Source of the DNA: a virus
Virus genome (UHGV): UHGV-0373331
Reading direction: 5' to 3' (one strand)
Length of the DNA: 36,618 nt
The notes beneath the pieces were generated by a model, which saw only the letters and a program-made list of their open reading frames with translations, ran no database searches and was not told the origin of the DNA. Both the position numbers and the translations under genes were made by a program. This document shows, piece by piece, positions 1 through 36,618 of the stretch. How positions within the stretch are numbered: position 1 is the stretch's first letter; every line of letters begins with the position of its first letter.

Positions 1-34
1 GTGAAATAAAATAAAAATAAGTTTTAGAAACTAG

Positions 35-63
35 TTGACACCCCTTAATTGGGGTGTTATACT
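35..63 (+). promoter_or_regulatory. Early sigma70-type promoter: TTGACA (35-40), 17-nt spacer, TATACT (58-63). The spacer holds the hairpin ACACCCC-ttaatt-GGGGTGT.
   Basis: Consensus -35 and -10 hexamers with exact 17-nt spacing lie upstream of the RBS and ATG at 93. The motif TATACTTAGT is shared with five other plus-strand promoters in the window. Confidence 0.6.
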
Positions 64-92
64 TAGTACATAAATAAGAGGAGGTTTTATCT

Positions 93-599
93 ATGGAAGA
101 AATTTGGAAAGATATAACAGGATATGAAGGATTATACCAAATAAGTAGTTTAGGTAGAGTTAAAAGTAGTAGTCATGATATAATCTTAAAAACATATGTT
201 AATAGAGGCTATCATCAAGTGCATTTGAGTAAAAACAACATTAAATCTAGTAGAACTATACACCGTTTAGTGGCAGAAGCATTTATACCAAACCCTGAAA
301 ACAAACCTCAAGTTAATCATATTGATGAGGATAAATCAAATAACAGTATGTCGAATCTTAATTGGATGACGGCAAAAGAAAATTCAAATCATGGTACTAG
401 ATCACTTAGAGTAGGTGTAGAAAGTGGTAAAACAAGAAGTAAACCAGTAAAAGCAATTAATGTAACGAGTGGAGTGACTCTTAAATTCGAGAGTGCCGCG
501 CAGTGTGCAAAAATATTGTCAGTATCACAAGGTAATGTTACTAGAACACTTAAAGGTAGAAGTAAGACTGTAGGAGGTTATTACGTTGAATACTTATAA
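93..599 (+). CDS. HNH homing endonuclease (NUMOD4 N-terminus, HNH_3 core, C-terminal NUMOD1/IENR-like helix-turn-helix)
   Basis: The N-terminus WKDITGYEGLYQISSLGRVKS is a typical NUMOD4 motif. HRLVAEAFIPNP...VNHIDEDKSNNSMSNLNWMTAKENSNHG is an HNH_3 core. The RBS AAGAGGAGG precedes the ATG. Confidence 0.8.
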   Translation: MEEIWKDITGYEGLYQISSLGRVKSSSHDIILKTYVNRGYHQVHLSKNNIKSSRTIHRLVAEAFIPNPENKPQVNHIDEDKSNNSMSNLNWMTAKENSNHGTRSLRVGVESGKTRSKPVKAINVTSGVTLKFESAAQCAKILSVSQGNVTRTLKGRSKTVGGYYVEYL

Positions 600-1338
600 A
601 CAATTACGACTAAAGAAAAATGGTAAAGCCCCACTAATCGCAGGTGCCTTTAATGGTGAATCAGAAGAGTTGATTCAAAACTGGATTAAAGAGGGCGGTA
701 ATATCGGAATTCTTACTGGAACAAAAAGTGGAATCATAGTGGTTGACTTAGACCGTCATGGTACTTCAGATGGGGTTGACGCATTAAATAATCTACTTGA
801 AGCATATGATATTGAGTTACCAATAACTAAAGTAGTTAAGACACCCAATAACGGATATCATTATTATTTTAAGTTACCTTCGAAATATTATGATATTCAA
901 CTGAAACAGAATATAAATGGTTATGAAGGTATTGATTTTCAGAGTAGCGGTCGTTTCGTGGTAGCACCACCCAGTCAAATTGATGGTATATCATATGAGT
1001 TGATTCGTGACGTTGCTGAGTTACCAGAGTTACCAGAGAAGTTACTTGAGATTTTAGTGGATAAAACGATTACAAAAAAGAACAAGAAGCGCGAGCGCAA
1101 ATGGACGGCAAACCTATTAGGTGATATAATTGCAGGTAGTGGAGAAGGAGGGAGGAATATCTGGCTGACCACTCAAATTGGTAAACTATTTGCCACTGGC
1201 TTGAATCATGATGAGGTGCGTGTGTGGTCTCTATACGTTAACCAGATTGGCTGTAATACACCACTGTCAGAGGATGAAGTACTACAAACATATGAGAGTG
1301 TTCGTAAGCGTGAAATTAGAAGAATGGAGGAAAACTGA
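586..1338 (+). CDS. Bifunctional primase-polymerase (Prim-Pol N-terminal domain) with a PriCT_1-like C-terminal domain
   Basis: GILTG...GIIVVDLDRHG matches the Prim-Pol catalytic DxD/H region. The C-terminal stretch NIWLTTQIGKLFATGLNHDEV...LSEDEVLQTYESV resembles the primase C-terminal (PriCT_1) domain. Confidence 0.65.
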   Translation: MNTYKQLRLKKNGKAPLIAGAFNGESEELIQNWIKEGGNIGILTGTKSGIIVVDLDRHGTSDGVDALNNLLEAYDIELPITKVVKTPNNGYHYYFKLPSKYYDIQLKQNINGYEGIDFQSSGRFVVAPPSQIDGISYELIRDVAELPELPEKLLEILVDKTITKKNKKRERKWTANLLGDIIAGSGEGGRNIWLTTQIGKLFATGLNHDEVRVWSLYVNQIGCNTPLSEDEVLQTYESVRKREIRRMEEN

Positions 1339-1538
1339 TGGATAAGCGATTATTTAGTACAGAGTTTAAAAATGGATATTGTGTGACAGTATTCAGTCAA
1401 TCAAGATTTGAGTTAAAATATTATGTAGAGGTTTTCCATGTTAATGAACCACAAGATACTCATAGAGTTGAGTTTCATACAGCACGTGAGGTATTTGGAT
1501 ATTTATCAGATATTCAAAACTATAAGCAAAAAGACTAG
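1338..1538 (+). CDS. Hypothetical small protein
   Basis: Its ATG overlaps the upstream stop (ATGA), suggesting translational coupling with the Prim-Pol gene. A 24-bp perfect palindrome (1534-1557) follows. Confidence 0.4.
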   Translation: MDKRLFSTEFKNGYCVTVFSQSRFELKYYVEVFHVNEPQDTHRVEFHTAREVFGYLSDIQNYKQKD

Positions 1539-1614
1539 TCAATTGACTAGTCTTAACGAGAGGAGGGAGGAGGAATCCCTATAATTAATTATATCATAAA
1601 ATAAAAGTTTTGTG

Positions 1615-1643
1615 TTGACATTGAAACAAGAATGTGTTACTAT
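1615..1643 (+). promoter_or_regulatory. Early promoter: TTGACA (1615-1620), 17-nt spacer, TACTAT (1638-1643) preceded by TGt
   Basis: Consensus -35 hexamer, exact 17-nt spacing and an extended -10, located upstream of the GTG-start ORF at 1674. Confidence 0.5.
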
Positions 1644-1673
1644 TAAGATATTAAAAAGAGAGGATTTGATAAA

Positions 1674-1907
1674 GTGATAGAAGACCTACAAAATACAAAA
1701 CGCTACCAAACACGTTCAGGTAAACAACTCTTTGACGTATTAGAAGACGACTTGCTAACATATGATGAGCTACGTGGTTTCTACAAAGCTAACATTTACA
1801 AATATACACATAGATACAAAGAAAAAAATGGTATTGAAGATTTGAAAAAAGTGAAGGTCTATGTAGACCAACTAATTAAATTGGAGGAAAAACAAAATGC
1901 GATTTGA
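1674..1907 (+). CDS. Hypothetical protein (GTG start)
   Basis: ORF with the RBS AAAGAGAGG upstream; no recognisable motif. Confidence 0.4.
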   Translation: MIEDLQNTKRYQTRSGKQLFDVLEDDLLTYDELRGFYKANIYKYTHRYKEKNGIEDLKKVKVYVDQLIKLEEKQNAI

Positions 1908-2367
1908 ACCATTAAACGAGCCGTACGACATGTACGCCATAACAGATGAGGGTCATGTGTTTCATTTAGACAAAGAACGATATGAAACGGAATTAGTTGA
2001 TCCAAAGAATGGAAAGATGTACGTGGTTCTTGATGGATCACATAAGAAGTCACGCAAGTTCTATATCTCTCAATTAGTGGCAGATATGTTTGTCAAAAAT
2101 GAGCATAATCTAGGATATTTATATTTTAAAGATGGCAACGTACAAAATAGTCACTATACCAACATTGGATACGCTATTAATCCAAAAGAAGGGTTACAAC
2201 GTGTGGCACGTCCTTTCAGAAAGAAAGTAGAGCCCAAACGACATGCCTTAATTGTAGCTATTGGAGAAGCATGTGAGAAAAAGGATTGGAAAGAAGCTAA
2301 TAAACTAGGAAAAGAACTTTGGCAATTGGAGGGCGCGTCATATGAAAACAGAAACCATGAGTTTTGA
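1897..2367 (+). CDS. Degenerate NUMOD4/HNH_3-like homing-endonuclease relative
   Basis: YAITDEGHVFHL resembles NUMOD4. ISQLVADMFVKNEHNLGYLYFKDGNVQNSHYTNIGYA aligns with the HNH_3 core, but the catalytic His is not conserved. Confidence 0.4.
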   Translation: MRFEPLNEPYDMYAITDEGHVFHLDKERYETELVDPKNGKMYVVLDGSHKKSRKFYISQLVADMFVKNEHNLGYLYFKDGNVQNSHYTNIGYAINPKEGLQRVARPFRKKVEPKRHALIVAIGEACEKKDWKEANKLGKELWQLEGASYENRNHEF

Positions 2368-3103
2368 TATTCACTATTCAGGAAGTAAAGGAAACTGCGC
2401 GTCTATCTATTATGATAATTTAGGCTTTTTAATTGACATAGGCAAGCCATATAAATATATTGAGCCATATTTATTTAACAAGCAATTCATTCTAATCACA
2501 CATAAACACCAAGACCACCTAGTATATACAACATATAAAAAAATAAGAGAAAACTTCCCACATATTAAAATATTAGGAAACCAGGAAGTACAAGATAACT
2601 TGAAGACGCGTAACTTACCACAATTAGACCTTATCTTCAAAGATGACTTTCAATTTCAGATTGGTGAAGTCAAGTTCACAACACTTCAGAATTATCATGG
2701 CGCTGGAGAAGATTATACAGAAACACATGGTTTCATCATGGAGACCCCTAACCAAAACACTCTGTTTGCTACTGATTTAAGTACAATGACAGACTATGAA
2801 AAGTATCTTTTGGACAATGATTTAAAGATTGATACACTGTTACTTGAAGCTAATTATGACCCTAAAGTTATTGAATTTTACGAATCAACAAAACAGCACA
2901 CCGGCTACGATGTGTTCAGCTCAGGTTCATATCGCCATTTAAGTACAACAGAACGAGAGTTATTTGTTGACAAATTTGGCAAACCTAGTATGATTAATAT
3001 AGAATTGCACCAGTCAGAAACATATCGCACTTTTGATGGGTTAATTAAACGTTCAAAAGGAAAAATTACCAAAAAAGATGTTGACAACTGGTTAATAAGA
3101 TGA
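2342..3103 (+). CDS. Metallo-beta-lactamase-fold hydrolase
   Basis: THKHQDH is the MBL HxHxDH signature. The upstream glycine-rich motif YSGSKGNCASIY and the spacing of the later His/Asp residues fit the fold. Confidence 0.7.
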   Translation: MKTETMSFDIHYSGSKGNCASIYYDNLGFLIDIGKPYKYIEPYLFNKQFILITHKHQDHLVYTTYKKIRENFPHIKILGNQEVQDNLKTRNLPQLDLIFKDDFQFQIGEVKFTTLQNYHGAGEDYTETHGFIMETPNQNTLFATDLSTMTDYEKYLLDNDLKIDTLLLEANYDPKVIEFYESTKQHTGYDVFSSGSYRHLSTTERELFVDKFGKPSMINIELHQSETYRTFDGLIKRSKGKITKKDVDNWLIR

Positions 3104-3138
3104 TACAATTAAAACATAAAGACAGAGGAGGAAATAAA

Positions 3139-3366
3139 ATGAAATACCAATATGGAGATCTAGTAAAATTTACGAACAACTATGGAATGCACGCAGCACA
3201 AGGTGATGAGGGTACAGTGCAACACGTAGACAAGTTTGGAAACATTCTTGTCTTAGTTGAATCAGGCGATTTTGCAGCACGCTTTGAGGAGGTACGTGAC
3301 GAAGATATTGAACTGATTGACCGTTTGAGTGATGATGATTTGGATTTGCTGAAGGAGGAGCTGTAA
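3139..3366 (+). CDS. Small acidic protein, member of a paralogous small beta-barrel-like family (with 5205..5417)
   Basis: I refined the start to the ATG at 3139, 7 nt after AGAGGAGG; the track ORF begins at 3100. It shares the pattern G-LV...YG....GDEG-V....Y-V.L..G....F-E-D with the 5205 ORF. Confidence 0.45.
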   Translation: MKYQYGDLVKFTNNYGMHAAQGDEGTVQHVDKFGNILVLVESGDFAARFEEVRDEDIELIDRLSDDDLDLLKEEL

Positions 3367-3368
3367 GA

Positions 3369-3536
3369 ATGAACTATAAAACGCTGTTAAAATTAGACTA
3401 TGGCTACACTGAAAACCAGTTGTTTGATATCATTGAGAAGTACAAATGGCTATTCAAATTAAATTATACGATTGATGAACTTTTTGCAGTAGAGTATAAA
3501 CGCCTTCAGATGGAGGATGAAAAGCATGGCATTTGA
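3369..3536 (+). CDS. Unannotated 55-aa ORF (MNYKTLLKLDYGYTENQLFDIIEKYKWLFKLNYTIDELFAVEYKRLQMEDEKHGI)
   Basis: It is absent from the ORF track because it is under 60 aa. GAAGGAGGAG lies 8 nt before its ATG, and it fills an otherwise empty gap. Confidence 0.35.
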   Translation: MNYKTLLKLDYGYTENQLFDIIEKYKWLFKLNYTIDELFAVEYKRLQMEDEKHGI

Positions 3537-4332
3537 ATTATCAATACAATCAAGCGGTAAACAAGAAATACAGTTCGTTGGATATGATAAAACGCTGGAG
3601 GATGTGAGACGTTTGGTGGCTGAAATGGAACAACAAGAGGTAACGGAAGAAAACATTCAGACATCAAAGAAACTCATTGCTAGCATTAATAAACAAATCA
3701 AAGAACTGGACAAAGAGCGCTTGGCAGTTAAGCGTGAGATTATGACACCATATGATGAGCTTAACGAAAAAATACAATTACTCAAGTCAGAATTAAATAA
3801 AGGAGTAACGCACATCAATGTTCAGATTAAAGAAATCACTGTACGTGAACAGGAACAAAGGAAATTACAAATCAAAGACTTATTTAAGAAATATCAGAAG
3901 TCATATAACGCTCCACAGTGGCTTACTTTTGATAAGTTCATTGCAAAAAACCCAACACTAATTACTAATAAGGCAACAAGCGCTAAAAAGATACGTGAAG
4001 CGGTGGTTTCTTATTTTGAAACATTTAAACAGGACTATGACCTATTAAAAACACAATATCCAGACAAGGATGATCGTTCTGCGATTTTGATTGCCTACTC
4101 TAAAAATGGTCATAATATGCAAGACGCAATACTGGACTATACAAGCATGATTGCAGAGAAAGAGCGTCTTGAGATTGAGCAAAGACGAGTGAAAGAAACG
4201 AAAGTTCCAGATATTGTTATTATCACTGGCAACGAGCAAAAACAGGAAGCTGCGAAACCAGTTGAATATGTAACAATTAAGATTAATAAAGAAGACTTGA
4301 ATAAACTGAAAATTGATTATGAGATACTGTAA
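3526..4332 (+). CDS. Coiled-coil protein of unknown function, early/recombination region (possibly DUF1351-like)
   Basis: Start refined to ATG 3526, after GGAGG. The sequence is long, charged and predicted coiled-coil. The family assignment is from memory only. Confidence 0.35.
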   Translation: MAFELSIQSSGKQEIQFVGYDKTLEDVRRLVAEMEQQEVTEENIQTSKKLIASINKQIKELDKERLAVKREIMTPYDELNEKIQLLKSELNKGVTHINVQIKEITVREQEQRKLQIKDLFKKYQKSYNAPQWLTFDKFIAKNPTLITNKATSAKKIREAVVSYFETFKQDYDLLKTQYPDKDDRSAILIAYSKNGHNMQDAILDYTSMIAEKERLEIEQRRVKETKVPDIVIITGNEQKQEAAKPVEYVTIKINKEDLNKLKIDYEIL

Positions 4333-4357
4333 CAGCCTACACAAGTAAGGGAATATA

Positions 4358-4366
4358 TGATATAAT
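4358..4366 (+). promoter_or_regulatory. Extended -10 promoter element TGaTATAAT
   Basis: Exact TGnTATAAT motif about 60 nt upstream of the ATG at 4424. Confidence 0.4.
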
Positions 4367-4423
4367 AGACTTTGTAAAAGAAAAGAGAAGAGAAAATAAA
4401 ACAACTTAATTGGAGGAATTAAA

Positions 4424-5116
4424 ATGTCAGAATTGAAAAAAGTAATTATTGTTAGCGCAGAGGAAGACGATATTAGTGTGAAGTTACAGGTAGCGAGTGA
4501 GGACTACAGCGCTATTTATGAAGCAGCAGTTTTTAAACAAACATATGATAAATACTCTAAAACGTGGAATGACTTCACAGATGAAGATACAAAAGGTAAA
4601 GAACGATTAGCTAAAGCATTAGAACTTTTAGGTGGTTCATTTGATAACCTTGAAGATAAAGAGTTAGAAATGTATGTGGATGAAGAAACCGGTAAGGCCT
4701 ACTTTGAAGAAGGCCCATCATTTAAAAAGATTGAGAAGCCACTGGTTTCACTAAAACGGTTGAAGCAAGTACCAATTGTTGAAATTAAAGACTCAGCAAA
4801 AGGACGTGCTGTTGTGGTAGAACATGACGGAAAATACTATTCATTCAATTTTAATTCAGGAGTTTATATTGAGAAATTAAATAAGTTTATTCCTAATCAA
4901 GCGAAACTTGCAAAATCAAAAGCACGATTCAATGAATTGTTTGAGGACGTAAACGTAACATGGGAAACAGCAGATATGGCAATTGGAATGGTTGTGGATT
5001 GTAAGGTTAAGAAAAATATGTTAGATACTGCTTCACCTTACGGATGGTTAGAACCACAACCACTTGATCCAGCAGATCAGAAAGAATCAGTAACAGACGA
5101 AGAACTACCCTTCTAA
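4424..5116 (+). CDS. Putative single-stranded DNA-binding protein (acidic C-terminal tail ...TDEELPF)
   Basis: The C-terminus DEELPF mimics the conserved SSB interaction tip D-D-D-I-P-F. The protein is acidic overall and sits in the replication/recombination neighbourhood. Confidence 0.35.
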   Translation: MSELKKVIIVSAEEDDISVKLQVASEDYSAIYEAAVFKQTYDKYSKTWNDFTDEDTKGKERLAKALELLGGSFDNLEDKELEMYVDEETGKAYFEEGPSFKKIEKPLVSLKRLKQVPIVEIKDSAKGRAVVVEHDGKYYSFNFNSGVYIEKLNKFIPNQAKLAKSKARFNELFEDVNVTWETADMAIGMVVDCKVKKNMLDTASPYGWLEPQPLDPADQKESVTDEELPF

Positions 5117-5128
5117 AATAAATTACAA

Positions 5129-5160
5129 AGAGTTGACCTTATGGGTTGACTCTTTTGTTT
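5129..5160 (+). terminator. Rho-independent terminator (10-bp stem with G-U pairs, then TTTTGTTTT) overlapping the -35 of the next promoter
   Basis: AGAGTTGACC ttatg GGTTGACTCT followed by a T-run, immediately after the stop at 5116. Confidence 0.6.
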
Positions 5161-5174
5161 TCCCATGGTATACT
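5146..5174 (+). promoter_or_regulatory. Early promoter: TTGACT (5146-5151), 17-nt spacer, TATACT (5169-5174), continuing TATACTTAGT
   Basis: Same architecture and -10 context as the promoters at 35, 8405, 30601, 31241 and 31887. Confidence 0.55.
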
Positions 5175-5204
5175 TAGTTCATAAGTTAAGAGGAGGAAAA
5201 CAAT

Positions 5205-5417
5205 ATGAACATTGGAAACGTTGTAGAGTTAAAACGAGATAACATATACGGAATAGGCAAGAAAGGTGACGAAGGGGTGGTACTGTATAAGCTATATAAA
5301 CCTGTTGACGACTATGAATACCTGGTTAGGTTGTATAATGGAGCAACAGAAGCATTCCTAGAAAAAGATTTACAATTAGTAGTAAAAACACTTGACAAAG
5401 TAAACTTTAGATGGTAA
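5205..5417 (+). CDS. Small protein, paralog of 3139..3366
   Basis: Shared GDEG-centred motif; RBS AAGAGGAGG. Confidence 0.45.
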   Translation: MNIGNVVELKRDNIYGIGKKGDEGVVLYKLYKPVDDYEYLVRLYNGATEAFLEKDLQLVVKTLDKVNFRW

Positions 5418-5451
5418 ACTTAATTTATAAGATAAAGAGAGGACGATTAAA

Positions 5452-5784
5452 ATGACTAAACAAAATCCAGTATTAGAAACATTAAAGAAAATGAACACAC
5501 CACAACAGGAGGAAAAAGACATGACAAACGAACAATTACAAAACGAAATTTTGAATGAACAATTAACACAACTTAAAAGTATGAAGGAAGATTCTAACAA
5601 ACCAAGTTTAGTAGTTTATATCTTACTAGCATTATTCTTAGGAGGAATTGGCGCACATGATTTCTATGTTGGAAAACCAGTAAAAGGACTTATTAAACTA
5701 GTGTTCTGTTGGACAGGTATTCCTATGTTTATTGCCGTATTCAATATCATTGGTGCTTTGATGAACAAACAAAACTTTAAATAA
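5452..5784 (+). CDS. TM2-domain membrane protein
   Basis: LLALFLGGIGAHDFYVGKPVKGLIKLV...TGI matches the TM2 domain (two helices with a G-x-H-x-F-Y-x-G core). Confidence 0.6.
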   Translation: MTKQNPVLETLKKMNTPQQEEKDMTNEQLQNEILNEQLTQLKSMKEDSNKPSLVVYILLALFLGGIGAHDFYVGKPVKGLIKLVFCWTGIPMFIAVFNIIGALMNKQNFK

Positions 5785-5800
5785 TAGGAGGAAGATTAAC

Positions 5801-6007
5801 ATGATGTTATTAGACAACTTAATTTTAACAGTAAAAGATGAATATGGTGTGATCATCAATAGACATTTTAATGAGGTGTATGTAAAGATTGATCCAACTC
5901 AAATGATGATCACAAACAATAAGAAGACAATTGCTGTTTATAAGTTAGATGATGTTCTATACATGCAAACACAAGGGCATCCACGCAACTTTAAACTGTT
6001 CCAATGA
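5801..6007 (+). CDS. Hypothetical small protein
   Basis: ORF preceded by the RBS TAGGAGGAAG. Confidence 0.4.
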   Translation: MMLLDNLILTVKDEYGVIINRHFNEVYVKIDPTQMMITNNKKTIAVYKLDDVLYMQTQGHPRNFKLFQ

Positions 6008-6108
6008 GACACACAATAGAAAGTTTTATGGAGTTTGTACTTTGCACTTGCATTCTGATTATAGATGTAGTATATTATATTTTAACTGGAAAAGAGAGGA
6101 AGTAAGGA

Positions 6109-8400
6109 ATGAAAAATATTGCAGAATTTAAAGGTGCTGAAAAGTTAGCAAGTAAGCTATTAGAAATATTCGCAGCACTTGCAGGCAATGCCAAGAGTTT
6201 TGATCCGCTAGTAGAAGGGGTTCACCAAGTTGTAGTCATTAAATCAGAGGAACGTTTATCTAAAAAAGGTAAAAAAATGCGTGAGATTAAGCTTAGAAGT
6301 TTAAAAGATGGTAGAGATGCTACTATATATATTATGAAGTTTCGTAAGCAAGATTGGAACACTTGGGAAAATATAGAAGTTGGACAGCAGTTAATGATTA
6401 CTCTAAAATACAATAATGGTTTTCCAAATGTAACCATCAATCAAAAAGGAGCGGTGATTGACATATTACCTGAGAAACCAAATGAGGCACTAACCAACCA
6501 AACAATCTATATTTATGACATTGAAGTATTTAAAAAAGATAATTTATTTGTTTTCAGAGATTACTTCACTAAAGAATGGACAGTTATTCATAATGATTTA
6601 GACGCTTTACGCAAGTTCTATCTAGCGAATAGAGATTCATTGTTTGTAGGTTATAACTCACACTCATATGATTCAAATGTCATGCGTGCATATTTACAAG
6701 GTAAAAACCCCTTTCATGTGTCAAAAGCAATCATTGAAAGTGATGATAGAGGATTAGTTTACAAGATGTTTGACACAAAGAAAACCCCTTTGTTTGGAAT
6801 GGATTTGTATCAAGACAATAGAGGATTCAGCTTAAAAGAGCATAGCGCTTTCATGGGTATTAATATTAAAGAAACAGAAGTTGATTTTGACTTAGACAGA
6901 GAATTAACAGAAGAAGAACAAGTACTGAATGAATTATACTGTAAAAATGATGTGCTAGCTACTGAAAAACGTTTTGAACAAAATATAGGCATGTTAGTAG
7001 CTAAGGCTGCAATTGCGTTGTACTTTGGTTTAGATAAAATGGCACTGTCAATGACTAACGCCAACTTGACTGCTGAACTATTAGGAGCTGAAAAAACACC
7101 TGATAGAGGTGACGAGTTAGATAAGTATGAACTACCAGAAGGTTTTGAAATTGAGTCAGAGACCATTCGTCAGGCATTTATGACAAATGAGTTTGAAGCT
7201 AATGATAAAGGACATGCAAGCATCTCATTAGATGTACCACGTAGAGACGTAACAGAGGTTTTAGGAGTAGGTGGTATACATGGTGCTAAGGAGTCATTTA
7301 TTCATGTAGGTAACTTCCACGCACGTGACGTTGGTTCATTGTACCCTAATACAATGGTGCTGTTTGACTACTTGTCAAGAAACATTCCAGAAGAAAAAAG
7401 ACATATCTATCAAATGTTATTAGATGAACGTATGGAAGCTAAGTATTCTAATAAAGAATTTACTGAAATTAAAGGTGTTCAGATTCCAACTAAGTTATTG
7501 ATTAATGGGTATAAACTACCTCTAAATACTAAATATGGTGCAATGGGGGCTGAGTTTAATAAACTGTATGACCCACGTATGAGGCTATTAGTATGTATCA
7601 CTGGACAGATGGCTATGTGGGACTTACTAGAAAAGATTGAAGACCACGCTACTATTATTCAATCAAACACAGACGCACATTACTATATTCCATTCAGTGA
7701 AGAAGATGAAAAAGCCATTGATGAGATTGCAAATGATTGGATGAAACGGACAGGGTACACCTTAGACGATGATCCATTTAGAGAAATATATCAAGCCAAC
7801 GTAAATAATTACTTGGCGGTTACAACTGAGGGTCAAGTTAAGTTTAAAGGAGCAATTGGTTTAACTAATGGTTTGAAGGTATCTAAAGCAATTGTGTCAA
7901 ATGCTTTTATTAACTACGTGGTTGCTGGCAAAGATTATAAAGAGTTTATTAATGAATGTGACGAACTACGTCAGTTCCAAATGATTACTAAAACAGGCTA
8001 TACTTTTGATGATACTATTGTACGTGATAGTGAAGGTAATGAAATGAAAGCACAAAAAGTGAATCGTACATTTGCAATAAAAGACCCTAACAAAGCTGTT
8101 GAAATATTCAAGGTGAAACGAGGAGCTGTAATTGAAGAGGAAGGCACAACGATTGTTGGTGATGATTCTTACACTAAAGGTTTACCTAATGCTCCTGAAT
8201 ATTATGCTATTGATAATGACGCCATTGGAGAAGGATGGATAACTCTTGATGATATTGATAAAGAATACTATATAAACCAAGTGGAGGATTTACTAGTGAT
8301 GTGGTTTGGTGCAACGTGGAAAGAAAGGATTGAGCAAGCACATGCCAAAAGAAATAAACTTGGATACAAGACACCTAGTGTCAGAAACTACATTGACTAA
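6109..8400 (+). CDS. Family B DNA polymerase with 3'-5' proofreading exonuclease
   Basis: Exo I is IYIYDIEVF, Exo II is FVGYNSHSYDSNV and Exo III is YCKNDVLAT. Pol motif A is DVGSLYPNTMV and motif B is KLPLNTKYGAMG. The motif C region reads IIQSNTDAHYY. Confidence 0.85.
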   Translation: MKNIAEFKGAEKLASKLLEIFAALAGNAKSFDPLVEGVHQVVVIKSEERLSKKGKKMREIKLRSLKDGRDATIYIMKFRKQDWNTWENIEVGQQLMITLKYNNGFPNVTINQKGAVIDILPEKPNEALTNQTIYIYDIEVFKKDNLFVFRDYFTKEWTVIHNDLDALRKFYLANRDSLFVGYNSHSYDSNVMRAYLQGKNPFHVSKAIIESDDRGLVYKMFDTKKTPLFGMDLYQDNRGFSLKEHSAFMGINIKETEVDFDLDRELTEEEQVLNELYCKNDVLATEKRFEQNIGMLVAKAAIALYFGLDKMALSMTNANLTAELLGAEKTPDRGDELDKYELPEGFEIESETIRQAFMTNEFEANDKGHASISLDVPRRDVTEVLGVGGIHGAKESFIHVGNFHARDVGSLYPNTMVLFDYLSRNIPEEKRHIYQMLLDERMEAKYSNKEFTEIKGVQIPTKLLINGYKLPLNTKYGAMGAEFNKLYDPRMRLLVCITGQMAMWDLLEKIEDHATIIQSNTDAHYYIPFSEEDEKAIDEIANDWMKRTGYTLDDDPFREIYQANVNNYLAVTTEGQVKFKGAIGLTNGLKVSKAIVSNAFINYVVAGKDYKEFINECDELRQFQMITKTGYTFDDTIVRDSEGNEMKAQKVNRTFAIKDPNKAVEIFKVKRGAVIEEEGTTIVGDDSYTKGLPNAPEYYAIDNDAIGEGWITLDDIDKEYYINQVEDLLVMWFGATWKERIEQAHAKRNKLGYKTPSVRNYID

Positions 8401-8404
8401 ACAC

Positions 8405-8433
8405 TTAACACCTCTTAACTGAGGTGTTATACT
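8405..8433 (+). promoter_or_regulatory. Promoter TTAACA-17-TATACT with the hairpin AACACCTC-ttaact-GAGGTGTT in the spacer
   Basis: A near-duplicate of the element at 35-63; it lies upstream of the NrdH-like gene. Confidence 0.5.
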
Positions 8434-8463
8434 TAATTCATAAAGTAAAAGGAGGAACAATAA

Positions 8464-8703
8464 ATGATTAAAATTTATACTAAAAACAACTGCATGCCTT
8501 GTAAAATGACGAAGAACTGGTTCAAAGGAAAAGGACACACATTCACTGAGGTTAATGTAGATGACAACTTAGAAGGGTTAAATGAATTACTTACTATGAA
8601 CCTAAGAACGCTACCAGTAGTGTTTAAAGATGGTGAGTTTGTGAGTATGGGGTTTGTACCAAATAAATGGGAAGAATTTAAAGTAAGGTTATTACCCAAT
8701 TAA
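8464..8703 (+). CDS. NrdH-like glutaredoxin
   Basis: 79 aa; the N-terminal CMPC is the CxxC redox motif of the thioredoxin fold. The ORF reads IKIYTKNNCMPCKMTKNWF. Confidence 0.7.
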   Translation: MIKIYTKNNCMPCKMTKNWFKGKGHTFTEVNVDDNLEGLNELLTMNLRTLPVVFKDGEFVSMGFVPNKWEEFKVRLLPN

Positions 8704-8710
8704 ATACAAA

Positions 8711-8742
8711 AGAAAACCACTGGATTAATCCAGTGGTTTTTG
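8711..8742. terminator. Bidirectional Rho-independent terminator between convergent genes
   Basis: AAAACCACTGGA ttaa TCCAGTGGTTTT: a 12-bp perfect stem flanked by A- and T-runs. Confidence 0.7.
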
Positions 8743-9696
8743 TTATAGCGTGAAGTAGAATTCATTGAACCCAATGTCTTTATGTCCACCAGCAGTATTA
8801 CCTGCTTTATCATTGGTACGTCTAAACATTGCATAGAATTTTTTACCTTTTAGTTTTTTAACATCAAAGGTAACATCTAGACCATAGTTAGTGCCACCTT
8901 TTACGCCATATGCTTTAGTTACATCAGGACGAGACACCGCACCTGCAAGTTGACGTGCAATTTCTTTACCTGTTTTAGCATCAAGTAAAAATACGTAACC
9001 ATAGTTGTAAGGTTGACCGCCTGCGGTAGGTAACATCCATCCTGCCACACGAAACTTATTACCTTGAACATTGAACTTATCCATTTTACCAGTATATCCA
9101 TTAACTGTTTTAGCAGGACTTTTAGCGATAGCTTTATCATGGGACACCGGTTTGCTTGGTGTCACAGGCTTGCTGTTACTCTTAGCGTTAGCAACATCAC
9201 TTCTAAACTGAGCTAAATTGATACCCCATTTAGCAAGATATGGAATAGGGTCAACATGGTCAGAACCATTGTTTGGTTGATTATGTGTTGCATAGTTATG
9301 AGTGATGATACCAGTGTTACCTTGGTCAACAGTGGTAGGTAAGCCTGCTTGTTTTGCTAAGTCATGCAGTAACTCACAATAAATCTTATAATCACGCATA
9401 AACTCGTCTCTATTAGAGTGGGATTCAATTAATTCAACTGATGCATAGCCCCATTGATTCCAACCTCCACCAACATCCCATGCGCCACGATTAACTTCAG
9501 CTAGTTGGATTACTCGTCCATTACCTACAAGATGAGTGTAAAAACCAGTGGTAATGTCTTTAGTCTGAAAATAATCTGCCTCATTTTGTGCTGTACTACG
9601 TGGGTTACCTGTACTGTGTGCGTGTACTTGTCCATATGGAGCATACCCAACTTGGGGCAACCCTGGTCTAATTCGTCTTTCTACTTTATAAGCCAT
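8743..9696 (-). CDS. Endolysin: N-acetylmuramoyl-L-alanine amidase (Amidase_2/PGRP) with a C-terminal cell-wall-binding region
   Basis: The N-terminus [22 protein letters not shown]...[16 protein letters not shown] is typical of Amidase_2. The C-terminal 130 aa are basic and Gly/Tyr-rich. Confidence 0.75.
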
Positions 9697-9712
9697 ATTA
9701 TCACTCTCTTTC

Positions 9713-9994
9713 TTATCTCTTTGGTTCTGTATAGTTTAATGCTTTTTCACTATCTGTAATACCTTTAGTTGTTGGGTCTGGAATCATATTTAATGCATTA
9801 ATTACAGTTAAGCCTAAAACATAAGGATTGCTTACTGCTCTGACTAATACATCCAATAATGTATCAAAGGATGTAATATCCTCAAACTTCAAACCAAAGT
9901 AAGCTAGGATAGGTACTGCTAATGCGCCAATAAAACGCAAGATAAATGTTAGGTTGTCTTTGCTAAAACGAACTTTCCAGTTGATTTTTTTCAT
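9713..9994 (-). CDS. Holin (phiLC3/phage_holin_1-like)
   Basis: The N-terminus [17 protein letters not shown] is followed by a TM helix; the protein lies immediately upstream of the endolysin. Confidence 0.6.
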
Positions 9995-10006
9995 TCTACA
10001 TCACTC

Positions 10007-10285
10007 CTATTTCATAAATACGGATAAACCAATACTAACTAATGCTCCAATAACTGCGCCAACAGTTGTACGTGTTAGCCATGTATAGCTGTTTTTAAGG
10101 TCAGCTAATGCCTCTCTATTCTGCGTGGACATGCTGTATGCCTTATCTGCTTTCTCAGATTGACGTTCTAAGCGACTACCATAATCTTTAAAGTCAGCTT
10201 TAATCTCAGGTATATCATCTAACTTTACCTCAATTCTTGCTAACTGTTCTTTCAATGAAACAAACTCCTTATCGTTTAAGTTCAT
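10007..10285 (-). CDS. XhlA-like lysis-associated protein (coiled coil plus C-terminal TM helix)
   Basis: N-terminal coiled coil and the C-terminal TM segment GAVIGALVSIGLSVFMK, located in the lysis cassette. Confidence 0.5.
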   Translation of the reverse strand: MNLNDKEFVSLKEQLARIEVKLDDIPEIKADFKDYGSRLERQSEKADKAYSMSTQNREALADLKNSYTWLTRTTVGAVIGALVSIGLSVFMK

Positions 10286-10334
10286 AGCAAAACACTCCTA
10301 TTCATTTATCACCTCGTTTCCTAGGTCTGTAATC

Positions 10335-10343
10335 ATTATACCA
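10335..10343 (-). promoter_or_regulatory. Lysis-cassette promoter, extended -10 TGgTATAAT (minus strand)
   Basis: The reverse complement reads GATGGTATAATG, about 50 nt upstream of the XhlA start. There is no recognisable -35. Confidence 0.45.
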
Positions 10344-10432
10344 TCTATATGAGCGAAATAGTGTGTCTCTCACGAGCATTCTAAGGCGTTTAAATTTTGT
10401 TAGATGGGTGATTATGCGTTTAAACGCAAATA

Positions 10433-10459
10433 AAAAACCCTCATATGAGGGTTTATTTT
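10433..10459 (-). terminator. Rho-independent terminator after the tail fibre gene
   Basis: AACCCTCATATGAGGGTT stem, with a T-run on the minus strand. Confidence 0.6.
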
Positions 10460-11433
10460 ATAGGATAAGACATTGCACTAATACTACAATATGATGCCTT
10501 ATTAGCTGACGTAAATATCATATTTCCTGCATTAGACACTGCTAATCTACCACCATATGCGGTGTTGGTTGCAGCGTATGAAAATACTGTTTTATCTGGT
10601 AAGATACTAGCTGGCATTGTAGTAACACTACCAGTGTTACCTGGGTGGCCAGTACCTGAGCCTGTTTGAAATGGGTAGAACTCGCCCGCTGGCATTGAGC
10701 CTGATTTTAATCCAAACTGTCCTCGGAAAGAGACTGTTTTACTACCATCTAAATTATAGGCAATCCTGTACTGGCAAGGGTTAGATTCCTTAGTTTCAAA
10801 TGCACTACCTAAGGTTAATGTCACCCAAGGAGTCTTAGTCAATGCTTTAGCGTCTAATACGCCATTATAGTTACCAGATGAGTCACTAAGCGATAATGTG
10901 ATTAAACCACCACGTACCCCTGTAGTAGATTCTGATGTTAGTGTACCTGATTCATCATACATTCTCTGTCTAAGGTTTACAGTACCTTGATGAATATCTG
11001 CTTCTGTAGTAGCAAATTTATATAGTCTTTCACCAGAACTGTTTGTTAAATAGTATGAAGCACCAGCCTGTAGAATACCATCTTTAATACCTAGTTTACC
11101 ATCAGTAACTTGATTTGCACCACTAGTAACCTTTTCATACTCATTAATAAATTCAGAACCACTAATGGTTGTTCCGTTAATAACTCCACCATTTATTTCC
11201 GCTGCTGTGATGATTTTACCAATTAATTCCTCTGCAATAATTTGACTTGCAAACTCAACTTCAACCCATTGTCCATTTTCACGATTGTAACTATTTGTAG
11301 CTTTACCATTAATCACTTTAAACCATGTATCTCCATCTTTTGGGTTAGTTGGCTCTTCCTCTTGCCAGTATACCGTACCTGAACTGGTCTCAATCTGCAT
11401 GTTGTTAATAATTTTCATCCCTTGGGCTTGCAT
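10453..11433 (-). CDS. Tail fibre / receptor-binding protein candidate
   Basis: It is the last gene of the tail module, after Tal. It is Gly/Ser/Thr-rich and beta-rich, with the N-terminal motif EPTNPKDGDTWF. Confidence 0.4.
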   Translation of the reverse strand: MQAQGMKIINNMQIETSSGTVYWQEEEPTNPKDGDTWFKVINGKATNSYNRENGQWVEVEFASQIIAEELIGKIITAAEINGGVINGTTISGSEFINEYEKVTSGANQVTDGKLGIKDGILQAGASYYLTNSSGERLYKFATTEADIHQGTVNLRQRMYDESGTLTSESTTGVRGGLITLSLSDSSGNYNGVLDAKALTKTPWVTLTLGSAFETKESNPCQYRIAYNLDGSKTVSFRGQFGLKSGSMPAGEFYPFQTGSGTGHPGNTGSVTTMPASILPDKTVFSYAATNTAYGGRLAVSNAGNMIFTSANKASYCSISAMSYPIK

Positions 11434-11447
11434 TCATATCTCTCCTT

Positions 11448-12851
11448 TTAATCTTCTGCTTTACAAATATACGTATATCTAAGTTCAGTACCTGCTGTGA
11501 CTGTTATAGATAAGCCAATGTCACTCCATTCAGTATCCAGTGAACCATCCAGCTTTAATCTACTCCATGTAAATGTTTTGAAAAAATTCGTTACATCTAA
11601 TGTTCCTTTCATCACTCTACATGTCAATGTGATTGTACCCTCACCATTTACGAAAAATGGCGCTGAAGAATCAATCTCAACTATATAAGGCACTGCATTG
11701 TTTATCTTATCGTTCAACTCATTAGCAAGTTCCTGCAAACGTTCAGATAAGCCACTCTCTAATATAACAAAGTCAGATAACTCACACACCACTTGTTCTG
11801 ATTCATAATTAACAGTTAGTTTCTGTACTCTACTAGATAAAAATAGATCTTCATTTTCATCTATAATATCTACCGTATCACCTACAGTTAATTGTGATGG
11901 AATGTTGGCGATATCTACAATATAATTAACTACAGGAACACTGTATTTTTTCAGCCAGTTCATAGTCGTTTCTGCAAGCTCTTTCTGGCTTGTGGTTGTC
12001 CATGATTTGTGTTGTAAGAAGTAGTGTGATTGGGTGTTTGTTCTACTCCACATTTTAACGTTTTCAGTGTCATACACATAGCCATTTTCTGGATTAATGA
12101 CAAAGCGTCCACTACTGTCCGTCCACTTGTAGCCTCTCAGAGTGATAGGTTGATCCTTACCTTCTGGTGTTCCACCTGTTGGCTTAATTGCATTAACAAG
12201 TTGATAAATGTCTTCCTCTGTTTCAATGGAATTAATGTCTTTATTTACATATAATTTTTTACGTTCATCAACTCCACGTTTTTTATAGATGTCTATTTTA
12301 CGCTTAGCCAACTGGTTCCCAACGAATTCAAATGAAAACTCTATTTCTGCATTATCAAATTGTGTTGCTACTGATTGAATACGTTCTAATGCAGTCATGT
12401 CACTATCCCATTCTAGTGTACGTGTTAAGTTAGGTATTTCATTTTTACCAATAACGAAACCAGAATCATACGTGAATTTCTCAATATACCACGCAATGTT
12501 ATGCTTCCCTTGTGCAGGAAACGCAGGCAGGTTTTCATTTAATAAGTCCATTCCAGCGTCTTCACATTCTAGTGTGCGTATTTGAGTCAGTGGATTATGT
12601 GTCACTTTGAGTATTGTCATCCAAACAAATTTCTGATTCAAATCTTGATATAATACATAATTACCAACTGCTACATCTTTTTTAATTTTTGTGGTATTGT
12701 CTTTTGTAAACGCTAACTGTAGAGTCATTCTACGTGACGCTGTTTCTAGTGTACTTACATCACTTGCGCTTAATACAGGGTATTCTACGTCAGCACTTGT
12801 TGAAGCAATTGTTTTCAATTCAAAGGTTCTGTCAGTTATATAAAAATCCAA
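11448..12851 (-). CDS. Tail-associated protein Tal (prophage-tail family, no lysin domain)
   Basis: Positioned after Dit. About 460 aa, matching the structural N-terminal Tal domain. TTG start after GAAAGGAGTG. Confidence 0.5.
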   Translation of the reverse strand: MDFYITDRTFELKTIASTSADVEYPVLSASDVSTLETASRRMTLQLAFTKDNTTKIKKDVAVGNYVLYQDLNQKFVWMTILKVTHNPLTQIRTLECEDAGMDLLNENLPAFPAQGKHNIAWYIEKFTYDSGFVIGKNEIPNLTRTLEWDSDMTALERIQSVATQFDNAEIEFSFEFVGNQLAKRKIDIYKKRGVDERKKLYVNKDINSIETEEDIYQLVNAIKPTGGTPEGKDQPITLRGYKWTDSSGRFVINPENGYVYDTENVKMWSRTNTQSHYFLQHKSWTTTSQKELAETTMNWLKKYSVPVVNYIVDIANIPSQLTVGDTVDIIDENEDLFLSSRVQKLTVNYESEQVVCELSDFVILESGLSERLQELANELNDKINNAVPYIVEIDSSAPFFVNGEGTITLTCRVMKGTLDVTNFFKTFTWSRLKLDGSLDTEWSDIGLSITVTAGTELRYTYICKAED

Positions 12852-12874
12852 GTCTACTCACTCCTTTCTTATTC

Positions 12875-12914
12875 ATTATAACATAAAGAGAGAGACTTTT
12901 GCAAGTCTCTCTCA
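12875..12914 (-). promoter_or_regulatory. Terminator hairpin (12888-12914) plus extended -10 TGtTATAAT (reverse complement of 12875-12885)
   Basis: GAGAGAGAC ttttgca GTCTCTCTC stem. Downstream on the minus strand: TTTATGTTATAATG, then the RBS. Confidence 0.5.
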
Positions 12915-12918
12915 TGTT

Positions 12919-15024
12919 TTATAGATAGTTTTGTGTAATCTCTGCGGTTACTTCTGCCATGTTGGCCCACTCAGAAACAATTGGCTGAATGATGGTTTCA
13001 CCTGTTTCTAACTCGAATTTTTCCCACTGATTACCTACCACGTTTAGTTGATTGTTCACAACACCATTAACAAAAAACTCTCTAGTTGCTGTATCAATCT
13101 CAACGAGGTCACCATCTTGGAAATAGTTCCTCAAGTCTTGATAGTATGGTGTTCCTTCCCAACGTGCTTGCATGTCAGTCATTTTCATAATAACATGATG
13201 CTTATTTGAGAAGCGCATAATCCAGAAACCAGTTTTTGTGAATTTACTTGTATCTGGTTCAGGCAATGTCCAAGTAAATTTATACTCTTTATCTATTGCA
13301 ACTGTGGATAATCCTCCTGAAGTATTAGTTAGATGTTTGATTTGTACCATTCTCCATATTAGTTTATCACCTCTCCTATCCATATTCATTTCATAAAAGG
13401 CTTTAGTGAATACTTTTCTATCTAATATTTGCTCATGTAACCTCTTATTCTTATACCACGCTTCGAACACGAGTTCATTTGATGTGAGGTTACTATCCCT
13501 AATTATTGCAGTCATAATAGGGTCACCATTTTCATCAAAGGTTGAGAACTCAATTCTACCACGCTGTGCTTTATTATAATTATCAAATATAAAACGGAAA
13601 TGTGTGGAAATTGGTAGTGTTCTATCTGTGTTTGATGGCGCTTGAATATCTGCCAAAATAGTTGGGCCATGCCATACATTTATTTCACCAACACCTTTAA
13701 ATATTGGTGAAATTGCATCAACATCTTGTTTCATATCCCATGTACCTTGTACTAAGTTTGGTGTAGATGGATTACTATTCTTATTTGGGTATACTGATTT
13801 GAAACCAGTGTTCACTTTTAGAGCTGGATTCAATGTATTACCCCAAAAGCCTTCCTCCAGACCTTTTTCAACTCTTGCAGATTGTTTCCCATCAACGTCT
13901 TCAGGGTTGCCAAACTGCAAGATAGCTCCATTTTTATTCAACAGGGCAACTAGTCCGTTTTCTCCTTTCATTCTGAATGAAAAGCGTGGCTTCGTTCTAT
14001 AAGTCCCATTGTTTTTAATCTTAATCAAGTCACCAACAGAATCCCCACTTGGTACATATTCAACTGCGTTAATATTTGGTGGTAGAAAACTAACCATTGG
14101 TTTACTCCATTTAATAAGGTTACTTCCTCTGAAACCATATTGCAGATTGATAGCATTGGTATTCTCGTTTTCAATCTTAACAACTGACCCATACTTAGTG
14201 AACTCAGTAGTTACTTTTTTAGGGATATACACAATGTGTCTCTTAAGTATTGCTCCCTTCACGGTGTCCCACTCTTCTAGTATTACTTGTCCAGCGTAAT
14301 TTTTGTTATTCTCTTCATCAATTGATACTACTTGTGCGTACACGCTAAAGTTAACTTCGTCTCCAACTTTCAACTCATCAGTATGAATAGTTGTGGCTGG
14401 ATTGTAATTTAGCCAACGCTCATCTGAGTTTTTATCACGCTCAAAATTCAATGGGATACCATTCGTGAAATCACCTTGAACTACATTAGAGTTATTAAAC
14501 TTCTCATCTAGCTTCTGTACCCAGGGTTTCATATATTTATTGATAGCATTATACTCACTATCCAGCATGACGTTTGTTGTGGTTGAGTAGGTGTTGGAAA
14601 AACCAATTGGCTCTATTGCATGTGCCATCCCATCTGGAACGTCAAACGTCAGTGTAAGCGGTGTATACTTCAAATCTGTTGCGTCATACTCTTCAGCTCC
14701 TGTGAAGATAGCATTGAAGTATCTATCTGGAAAAATGTCAAAAACAAGCTTTTGTGGTTCGTCACTATTGACTAACGCTTTCAGTTCATCCATCACTTGT
14801 GGTACTGTTTTGCCTGTATTATCAAAGATAATAAAACCATCAATGCTTAATGTGTAATCTCCTAATCTAGTGTTTCTAAAATGTTTTCCATCAGTATTGC
14901 CTACTTGAAAAAACTCGTTTTCTTTTGATAAAAACGGGATATTCAATTTAGCAATTTGAAACAAGTGTTTTGTTTCTTTTCCGTCAATCGTAAAGGATCG
15001 TAGAAAATCATAATTTTGCGCCAT
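12919..15024 (-). CDS. Distal tail protein Dit, enlarged form (701 aa)
   Basis: The N-terminus matches the siphovirus Dit fold region and the gene lies immediately after the TMP gene. The extra ~400 aa suggest inserted carbohydrate-binding modules. Confidence 0.55.
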   Translation of the reverse strand: MAQNYDFLRSFTIDGKETKHLFQIAKLNIPFLSKENEFFQVGNTDGKHFRNTRLGDYTLSIDGFIIFDNTGKTVPQVMDELKALVNSDEPQKLVFDIFPDRYFNAIFTGAEEYDATDLKYTPLTLTFDVPDGMAHAIEPIGFSNTYSTTTNVMLDSEYNAINKYMKPWVQKLDEKFNNSNVVQGDFTNGIPLNFERDKNSDERWLNYNPATTIHTDELKVGDEVNFSVYAQVVSIDEENNKNYAGQVILEEWDTVKGAILKRHIVYIPKKVTTEFTKYGSVVKIENENTNAINLQYGFRGSNLIKWSKPMVSFLPPNINAVEYVPSGDSVGDLIKIKNNGTYRTKPRFSFRMKGENGLVALLNKNGAILQFGNPEDVDGKQSARVEKGLEEGFWGNTLNPALKVNTGFKSVYPNKNSNPSTPNLVQGTWDMKQDVDAISPIFKGVGEINVWHGPTILADIQAPSNTDRTLPISTHFRFIFDNYNKAQRGRIEFSTFDENGDPIMTAIIRDSNLTSNELVFEAWYKNKRLHEQILDRKVFTKAFYEMNMDRRGDKLIWRMVQIKHLTNTSGGLSTVAIDKEYKFTWTLPEPDTSKFTKTGFWIMRFSNKHHVIMKMTDMQARWEGTPYYQDLRNYFQDGDLVEIDTATREFFVNGVVNNQLNVVGNQWEKFELETGETIIQPIVSEWANMAEVTAEITQNYL

Positions 15025-15056
15025 GTTTATCTCTCCTCAGTCTTTAATATAGTACA

Positions 15057-15065
15057 AGTATAACA
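15057..15065 (-). promoter_or_regulatory. Extended -10 TGtTATACT upstream of Dit (minus strand)
   Basis: The reverse complement reads TTTTTTGTGTTATACTTG, between the TMP stop and the Dit RBS. Confidence 0.4.
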
Positions 15066-15097
15066 CAAAAAAGGGACTTATACAAGCCCCTAATTTG

Positions 15098-18000
15098 CTA
15101 AACTAGCCCTAAATCACGATTATTATTTAATTGATTCCTTGATTGAATTTTTTGTAGTTTGCTATTTAACTTCTCACCATCTAGTACTACATTTGTATCT
15201 TTAGCTAAAATGGCCATAAGTAGTTCGTTTTGCTGTTGTAACAATAAAAGCATTTTCGCCATGTCAGAGTTAGTACTTGAAGTCGTTCCAGATACTGGTG
15301 CTGCCTGGGTGTGATTAAGCTTCTCATTGGCATATGCCAATAGTTGCATAGCTCTTGACCGTTTTAACCCAGAGCCAGTTAGTGGGATAACTACTTCTTC
15401 CTTGTTACCTTCTCCAACTTTTGCAAAATGTTCTTTCGTGATGATTCCACCGTTCTCATAGCCAACTCCACGATAAGCGTTGGTTAGTGAGCCGTATGTT
15501 GCAAGGGCATACTTGATAGAAGCTAGAATATTACTTAGTGGGTCATAGATATTACTATTGAATCCAGGCATTGCATACTGTCTGAATGTTGGGTCAATCA
15601 CTTGCATTAAACCTTTTGATGGTGTACCCTTCATAGCGTTTGGATCCCACAAGTTAATTGCTTTAGGATTACCATTTGACTCCGTACGCATTTGATTTAG
15701 TAATGCGTTTAAGTTTGCAGCACTGTATTGACCAGTCATTTTCAATGCTCTAATTGCTGCGTTTCGCCATCTTTCAACACCACTACCTCCCACGCTATCA
15801 CCTGAGATTTGAGTGTTTTGTGGATCTCTTACACCGTTTAAATGCACGTGGTCGTAGTGGTCACCATCAGGCCATGTCCGCCAATCATCATGCACACCTG
15901 TACCTGATTGCCCTGAACGGTCACGAACTTTACCATTAGTAATGACATAACCAATCTTAGAGGCAAATTTGTCAAACGCATAGTTTGCCGCTTCTGTGTA
16001 TCGTGGCGAGCCACCTGTGACGCCTGGTAGGGCAATATCAATGGCATTACGTTTACCATGTGAATAGGGGTCACCTGGTCTATACCCACTAGTTGCCACA
16101 AAGCCTGGGAATTTCTTCATCACAGATTTCGCTACATCTGCTAAATATTTATAGACGCCATTTGTTCCTATGGAGGTATCTAAGTTACCAGATGAGAACA
16201 ACCCACTTATCTTTTCAGTTAGTGCGCTGGTTGCTTTAGATAGAATGCCTTTACCTACTTCTAATGGATATTTTGTCAACCCACCTAATACATCTAAGCC
16301 ACCAAGTACTTTTCTAGCTAATGCGCCAGGGTCTGAAATGAAGTCCCAAACATCTCCTACAACATTTTTGAGTTTATTCCCTACATTACCAGCAACACCT
16401 TTGACGTTACTCCATAAATTTCCAAAGAAGTTAGTACCTTTTTTGTAACGATACTTAGGTGCTTTAGAACCTTGAAGCTGTGCTGTTTCTTCTGCTGTTA
16501 AGACGTGCGTTCCTTTTGGTGCATTCAATACTACGTTACGTCCTTTAGGAATAAAAGCTCTACCATCTGGTGTGATGACTGTTTCTGCCCCACGTCCATC
16601 ATTGACCATCATAGGACCGTTAATTGGATGCCCACCATCTGGTGTACCTGTAGCGTACTGAGGTACTTCCCACTCTTTTAGAGGTTCTGCGCCTAATTTT
16701 TCAAGTACCCATGACGCACCTTTAATGATACCATTGACTGGTTTTCCAATGGCTCTAAGTGCTGCATTGAATACAGATTTAAAGGCATCCGCTACTTTAC
16801 TTCCTCCTGATTTAAACTTATCAGCTAACTCACCAGGTAAGTTTTTAAACCAGTCTTTCATTTTTGTTAACCATGTGCTAAACTTGAGAGATATGTCACT
16901 AATCCAGCCAGTGAACGCTGCGGTCGTTTTGGTGTTCCACTGTTCAATACTTGTAATCATATCACCCAAGAAGGTGTTTTTCAAGTTCTCTTTGATTGAG
17001 TTGGAAATGCGGTCGTACATGTTCTTTATTTCTTCCCACGCACCAGACCAGTCACCTTTGAATATTTTACTCCAAATCTTGATTGTACTAGAGATAATAA
17101 TCATTGCTGTTTCAACGGTGGACATTATTAAAGCTAGTTTAAGCTTGATACCTTCCCACATCAGCCCAAATGCGCCAATAACTACGTTAGAGTTACTTTG
17201 TGATGACCCACCAAAATTATCTAACGCCCCAGAAATATCTGCTAAATCACCTGAGATACGACCAAGCCAGTCACTAAACTGTTGAAATAGAGGTAATAAA
17301 TCAGGTGCAATCTTGTCATCCCAAATCTTAACTAAATCGTTCCAGGATTGAATCATTTTATCCAAACCTTCTTCAAGAAGTTTCTTTATTACCTCTTTAA
17401 CAGAATCAAACGCCGTATTAATGTTCTCTTTAGCTGTTTCTAGTGTTTCTATATCTTCTTGACTCATCCCTAATGAACGTAGCAACGAGTATCCTTGCAT
17501 TTGGGTGGCTTCATCACCAGTAAACAACTTCCAGAAGCCTTTTACGTATTGTCCAAACAGTTCTAATTTTTCTTTAGTGTTAGTTATGAAGTCCTCAAGT
17601 GCCCACGCTGTTTCTGTATTCATACCTAAATAGTTAAGAATAGTATAGTCACTTGGAGCCACTGTGCCATCCCACATTTTTTTAACTACATCAATGACGT
17701 TCTTAACCGCTGTACTGTAGAAAAAGACCAGTTGTTCAGCAACTCTCATACCTTCGCTCAAATATCCGTTTACTACATCAAACACGTCTCCAACCCATGC
17801 AAAGTTTTTTGCAATTTCAGGCATGACAGCAGCGACTTTTTTCATGAAGTTTTCCATGTTTTTTCCAGAGTTTGTAATAAACTCACTGATTGTTGGTAAG
17901 TTCATATTTGCAAGCATTGCGTCCACACTCTTAATTAGTTCAGCCGTTCCACGTACCATAGCGGTTTTAGCATTTGCGAGTGAGGTACCAATCCCTTTTG

Positions 18001-19411
18001 TGGAGTCTTTTGCAATCTGTTCTAATGATTTAAGACCGCCACCGCCTTCTTTATCCATCTTAATTAAGGCTTTTTGGAAGTCTGTTACTGAGATCTTACC
18101 TTCTGAAAGACCATCTTTCAACTCACCAGTCGTTTTACCCATTTGCTTAGCTAAGGCGTTTAAAGTAGGCCCAAGTCCTGAGTTAATCATGGAGTTCCAA
18201 GTTTGAGCGTCTATTTTACCATTAGAGAATGATTGAGATAACTGAACAATGGCATTATTCGCCATGTTTGCGTCTCCACCAAAGCCAAGGATTGCGTCAT
18301 TTAATGCCTTATAAACATCTACAGATAAATCTAAGTCTCCTGTTGAGGCAGCTAATAATTGAACGTTAGATACAGAATCATTTAACGCTGTTGGTAATCC
18401 TTCAATTGCTTTAGAAATGTTTTTCATTGCTTTAGCTGTTTTATTAGCGTCAAATCCCATATTCTGGAAGGCTCTTGACGAGTTTGCCAACGTATCAATA
18501 CGTTTAATCGCTGAATCAACATTTGAGCTTACAGCGTTGAATGCCTTATTACCTACTGTTAGTAAAGCGCCTAAACCAACTTTACCAACTACTTTACCAA
18601 TACCACCCAACATTGTTCCTAAACCAGATGATACTTTGCCTAGACTTTTGACAACTTTGGTACTCGCTGGTTCACTGTCCTTCATTTCATTATTTAGACC
18701 TTTGAAAGAGCTCTTGGCTTCCTGTAAATTTTTGTTAGTACCTTCAAGCTGCTTACTAGTGATATTTTGTTGACGTTTGAATCCTTCTAACTTATCTTTA
18801 GCGTCAAGTACTTGTTTTGAGTTAGCACCATATTCTTTCGTTAACTCTTTGACTACTGTTTCTTGTGCTGCAATAGCTTTAGATGCTAATTTCTCCTGTG
18901 TTTCAAGTCCTTTTTTCTGAGCTTTATATGCTCCTACTTTGTCACCTGCTCCTTTTAATGCTGACACTTCTTCCTTCATTGCTTTTTCATTTGAAGCTAA
19001 GGCTTTAGTGTGTTTATCAACACCGCTTGAAGCTATAATGTAAGCTTGGCTACTTTTATCTAATTCTCTTGAATATTGATTATATTTTGTTGAGGCTTTA
19101 TTGATTTCAGCATTGGTTTTAGCTACTGCTGCTGATTCTGCACCATATTGTTTAATTTGTTTTTCTTTTCTTTGTTCTAATAATTTAATCTTTTTAGCTT
19201 GTAGCTCAAAAATGGCTGCTAAGTCTTCTTCTTGTCTAGCATAGTCCTCTGCCGTTTTGTTTGCTTTATCCATTGTGGATATATTCGTTTTCATTGCTGA
19301 TTCTGTCTGTTTAATTGCTCTATTTAACTTATCTAATGTATTTAAAGACTCATCTAAACCATCAAATCCAACCCCAAATTTCATATTTCCTATAGGTCTA
19401 TCTTGTGCCAT
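15098..19411 (-). CDS. Tail tape measure protein (1437 aa) with C-terminal lytic transglycosylase (SLT) and peptidase M15 domains
   Basis: Start refined to ATG 19411, after AAAAGGAGTG. The track start at 19492 would read through the upstream terminator hairpin. Long alpha-helical repeats. The M15 SxHxxGxAxD signature is SGYRPGDPYSHGKRNAIDIAL...DHYDHVHL. An SLT-like motif is ESNGNP...KGLMQVIDPTFRQYA. Confidence 0.85.
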   Translation of the reverse strand: MAQDRPIGNMKFGVGFDGLDESLNTLDKLNRAIKQTESAMKTNISTMDKANKTAEDYARQEEDLAAIFELQAKKIKLLEQRKEKQIKQYGAESAAVAKTNAEINKASTKYNQYSRELDKSSQAYIIASSGVDKHTKALASNEKAMKEEVSALKGAGDKVGAYKAQKKGLETQEKLASKAIAAQETVVKELTKEYGANSKQVLDAKDKLEGFKRQQNITSKQLEGTNKNLQEAKSSFKGLNNEMKDSEPASTKVVKSLGKVSSGLGTMLGGIGKVVGKVGLGALLTVGNKAFNAVSSNVDSAIKRIDTLANSSRAFQNMGFDANKTAKAMKNISKAIEGLPTALNDSVSNVQLLAASTGDLDLSVDVYKALNDAILGFGGDANMANNAIVQLSQSFSNGKIDAQTWNSMINSGLGPTLNALAKQMGKTTGELKDGLSEGKISVTDFQKALIKMDKEGGGGLKSLEQIAKDSTKGIGTSLANAKTAMVRGTAELIKSVDAMLANMNLPTISEFITNSGKNMENFMKKVAAVMPEIAKNFAWVGDVFDVVNGYLSEGMRVAEQLVFFYSTAVKNVIDVVKKMWDGTVAPSDYTILNYLGMNTETAWALEDFITNTKEKLELFGQYVKGFWKLFTGDEATQMQGYSLLRSLGMSQEDIETLETAKENINTAFDSVKEVIKKLLEEGLDKMIQSWNDLVKIWDDKIAPDLLPLFQQFSDWLGRISGDLADISGALDNFGGSSQSNSNVVIGAFGLMWEGIKLKLALIMSTVETAMIIISSTIKIWSKIFKGDWSGAWEEIKNMYDRISNSIKENLKNTFLGDMITSIEQWNTKTTAAFTGWISDISLKFSTWLTKMKDWFKNLPGELADKFKSGGSKVADAFKSVFNAALRAIGKPVNGIIKGASWVLEKLGAEPLKEWEVPQYATGTPDGGHPINGPMMVNDGRGAETVITPDGRAFIPKGRNVVLNAPKGTHVLTAEETAQLQGSKAPKYRYKKGTNFFGNLWSNVKGVAGNVGNKLKNVVGDVWDFISDPGALARKVLGGLDVLGGLTKYPLEVGKGILSKATSALTEKISGLFSSGNLDTSIGTNGVYKYLADVAKSVMKKFPGFVATSGYRPGDPYSHGKRNAIDIALPGVTGGSPRYTEAANYAFDKFASKIGYVITNGKVRDRSGQSGTGVHDDWRTWPDGDHYDHVHLNGVRDPQNTQISGDSVGGSGVERWRNAAIRALKMTGQYSAANLNALLNQMRTESNGNPKAINLWDPNAMKGTPSKGLMQVIDPTFRQYAMPGFNSNIYDPLSNILASIKYALATYGSLTNAYRGVGYENGGIITKEHFAKVGEGNKEEVVIPLTGSGLKRSRAMQLLAYANEKLNHTQAAPVSGTTSSTNSDMAKMLLLLQQQNELLMAILAKDTNVVLDGEKLNSKLQKIQSRNQLNNNRDLGLV

Positions 19412-19444
19412 CAAGTTCACTCCTTTTGGTTGCTTTCTTAATCT

Positions 19445-19491
19445 ATTATAACATAAAAAGAGACACTCTAGCGGTGTGCTAAAGTGTCTCA
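19445..19491 (-). promoter_or_regulatory. Terminator hairpin (19459-19491) plus extended -10 TGtTATAAT (reverse complement of 19445-19455) upstream of TMP
   Basis: The minus strand reads GGTGAGACACTTTAGCACACCGCTAGAGTGTCTC TTTTTATGTTATAATAG. The sequence is near-identical to the cassettes at 12875 and 20077. Confidence 0.5.
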
Positions 19492-19739
19492 CCTTTTACT
19501 GTTGCCATATCTTGCGGACTCATAAATGTACCAAAGAAATCTATTGGGTCTTGTAGTTTTTCTTTTTTAGGTTTATTATCTTTTGTAAACAGCTCCATTA
19601 GTAAATTATAGTCAGCGTTGTTAATTTCTGATAGAGACCATGTCCCAGACTCACTTGATAGAAGGTCAGTGTACATCTTATCCATTGCTTCAAGATGTTC
19701 TTCCCAACTTATTTCTGAGAGGTCTTTTTCACCTTTTTT
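19479..19739 (-). CDS. Tail assembly chaperone GT extension (-1 frame; expressed by programmed -1 frameshift at A_AAA_AAG)
   Basis: The -1 frame is open from the slippery heptamer through the ORF at 19479..19685. The heptamer is the reverse complement of 19733-19739. This gene order and frameshift are conserved in siphoviruses. Confidence 0.55.
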   Translation of the reverse strand, partial: KKGEKDLSEISWEEHLEAMDKMYTDLLSSESGTWSLSEINNADYNLLMELFTKDNKPKKEKLQDPIDFFGTFMSPQDMATVKGETL

Positions 19740-20038
19740 GATGGGGTTGCTTCTCCACCACCAATAGCATCAAATACGCCACCAAGTACTTCTTCTAGCT
19801 TATCTGCTTCAACCCCATTAATAATGGTGTCAAAGTTTACTTCTGGATTGTCAAATACCTCAGCTACTAACATAATCATTGTGTCAATTTGGTCTAAAGC
19901 TGACATTTCTTCCTCTCCAGATTGTACCTTTTCCATACGGGCTTGGAATTTCATCATTTCACGCATGGTCCGCACCTTGACTGATTTTTGTGTAAACTCT
20001 TTTGTTTTCCCGTCAATTTCTAATTTCAATTTAATCAT
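19709..20038 (-). CDS. Tail assembly chaperone G
   Basis: 109-aa ORF between the major tail protein and TMP, ending 30 nt after an AAAAAAG heptamer. Confidence 0.6.
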   Translation of the reverse strand: MIKLKLEIDGKTKEFTQKSVKVRTMREMMKFQARMEKVQSGEEEMSALDQIDTMIMLVAEVFDNPEVNFDTIINGVEADKLEEVLGGVFDAIGGGEATPSKKVKKTSQK

Positions 20039-20076
20039 TTTAGTTCCTCCAATTAGTTTTATTTCTTTACTATTTC

Positions 20077-20087
20077 ATTATAACATA
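20077..20087 (-). promoter_or_regulatory. Extended -10 TGtTATAAT upstream of the chaperone gene
   Basis: The reverse complement reads CTATGTTATAATGAAATAG, about 40 nt upstream of the start at 20038. Confidence 0.45.
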
Positions 20088-20111
20088 GATTCACTTACTT
20101 GTGCAATAAGA

Positions 20112-20137
20112 AAACCTAGTCAATTAAGACTAGGTTT
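20112..20137 (-). terminator. Terminator hairpin after the major tail protein gene
   Basis: AAACCTAGTC aattaa GACTAGGTTT, a 10-bp perfect stem. Confidence 0.55.
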
Positions 20138-20156
20138 AGTGGTTAAGCGGCATATA

Positions 20157-20720
20157 CTACTCTAATACGTTGTTTACTTTGTTAATGAAGTTTTCTAGTG
20201 TTAACTTGCTACCATCTTCCACACCACTCATATAAGCAATGCCACGTGAGTCCGTTACAAATGAACCTTCAATTGTTTCTGTATTTGGTTCTGTTCCACC
20301 AGATTCTGTAGTATTCAATGCTAATTCAGGGTGTGAGAAGCGTCCTTTGGTTAACCCAAGCAACATCTTCTTGCCATCTACTGTGCTTGATACAAATACT
20401 ACTGATACATAAGGTGCTTCCGTATCTTGTCCAACCATTGCTACGCCATCTTCGTCACGTGTGATACCCATAACACGCTCGTAAACGTTGTTTTTATAAA
20501 GGTCAAACACGTTTAATGAAGCTGTTAACTCGCCAACACCTTTAGCTGAAACGTAGATAGGTACATTTGAAGCGTATACTTTTATTTGGTCTGGTGAAAT
20601 TCCTGAGATACGTGCTTCAATAGTACCTCCACCTGTCTTATCAATTACTAATTGGTCTACGCCGTCTCCGCCTACTTTTGGTACAGAGATAATGGCTTTC
20701 TCGAAACCTACTAATGCCAT
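20157..20720 (-). CDS. Major tail protein
   Basis: 187 aa, positioned between the head-tail connector genes and the chaperones. Its N-terminus resembles TP901-1/phi13-type major tail proteins. Confidence 0.65.
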   Translation of the reverse strand: MALVGFEKAIISVPKVGGDGVDQLVIDKTGGGTIEARISGISPDQIKVYASNVPIYVSAKGVGELTASLNVFDLYKNNVYERVMGITRDEDGVAMVGQDTEAPYVSVVFVSSTVDGKKMLLGLTKGRFSHPELALNTTESGGTEPNTETIEGSFVTDSRGIAYMSGVEDGSKLTLENFINKVNNVLE

Positions 20721-20758
20721 ACTAAAAACTCCTTTTATTTTTATTTTCTTACTAGGTT

Positions 20759-20771
20759 AATTATAGCATAT
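20759..20771 (-). promoter_or_regulatory. Extended -10 TGcTATAAT upstream of the major tail protein gene
   Basis: The reverse complement reads GAATATGCTATAATTAACC. Confidence 0.45.
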
Positions 20772-20791
20772 TCTCAAGCCTTTGTGTTTGA

Positions 20792-21157
20792 TTACAAGAC
20801 ACGCTGTGACAGCACATAACGCTTAATAATCCTACGTCCTTCTTTCAAATCCTGGTCTTGTGTTTCTTCTGTATATGCACATTGAATACCTTGCTCTCTC
20901 ATGACTTTATCAAGTAAAAAGTAGTACTTGTTTGATTCTTGTACGTCACGCACCCATACATCCACCTGAACGCTTGTTGTTAGATAATTAGGTTGCTCTG
21001 AGGCATAATCTACATAGTCACCAGATAGCTCTACGATACGTCCTAATGGATAAGGTGGATTTACTTGTTTTTCTTCTTCAATCTGATTGACAAACCAGTT
21101 TATTTCTGGGATAGATTCTTCTAATACTTCAGCAATCATTAGAATTGGTAATTTCAT
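20792..21157 (-). CDS. Tail completion / tail-to-head joining protein
   Basis: Assigned from size and position only. Confidence 0.35.
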   Translation of the reverse strand: MKLPILMIAEVLEESIPEINWFVNQIEEEKQVNPPYPLGRIVELSGDYVDYASEQPNYLTTSVQVDVWVRDVQESNKYYFLLDKVMREQGIQCAYTEETQDQDLKEGRRIIKRYVLSQRVL

Positions 21158-21528
21158 TATTTCATCCTCCTCATCATTTCACTTTGAATAATATTGGCTA
21201 CTTTGTTTTCTATATCTTTCATTGTTGTTTCTATAAATGGTTGAGGGTCTTGTTTAATCGTTCCAAATTCTACAAAGTGCGCTCGCCATGCTACTTGTTT
21301 ATCAAAGCCTACTTCTGATTCTGGGTTATTTACCGTTGGTTTACTATACACAATATGGTCTCGCATATGTGTTTTTGTATCATAGTCAACTGGTGTTTTT
21401 ACTCGTAAATATCTTGACGCATATTCTCCACCAGCTTCAACAGCTTTGACTGCTGCTTTTTTAAATTGCTTTTCAGTTTTCCCTATAGCTTTATAGGCTG
21501 AACTAAAATCCACATAATTCTTTTTCAT
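21157..21528 (-). CDS. HK97 gp10-like head-tail connector protein
   Basis: Assigned from position and size, with an N-terminus similar to the HK97 gp10 family. Confidence 0.45.
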   Translation of the reverse strand: MKKNYVDFSSAYKAIGKTEKQFKKAAVKAVEAGGEYASRYLRVKTPVDYDTKTHMRDHIVYSKPTVNNPESEVGFDKQVAWRAHFVEFGTIKQDPQPFIETTMKDIENKVANIIQSEMMRRMK

Positions 21529-21530
21529 AG

Positions 21531-21866
21531 TTAATCCTCCACTTGTTTACATACTAATGTAGTGAAGTCTCTATCAAATGAACCTTCCAGAATATCTTCT
21601 ATTCTGTATTGTTTACCTTTGAACTCAATACGATTAGACTTTGAAACCAGTTGTCCTGTATCGTATCTAATAATAAAGTTTGTTGTATTAGCTAGCGTTG
21701 TCCCATAGGTATCTTGATAGTCTTTAAAATACTGCTGTTTGACGGAACACCATATTTTTCTATCTGGATTCCATGTTTCAATCCACTCAAAGAACTCATT
21801 TCGTGAGCGCGTTTTCACTAGTAGTGTAATCCGCTGGTTCAGCTTGGATGTCTTGATATTCGCCAT
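21531..21866 (-). CDS. Head-tail adaptor / head closure protein (SPP1 gp16-like)
   Basis: Assigned from position and size (about 110 aa). Confidence 0.45.
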   Translation of the reverse strand: MANIKTSKLNQRITLLVKTRSRNEFFEWIETWNPDRKIWCSVKQQYFKDYQDTYGTTLANTTNFIIRYDTGQLVSKSNRIEFKGKQYRIEDILEGSFDRDFTTLVCKQVED

Positions 21867-22134
21867 GATTTAACCCCCTCAATTGATGAATCATTGCTGT
21901 GATAGTAAATGGTACTTGTTGTTGTAGTGCATTTGTAGCTGGAACACGATTTTCATACCATAAGGACACAAGCATGAAGATTAGTGTATTTGTTTTTGGG
22001 TCATCTGGTAATACTGTTACCTCAATACTACCTAAAATATAGAGTTGTGCTGCGCCAAGTAACATTTCTAAGTAGGTGTCATCCTCATCATAGTCAATAC
22101 GCAAATTGTTTTTGATTTCTTCTACTGTTAGCAT
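21796..22134 (-). CDS. gp6-like head-tail connector (DNA packaging) protein
   Basis: Start refined to ATG 22134, after AAAGGAGTG. The N-terminus LTVEEIKNNLRIDYDEDDTYLEMLLGAA matches the Phage_connect_1 family. Confidence 0.5.
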   Translation of the reverse strand: MLTVEEIKNNLRIDYDEDDTYLEMLLGAAQLYILGSIEVTVLPDDPKTNTLIFMLVSLWYENRVPATNALQQQVPFTITAMIHQLRGLNHGEYQDIQAEPADYTTSENALTK

Positions 22135-22164
22135 TGACTCTATCACTCCTTTATCATATAATAA

Positions 22165-22200
22165 AAGAGAGCTGAGACATGAGCCCCACCTCTCTTAGTG
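22165..22200 (-). terminator. Hairpin terminator after the capsid / Ig-extension coding region
   Basis: AAGAGAG...CTCTCTT stem with a T-rich tract on the minus strand. Confidence 0.4.
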
Positions 22201-22328
22201 TTATCAACCTGCTGGATTTGTTACTGTTACCGTTTTATCAGTAGCATTAGAAGGGGCTACAGTCGCTGTTAAAGCAACTGTGTTACCCACTTCTACGCTT
22301 GCTGTTTCAGGTGTTACAGTAACGCCTG

Positions 22329-23525
22329 TTACTTTACCTCTGGTGTAAGAGTTAAGAATTTACCCGCTGCTGCGTCTATTTTTTTAACGTCAAAACGCAT
22401 AGCTGCGGCTAGAATTTCTCCATAGTTTTGATGCTCTTGCCAACGAACTGCCATTTCGTTACGGTCAAAGAATGATGTAAATCCCGCTGGATCTCCCAAG
22501 AATGCTACTTTAGCGCCTGCTGAACCTCCTAGCAATTTATCAGAAAGTACTGTCACATTCAAACCAAGTAGTGATTTACCTGATTGAGCAGTGATTGAAG
22601 GTTGTAACATGTAACGTCCTTCATTGTCTTTCATTAAGTCTACTTCATTATAGAATGATTGAGAAACTACAAATTGTAAGTTATATGCTGGGTCAAACTC
22701 AGTATTGATGATTGCTTTGATTTCATCCAAATTCTTAACAGTTTTAGGTGTTGCTGTTTTCAAGTTTTCAACAATTTTAGAGTTTGCTGTGTTCAATGCA
22801 ATACGTTGAATATGACGTGCGATTAAAGCACCCAAATCTTCATCTGAATCATCTAAAGATTCACGAGAAACTGGAATTTGTCCACGATAAGTGTCAACAT
22901 CATACAATACATTTTCAAATTGTGGTTTGTCCAAATCAGGATTTGCTTCAAGTTCTTCAACAGTGTGCATTACAGCCTCTGTTGATTTCAAGATAGGGTA
23001 TTTACCAGTTGGAGTGCTTACTTTCACTGTTTGAACTAGGTTTCGTAAATCTACAACTGTTTCAGGCAATGTTTTTGTTTTTGTAACAATATCTTGAGGA
23101 ATAATAGCACCTACATCAGTTGATTTAACACCTTCTGGAAGCGCTCGCAAGTCCATTTTAGGGTTATGAGAACGTACATAATTTAAAAATCCACGAACTT
23201 CTGTTTCTGGCTGAGAGATTTCTTTTCCATCTAACACTACTTTTTCCATATTTTCTTCTTCTCCTTCTTGCTCTAATGAGCGTTGTTCTTCATCTTCTGG
23301 TTGTTCTTCTGGTTGTGTTTCTGTTTCTGGTTCTTTTGGTTCTTCTTTTTCTTCATCTTTTTTTTCTTCAACAATTTTATCTTCTTCAGGCTGTTCTTCA
23401 GAAGCTTTATTTTCTAACTCTTCTGCATCATGTTTCTTAATTGCGTCAACTAAACTACGTGCTTCCTCAAATTTGCCTTCTGACAATAAATCATGTGCTT
23501 TTTTGATTTGCTCTTCACGATTCAA
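22329..23525 (-). CDS. Major capsid protein (HK97 fold) with an N-terminal acidic scaffolding-like (delta) domain
   Basis: TTG start after GGAGTG. The N-terminal 110 aa are coiled-coil and E/P/Q-rich. It lies next to an HK97-type protease and portal. Confidence 0.75.
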   Translation of the reverse strand: MNREEQIKKAHDLLSEGKFEEARSLVDAIKKHDAEELENKASEEQPEEDKIVEEKKDEEKEEPKEPETETQPEEQPEDEEQRSLEQEGEEENMEKVVLDGKEISQPETEVRGFLNYVRSHNPKMDLRALPEGVKSTDVGAIIPQDIVTKTKTLPETVVDLRNLVQTVKVSTPTGKYPILKSTEAVMHTVEELEANPDLDKPQFENVLYDVDTYRGQIPVSRESLDDSDEDLGALIARHIQRIALNTANSKIVENLKTATPKTVKNLDEIKAIINTEFDPAYNLQFVVSQSFYNEVDLMKDNEGRYMLQPSITAQSGKSLLGLNVTVLSDKLLGGSAGAKVAFLGDPAGFTSFFDRNEMAVRWQEHQNYGEILAAAMRFDVKKIDAAAGKFLTLTPEVK

Positions 23526-23558
23526 TCAATCTCACTCCTTCACTAGCTTTCTGTTTTA

Positions 23559-23607
23559 ATTATAGCATACATATAAGAAGTTGTGGGCTTTAAATTACAA
23601 GCCCAAC
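23559..23607 (-). promoter_or_regulatory. Hairpin (23585-23607) plus extended -10 TGcTATAAT (reverse complement of 23559-23567) upstream of the capsid gene
   Basis: The reverse complement reads ATGTATGCTATAATTAAAAC. The stem is GTGGGCTT/AAGCCCAAC. Confidence 0.45.
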
Positions 23608-24143
23608 AGCTCCAATTCAACTTCTAAGCGTTGTTTCTCTAATTCATTAACAGCTTCTTCTAGTGAGCGTGTAGCAACTCGCACATCCGTGTCATCATAG
23701 GCTGGAATTGATACTAGAGAAATTTCTAATAATGAACCAATCTTGTTGATTGAACGTTTCATAATGTCTTTACCTTTTGTCCATTTATCTTTAGCTACTG
23801 TGAAGCCAAATGAGCACTGATTCAGGTCACCGCGTTTTACAAGTTCCATTGCGTCACGTCCATTACTTGTATCAGGAAGTACACAACGAAAACGTAAACC
23901 AATACCATCTACATTCAGTTCCAGTGTTCCGCTTGATGTGCGTCCTAATAACTTACTAGAGTCGTGATCCATGAAGCACCGTACATCTGTTAAGTCTACA
24001 CCGTCTAACGCTTCTGGTGAAATCGTCTCCACAAATCCACCTAAGTTACGTGATTCTTTATTGAATTTTAGTGCGTACCCTTCTACTACATTATCCTCTG
24101 TCTTCTCCAGTGTCTGTAGGGCTCTGATCTCCAACTTCTTCAT
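23595..24143 (-). CDS. Prohead protease (HK97 family, peptidase U35/S78)
   Basis: GYALKFN...FMDHDSSKLLGRT...GLRFRCVLPDTSNGRDAMELVKRGDLNQCSFGF is the HK97 protease signature region. Confidence 0.75.
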   Translation of the reverse strand: MKKLEIRALQTLEKTEDNVVEGYALKFNKESRNLGGFVETISPEALDGVDLTDVRCFMDHDSSKLLGRTSSGTLELNVDGIGLRFRCVLPDTSNGRDAMELVKRGDLNQCSFGFTVAKDKWTKGKDIMKRSINKIGSLLEISLVSIPAYDDTDVRVATRSLEEAVNELEKQRLEVELELLGL

Positions 24144-25293
24144 TAAAATTCACTTCCTGTTCTGTTTTATTTTCAGTTGTTTCTGGTGTTTGACCCAGTA
24201 GGGCTTCTCCTCCTTCAATCTCATTGAAACCAAGGTATCCCCGAGCGTCATTTACAGTTAGTGCTTGTGCAAAGTCAGACTTAACTCTTCCTTCTCCAAT
24301 TCTACGCATTCTATCCTCTTTTGTATCTTGACGTAGTTTAGATAAATCTAACTCCAACTCTACTCCTAATTTTAGGTTTATCTCATCACAGATAGATGAC
24401 TCATACATGGTAATCGTGCTGGCGATATATATGTCATTCTGACTTGTGTCAGATGAGTTGACTAGTTCTTGTCCAAATCTACTTACTGGAATACCCAATA
24501 CTTTGGCAATCTGTTGCGTGGTAAATTTATTGGTTTGAATCAATTTCAGTACTTCTGTGTTTATTTTACTGTCAGTGAACTCTTGCGAGTCATCTATTAC
24601 GACAACTCCACCGTTTCCATTCACTGCTTCAAAGTCATCTCTAATTTGTTTCTTAGCACTGTTGTTGACTGTACCATTTAATAATTTAAGAATACCTCCA
24701 GAGAATACACCTTTTGAAAAGAAATTATTTAGCACTTTTAACCCATTAGTTTGTAGTGATATTTCGTCATTTAATGATAGTAATGGTGAGCGTCCTAACC
24801 AGCCATCTGTTGTGCTTACCTTGAAGTGTAAGATTTCACGTGGGTTACATTTGTACATGATATTTCCATATGGCATGTTAACCTCATATCTGTATAAGCC
24901 TGTTGCCAAGTCTCTGATGACATTAACCTGTTGTGTTTCTACAAATTCTAACTCTTTTACACTATCATCGTTGTTCCTATGAATGAGTACATACGCATTT
25001 CCTGTTAAAATAAGGTTTGAAACCACCGCATACATCATTGTGTAGTGTGATTGATTTATCTTTGGTTCTTTATTTAACAAGTACAACAAATCTTCATCAA
25101 TAGTTGCCGTCTCAACAGGTTTAAATGGACTTTGTGCAATATCTCCAGCAATGATATTCACTCCAGTATAAATATCTGAGTTTGTCAATGCTTTTAGGCC
25201 AGTAAAGTTGGTAGTGTAAACTGTTCCAGTATTGATATAATCAATAAATTGTTGCTCTGTTACTGGATCTCCGTTGTTTATGAATAATCCCAT
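24091..25293 (-). CDS. Portal protein (HK97 family)
   Basis: 400 aa, located between terL and the protease. Its RBS GGAGAAGGGAGG lies inside the upstream small ORF. Confidence 0.8.
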   Translation of the reverse strand: MGLFINNGDPVTEQQFIDYINTGTVYTTNFTGLKALTNSDIYTGVNIIAGDIAQSPFKPVETATIDEDLLYLLNKEPKINQSHYTMMYAVVSNLILTGNAYVLIHRNNDDSVKELEFVETQQVNVIRDLATGLYRYEVNMPYGNIMYKCNPREILHFKVSTTDGWLGRSPLLSLNDEISLQTNGLKVLNNFFSKGVFSGGILKLLNGTVNNSAKKQIRDDFEAVNGNGGVVVIDDSQEFTDSKINTEVLKLIQTNKFTTQQIAKVLGIPVSRFGQELVNSSDTSQNDIYIASTITMYESSICDEINLKLGVELELDLSKLRQDTKEDRMRRIGEGRVKSDFAQALTVNDARGYLGFNEIEGGEALLGQTPETTENKTEQEVNFNEEVGDQSPTDTGEDRG

Positions 25294-25296
25294 TTA

Positions 25297-25473
25297 TTAT
25301 GACCTCCCTTCTCCTGAATTAGTGGCTTCATGATATAAAACAATCGTTGCTATCATGAACAATATACCACAGGTGAATAACCCTATGCTATTTGATACTA
25401 AAAACGCTGATAAAGCGATAAATACTGAGCTAATTATATACAAAACAGCTACAATAACCGCAACAAATTTCAT
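25297..25473 (-). CDS. Unannotated 58-aa two-TM membrane protein between terL and portal
   Basis: MKFVAVIVAVLYIISSVFIALSAFLVSNSIGLFTCGILFMIATIVLYHEATNSGEGRS is preceded by AAAAGGAGCG 7 nt before the ATG. Tandem stops TAATAA are followed directly by the portal ATG. Confidence 0.45.
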   Translation of the reverse strand: MKFVAVIVAVLYIISSVFIALSAFLVSNSIGLFTCGILFMIATIVLYHEATNSGEGRS

Positions 25474-25507
25474 GTTTTCACGCTCCTTTTGCGATATTTC
25501 TAACTCT

Positions 25508-25557
25508 ATTTTAACACAAAATATAAGAAAAAAGTATGCTGTTTAGGCATACTTTCA
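25508..25557 (-). promoter_or_regulatory. Terminator hairpin (25532-25557) plus extended -10-like TGtTAAAAT (reverse complement of 25508-25518) after terL
   Basis: AAAGTATGC tgtttag GCATACTTT stem, then T6 on the minus strand, then TGTGTTAAAATAG. Confidence 0.4.
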
Positions 25558-25566
25558 TGTGTGGTA

Positions 25567-27339
25567 CTAGTAACCAAAGCCAAACTCACCACTATCTAGT
25601 AAATCTTGCAATGTTGGTGCGTCATAATCATGATATTGAGCGTCACTCATCGCATTTATTATGGCGTCAAGTGAGTCAATTTTATTCCTGTTTATTTGCT
25701 TATCAATAGCAACACTGTCATTGTACTCTTTAATCATAGCATTATATGCCGCACGATTCAATAAAGGATTGTTGGTGTGCATTACTTCACCTCTACGAAT
25801 TAATTCACGCAAGGCTCTTGTTGGTGAAGATAAATAGTTAATTTTCTGCGGCACTTCAATTAGTTTTTTAGGATAGGTTTTACTTAGATTAATCAAAGCT
25901 TTGTCCATCATAAATGGGTCATAATAAATACCTACCAATTGCAAGTCATTATAATCTATGAAGTCACGTATCCAATCACACATCTCTTCTGTGTCTATTA
26001 GACCATCATCTCGTTGTGATATATGAATGAGATTCATGGACTCATATTGTCTATATGGTATCTTGTCAATTGCTTGTTTGTGATCTATGCCGCCAACAGA
26101 TGAAACAAAACCATGCGTATCCAGTAATAACTTATGTTCTTCTTCTATTGGAACAATCCATGAAACCGCGGTCATGTCTGACGTTCTGGCTAGGTCAATA
26201 CCAAGATATACTTTTCTACCTCTAATATCATACTTATTACGTGCTTTTATTGCGTCCCATTCTTCCTTGGTTACAAAACTATCTTTGGATGATTGAACCC
26301 AAAAATTTTCTTCTTTTGTAAGCCAACCAGATAGATCCATTTTACCTTTGTACTCATCAAGTGAGTTGCGCTTGTGTTCCATCATTGACTCATAGGCTTC
26401 TGGTATTTCTAGTAAAGGGTTTGCCTTTATCCAGTTAGCTTCATCATCTACCTCTGAAAGATTATCCATCTCCCAGCATAACGCTAGATAAGCATCAGCT
26501 TTAACCTCTTCGTTTAGTAACTTTTCAACAAATGCATAATCTATAGTAAACATAGGTCCATTTAGATTCTTTGTTGCGGTGGATATCATTAGAATTAATC
26601 CTTCTACTTGTTGCGCTTGCGATGATTCTAATACTTCAATAATGCTTGTGTCTTTAGCTTCACCATACTCATCTAAAATACCACACAAAACATCTAATCC
26701 ATCTAGTGTGTCTGCGTCACTTGACAATGGCTTAACTGTTGATTCGTCACTGGCTTCAATATCATATCTACGTACGGTTGTTCTTTTCTTCACTTCTTTT
26801 GATACACTACGTAGTGCTGTTAACTGCGATTTGAGCATTCTGAAAACGATTCCAGCTTGGTCTTTTGTATTCGCTGCCGCTACTACTTGGCGGCTGGCTG
26901 CTGGGTTCTTACCAAACAAAAACTCGTATAACGCAATACCAGCTACGATTAAAGACTTACCATTCTTACGTGCTAGGGATATATAAGCTTTTCTAAAACG
27001 TCTAGTATTATCCCTCTTTTTACGCCAGCCATATAGTAAACCAATAATGAATTTTTGGAATGTGGCTAGCTTCATTGGCTTACGACTTTTGGGCTCAGGC
27101 AGCATTTCCATAAATCTAATAACAGGTAACGCTTCTTCTGGTCTATAAATATATGGATAGTCTGGAGTTTTAGATAACTCCACCTCTCTCTGATGACGTT
27201 CAATAGCCTTCTTAATTTTTGTTCCTACACGAATGTCCACTTTAATGGTCTTATATTTTCCATCTTCAACAACGTATTTCTTGCCTTCTACATATCCTTT
27301 TTCAATTAAATCTATATAATCTTGTACTGGATCAAACAT
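25567..27339 (-). CDS. Terminase large subunit
   Basis: 590 aa with a Walker A-like ARKNGKS, a C-terminal nuclease region, and its position after terS. Confidence 0.85.
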   Translation of the reverse strand: MFDPVQDYIDLIEKGYVEGKKYVVEDGKYKTIKVDIRVGTKIKKAIERHQREVELSKTPDYPYIYRPEEALPVIRFMEMLPEPKSRKPMKLATFQKFIIGLLYGWRKKRDNTRRFRKAYISLARKNGKSLIVAGIALYEFLFGKNPAASRQVVAAANTKDQAGIVFRMLKSQLTALRSVSKEVKKRTTVRRYDIEASDESTVKPLSSDADTLDGLDVLCGILDEYGEAKDTSIIEVLESSQAQQVEGLILMISTATKNLNGPMFTIDYAFVEKLLNEEVKADAYLALCWEMDNLSEVDDEANWIKANPLLEIPEAYESMMEHKRNSLDEYKGKMDLSGWLTKEENFWVQSSKDSFVTKEEWDAIKARNKYDIRGRKVYLGIDLARTSDMTAVSWIVPIEEEHKLLLDTHGFVSSVGGIDHKQAIDKIPYRQYESMNLIHISQRDDGLIDTEEMCDWIRDFIDYNDLQLVGIYYDPFMMDKALINLSKTYPKKLIEVPQKINYLSSPTRALRELIRRGEVMHTNNPLLNRAAYNAMIKEYNDSVAIDKQINRNKIDSLDAIINAMSDAQYHDYDAPTLQDLLDSGEFGFGY

Positions 27340-27371
27340 TTATGTATCCTCCTTTTATGCTAGTCACTTAT

Positions 27372-27420
27372 ATTATAGCACCTACTAAGCACCCACTAGT
27401 TAGCTAGACTAGTGGGTGCT
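27372..27420 (-). promoter_or_regulatory. Terminator hairpin (27386-27420, 15-bp stem) plus extended -10 TGcTATAAT (reverse complement of 27372-27380) between terS and terL
   Basis: AAGCACCCACTAGT tagctag ACTAGTGGGTGCTT. The reverse complement reads GTAGGTGCTATAATATAAG. Confidence 0.5.
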
Positions 27421-27434
27421 TAGTTTTGTATAGG

Positions 27435-27899
27435 TTATCCCTCAAACATTTTTGCAAATGGGTCAATTACTTCTTTCTCTTTCTCTGCTGGAAGAATTAT
27501 CTTCATTCGTGAATTGATTGTTAACCCTAAATCGTTGGTTGCCGTTTTAAGCTCTTTTGAGTAGGAGTTCATTGCAGCAACCCAGGGATTGGCTTTACCT
27601 GTCTCAGGGTCAATAGCGCCCATCTGTGCCACTTTCTCTACTGCCTCTGCATATAAATAGTTGTAATTACAGTATCTAATAACGGTATTAACATCTAATT
27701 CAGAAATAGGTAAGTCACCTACATAAGCGCCAATGCGATCCCACTCGTTGAATGCTTGTGGTAATAAACCTGGTGGATAAAAACTGAAGTCTAGCTTTTC
27801 ATAGTTATAAAGTACTTCTTCCTCCTTCTCACGCTCTTCTCGTTGCTGAGTGGTCAAGTTACCACTCTGAGCGTTTAATAATTTTCGTGGTCTTGCCAT
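27435..27899 (-). CDS. Terminase small subunit (P27 family)
   Basis: Start refined to the ATG giving MARPRKLLNAQSGN, after AAGGAGTG. This removes the overlap with the HNH gene. Confidence 0.7.
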   Translation of the reverse strand: MARPRKLLNAQSGNLTTQQREEREKEEEVLYNYEKLDFSFYPPGLLPQAFNEWDRIGAYVGDLPISELDVNTVIRYCNYNYLYAEAVEKVAQMGAIDPETGKANPWVAAMNSYSKELKTATNDLGLTINSRMKIILPAEKEKEVIDPFAKMFEG

Positions 27900-27903
27900 A
27901 TTA

Positions 27904-28380
27904 TCACTCCTTGTATTTGAATGTGTAGCCTTTAAGTGTTTTCTTACTACCATCCTTATTTAATCTTTTAAGTGCTTGAGTAACATTTGTTGGAATCAAC
28001 CCAAGTGTTTTAGCGCAACTTTTAGTTGAAGGGAACTCAAGTACTTCCCCGTCTTTGTAAGCATAAATGGCCTTATCTCGCGATTGTCTCTTTTTAAGCT
28101 TCCAAGTGCCATGGTTTAAATTTTCTTTTCTAGTCACCCACTCTAAGTTGCTAACACTGTTATTAAGTTTATTATCTGGGTTAATTAAGAATGTTTTAGC
28201 TACAAGCCTGTGTATTGTTCTGAAATATTTTTCTCCACCATAAGTGATTGTTATTTGCTCATAGCCAAGTTTTGAAATTCTTGTTTTTAAAATTCTCAAT
28301 GTGTTTTTATTTCTCAACCTACCCATGTTACTGATTTCATAGTTTGGTAAATCGTCTAATTCTTTCCAAAGTTCTTTCAT
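27904..28380 (-). CDS. HNH homing endonuclease (NUMOD4 + HNH_3) inserted immediately upstream of terS
   Basis: Start refined to MKELWKELDDLPNYEISNMGRLRN, after AAAGGAGGAGGG. The HNH_3 core is HRLVAKTFLINP...SNLEWVTRKENLNHG. Confidence 0.75.
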   Translation of the reverse strand: MKELWKELDDLPNYEISNMGRLRNKNTLRILKTRISKLGYEQITITYGGEKYFRTIHRLVAKTFLINPDNKLNNSVSNLEWVTRKENLNHGTWKLKKRQSRDKAIYAYKDGEVLEFPSTKSCAKTLGLIPTNVTQALKRLNKDGSKKTLKGYTFKYKE

Positions 28381-28400
28381 AAATAATCCCTCCTCCTTTA

Positions 28401-28440
28401 TACTATTATAATAGCACACATAACAGAGGTTGTCAACTAA
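28401..28440 (-). promoter_or_regulatory. Full-consensus promoter for the packaging/late operon: TTGACA, 17 nt, TGcTATTAT (minus strand)
   Basis: The reverse complement reads GTTGACA ACCTCTGTTATGTGTGC TATTATAAT. It is the only late-region promoter with a consensus -35. Confidence 0.55.
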
Positions 28441-28443
28441 AAT

Positions 28444-28629
28444 TTATAATTCTTCTTTTGGTACTTCCGTAATTTCAAATTTTTTATTACGACCGCCAAG
28501 CTTGGTTTTCAGATCCTTCATATAGCCTCTCTTGAGTCCATAGAAGTCATCCGCTGCAAATTGTGATTTAAATTTGCGTGTTTTCCCAGTTGATAAATCT
28601 TTTACATAAACGGCTTTCGGAGCTGGCAT
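28444..28629 (-). CDS. Small basic protein (61 aa) between the candidate cos region and the packaging genes
   Basis: RBS AAGGGAGG; pI high; no recognisable motif. Confidence 0.4.
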   Translation of the reverse strand: MPAPKAVYVKDLSTGKTRKFKSQFAADDFYGLKRGYMKDLKTKLGGRNKKFEITEVPKEEL

Positions 28630-28686
28630 TGTTCTACCTCCCTTACTTTAGTTTTGAGTTATACGAAAAACTCCCTTATATGTTTT

Positions 28687-28730
28687 ATTATATCATATAA
28701 AAAGAACCCTGTGTTAAGAAACCAGGGTTC
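28687..28730 (-). promoter_or_regulatory. Hairpin (28704-28730) plus extended -10 TGaTATAAT (reverse complement of 28687-28695)
   Basis: GAACCCTG...CAGGGTTC stem. The reverse complement reads TATATGATATAATAAAAC. Confidence 0.4.
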
Positions 28731-28976
28731 AATGGTGTTTATAGGGGGAACAATCGTTAAAGGGAAATAACACTACATATAGTGGTAAGCCTTGATTTTA
28801 AACACAAGAAACCAGTTTTTTATTACGTTTTTCAAGGGAAAAGGACGTTTTTCAAAGTTCATTTTTAGAATTTCGTGCGAAGAAGAGGGGACAGCGATTA
28901 ATTCGTTATAAAATGTAGGGGGGGTAAAAACATTTTGGGTCTCCCTAAAAATAATTTTGACTGTGCGGTTGTTGAT
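28700..28976. other. Candidate cos (cohesive end) region: non-coding, with G-rich tracts unusual for this AT-rich genome
   Basis: No ORFs are present. It contains ATAGGGGGAA, GAAGAGGGGA, TAGGGGGGGTAAAAAC and GGGTCTCCC. It is flanked by an HNH_5 endonuclease gene and the terS/terL genes, as in HK97-like cos phages. Confidence 0.4.
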
Positions 28977-29369
28977 TTAACGCTGTTCCCTACCTCTATT
29001 TTTCCAACTGTAGCTATGTTCTTCCTTGTTGTGACACTCGTAACAGATTGACTCTAAGTTATTTAAATCAAGTCTATGTTTCCATCCATTTGGACTTCTT
29101 AATTCGATTATATGGTGAACCATGTTAGCGTTGGTATACTTGCCTTGTGCCAAGCATACCTCACATAGTGGTTGCTCCATTAGCTTAGCTTTACGCACGT
29201 TCCTCCATTGGGCTGAATGATAGAAGCTGCTGTACTTCTTATTGTCTTCGTTGTATCTTACATGCTTATTGTATTGGCTATTGTTATACCCTTGATGTGC
29301 GTCACAGTAGCGCTCAGGTAGCGTGACATACGCGCGACACGAAGCCACTGCACACTTACGTTGTGGCAT
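28977..29369 (-). CDS. HNH endonuclease (HNH_5/McrA-like), terminase-associated
   Basis: CEVC...HHIIELRSPNG...NNLESICYECHNKEEH is the HNH core with zinc-binding cysteines. It lies upstream of the candidate cos region and terS, as in HK97 gp74. Confidence 0.75.
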   Translation of the reverse strand: MPQRKCAVASCRAYVTLPERYCDAHQGYNNSQYNKHVRYNEDNKKYSSFYHSAQWRNVRKAKLMEQPLCEVCLAQGKYTNANMVHHIIELRSPNGWKHRLDLNNLESICYECHNKEEHSYSWKNRGREQR

Positions 29370-29413
29370 TACACTTACTCCTTCCTACTATTGTATAGAA
29401 GAAAAGACTACTA

Positions 29414-29596
29414 TTATTTAGTAGTCTTCTTTGTGTTCATACTCTTGCTAACTTTATCCACATCCACTTTAATTCTTGGGTCTGATGCTTTGATGTCTTG
29501 TTCAAATGGTGCATGTTTAACACAGTATTGTGCTGGAAGCTTAACTGTTTCATTACATCCTTCTTGATTGCAGTACATGTATGGCAAACGAAACAC
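29414..29596 (-). CDS. Small zinc-ribbon protein, paralogous to the N-terminus of the 28977..29369 HNH protein
   Basis: CNQEGCNETVKLPAQYCVKHA aligns with CAVASCRAYVTLPERYCDAHQ. The start is uncertain; it may be a TTG or GTG near 29584-29596. Confidence 0.4.
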   Translation of the reverse strand: MFRLPYMYCNQEGCNETVKLPAQYCVKHAPFEQDIKASDPRIKVDVDKVSKSMNTKKTTK

Positions 29597-29616
29597 CTCC
29601 TTTCACTATCAAATGA

Positions 29617-29814
29617 TTATAATCCTAAACTCTTTAGTTTACTGTTAATATCATATAGGTCATTCATTACTCTTGCGTATGCTTCTGCGTGTTGCATGTA
29701 TTGAGCGTCATACATTGGGAGACCAGTTTCTAACTCGTCACGTCTAGCAACTAAGCGAGCTATCTCTATTAGTGTTGGCTCTGCTGGATCAATGATTGGT
29801 TCGTCCATACTCAT
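29617..29814 (-). CDS. Hypothetical small protein
   Basis: ORF only. Confidence 0.35.
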   Translation of the reverse strand: MSMDEPIIDPAEPTLIEIARLVARRDELETGLPMYDAQYMQHAEAYARVMNDLYDINSKLKSLGL

Positions 29815-29819
29815 TCCTC

Positions 29820-30002
29820 CTAGAAGTTATAGTGCTGTTTATTACGTACAATCATATCATTATCCTGTACTATCTTAATAGCTTCTTCAAGTGTTGGATC
29901 TTTAGTGTTGGCTGACACTTCTTGTAGTTTACTTTCTAACTTACGATACTCTTTTAATAGGTCTGTTTTGTTTAGTGCTAGTAATTGTTTGTCTGTCTTC
30001 AC
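29820..30002 (-). CDS. Hypothetical small protein
   Basis: ORF only. Confidence 0.35.
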   Translation of the reverse strand: MKTDKQLLALNKTDLLKEYRKLESKLQEVSANTKDPTLEEAIKIVQDNDMIVRNKQHYNF

Positions 30003-30187
30003 TTGCGATTACCTCCTAATAACCAGCTCCACACGATAACCAGTTGTGCAATTGCAAAGCCCCAATCACCTTGCTGGAATAATTGATATGGTAACTTCAT
30101 ACCTAAATAGATAGCAATGTAACCGAAACCAATGATAATCAAGAGACTTAATATAATTGATAAACTCGTGGCTAATACGTCTTTCAT
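29999..30187 (-). CDS. Small two-TM membrane protein
   Basis: Hydrophobic segments SLSIILSLLIIIGFGYIAIYLG and FAIAQLVIVWSWLLGG. Its start overlaps the upstream stop (ATGA). Confidence 0.4.
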   Translation of the reverse strand: MKDVLATSLSIILSLLIIIGFGYIAIYLGMKLPYQLFQQGDWGFAIAQLVIVWSWLLGGNRK

Positions 30188-30249
30188 TGTATCTCCTCCT
30201 TGTTTCTATTATATCATAGATAAGGGATATTGTGTTAGCTAAGTAAACC

Positions 30250-30590
30250 AGTTGTTAGTGACAAAAAATCATCCTAAAATTGTCATTTTGTCACTAAATT
30301 GCTTGTTTTTGTCATCGTTTTGTCACTGATTTTGACACCTGAAATCGCTGTAACCCTTGATATATCTACATTCTTATTTTTATAATGACAAAATGACAAA
30401 ATATTATATATAAAAAAAATAAATAAAGTTACTACACTATAATGTAGTAACATAGATATATGGGCTTAAATAAATTATATTTTGTCATTGTGTCATTTTG
30501 ATGAAACTGGTCTCATAAACGTTGATATAATAGGATTCTTGTTGTAAAAACTAGTGACAAAAATAATGTCACTGTTTTGTCACTAGCTGA
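30250..30590. repeat. Iteron / inverted-repeat array (at least 10 copies of TTTGTCA[CT] or GTGACAAAA in both orientations) flanking an AT-rich core
   Basis: The hairpin GTTACTACA-ctataa-TGTAGTAAC lies in the AT-rich core. The repeats are TTGTCATTTTGTCAC, TTTTGTCATCGTTTTGTCAC, ATGACAAAATGACAAAAT and TTTGTCATTGTGTCATTTTG. A 12-bp inverted repeat CTAGTGACAAAA-N12-TTTTGTCACTAG spans 30551-30586. Confidence 0.6.
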
Positions 30591-30600
30591 ATTAAACCAG

Positions 30601-30629
30601 TTGACACTGGTTTGTATACATGCTATACT
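30601..30629 (+). promoter_or_regulatory. Early promoter TTGACA-17-TGcTATACT (TATACTTAGT)
   Basis: Exact consensus -35, 17-nt spacer and extended -10; directly downstream of the iteron array. Confidence 0.6.
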
Positions 30630-30659
30630 TAGTTTATAAATTAAAAGGAGGAAATAAAC

Positions 30660-30944
30660 ATGGTTTTCAATATAACTGAGTTCAGTAATTATGAAGTGAC
30701 TAAAGGAGGTATTGTATATAATAGACACCACAAACCTATCAGACGTAAATGGATTGGTAACAACATATATACTTGTATATATTATATCAACAAGAAAAAA
30801 CGTTTCGTAAGAGTTGATAAATTAGTCTATCAAACGTATGTACAAAATCCACCTTATGACTACGAATTAGAACATATTAATGGTGATGAGGCTAATTGTA
30901 ACTTAGAGAATTTAAAGCATATACCACTTAATAAGAAGGAATGA
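30660..30944 (+). CDS. Short NUMOD4/HNH_3-like protein (94 aa), probably a degenerate homing-endonuclease relative
   Basis: SNYEVTKGGIVYN is NUMOD4-like. LEHINGDEANCNLENLKHIP is an HNH_3-like core. RBS AAAAGGAGG. Confidence 0.45.
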   Translation: MVFNITEFSNYEVTKGGIVYNRHHKPIRRKWIGNNIYTCIYYINKKKRFVRVDKLVYQTYVQNPPYDYELEHINGDEANCNLENLKHIPLNKKE

Positions 30945-30947
30945 ATC

Positions 30948-31235
30948 ATGCAAGTTACATTCACTGGAACACCACACGAAATCATGCAACAATACGCAAC
31001 ATGGTTAGAAACACTTGACCTTGAACAAAAGCTACTATATAATAAAATAGTAATCACAGGAAACAAACAAGATAAAGTACCATTATCAGAGTATAAAAAA
31101 GTAATTCAAGAACTTGCAATTGATAATGGAGGAGGAATAAAAACGATTGACAAAGAAATCATGAGCTGTTACAATGTAGAAAAGAAACGATTTAGCAATG
31201 GTTTCTTTGTCACAGGAATCAAAATAAAACAATAA
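30948..31235 (+). CDS. Hypothetical protein
   Basis: ORF only. Confidence 0.4.
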   Translation: MQVTFTGTPHEIMQQYATWLETLDLEQKLLYNKIVITGNKQDKVPLSEYKKVIQELAIDNGGGIKTIDKEIMSCYNVEKKRFSNGFFVTGIKIKQ

Positions 31236-31240
31236 AACAG

Positions 31241-31269
31241 TTGACACTGACAAACAATCATGCTATACT
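31241..31269 (+). promoter_or_regulatory. Early promoter TTGACA-17-TGcTATACT (TATACTTAAT)
   Basis: Exact consensus elements. Confidence 0.6.
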
Positions 31270-31299
31270 TAATCCATAAGATAAAGAGGAGGAAAAAGA

Positions 31300-31476
31300 A
31301 TGATAACGTATCTTGTAATAATTAATCTATTAGCTGCCGTAGGTATTATAGCTATCATCTATATGATTGATGAGATTAAGACAGATAGAAAAATTAAAAA
31401 AGAAAAAGCACGCAAAGAACAAATGAGAAAAGAGTTATTGGAAATCATTGATGAGATTATGGAGGAAGAAGAATGA
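31300..31476 (+). CDS. Unannotated 58-aa protein with an N-terminal TM helix and a basic/acidic C-terminal helix
   Basis: MITYLVIINLLAAVGIIAIIYMIDEIKTDRKIKKEKARKEQMRKELLEIIDEIMEEEE. RBS AAAGAGGAGG; its stop overlaps the next ATG (ATGA). Confidence 0.4.
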   Translation: MITYLVIINLLAAVGIIAIIYMIDEIKTDRKIKKEKARKEQMRKELLEIIDEIMEEEE

Positions 31477-31853
31477 ACACAGTAGAGTTAAAAGAAGGAC
31501 AAACCTATGTATGTGTGAAATCAAGTGAATCATGGTGGACAGAAGGAAAAGAATATGAGGTGGTATTGAACAGCTGCAATGAACTGTGTCTAGTTGATGA
31601 TGAGTGTTATGCCTGGGCAATTCGTTATTTGAAACCCCATGCTGCTCAATTTAAACTGAAAGAGGAGAATAAAATGAGCACCAACCAACTAATTACATTA
31701 ACTAGAATTGATGACACAAAACTCTATGTAAACATTAATCATATTGCCGCTTTCTACCACAACAAAGCGTGGGAATACACTATTGTCATACTGTCAGACG
31801 GTACTCAATTAGATATAAAAGACTCAGTAGAATCAATTGCTGAATATTTTTAA
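31473..31853 (+). CDS. Hypothetical protein whose N-terminal half resembles the 3139/5205 small-protein family
   Basis: VELKEGQTYVCV...WWTEGKEYEVV...LVDDECYAW. Confidence 0.4.
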   Translation: MNTVELKEGQTYVCVKSSESWWTEGKEYEVVLNSCNELCLVDDECYAWAIRYLKPHAAQFKLKEENKMSTNQLITLTRIDDTKLYVNINHIAAFYHNKAWEYTIVILSDGTQLDIKDSVESIAEYF

Positions 31854-31860
31854 TTAAAAG

Positions 31861-31892
31861 GTATAGCACAAATAAAAAGTTTGTGCTATACT
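31861..31892 (+). promoter_or_regulatory. Hairpin (GTATAGCACAAA-taaaaag-TTTGTGCTATAC) whose right arm carries the extended -10 TGcTATACT (31887-31892); weak -35
   Basis: Same TATACTTAGTACAT context as the promoter at 58-70. Located upstream of the primase-helicase gene. Confidence 0.45.
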
Positions 31893-31905
31893 TAGTACAT
31901 ATTAG

Positions 31906-33513
31906 ATGAGGGAGGAAATGAATAGAATGAATGAACTAACGAAAATAGATTACTCAGCACCAGTTGAGGAATTACTACCAGTGTCAAATAAAAACTTTCC
32001 AAGTGAGGAGTTTGTGGACTTCAATTCAGAATTAGGAAGAATGTACTACGGTGGCAAAGACGGTACACAACCAAAATTTGAGATTCAACAGGAATTATTT
32101 ATTGATAAATTTAACCAACTAGCCTATGTGTACGCTCACCCTAATTTAAACGCTCCATACGTATACAATGCAGACACACGTATCTGGTCTGAGGTAAATC
32201 TAGGTAGTTACAAGTATTCAGATTGGTACTTTGAAAATATTTTAGCACCAAAGTTTACACCACAATTCAGAAACCCAGAGTTTGGGAATGAGATACGTAA
32301 AGAAATGAAGAAACTAGCTCCTGAGTTGGCTAATCGCTCTATGACACGTGGAGAGAATGCACCTCTAGGTGACAATCCTAACCCAAATATTATTGCCTTT
32401 GAAAATGGGACATATGACTTTAAAACAAATGACATTCGTGAGACTAGGTTAGAAGATTATCATACGTTACAATTACCATACCCTTTAATTAAAACAGATG
32501 AGACAGATGAACTACTCGCAAAACAATGGATTGATTATTTACTGAAAGATCAAGCACAGACCTTCTATGAGTACATTGGTTATATGTATTATAGAGAGTA
32601 TAAATATCAATCAATTTTGTATCTCTTAGGTAATGGGTCAAATGGTAAGTCTTACGTAGGTGGGTTTATCATGAATAAATTAATTGGTTTCAAAAATAGT
32701 TCCGCAGTTGGTCTAGACAGCTTAGCAGATAAAAACAATCGTTTTGACAAAGCTTCATTACACCATAAATTATTGAACTTTGAAGCGGATTCAAGTGCCA
32801 ATTTTGTGAAGGGTACTGAGACACTGAAAAAGCTGTCAGGAGGTCTTGATGCTGTTCATGCTGAGAAAAAAGGAAAAGATGCCTTTAGTTTTACAAACTA
32901 TGCGAAGCTAATGTTTTCCATGAATGAATTACCCGCATTTAACGACCGCACAAATGGATGGTATAGACGTATTCTGATTCTAAACTTCAATACCAATCTT
33001 GACACACCAGAAGCACGTGAGCGCATTAATGAGTTCAACAAACAACGTGAGGAACGTGAGTCAAAAGAACAACTAGGTAAATTTGCATGGTTCTGTATTC
33101 AACAATTCAAAAAGATTTTAGACGCAGGCACAAATGGAGAAAACCCGTTCACAGAAACAGAAGATATGATTGCATTCAAGAAAGCATATATTGAATCAAA
33201 CGACCCATCTAAAGAGTTTTTGAGTGAAGTACCTGTTATTGTGGAAGATGAAGAAGGCATGGTTAACCTAACACTATTGAAGAATATCTTTAATGTGTAC
33301 ACAAAAGAGAACAACATTAACAAGTCAATGAACTGGCGTACTATGAAAGAACTATTATTGAAGCAAGGATTTGAGGAAAAACGTACAAGTAAAGCAAGAG
33401 TACTCACTGGTCTAAAAATTGCACGCAACGGAGACAATGAGTCAATTAGACCATATTTAATGAACGCATTAGCAGGTACAGAGTACGCGAACATTTTCAA
33501 TGACGTAGAATAG
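31906..33513 (+). CDS. D5/P4-type primase-helicase (SF3 NTPase)
   Basis: LLGNGSNGKS is the P4-family Walker A, followed by LNFEAD (Walker B-like). The size and the C-terminal DNA-binding-like region fit the D5-like family. Confidence 0.7.
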   Translation: MREEMNRMNELTKIDYSAPVEELLPVSNKNFPSEEFVDFNSELGRMYYGGKDGTQPKFEIQQELFIDKFNQLAYVYAHPNLNAPYVYNADTRIWSEVNLGSYKYSDWYFENILAPKFTPQFRNPEFGNEIRKEMKKLAPELANRSMTRGENAPLGDNPNPNIIAFENGTYDFKTNDIRETRLEDYHTLQLPYPLIKTDETDELLAKQWIDYLLKDQAQTFYEYIGYMYYREYKYQSILYLLGNGSNGKSYVGGFIMNKLIGFKNSSAVGLDSLADKNNRFDKASLHHKLLNFEADSSANFVKGTETLKKLSGGLDAVHAEKKGKDAFSFTNYAKLMFSMNELPAFNDRTNGWYRRILILNFNTNLDTPEARERINEFNKQREERESKEQLGKFAWFCIQQFKKILDAGTNGENPFTETEDMIAFKKAYIESNDPSKEFLSEVPVIVEDEEGMVNLTLLKNIFNVYTKENNINKSMNWRTMKELLLKQGFEEKRTSKARVLTGLKIARNGDNESIRPYLMNALAGTEYANIFNDVE

Positions 33514-33524
33514 GAGGAATAGGA

Positions 33525-33773
33525 ATGAACAAATATTATGTATACACAGTAAACAGTGATACACCGTTTGTAGTAAGAACACACGATGATCTACAAGAAA
33601 CCTATTGGGATACAGTTTGGGATACAGTTTGGGATACAGTTGCAGAATCAGACGGTAAAGGTGTGTGGCGCTTTGAATATGAAGGTGAGGAAAAACCAGG
33701 TAGAACACCAACCAAGTATGATAGTATATTTAGGGTAGAGCATATTGTATCTATTGTAAAAATAATTGAATAA
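33525..33773 (+). CDS. Hypothetical protein containing a 12-nt tandem triplication (WDTVWDTVWDTV)
   Basis: TGGGATACAGTT occurs three times at 33605-33640, in frame. Confidence 0.4.
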   Translation: MNKYYVYTVNSDTPFVVRTHDDLQETYWDTVWDTVWDTVAESDGKGVWRFEYEGEEKPGRTPTKYDSIFRVEHIVSIVKIIE

Positions 33774-33788
33774 TTTTGAACTTTACCC

Positions 33789-33817
33789 TTGACTTATTGT
33801 TGAGGGTATTGTATTAT
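33789..33817 (+). promoter_or_regulatory. Promoter TTGACT-17-TGtATTAT
   Basis: Consensus-like elements upstream of a cluster of small ORFs. Confidence 0.45.
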
Positions 33818-33843
33818 ATAAATATAGAGAGGGAGGAATTAAA

Positions 33844-33935
33844 ATGACATTTATGATGATGGGGTTATTATTTATTGGAGTAGTAATTTATGGAGCTGGA
33901 GTACTTATCCACTGGTTAGAAGAAGGAGGATATTA
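33844..33935 (+). CDS. Unannotated 30-aa hydrophobic peptide (MTFMMMGLLFIGVVIYGAGVLIHWLEEGGY)
   Basis: RBS GAGGGAGG 7 nt upstream. Its stop is followed by the RBS GAAGGAGG of the next gene. Confidence 0.3.
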
Positions 33936-33937
33936 AA

Positions 33938-34120
33938 ATGTATATTGTTGGTAGACATCCAGAACACACGTATGCCATAGAAGTATTGAACGATAAAGGA
34001 GAATGGGTAAGGGATATGTACGATGTACCTATAGATGAATATAGCATAAAGAAGCTGGCTAAACATTATAAATTACGAGGATACACATTAAAACAAATCA
34101 GAATAGTGAAGGTGATTTAA
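33938..34120 (+). CDS. Hypothetical small protein
   Basis: ORF with RBS. Confidence 0.35.
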   Translation: MYIVGRHPEHTYAIEVLNDKGEWVRDMYDVPIDEYSIKKLAKHYKLRGYTLKQIRIVKVI

Positions 34121-34121
34121 G

Positions 34122-34337
34122 ATGGAGAAAATCAATTACAGAAAAGCACTAACAACAGAGAATGATGAGCAAGTACTGGTGGCAACCTACGATAATGATA
34201 GAGATATTTACATTAGATTAATAGACGATGAAGACGATTGGGCTAGTGTGACACTAACTCTGAAAGAGGCACAACGAGTAAAGCGCTACTTAGAAGACGC
34301 TATCACAACTCATATTATAAACTGGGAGGAAGAATGA
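34122..34337 (+). CDS. Hypothetical small acidic protein
   Basis: ORF; its start overlaps the previous stop. Confidence 0.35.
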   Translation: MEKINYRKALTTENDEQVLVATYDNDRDIYIRLIDDEDDWASVTLTLKEAQRVKRYLEDAITTHIINWEEE

Positions 34338-34549
34338 TGTTAACAGTAAAAGACTGGGATGATATTGCTTCAGAATTAGAACCACAAGTAATGTCAAAGT
34401 ACGGCGAGAAAGAACAGACATATATATGGGCACTATATGGCGGATTATTGCAACATATAAAAGACTCAGGCATGACAATTGATGAAGTATTAGTTATTTG
34501 CGAAGAGAAGGCACTAGGTAAAAAGAAAGGATTGAGTAAGAAGTCATGA
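34334..34549 (+). CDS. Hypothetical small protein
   Basis: ORF with ATGA overlaps at both ends. Confidence 0.35.
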   Translation: MMLTVKDWDDIASELEPQVMSKYGEKEQTYIWALYGGLLQHIKDSGMTIDEVLVICEEKALGKKKGLSKKS

Positions 34550-34896
34550 AGGAAGCACAATTCAGTAAAGAAGTAGTGAAATATTTGAAAGAAAAAGGTG
34601 CATTAGTCAACGTAAACACAGCCAACATGTTTGACCGCGTTGGCAGAAGCGATGTGGAGTGTTGCTACAAAGGATATTGGATTAGCTTAGAATTAAAGGT
34701 AGGTAACTACCAGCCAGACCCATTACAAATCAGTTACTTACAAAAAGTACGTGATGCTGGTGGCTTTGGCTTAATTCTGCGTGACACTCTTCAAGAACTC
34801 ATGGTTTTATTATCTTGTATTGATAATGGTATTGAACGACAATATAAACAACCAGAGTTGCCAGAAATTAAAGTAGAGGTGATTGAGTATGATTAA
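34546..34896 (+). CDS. VRR-NUC domain nuclease
   Basis: GRSDVECCYKGYWISLELKVGNYQPDPLQISYLQKVRDAGGFGLIL matches the PD-(D/E)xK VRR-NUC core (D...ELK...Q). It lies upstream of an SNF2-like helicase, the usual pairing. Confidence 0.6.
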   Translation: MKEAQFSKEVVKYLKEKGALVNVNTANMFDRVGRSDVECCYKGYWISLELKVGNYQPDPLQISYLQKVRDAGGFGLILRDTLQELMVLLSCIDNGIERQYKQPELPEIKVEVIEYD

Positions 34897-35080
34897 TTTA
34901 AAAGAATATCGTATTACGTTTGAAGTATATAAATCTGGTAATGAGCATCCGGAAACACATGAGATACCAATGATAGCTAGAACACTAGAGGACGCTGTAA
35001 GCATGTTTGTTAAATATATTAAGATTCCAGAACATAAAACGATTGAAATTATTATGATTGAGAGGTACTACTATGATTAA
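34883..35080 (+). CDS. Small protein, tandem paralog A
   Basis: LKEYRITFEVYKSGNEH...IPMIARTLEDAVSMF aligns with the next ORF. Confidence 0.4.
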   Translation: MSMINLKEYRITFEVYKSGNEHPETHEIPMIARTLEDAVSMFVKYIKIPEHKTIEIIMIERYYYD

Positions 35081-35240
35081 AGAATATTTAATGACGTATG
35101 AAAAGACGAGCTATGATGGAAGGTATACTGAGAAAACTAGTCATCAAATACGAATACCAGCACTGACACTTTTTGACGCTGTAGATTATGCGTATAATAC
35201 GCTAGAATTAGAAGAGATTACGGAGGTATATGAAGCATGA
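35058..35240 (+). CDS. Small protein, tandem paralog B
   Basis: IKEYLMTYEKTSYDGRY...IPALTLFDAVDYAY aligns with the previous ORF. Confidence 0.4.
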   Translation: MRGTTMIKEYLMTYEKTSYDGRYTEKTSHQIRIPALTLFDAVDYAYNTLELEEITEVYEA

Positions 35241-35334
35241 TTTGGATCATGAAAGCTAAAATATTAGATATTGAAAAAGTATCAGTATACGCAGAAACTA
35301 AAGAGTATATGAATTTTACAAAAATATTGTATAA

Positions 35335-36618
35335 ATGGGAGGCTATACATTGAAACTATTTGACTATCAGAAAGAGGCAATTGAAAATTTTGAGAGTAAA
35401 CCTTTGAACCTATCAGACGTTGGAACAGGTAAGTCATACATGAGTATTGGCTCATATATAAAAAGTAAGTGTAATAAGCTATTAATTATTTGTCTAGCTC
35501 CTAAAGTGTTAGATTTTGTGGAAGATGGAGAAGCATTTGGTTTGAAAATTACACCCCTTAACAACGGTACTAAAAAGAATAGAGAGTTACTAACAGAATC
35601 AAACCATGTGGCAATCAGTTTTGAGAGTAGTTGGCGCTTAACTGAGTTGTTGAAATGGGTAGACAAAGATAGTTTCATTATCATTGATGAGTCACACAAA
35701 GTAGGTGTATCTAAATCTAAAGTAACCAAGTTCGTTATGCAGCTAAGTAAGAAAGCCAAACACACGTATTTATGTACAGCAACCCCTGTCAGCAATGGAA
35801 AACTAGAAAACTGGTACTCACAACTATATATCGCAAACGTCTTTAGAAAGCCTAAGAAAGAGTTTGAACAACTATTCGTTATCAAACAAATGAGACAAAT
35901 GGGTTCAATGCGTTTTATGGATATTGTGGGCTATCAGAATGAACATCTACTTCAACAAATGATTGACGACGCTAGTGTTAACTATACACGTGATAAAGGC
36001 TATTTGCCACAAGATTATATTTATAAAACGAAAAAGCCAGCAATGTACAATAAGCTGAAGAAAAATAGAATCTATAAAGATGACTTTGATCACATTGTGG
36101 AATTAGATAACGCGAGTAATCTATTTAACAGACTCAGACAAGTCAGTCATGGTTTTCTAGAAGGTGTACTGAAACCAGTTTCTAAAGAACCATTTGAACG
36201 CGTAGAAGCAATTCTTGAGACACATAATGACGAACGTGTGGTTATCTTCTACAATTATAGAGCTGAGTATTTAATGTTACGTATGCTATTAGATAAATTG
36301 AAACGACCATATGGTGTATACAATGGTAACTTAAAGGAGCTAGATAACTTTAAAAACAATGAAAATGGTGTAGTTCTAGCACAATACAAGTCAGCCTCAA
36401 CAGGTATAAACGATTTTGTAATTAGTAATGTGATGATTTTTAACAGTTTACCTTTAAGTTCAACTGAGTACTTACAGGCAAAAGGCAGAATAGATAGACA
36501 TAAGCAGACTAACACACCACTGTATTATACTATCGTTCCAGATACACCCATTGAGAAAAAGATATTTGAAACAGTCACAAATGGAAAAGATTTTACAAAT
36601 GAAATGATTGAGGAGAGT
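35335..36618 (+). CDS. SNF2/DEAD-like superfamily 2 helicase, 3'-truncated by the window end
   Basis: The frame is open from 35335 (ATG) or 35350 (TTG after GGGAGG) to the last base. It carries motif I DVGTGKS, motif II DESHK, motif III TATP and motif VI QAKGRIDR. It is absent from the ORF track because there is no stop in the window. Confidence 0.75.
   Translation, partial: MGGYTLKLFDYQKEAIENFESKPLNLSDVGTGKSYMSIGSYIKSKCNKLLIICLAPKVLDFVEDGEAFGLKITPLNNGTKKNRELLTESNHVAISFESSWRLTELLKWVDKDSFIIIDESHKVGVSKSKVTKFVMQLSKKAKHTYLCTATPVSNGKLENWYSQLYIANVFRKPKKEFEQLFVIKQMRQMGSMRFMDIVGYQNEHLLQQMIDDASVNYTRDKGYLPQDYIYKTKKPAMYNKLKKNRIYKDDFDHIVELDNASNLFNRLRQVSHGFLEGVLKPVSKEPFERVEAILETHNDERVVIFYNYRAEYLMLRMLLDKLKRPYGVYNGNLKELDNFKNNENGVVLAQYKSASTGINDFVISNVMIFNSLPLSSTEYLQAKGRIDRHKQTNTPLYYTIVPDTPIEKKIFETVTNGKDFTNEMIEES

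Follow-up and report, generated by a model that had tools for sequence, protein, structure and literature searches.

We have found that the major capsid gene of an Enterococcus faecium siphophage is followed, immediately past its stop codon and in the -1 frame, by part of a bacterial Ig-like domain of the Big_2 family. Comparison with related phages suggests that low-level -1 slippage of Lys-tRNA at A_AAG_UAA adds an Ig-like extension to some copies of the capsid protein, and we place the probability of this reading at roughly 70%. In the window (the whole 36,618-nt stretch of DNA that was analysed), the product of the same event would be no longer than a stub.

A Big_2 module without a start of its own is joined to the capsid gene at its 3' end, in another reading frame. 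The module itself supplies both the capsid stop codon and the A_AAG site, since AAA GTA ACx, with which it begins and which encodes K V T, becomes xxA AAG TAA in the capsid frame. In the proposed mechanism, most ribosomes would terminate at the UAA codon. In a minority of them, the A site would hold UAA-C, which is decoded slowly, while peptidyl-tRNA-Lys is paired with AAG; a slip by one base would re-pair this tRNA with AAA, and reading would resume at GUA ACA GGC. Because AAG is the last sense codon, a stop-assisted ('shifty stop') slip in the P site is the likeliest mode. In relatives, the slip would give rise to a capsid subunit carrying a 90-aa (8.9 kDa) surface Ig-like domain, present as a minor decoration species. 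In the window, where a microhomology-mediated deletion of 141 nt has taken the middle of the domain and most of its C-terminal half, the same slip would yield a 42-aa (4.0 kDa) tail that is unable to form an Ig fold. The features on which this account draws are listed in Table 1.

Table 1. Positions of the capsid gene, the proposed shift site and neighboring features in the window
Feature	Position	Strand	Details
Major capsid protein gene	22329..23525	(-)	HK97 fold, 398 aa
Proposed shift site, A_AAG + UAA	22329..22335	(-)	A 22335, AAG 22334..22332, TAA 22331..22329
Open stretch in the -1 frame	22204..22359	(-)	51 codons, TGA 22206..22204 then TAA
Invariant 38-nt block, from the shift site on	22298..22335	(-)	Alignment of 10 relatives
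Weak imperfect hairpin, CAGGCGUUACUGUAACACCUG	22328..22308	(-)	-6.4 kcal/mol, z -1.9; abuts the stop
Long RNA hairpin in the retained Big_2 coding part	22239..22304	(-)	Predicted
Deletion junction, 141 nt = 47 codons, in frame	22228..22233	(-)	Alignment with Ef_S_9 and KEN22
Intrinsic terminator-like hairpin and U-tract, closing the capsid / Big_2 unit	22161..22196	(-)	-21.4 kcal/mol, z -3.5
gp6-like head-tail adaptor gene, next after the capsid gene	21796..22134	(-)	Pfam PF05135, E 1.6e-11

The capsid gene and the -1 frame at its end

The window is from an E. faecium siphophage of the IME-EFm1 / IME-EFm5 / vB_GEC_Ef_S_9 group, and its capsid protein is 87-97% identical to the capsids of E. 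faecium siphophages. The capsid reading frame matched Phage_capsid (PF05065) with an E value of 2.4e-28 and PHROG 10 'major head protein' with an E value of 2.3e-64. The N-terminal region of the protein is rich in E/K, and its C-terminus, ...TLTPEVK*, is encoded by GAG GTA AAG TAA. Genes at the capsid region are all on the minus strand, in the order S78 prohead protease, capsid, gp6-like head-tail adaptor. The adaptor likely starts at ATG 22134, which stands behind AAGGAG and is homologous to the ATG annotated as the start in relatives; the ORF listing gives GTG 22146 instead. A terminator scan placed the capsid / Big_2 terminator at 22188..22168, and in relatives without Big_2 the same element lies immediately 3' of the capsid stop. 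No tRNA genes were found in the window.

The -1 frame opens at 22359, after a TAA at 22362..22360, and overlaps the last 10 capsid codons, in agreement with the overlap of about 10 codons given by a first-pass annotation of this DNA. Its translation is ILNSYTRGKVTGVTVTPETASVEVGNTVALTATVAPSNATDKTVTVTNPAG, identical to the one given at first pass. When searched against Big_2 (PF02368), this translation gave an E value of 1.4e-8 and 35.0 bits (cut-off 22.8), which bears out the earlier recognition of the N-terminal half of such a domain past the capsid stop; the GGUAAAGUAA reported at the junction can likewise be read directly in the sequence. The match covers only positions 2-39 of the 79 in the profile, and the window copy also keeps the last strand, VTVT. 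A further match was obtained to PHROG 215 'structural protein with Ig domain' (E 1.2e-12). The extension after the Lys codon is VTGVTVTPETASVEVGNTVALTATVAPSNATDKTVTVTNPAG (42 aa, 4.02 kDa, 22332..22207), and the translation of the Big_2 frame predicts the tryptic peptide VTGVTVTPETASVEVGNTVALTATVAPSNATDK. Open stretches of at least 51 codons have a chance expectation of 2.4% from base composition and account for 3.7% of stop-to-stop segments on the capsid strand. The length of the -1 frame is thus uncommon but not rare by chance, and weight was therefore placed on the domain match and on the relatives.

Conservation of the junction and of the Big_2 frame in relatives

Wherever the extension is kept among related E. 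faecium phages and contigs, so is the AAAGTAA junction (15/15), although this conservation need not mean selection for slippage, since the motif is intrinsic to the K-V-T linker of the module and is present, in frame, between Big_2 domains that stand in tandem. The 15 junctions comprise 12 independent sequences with Big_2, from two GenBank phages, six IMG/VR contigs and four ENA contigs, and three sequences with a short -1 extension. The Big_2-bearing relatives carry AAAGTAAC at the junction followed by an intact -1 ORF of 91-93 aa; the exception is one contig with a 1-nt insertion. Alignment with relatives, which had been suggested at first pass as a means of finding a full Big_2 domain, revealed exactly that, with the intact copies matching profile positions 2-79 of 79 (E 7e-16). 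Homologous phages also have the coding potential in this frame on which the frameshift proposal had been made to depend: the frame of about 92 codons is unbroken in 11 of 13 independent Big_2 sequences (window counted), the two copies with lesions being those of the window and of contig L015. Intact C-terminal parts were found in about 30 clusters (90% identity), each called from an arbitrary internal start, and both other frames of the Big_2 region in relatives are full of stops.

Variable columns in the alignment fall at codon position 3 of the Big_2 frame in 19 of 35 cases (p 0.009). The dN/dS ratio of this frame was about 0.35-0.5, a signal that is weak because a ratio of about 0.5 was also obtained in one alternative frame; we therefore relied on how intact the frame is and on its bias toward third positions. 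The module occurs in about a third of the phage group. Constraint on it is loose, given the lesions in 2 of 13 copies and the half of the group that does without it. No in-frame fusion of capsid and Big_2 was seen among the domain homologues, these being either short called ORFs or Ig proteins that stand alone or in tandem.

These data also bear on an explanation without any recoding, which we consider unlikely, in which Big_2 is an untranslated pseudogene of a former independent decoration gene (N-terminal domain plus Big_2, of the PHROG 341 type) that had its place between capsid and adaptor, and its -1 phase is accidental. The slot between the capsid and adaptor genes is mosaic among relatives; some of them have there just a 58-aa ORF with a match to the N-terminal half of PHROG 341, the match of the window Big_2 being to the C-terminal half, and standalone proteins that combine such an N-terminal domain with Big_2 are known (P0053 and P0058). 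The lesions in the window and L015, the weak dN/dS signal and the absence of a classical stimulator would fit a pseudogene as well. However, a frame that is intact in most independent sequences and in some 30 clusters, beside two that are stop-ridden, argues against this explanation, and the bias toward third positions argues in the same direction. The out-of-frame arrangement is also hard to attribute to accident, as four different upstream genes have a Big_2 in the -1 frame beside a shift-prone motif. These include a different capsid gene, behind which two tandem Big_2 domains follow A_AAA_AAC in the -1 frame, a Carnobacterium prophage capsid gene with a homologous Big_2 after C_CCA_AAA, and a putative major tail protein gene with a homologous Big_2 after G_GGG_GAG_UAA.

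The 141-nt deletion and the surviving part of the module

When the window was aligned with Ef_S_9 and vB_Efm10_KEN22 (KEN22), 141 consecutive columns were missing from it between CGGTGACA and CGGTAACA, as a single gap. The sequence around the gap is collinear with that of the relatives at about 95% identity. The deletion lies at a CGGTNACA microhomology, in which the repeat is 8 nt long with one mismatch, and the lost residues include ...VTFKSADETLATVDNKGVVTGVKATEPDTPIVITVTTNDGNQTDTCA.... The half-length of the domain had been put down to a decaying remnant, a mini-domain or a sequencing error. By comparison with the relatives, the first of these is correct: a single clean in-frame deletion of 141 nt at a microhomology marks the window Big_2 as a deletion remnant, neither a base-call error nor a natural mini-domain. 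A complete domain takes up about 79 profile positions with 7-8 strands, and the window copy falls short of this. An AF2 model of the 44-aa remnant had a pLDDT of 85 and two strands only; it was taken to carry no information, as a high score can be reached by short fragments that have no real fold. A foldable Ig-like extension is thus encoded by the relatives and, owing to the 141-nt deletion, not by the window. With 47 of about 85 domain residues gone, the extension here would hardly be usable as an Ig-like decoration. The module is clearly dispensable, since half of the relatives are without it and it is deleted in the window, where it is a recently crippled and probably non-functional remnant of such a decoration.

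We think it very unlikely that the full-length domain is in fact present and that the gap reflects an assembly artefact or an assembled minority variant. The junction is unique to the window; its 29-mer was searched in IMG/VR and in metagenome contigs, with no match and so no independent copy of the deletion. Nevertheless, an 8-nt repeat with one mismatch is far too short for assembly collapse, and the gap is clean, single and in frame, with collinear flanks. Microhomology deletions of dispensable DNA are, moreover, frequent in phages.

What survived the deletion (22335..22239) is exactly the shift site with its invariant 38-nt block, followed by the strong hairpin, and the deletion starts 7 nt past the latter. 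In the alignment, the block has 0 variable columns; the 30 columns upstream have 8, and elsewhere there are 4-26 for every 30. The long hairpin was predicted in all relatives too, and the 126-nt region around it had a minimum free energy of -42.4 kcal/mol (z -4.8), which none of 200 shuffled sequences equalled; the relatives are too similar for a covariation test of the hairpins. Since it starts about 27 nt 3' of AAAG, the long hairpin is too far away to serve as a classical -1 stimulator. A search of the junction for such a stimulator (a structure 5-9 nt downstream and a Shine-Dalgarno-like sequence 10-14 nt upstream) yielded none that is well placed: the hairpin that abuts the stop is weak, and an upstream Shine-Dalgarno-like GAGG is adjacent to the site and not conserved among relatives. 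The adjacent stop codon is therefore the only remaining candidate enhancer. The surviving part may have been retained for a role at the RNA level, either as a non-classical signal, composed of the stop codon, conserved sequence and a remote structure, that sets termination against slippage at the capsid stop or in stabilisation of the capsid mRNA, an idea that we regard as quite doubtful. If it were true, a Gram-positive phage would have in A_AAG_UAA a natural programmed site of the 'shifty-stop' kind without a stimulator, maintained despite a useless protein.

Initiation, proposed slippage and comparison with known systems

The -1 ORF overlaps the capsid gene and has no initiation signal of its own, as expected of a frameshift product. 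No ATG, GTG or TTG was found in the -1 frame before a GTG inside strand B, and a start codon for the complete domain is not conserved among relatives. Translation of Big_2 alone from an internal start, giving a free small Ig protein, is most improbable even though GenBank ORFs are so annotated in Ef_S_9 (77 aa) and KEN22 (56 aa). The called starts vary by record, fall within beta-strands and have no Shine-Dalgarno sequence before them, the GTG of strand B is GTT in KEN22 and L016, and all candidate starts come after the first strand, VTGVTVTPETAS, which is conserved. In the window, the corresponding ORF is just 28 aa long and is absent from the listing of ORFs of at least 30 aa. A standalone decoration protein (PHROG 341, Hoc-like) was also considered and rejected, as it has no start or Shine-Dalgarno sequence and the N-terminal domain of P0053, P0058 and PHROG 341 (positions 1-63) is missing.

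In Ef_S_9, a TGA in the -1 frame four codons upstream confines the shift to the last four capsid codons. The frameshift put forward at first pass has thereby gained strong comparative support, from this stop, from the uniform presence of A_AAG_UAA and from the want of a conserved start; slippage itself, its site and its efficiency are inferred. The candidate site allows -1 re-pairing at A_AAG (Z_ZZN type, 22335..22332) but, as G_GUA offers no re-pairing, falls short of an X_XXY_YYZ heptamer. The codon before AAG is GTA or GCA among related junctions. Another form of recoding, either a +5 Val-tRNA hop from GUA (22337..22335) to GUA (22332..22330) or transcriptional slippage, is scarcely credible: GUA AA GUA offers matching take-off and landing codons with the same resulting frame, and hops are documented (Weiss 1987, as cited in PMC5009743), but L021, L022 and L024 keep the arrangement with GCA in place of the take-off GUA, a hopping ribosome would have a normal Lys codon and no stop in its A site, and three consecutive A are too few for the polymerase to slip on.

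Slippage of Lys-tRNA, by comparison, has well-described precedents. A_AAG is the best-studied minimal -1 site, used as A_CGA_AAG in Bacillus subtilis cdd and as G_CGA_AAG in IS1222, and sites of this type have low to moderate efficiency (PMC5009743). In these two systems, as would be the case here, Lys-tRNA alone re-pairs (AAG to AAA), and the 5' codon ends in A and does not re-pair (PMC5009743). The stimulators of cdd and IS1222 were not found at the capsid junction. The literature searched contained no proteomic or reporter evidence for a longer capsid product in this phage group.

The principle is not new, as had been pointed out at first pass: Ig-like C-terminal extensions are added by frameshifting in T3, A2 and the Listeria phages A118 and A500 (PMC5009743). 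The gene upstream is the major capsid gene here too, as in extensions of the A2/T3/A118 type. Like the window phage, Lactobacillus phage A2 has an HK97-type capsid, and its -1 site in the last codons gives a minor, longer, Ig-extended product; both gp5A and gp5B are in the A2 head (Garcia et al. 2004, as cited in PMC5009743 and PMC5221750). Unlike A2, the window has a bare A_AAG beside a stop, without a placed stimulator, and a dispensable module. In A2 the site is reportedly a heptamer, C_CCA_AAA, followed by a stem-loop, and gp5B is said to be essential. An A2-like C_CCA_AAA junction is the one found in the Carnobacterium prophage relative. Low-level shifts near the capsid end also produce extended species in T3/T7 10A/10B and in the Cps proteins of Listeria A118, A500 and PSA (PMC5009743). 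The extension is Ig-like in T3 but not in T7, PSA shifts +1 whereas A118 and A500 shift -1, and the capsid lineages and shift sites are unlike those of the window.

A full-length relative matched the C-terminal Big_2 of lambda gpV (PDB 2L04) with an E value of 1e-5 and a Hoc-like protein with an E value of 3.5e-4. The domains of gpV and T4 Hoc are in frame or form separate proteins, in contrast to the present module, whose window copy is also truncated. Such accessory surface Ig domains, a class reportedly described by Fraser et al. in 2006, are said to move between capsid and tail genes, often out of frame.

Several members of this E. faecium phage group are candidate therapeutics against strains resistant to vancomycin, and we propose that the group has a recoding event that annotation has missed; in its place, databases list small ORFs named 'Ig domain', whose starts are arbitrary. 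Variants occur naturally without the module, with an intact module, with the 141-nt deletion and with a short extension beside which an fn3-like ORF stands separately. With these variants at hand, capsid Ig function, such as adherence to mucus or cell-wall glycans, could be studied, as could the efficiency of a bare A_AAG-stop site in a Gram-positive host.

The same genome has a canonical A_AAA_AAG heptamer at 19739..19733, at the tail-chaperone frameshift, so that Lys-tRNA slippage is already part of the expression of this phage. A G/GT frameshift of tail assembly chaperones was reportedly described by Xu et al. in 2004. Unlike the shift proposed at the capsid junction, the chaperone shift fuses two chaperone segments, is essential and adds no decoration.

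The capsid-adaptor slot and its Ig-like module

The genome is that of an Enterococcus faecium siphophage of the IME-EFm1/IME-EFm5/Aramis/dArtagnan/KEN group, with ~89% identity over 24 kb to vB_GEC_Ef_S_9 (Ef_S_9). Transcription of the structural genes runs from portal through protease and capsid to adaptor; then come more head-tail genes and those for the major tail and tape measure proteins. The capsid ends in ...FLTLTPEVK (GAG GTA AAG TAA), and the -1 frame overlapping its stop codon translates as ILNSYTRGKVTGVTVTPETASVEVGNTVALTATVAPSNATDKTVTVTNPAG. This translation matches the Pfam profile of the bacterial Ig-like domain Big_2 (PF02368; E 1.4e-8, 35 bits, cut-off 22.8 bits) over positions 2-39 of 79 only. 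Since a -1 open stretch of such length has a chance expectation of 2-4%, the real evidence is the domain match. By translation and Pfam match, the first-pass annotation, which described half a Big_2 domain in the -1 frame across the capsid stop, was accurate in all details.

Features of the capsid-adaptor region and of the tail chaperone frameshift in the window
Feature	Coordinates	Strand	Remarks
S78 prohead protease	23595..24143	minus	5' of capsid gene
Major capsid gene	22329..23525	minus	398 aa; PF05065 Phage_capsid E 2.4e-28, PHROG 10 E 2e-64
-1 frame without stop	22359 to TGA 22206..22204	minus	Big_2 remnant
Proposed shift site A_AAG	A 22335, AAG 22334..22332	minus	TAA 22331..22329
Strong RNA hairpin	22304..22239	minus	inside retained Big_2 coding part
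Terminator-like hairpin and U-tract	22196..22161		3' of -1 frame TGA
Promoter-like sequence	22134..22162	plus	TTGACT, 17-nt spacer, TATAAT
Adaptor start by ORF calling	GTG 22146 (22135..22146)	minus	ATG 22134 favoured by relatives and AAGGAG spacing
gp6-like head-tail adaptor	21796..22134	minus	3' of capsid gene
109-aa ORF	19709..20038		A_AAA_AAG near its end
Tail chaperone heptamer A_AAA_AAG	19739..19733	minus	-1 frame to 19479

The near-consensus sigma-70-like promoter (11/12 matches) is on the plus strand, opposite to the structural genes. It overlaps the adaptor ribosome-binding site and is directed toward the Big_2 remnant and, behind it, the 3' end of the capsid gene; in AT-rich DNA such a match may have arisen by chance.

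The short space between capsid and adaptor takes three forms among relatives. In form A (IME-EFm1, LG62, DELF1, EhiS_268 and 8/16 IMG/VR loci), the capsid ends in ...GE or ...GA and a terminator follows directly. In form B (Ef_S_9, vB_Efm10_KEN22 (KEN22), six IMG/VR contigs and four ENA contigs), it ends in ...(V/A)K with the junction AAAGTAAC, and the -1 frame holds the complete Big_2 domain (91-93 residues, GKVTGVTVTPETASVEVGNTVALTATVAPSNATDKTVTFKSADETLATVDNKGVVTGVKATEPDTPIVITVTTNDGNQTDTCAVTVTDPAGG; profile 2-79 of 79, E 7e-16) that the first-pass annotation had proposed to look for. Form C (IME-EFm5, Aramis, dArtagnan, EF36P3 and the related locus L041) has a 22-26-codon -1 extension and a terminator, and then a 58-aa fn3-like ORF that stands apart and is preceded by a ribosome-binding site of its own. 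In the four named form C phages the extension, …VTTPGSVATQDVTATGVTITAV and a stop, follows GCG_GGG_GAG_TAA or GTA_AAG_TAA, and a 7-bp hairpin lies 9 nt past the stop, upstream of the terminator. Their fn3-like ORF, mislabelled 'major tail protein', matches the N-terminal half of PHROG 341; that of EF36P3 contains an N-run and a duplicated end. Within PHROG 341, the form C ORF aligns to positions 1-63 and the Big_2 of the window to positions 66-148; from these matches, the slot appears to be what is left of a decoration gene with two domains.

Proposed entry into the Big_2 frame

The split of PHROG 341 between the form C ORF and Big_2 favors the reading of the Big_2 stretch as a pseudogene, which we regard as improbable. 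The Big_2 frame is intact in 11/13 independent copies, ~30 clusters (90% identity) contain intact C-terminal parts of the domain, and codon position 3 holds 19/35 variable columns (p 0.009); dN/dS of the frame is 0.35-0.5, a modest signal. Independent initiation of Big_2 is unlikely, given that the GTG used by GenBank and gene callers lies inside the domain, varies from record to record and reads GTT in KEN22 and the related locus L016. Ahead of the first beta-strand of the complete domain, the stretch back to the preceding -1 stop contains no ATG, GTG or TTG, and no capsid-length in-frame Big_2 fusion was found among close homologues. In Ef_S_9, a -1 frame TGA four codons upstream of the junction confines entry into the Big_2 frame to CCA GCG GTA AAG TAA.

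AAAGTAA is identical in 15/15 related junctions (12 independent form B and three form C: dArtagnan, L022 and L041), while the preceding codon is GTA or GCA and the capsid tail TPEVK, EPAVK or APAAK. The 38 nt from AAAG on are invariant in ten relatives, with variable flanks. A GUA-to-GUA hop and transcriptional slippage, which would give access to the same frame, are both unlikely. Because AAAGTAA belongs to the K-V-T linker of the module itself, and is found in frame where two Big_2 domains stand in tandem, its conservation may be inherited, not selected. This would agree with a published view (PMC5009743) in which mobile Ig modules insert at random with respect to frame and their expression then relies on whatever slippage is available.

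The frameshift proposed in the first-pass annotation is supported by the conserved A_AAG_UAA junctions and by complete Big_2 domains without a start codon in relatives. AAG is the last sense codon of the capsid gene, followed by UAA and C. The likeliest event would be slippage of P-site peptidyl-tRNA-Lys from AAG to AAA with UAA-C in the A site, which would correspond to the 'shifty stop' of Weiss et al. 1987 (cited in the review PMC5009743). Decoding would resume with GUA ACA GGC..., yielding capsid plus 90 aa (8.9 kDa) in relatives and capsid plus 42 aa (4.0 kDa) in the window. Among minimal -1 sites, A_AAG is the best characterised. It is used in Bacillus subtilis cdd (A_CGA_AAG) and IS1222 (G_CGA_AAG), where the Lys-tRNA alone re-pairs (PMC5009743), and the proposed site of the window resembles both.

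No classical stimulator was found for the -1 site of the window, and slippage efficiency is thus expected to be low, which would suit decoration on a minority of capsid subunits. Directly after the capsid stop there is only a weak hairpin (-6.4 kcal/mol, z -1.9). The strong hairpin (126-nt region z -4.8, predicted in all relatives) starts ~27 nt downstream, too distant for a classical stimulator, and the GAGG upstream of the site is not conserved. Proteomic evidence for the E. faecium phage group was not found in the literature searched.

A deletion remnant in the window

The window equals form B minus 141 nt (47 codons, in frame), a single gap flanked in relatives by CGGTGACA and CGGTAACA; the window joins ...DKTVT to VTVTNPAG. 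Because of this one gap with such flanks, the half-length domain is, on alignment, attributable to a microhomology deletion. The 'decaying remnant' suggested by the first-pass annotation is accordingly the option retained; the half-length domain is neither a base-call error nor a natural mini-domain. The deletion-junction 29-mer had no match in IMG/VR or the metagenome collection, and no further deleted copies occur among 16 capsid-anchored loci. An assembly artefact is unlikely. The deletion begins 7 nt after the strong hairpin. The stop comes one codon early (GGT TGA), which is ordinary variation, as GGG TGA is also present in relatives.

The window copy is not a complete domain: of the strands, only A to C and the final one are retained, and the stub is therefore not expected to adopt an Ig fold. 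Its AlphaFold2 model, with two strands, was uninformative. Loss of the module should be tolerated, as form A phages do without it.

In one related contig (L015, equal to L028; IMGVR_UViG_3300018471_000070), the Big_2 frame is disrupted ~45 nt past the shift site by a 1-nt T insertion (GCGTTAGAAG). This insertion and a T-to-C change in the other arm render the long hairpin stem perfectly paired. The contig may hold a second copy in decay, or the insertion may be a sequencing error.

Comparison with other Ig extensions

The proposed slippage would work in the manner known from the capsid genes of Lactobacillus phage A2, T3 and Listeria A118/A500, in which frameshifting appends a C-terminal extension; those of A2 and T3 are Ig-like. 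Lambda gpV Big_2 (PDB 2L04, E 1e-5) and Hoc-like proteins resemble the full-length domain of relatives. The phage group displays the sequence features of frameshift-appended Ig extensions except for a stimulator. As judged from sequence, the capsid-linked Big_2 is an unannotated case of this known class, and in the window a deletion remnant. Its main value is that annotations can be corrected and that the naturally occurring alleles form a series in which capsid Ig function, and stop-assisted slippage at A_AAG in a Gram-positive host, could be tested.

Homologous modules are arranged likewise elsewhere, in the -1 frame: two tandem Big_2 behind a different capsid ending GGA AAA AAC GCG TAG (canonical A_AAA_AAC heptamer), one behind a Carnobacterium divergens prophage capsid ending GTC CCA AAA GCG TAG (C_CCA_AAA), and one behind a putative major tail protein ending GCG GGG GAG TAA in an Enterococcus hermanniensis-like contig. 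All of these modules from other lineages (L017-L020, ENA/Logan contigs; L025; L026) are annotated merely as short Ig ORFs. The window itself also carries a G/GT-type tail assembly chaperone -1 frameshift at a canonical heptamer (TCA AAA AAG), from which the -1 frame ...KKGEKDLSEISWEEHLEAMDK... runs up to the tape measure gene start.

Follow-up and report, generated by a model that had tools for sequence, protein, structure and literature searches.

A candidate SaPI-like iteron origin in the divergent promoter region of an Enterococcus faecium siphophage, with repeats that covary with the phage SF3 helicase

Introduction

In satellite phage P4, repeated octamers at the origin are bound by the C-terminal domain of alpha, a helicase of the D5/P4 family; alpha also has a primase domain, and P4 requires a second repeat cluster (crr) approximately 4.5 kb away. 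The lambda origin lies inside the O gene, where iterons adjoining an AT-rich unwinding region are read by the phage initiator O, which recruits host DnaB via P. SaPI origins contain 6 to 12 short iterons, which flank an AT-rich centre with no fewer than two per side and point in opposite directions on the two sides; an SF3 helicase acts as initiator, and its C-terminal winged-helix domain determines origin specificity (PMC9371898). The origin of lactococcal c2 (Ceduovirus) lies where the early and late modules diverge, overlaps early promoters, and maintains plasmid replication in the absence of phage proteins (PMC7150918). Our literature search for an origin in the IME-EFm1/EFm5 group of Enterococcus phages found none, and the only related proposal concerns the Efquatrovirus phage Abitsa (Viruses 2026). 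In that report, a SaPI5-like origin is proposed computationally at the equivalent locus, where 10-bp iterons surround an AT-rich region close to one end of the genome, and the Abitsa helicase is described as a homologue of SaPI5 PriRep5 (PMC13517437). Here, we describe a repeat array in the whole 36,618-nucleotide stretch UHGV-0373331 (the window), which is the genome of a virulent, IME-EFm5/IME-EFm1-like E. faecium siphophage, and compare the array and the phage-encoded helicase with those of relatives.

Results

Intergenic region and flanking genes

The entire element is held in a divergent intergenic region of 472 bp (30188-30659), which is longer than the approximately 340 bp of non-coding DNA given in the preliminary description. 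The gap contains no plausible gene and is bounded by a 62-aa minus-strand gene that ends at 30187 and by a plus-strand ATG at 30660; an equivalent gap of 450-650 bp was found in all relatives examined. The minus-strand neighbours had been taken for the late block. We found five small genes and an HNH gene there, which are not late structural genes themselves because they lie upstream of the cos site (28888-28896). The flanks of this cos site match the genome termini of IME-EFm1, which were determined experimentally, nearly base for base (PMC4445525), and this match refutes a reading of the array itself as cos. In our judgement, there is only a very slight chance that the array serves in packaging (as cos or pac), marks a genome end, or merely reflects where assemblies end: the assemblies of vB_EhiS_268, vB_EfaS-271 and vB_EfaS_159 do break at or near the AT-rich centre, and that of G01 starts close to the edge on the early-promoter side, but such breaks are better explained by repeats combined with extreme AT content. 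The cumulative GC skew has its minimum at the array region; since this switch coincides with the switch of gene orientation, it is not independent evidence.

Promoter elements are located on both edges of the gap. On the minus strand, an extended -10 element read from the sequence (TGATATAAT, 30208-30216) immediately precedes the RBS of the 62-aa gene and is invariant in all relatives, distant ones included. On the plus strand, the consensus early promoter noted earlier at 30601 is indeed present as TTGACA-17-TATACT (30601-30629, 11 of 12 consensus positions, with TG before the -10), and it is followed by an RBS (30645-30652) and the ATG at 30660. It is kept across the clade and has approximately 80% DNA identity in Efquatrovirus. 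The array does not end exactly at this promoter, as had been stated, but 14 bp before its -35 element.

Clustering of the repeats

A dense motif array in both orientations had been described, and our counts agree with it. The 36.6-kb window contains 14 exact copies of TTTGTCAY, nine of which fall within 30258-30583, where 0.045 would be expected in 326 bp from the five copies in the other 36.3 kb (Poisson P ~2e-18). Since the whole-window count of TTTGTCAY is not above that of shuffled sequences, the non-random part is the clustering. The TGACA/TGTCA core is clustered as well (13 in 30230-30600 versus 0.94 expected from the rest of the genome, P ~3e-11), and a position weight matrix found 13 TGWCA-core sites between 30257 and 30584, in both orientations and with a doublet spacing of 8 or 11 bp. 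These 13 sites form three groups, i.e., a left arm, inner inverted doublets, and a right-arm palindrome. Outside the array, the five exact copies of TTTGTCAY and 18 matrix matches are scattered over the rest of the genome; there is no second iteron cluster, in that no 450-bp stretch outside 30257-30584 holds more than a few scattered motif matches.

A reading of the repeats as stacked -35-like elements (TTGTCA versus TTGACA) was rejected: the promoter-like matches in the region numbered 10, which is not above the 6.6 +/- 3.0 of shuffled sequences, and the perfect TTGACA at position 30333 is not paired with a -10. An Rfam search of the region returned no family match, with a sub-threshold match to caiA (E 0.17) as the only hit. 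A scan of bacterial genomes with the 16-mer TGACAAAATGACAAAA, aimed at satellites or plasmids sharing the origin, hit scattered unrelated organisms, with no Enterococcus among the matches listed; this pattern is too simple to be selective.

Anatomy of the array

From left to right, the array starts with the left iteron arm (30255-30339), in which the weight matrix and an inverted-repeat search delineate six TTTTGTCAY-type sites: 30257-30267 (-), 30277-30287 (+, weak), 30285-30295 (+), 30306-30316 (+), 30317-30327 (+), and the variant TTTTGACAC at 30329-30339. The arm contains a 12-nt inverted repeat, TTAGTGACAAAA-N19-TTTTGTCACTAA (30255-30266 / 30286-30297). Among eight relatives of class A (repeat classes are given below), its TGTCA cores are invariant and its spacers are variable. 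It is followed by a conserved element that is not an iteron, AATCGCTGTAACCCTTGATA (30343-30362), which is kept in class-A relatives; in others, it forms either an inverted repeat over a long range or a local hairpin. A putative promoter, TTGATA-18-TATAAT (30357-30386, +, 11 of 12 consensus positions), is directed into the AT-rich core and is largely kept in class-A relatives.

The core (30400-30482, 85.5% A+T) is the presumed DNA unwinding element, and the most AT-rich 80 bp of the genome start at 30374. To its left, the doublet TGACAAAATGACAAAA (30384-30402, -) consists of two sites of 16.3 bits each at 8-bp spacing and is invariant in class A; to its right, the doublet TTTTGTCATTGTGTCATT (30479-30497, +), likewise spaced by 8 bp, is inverted relative to the left one. 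The left doublet is one arm of a 28-nt inverted repeat, the other arm of which is located at 30470-30497 (89% complementary). The hairpin reported earlier in the AT-rich core corresponds to the central palindrome GTTACTACAcTATAaTGTAGTAAC, i.e., GTTACTACA-N6-TGTAGTAAC (30428-30451). Its arms match ACTACAYT, the iteron repeat of the metagenomic relative L029, which has a sister helicase type; the palindrome could be a relic or a cross-recognition site. In four class-A relatives, an unrelated palindrome is found at this position instead.

Further to the right, a putative extended -10-like element (TGATATAAT, 30523-30531, +) was read from the sequence and is kept in the A1 subgroup and in classes B and D. 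The right iteron arm (30551-30586) is the palindrome CTAGTGACAAAA-N12-TTTTGTCACTAG, with a third site inside. This is the 12-bp inverted repeat of the preliminary description, and it is exact at 30551-30562 / 30575-30586; the three sites are 30553-30563 (-), 30563-30573 (+), and 30574-30584 (+).

Helicase and primase

The array is located upstream of the helicase gene, as had been pointed out, at a distance of 1.25 kb. The gene (31927-33513, +) likely starts at 31927 and not at the previously given 31906, because relatives start at MNEL. Its product, the proposed initiator, is an SF3 helicase of the D5 / SaPI-Rep type (Pfam D5_N, DUF5906). It had been called a D5-type primase-helicase; the D5_N and SF3-helicase domains uphold the helicase part of this name, whereas Pfam detected no primase domain in the protein. 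PHROG and NCBI name its homologues 'P4-family primase'. The best sequence match is PDB 7OLA (SaPI5 PriRep5, E 1e-9), which is also the top Foldseek match (E 4e-16) with an identity of only ~16-20%. In the predicted model, which is of moderate confidence (mean pLDDT 74), residues 448-498 form a helix-helix-beta-hairpin (pLDDT ~64-86 per 10-residue block); this suggests a winged-helix-like C-terminus, assigned from the predicted topology only. A separate Prim-Pol / PriCT_1 primase (586-1338, +, Pfam E 8e-25) is a likely initiation partner.

The repeat sequence changes with the helicase

Among the relatives, eight helicase variants come with eight repeat types, i.e., the layout is kept and the repeat sequence changes with the helicase; most of these comparisons involve phages that differ elsewhere too, related genomes are non-independent samples, and only two comparisons isolate the helicase, namely IME-EFm1/LG62 versus the rest of the clade and the C-terminal swap in Efquatrovirus. 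IME-EFm1 and LG62, with a helicase only 29% identical to that of the window, have repeats of the GGTACACAAAA type in the same places. When proteomes were compared in both directions, the helicase was the sole universally present protein specific to this pair, and no other universally present protein tracking the repeat change was found. Further cases come from metagenomic relatives: those with helicases 80-82% identical to the window's retain a (T/A)GACA doublet, L029 (74%) has ACTACAYT repeats in the same layout, and another (58%) has 12 copies of TGTTACTTTTT repeats, again in the same layout. The array stands directly upstream of the helicase gene in LG62, versus 1.25 kb upstream in the window. 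Conservation of the motif in relatives, raised in the preliminary description as a check, holds for the layout and, in the eight class-A relatives, for the TGTCA cores, but not for the repeat sequence, which differs elsewhere.

The second comparison comes from Efquatrovirus, in which the helicases compared are ~30% identical to that of the window and the array is located ~5 kb upstream of the helicase gene. Across residues 1-420, the identity among the phiSHEF2, BUCT824 and EnP helicases amounts to 97-100%. Over the last ~100 residues, phiSHEF2 is only ~55% identical to BUCT824 and EnP, and the latter two are 87% identical to each other. Their repeats are GTGTTCT in phiSHEF2, GYGTTACA in BUCT824, and the related GTTATGCTT in EnP. 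In every genome of a public phage collection that could be cross-checked, the helicase C-terminal type agrees with the repeat-region type, and no discordant genome was seen; the collection holds 64 records with phiSHEF2-type repeat DNA and 17 with the full-length BUCT824 type.

These comparisons also bear on an origin of the c2 type, which would use host functions and internal transcription and no phage initiator, with repeats that are structural or host-bound. In its favour, the Ceduovirus origin is likewise found between divergent early and late modules, and the window has both a promoter-like site directed into the AT-rich core (30357-30386) and a central hairpin that resembles a terminator on the minus strand. 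A repeat that is read by the host should, however, be constant per host, and here it follows the phage helicase instead; the repeat changes with the helicase within the phages of E. faecium as well as within those of E. faecalis. To our knowledge, the TTTGTCAY motif resembles no known host box. We regard a c2-type origin as quite improbable.

Three repeat classes occur among phages whose helicases are 96-98% identical: TTTTGTCAY repeats (class A), fewer sites of the ATGACA/TGTCAT type (class B), and degenerate CGTCA/AGACA sites (class D), the respective site forms being TTTTGTCAC, ATGACAT and CGTCA. No residues tracking classes A, B and D were found in these helicases. Bp29 and DELF1 share an E-to-D change in the putative recognition helix, but KEN21 lacks it, and the change was rejected as a class marker. 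A 60-aa protein (33938-34120) at first seemed specific to phages with TTTTGTCAY and was considered as repeat binder; it was rejected, as Aramis has the gene together with class-B repeats and vB_EhiS_268, of class A, has no match. The repeat class is not tracked by the first early genes, by the gene that immediately follows the helicase, or by the variable slot that precedes the 34122 homologue. Because the A/B/D flanks vary without a matching helicase change, either the helicase reads only a core of ~5 nt, or the flanks are read by something else.

Repeats and promoters

If the array served mainly transcriptional control, the helicase as autorepressor or a small regulator would switch the divergent promoters, and replication would start elsewhere. 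The right palindrome is indeed 14 bp upstream of the early -35, and the left arm is located upstream of the leftward extended -10; counted with an assumed start ~7 nt downstream of each -10, both palindromes are centred ~65-75 bp upstream of the presumed transcription starts. The outer arms are also the most variable parts among phages with the same helicase. However, searches of the early proteins and the small minus-strand proteins recovered neither HTH nor other regulator families, although many of the small proteins have no assigned function; no protein but the helicase covaries with the repeat type, and the sole candidate, the 60-aa gene at 33938-34120, failed (Aramis, EhiS_268). The inner doublets around the 85% AT core, moreover, look more like an origin than an operator. 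A mainly transcriptional array seems unlikely to us. The array may serve as a transcription-factor operator in a second role, because the outer repeats flank both divergent promoters, and helicase binding itself might have a mainly regulatory role, since the array lies inside the promoter region and 1.25 kb upstream of the helicase.

Discussion

A candidate origin and its proposed mechanism

The iteron-type origin suggested in the preliminary description gains support from the helicase-repeat covariation and from the SaPI-like layout. We favour it because the repeat changes with the D5-type helicase, in Efquatrovirus only with the C-terminal domain, and because opposite-orientation iterons flanking an AT-rich centre match the layout of SaPI Rep/ori. 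The region is probably an iteron origin similar to those of SaPIs and served by a self-loading helicase, and it would probably also affect the divergent promoters. From the sequences, we infer binding, melting, origin firing, and promoter effects as follows. The SF3 helicase (31927-33513) would bind the TGTCA-core repeats through its winged-helix-like C-terminal domain, and helicase rings would assemble on the inverted doublets to either side of the AT-rich core (30384-30402 and 30479-30497). The AT-rich DNA would open after ring assembly, the separate Prim-Pol (586-1338) would prime, and the phage DNA polymerase (6109-8400) would start bidirectional replication. The outer repeat arms, which adjoin both divergent promoters, are probably extra loading or enhancer sites, and they may let accumulated helicase dampen early transcription.

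With considerable reservation, we suggest that the origin and the helicase C-terminal domain might form an exchangeable lock-and-key pair, with at least eight specificities among Enterococcus siphophages. Because the origin and the helicase domain are 1-5 kb apart, a change of specificity would need two coordinated exchanges. If this tentative idea is true, it would suggest selection for replication privacy, e.g., against co-infecting relatives, helicase-borrowing satellites or origin-mimicking decoys, and the helicase-repeat contacts at both promoters would also act as an early-to-late transcription switch.

Our analysis extends a SaPI-type mechanism to these phages and reveals no new mechanism. 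It provides a testable candidate origin and initiator for virulent E. faecium phages now in development as therapy against vancomycin-resistant enterococci. The origin-helicase pair could be useful for phage engineering, e.g., in origin plasmids amplified on infection, and the origin could serve as a decoy resistance element. Cloned dairy-phage origins have served in this way. The pairing of helicase C-terminus and repeat over approximately 100 genomes also constitutes a natural data set on DNA reading by winged-helix domains.

Comparison with known systems

As in lambda, the iterons of the window are located next to an AT-rich region; in contrast to lambda, the array is non-coding and the candidate initiator is itself a helicase, and Pfam and PHROG domain searches of the window found no O- or P-like proteins. 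P4 differs in that its alpha has a primase domain, whereas the primase of the window is separate, and the window has no second iteron cluster corresponding to crr. Like the c2 origin, the region lies between divergent modules and contains the early promoter. The c2 origin, however, works without phage proteins, whereas the repeats of the window covary with the phage helicase, which argues for a phage-encoded initiator.

The layout proposed for Abitsa is the same as the one we found in the Efquatrovirus phages phiSHEF2, BUCT824 and EnP. Abitsa belongs to another genus than the window, the ~30% helicase identity being that of other Efquatrovirus phages to the window and not Abitsa's own, and the repeat sequences of the Efquatrovirus phages examined are unlike those of the window. 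The available portion of the Abitsa report describes neither a covariation of helicase C-terminus and repeat nor outer arms (PMC13517437).

The SaPI origin is located immediately downstream of rep, whereas the array of the window is found 1.25 kb upstream of the helicase gene, in a divergent promoter region, and has additional outer repeat arms adjoining the promoters. The window also differs from SaPIs in that its primase and helicase are separate genes, several kb apart, and in being a virulent phage and not a satellite. The likeness extends to the initiator, in that the repeat covaries with the helicase C-terminus, with flanks that vary within the 96-98% identical group without helicase change, and the phage encodes an SF3 helicase with a predicted C-terminal winged helix. 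It extends equally to the DNA, where more than six short iterons are clustered in a non-coding region (13 sites in 330 bp) and the doublets at 30384-30402 (-) and 30479-30497 (+) flank an AT-rich centre, as the iterons of SaPI origins do.

Anatomy of the repeat array

The non-coding gap between the divergent gene blocks (30188-30659, 472 bp) is densely occupied by repeats, as the preliminary description stated for a gap of ~340 bp: nine of the 14 exact copies of TTTGTCAY in the window lie within 30258-30583, where 0.045 are expected (P ~2e-18). In 30230-30600 there are 13 copies of the palindromic pentamer core TGWCA (0.94 expected), and a weight matrix built from the sites gives 13 matches in 30257-30584; its 18 other matches are dispersed across the remaining genome and form no further cluster. 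Read in the TTTTGTCAY direction, the left arm has one leftward site at 30257 and rightward sites at 30277, 30285, 30306 and 30317, plus a variant site TTTTGACAC at 30329. The AT-rich core (30400-30482; 85.5% A+T, the most AT-rich 80 bp of the genome) encloses a central palindrome (30428-30451) and is bordered by a leftward doublet (30384 and 30392) and a rightward doublet (30479 and 30487), which together form a confirmed 28-nt inverted repeat. The right arm consists of sites at 30553 (leftward), 30563 and 30574 (both rightward). A 12-nt inverted repeat had also been claimed, and two are in fact present. As single-stranded DNA, the AT-rich core folds far above shuffled sequence (z = -5.5).

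An early promoter matching the consensus (TTGACA-17-TATACT) lies at 30601-30629, where it had been placed before; the array ends 14 bp ahead of its -35 element. On the other side, a leftward extended -10 (30208-30216) is invariant in all relatives. Two more elements are promoter-like, i.e., TTGATA-18-TATAAT at 30357-30386, which reads into the AT-rich core, and TGATATAAT at 30523-30531. The segment with the early promoter and RBS (30590-30662) has ~80% DNA identity to phiSHEF2 (L016) 2483-2573; this Efquatrovirus counterpart is promoter-like and positioned downstream of the helicase gene, which suggests that the two have a promoter cassette in common, employed at different sites. We also observed that CTGGTYTC occurs 13 times in the window versus 1.6 expected (0/100 shuffles reach 13), including positions 28718, 28808, 29719 and 30507, with CTGGTTTG at 30607. 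In several cases the copy overlaps or closely follows the -35-like element of an apparent promoter, as at the early promoter, at 30507 and at the site downstream of cos; the motif could represent a phage-specific promoter element or a recognition site of another kind.

Genome organization and the cos site

The window is essentially the whole genome (36.6 kb) of a virulent Enterococcus faecium siphophage. Around the array, vb_GEC_Ef_S_9 is 94% identical, and further matches are KEN22, SSBHU, KEN18, BUCT630, EF36P1-3, dArtagnan, Aramis, IME-EFm5, IME-EFm1 and Bp29. The plus-strand early/replication module runs from 30660 to the window end and then from 1 to 8703, encoding the SF3 helicase (31906/31927-33513), a Prim-Pol/PriCT_1 primase (586-1338), a DNA polymerase (6109-8400), a metallo-beta-lactamase-fold protein, a DUF1351 protein and several HNH/NUMOD homing endonucleases. 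On the minus strand, from 30187 down to 8743, five small genes and an HNH gene precede the terminase, head, tail and lysis genes.

The termini and 9-nt overhang of IME-EFm1 were mapped experimentally (PMC4445525). By homology to these termini, the cohesive-end site (cos) of the window lies at 28888-28896, within 28880-28905, where the minus strand reads ...TTTTATAACGAATTAAT-CGCTGTCCC-CTCTTCTTCGCACGAAATTC..., with one mismatch in the overhang (GGGACAGCG versus GGGTCAGCG; PMC4445525). This places the array ~1.3-1.8 kb away from a terminus of the packaged DNA and rules it out as the packaging site.

Two slots of small genes vary in this region. The first one or two early genes past the promoter (30660-31235; equivalents in the relatives' records L001-L009) differ between otherwise close phages, making this a hypervariable slot: it holds an HNH-like 94-aa protein in the window, unrelated 63-109-aa proteins elsewhere and an XRE-family protein in Bp29, and the public labels "gamma-glutamyl kinase" and "ABC transporter ATP-binding protein" given there are without Pfam support. 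The second slot (33774-34121) is just upstream of a conserved 71-aa gene (34122-34337), and its equivalents (EFm5_01/02, Bp29 ORF36, IME_052/051, KEN18 10784-11070) encode small proteins unrelated from phage to phage. A hydrophobic peptide of 30-42 aa (MTFMMMGLLFIG...) is found there in IME-EFm5, KEN18, IME-EFm1 and LG62; tblastn also matches it in the window, dArtagnan and Bp29, where no gene is called or annotated.

The SF3 helicase

Pfam assigns D5_N and DUF5906, i.e., an SF3 helicase core, to the protein. Public records annotate it as "DNA primase", yet it is without a primase domain, the primase being the separate Prim-Pol. The longest ORF begins at 31906; in all relatives and metagenomic homologues the protein begins with the MNEL... 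methionine, equivalent to 31927 (528 aa). The only significant PDB sequence match is 7OLA, PriRep5 of the Staphylococcus aureus pathogenicity island (SaPI) SaPI5 (PMC9371898). In Foldseek, the AlphaFold2 model (mean pLDDT 74) also best matches the 7OLA chains (E 4e-16); the D5-type primase-helicases of ASFV and mpox come next. Its C-terminus is modeled as helices 448-461 and 470-479, then strands 483-486 and 491-498, a predicted winged-helix topology like that of SaPI Reps.

Conservation of the layout among relatives

The architecture is common to all relatives: the left arm follows a conserved AAACCAGTT, inverted doublets flank an AT-rich center, and the right arm lies immediately before the early promoter. 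In the comparison of the motif among relatives, the TGTCA cores and inner doublets are invariant in eight relatives with the window's repeat type, and the repeat sequence differs in others. In the same eight, the spacers, the central palindrome and the entire right half are mosaic.

Several other elements of the gap were noted. A conserved element AATCGCTGTAACCCTTGATA (30343-30362) was followed through the right halves of L004/L005/L006/L019, L008 (~1527-1565), L029 and L030. Only its left arm is present in the window; in some relatives its reverse-complement partner is ~190 bp off, across the AT-rich core, and in IME-EFm1 both arms lie side by side as a hairpin (CGCTGTGTCCTT-loop-AAGGGATACAGCG). 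tccttactctcccaagggat is present twice in metagenomic relatives. In sequence, the arms of the central palindrome (ACTACACTA / TAATGTAGT) equal the ~12-copy repeat (6125-6573) of L029, a metagenomic relative with a 74% identical helicase. This match may reflect a relic, an additional binding site or coincidence; four class-A relatives have an unrelated palindrome (AATATGCgtattaGCATATT) instead. The assemblies of vB_EhiS_268 (L022, starting at window ~30397), vB_EfaS-271 (MT520979) and vB_EfaS_159 (CAJDKF010000002) start or stop at or near the AT-rich core, and that of G01 (OR797478) starts near the early-promoter edge. These breaks probably stem from the repeats and the extreme AT richness; it is unlikely that they mark true genome ends.

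Covariation of the repeats with the helicase C-terminus

Proteomes were compared both ways, with window proteins and then IME-EFm1 proteins as queries. The window helicase is 96-98% identical in GEC9, IME-EFm5, KEN18, Bp29 and dArtagnan but identity falls to 29% in IME-EFm1, which has GGTACACAAAA/GGGACACAAA repeats, as does LG62. Only two IME-EFm1 proteins are common to LG62 at ≥85% and <50% or absent in the five other genomes: the helicase and a 72-aa protein absent from the window. Repeat type is tracked neither by the gene that follows the helicase gene, nor by the first early genes, nor by the variable small-gene slot, and a 60-aa protein that at first appeared specific to TTTTGTCAY phages was ruled out by two counter-examples.

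A protein search recovered metagenomic helicases 57-86% identical to the window's, on contigs with the same intergenic layout. L029 (74%) has ~12 copies of ACTACAYT and L033 (58%) has 12 copies of TGTTACTTTTT; L030 (82%) and L031 (80%) retain the doublet TGACAtTTAGACA beside the AT-rich core. The putative recognition helix of the 74% variant differs from the window's (WKTFQKML against WRTMKELL), as does the subsequent beta-hairpin, and both are nearly unchanged in the 80-82% variants.

The cleanest test is Efquatrovirus (E. faecalis phages): the helicase there has ~30% identity to that of the window, and the corresponding divergent gap shows the same layout. phiSHEF2 has ~11 GTGTTCT repeats, BUCT824 at least 14 GYGTTACA and EnP ~10 GTTATGCTT. 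Residues 1-420 of the three helicases are 97-100% identical; in the last ~100 residues, phiSHEF2 is only ~55% identical to BUCT824 and EnP, which are 87% identical to each other and have related repeats (TGTAACGCTT against TGTTATGCTT). In the public phage collection, the phiSHEF2-type C-terminus (≥92%) is found in 77 records, and 29 are at ≤62%. The phiSHEF2-type repeat DNA is in 64 records, none of them among the listed phages with another C-terminal type; full-length BUCT824-type repeat DNA is in 17, and all that could be cross-checked are in the matching C-terminus group. No discordant genome was seen among the sampled listings, in which related genomes are not independent.

Among phages with 96-98% identical helicases there are three repeat classes: class A, TTTTGTCAY; class B (IME-EFm5, KEN18, Aramis), with fewer sites, ATGACA/TGTCAT; and class D (Bp29, DELF1, KEN21), with degenerate CGTCA/AGACA sites. 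No helicase residue tracking these classes was found. Since the pentamer is still enriched in class B (8-10 copies versus ~1 expected), recognition of a short core of ~5 nt, as in SaPIs, would fit; class D is weakly explained.

Proposed mechanism

The anatomy, the helicase type and the covariation localized to the helicase C-terminus all argue for a SaPI-like iteron origin that the self-loading helicase of the phage itself would recognize. We propose that the C-terminal domains would bind the TGTCA-core repeats, hexamers would assemble on the inverted inner doublets and the AT-rich core would melt; the Prim-Pol would then prime, and the phage polymerase would extend bidirectionally. Cumulative GC skew has its minimum at the array and its maximum near 8.7 kb, consistent with a bidirectional origin, although gene orientation confounds this pattern. 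A second role, i.e., control by the helicase of transcription from the promoters beside the outer arms, is plausible because these arms adjoin both promoters, but it is unsupported.

Comparison with known systems

Literature searches yielded no described origin for the IME-EFm1/EFm5 group. The array most closely resembles the SaPI ori/Rep pair, and P4 ori/alpha, lambda ori/O and the Ceduovirus origin each have individual features in common with it. SaPI Reps are self-loading SF3 helicases whose C-terminal winged-helix domain recognizes penta-/hexanucleotide iterons, and SaPI origins have 6-12 iterons around an AT-rich center, at least two per side, in opposite directions (PMC9371898). The SaPI array is directly downstream of the helicase gene; that of the window is not. 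For the Efquatrovirus phage Abitsa, a SaPI5-like origin with seven 10-bp iterons around an AT-rich region was proposed computationally in 2026 (PMC13517437). Because the SaPI pair is closest and such an origin has been proposed for Abitsa, we consider the array a probable further case of an already known kind of system, the SaPI-type origin; what is added here is the evidence suggesting that the repeat sequence follows the helicase C-terminus, with at least eight putative specificity types.
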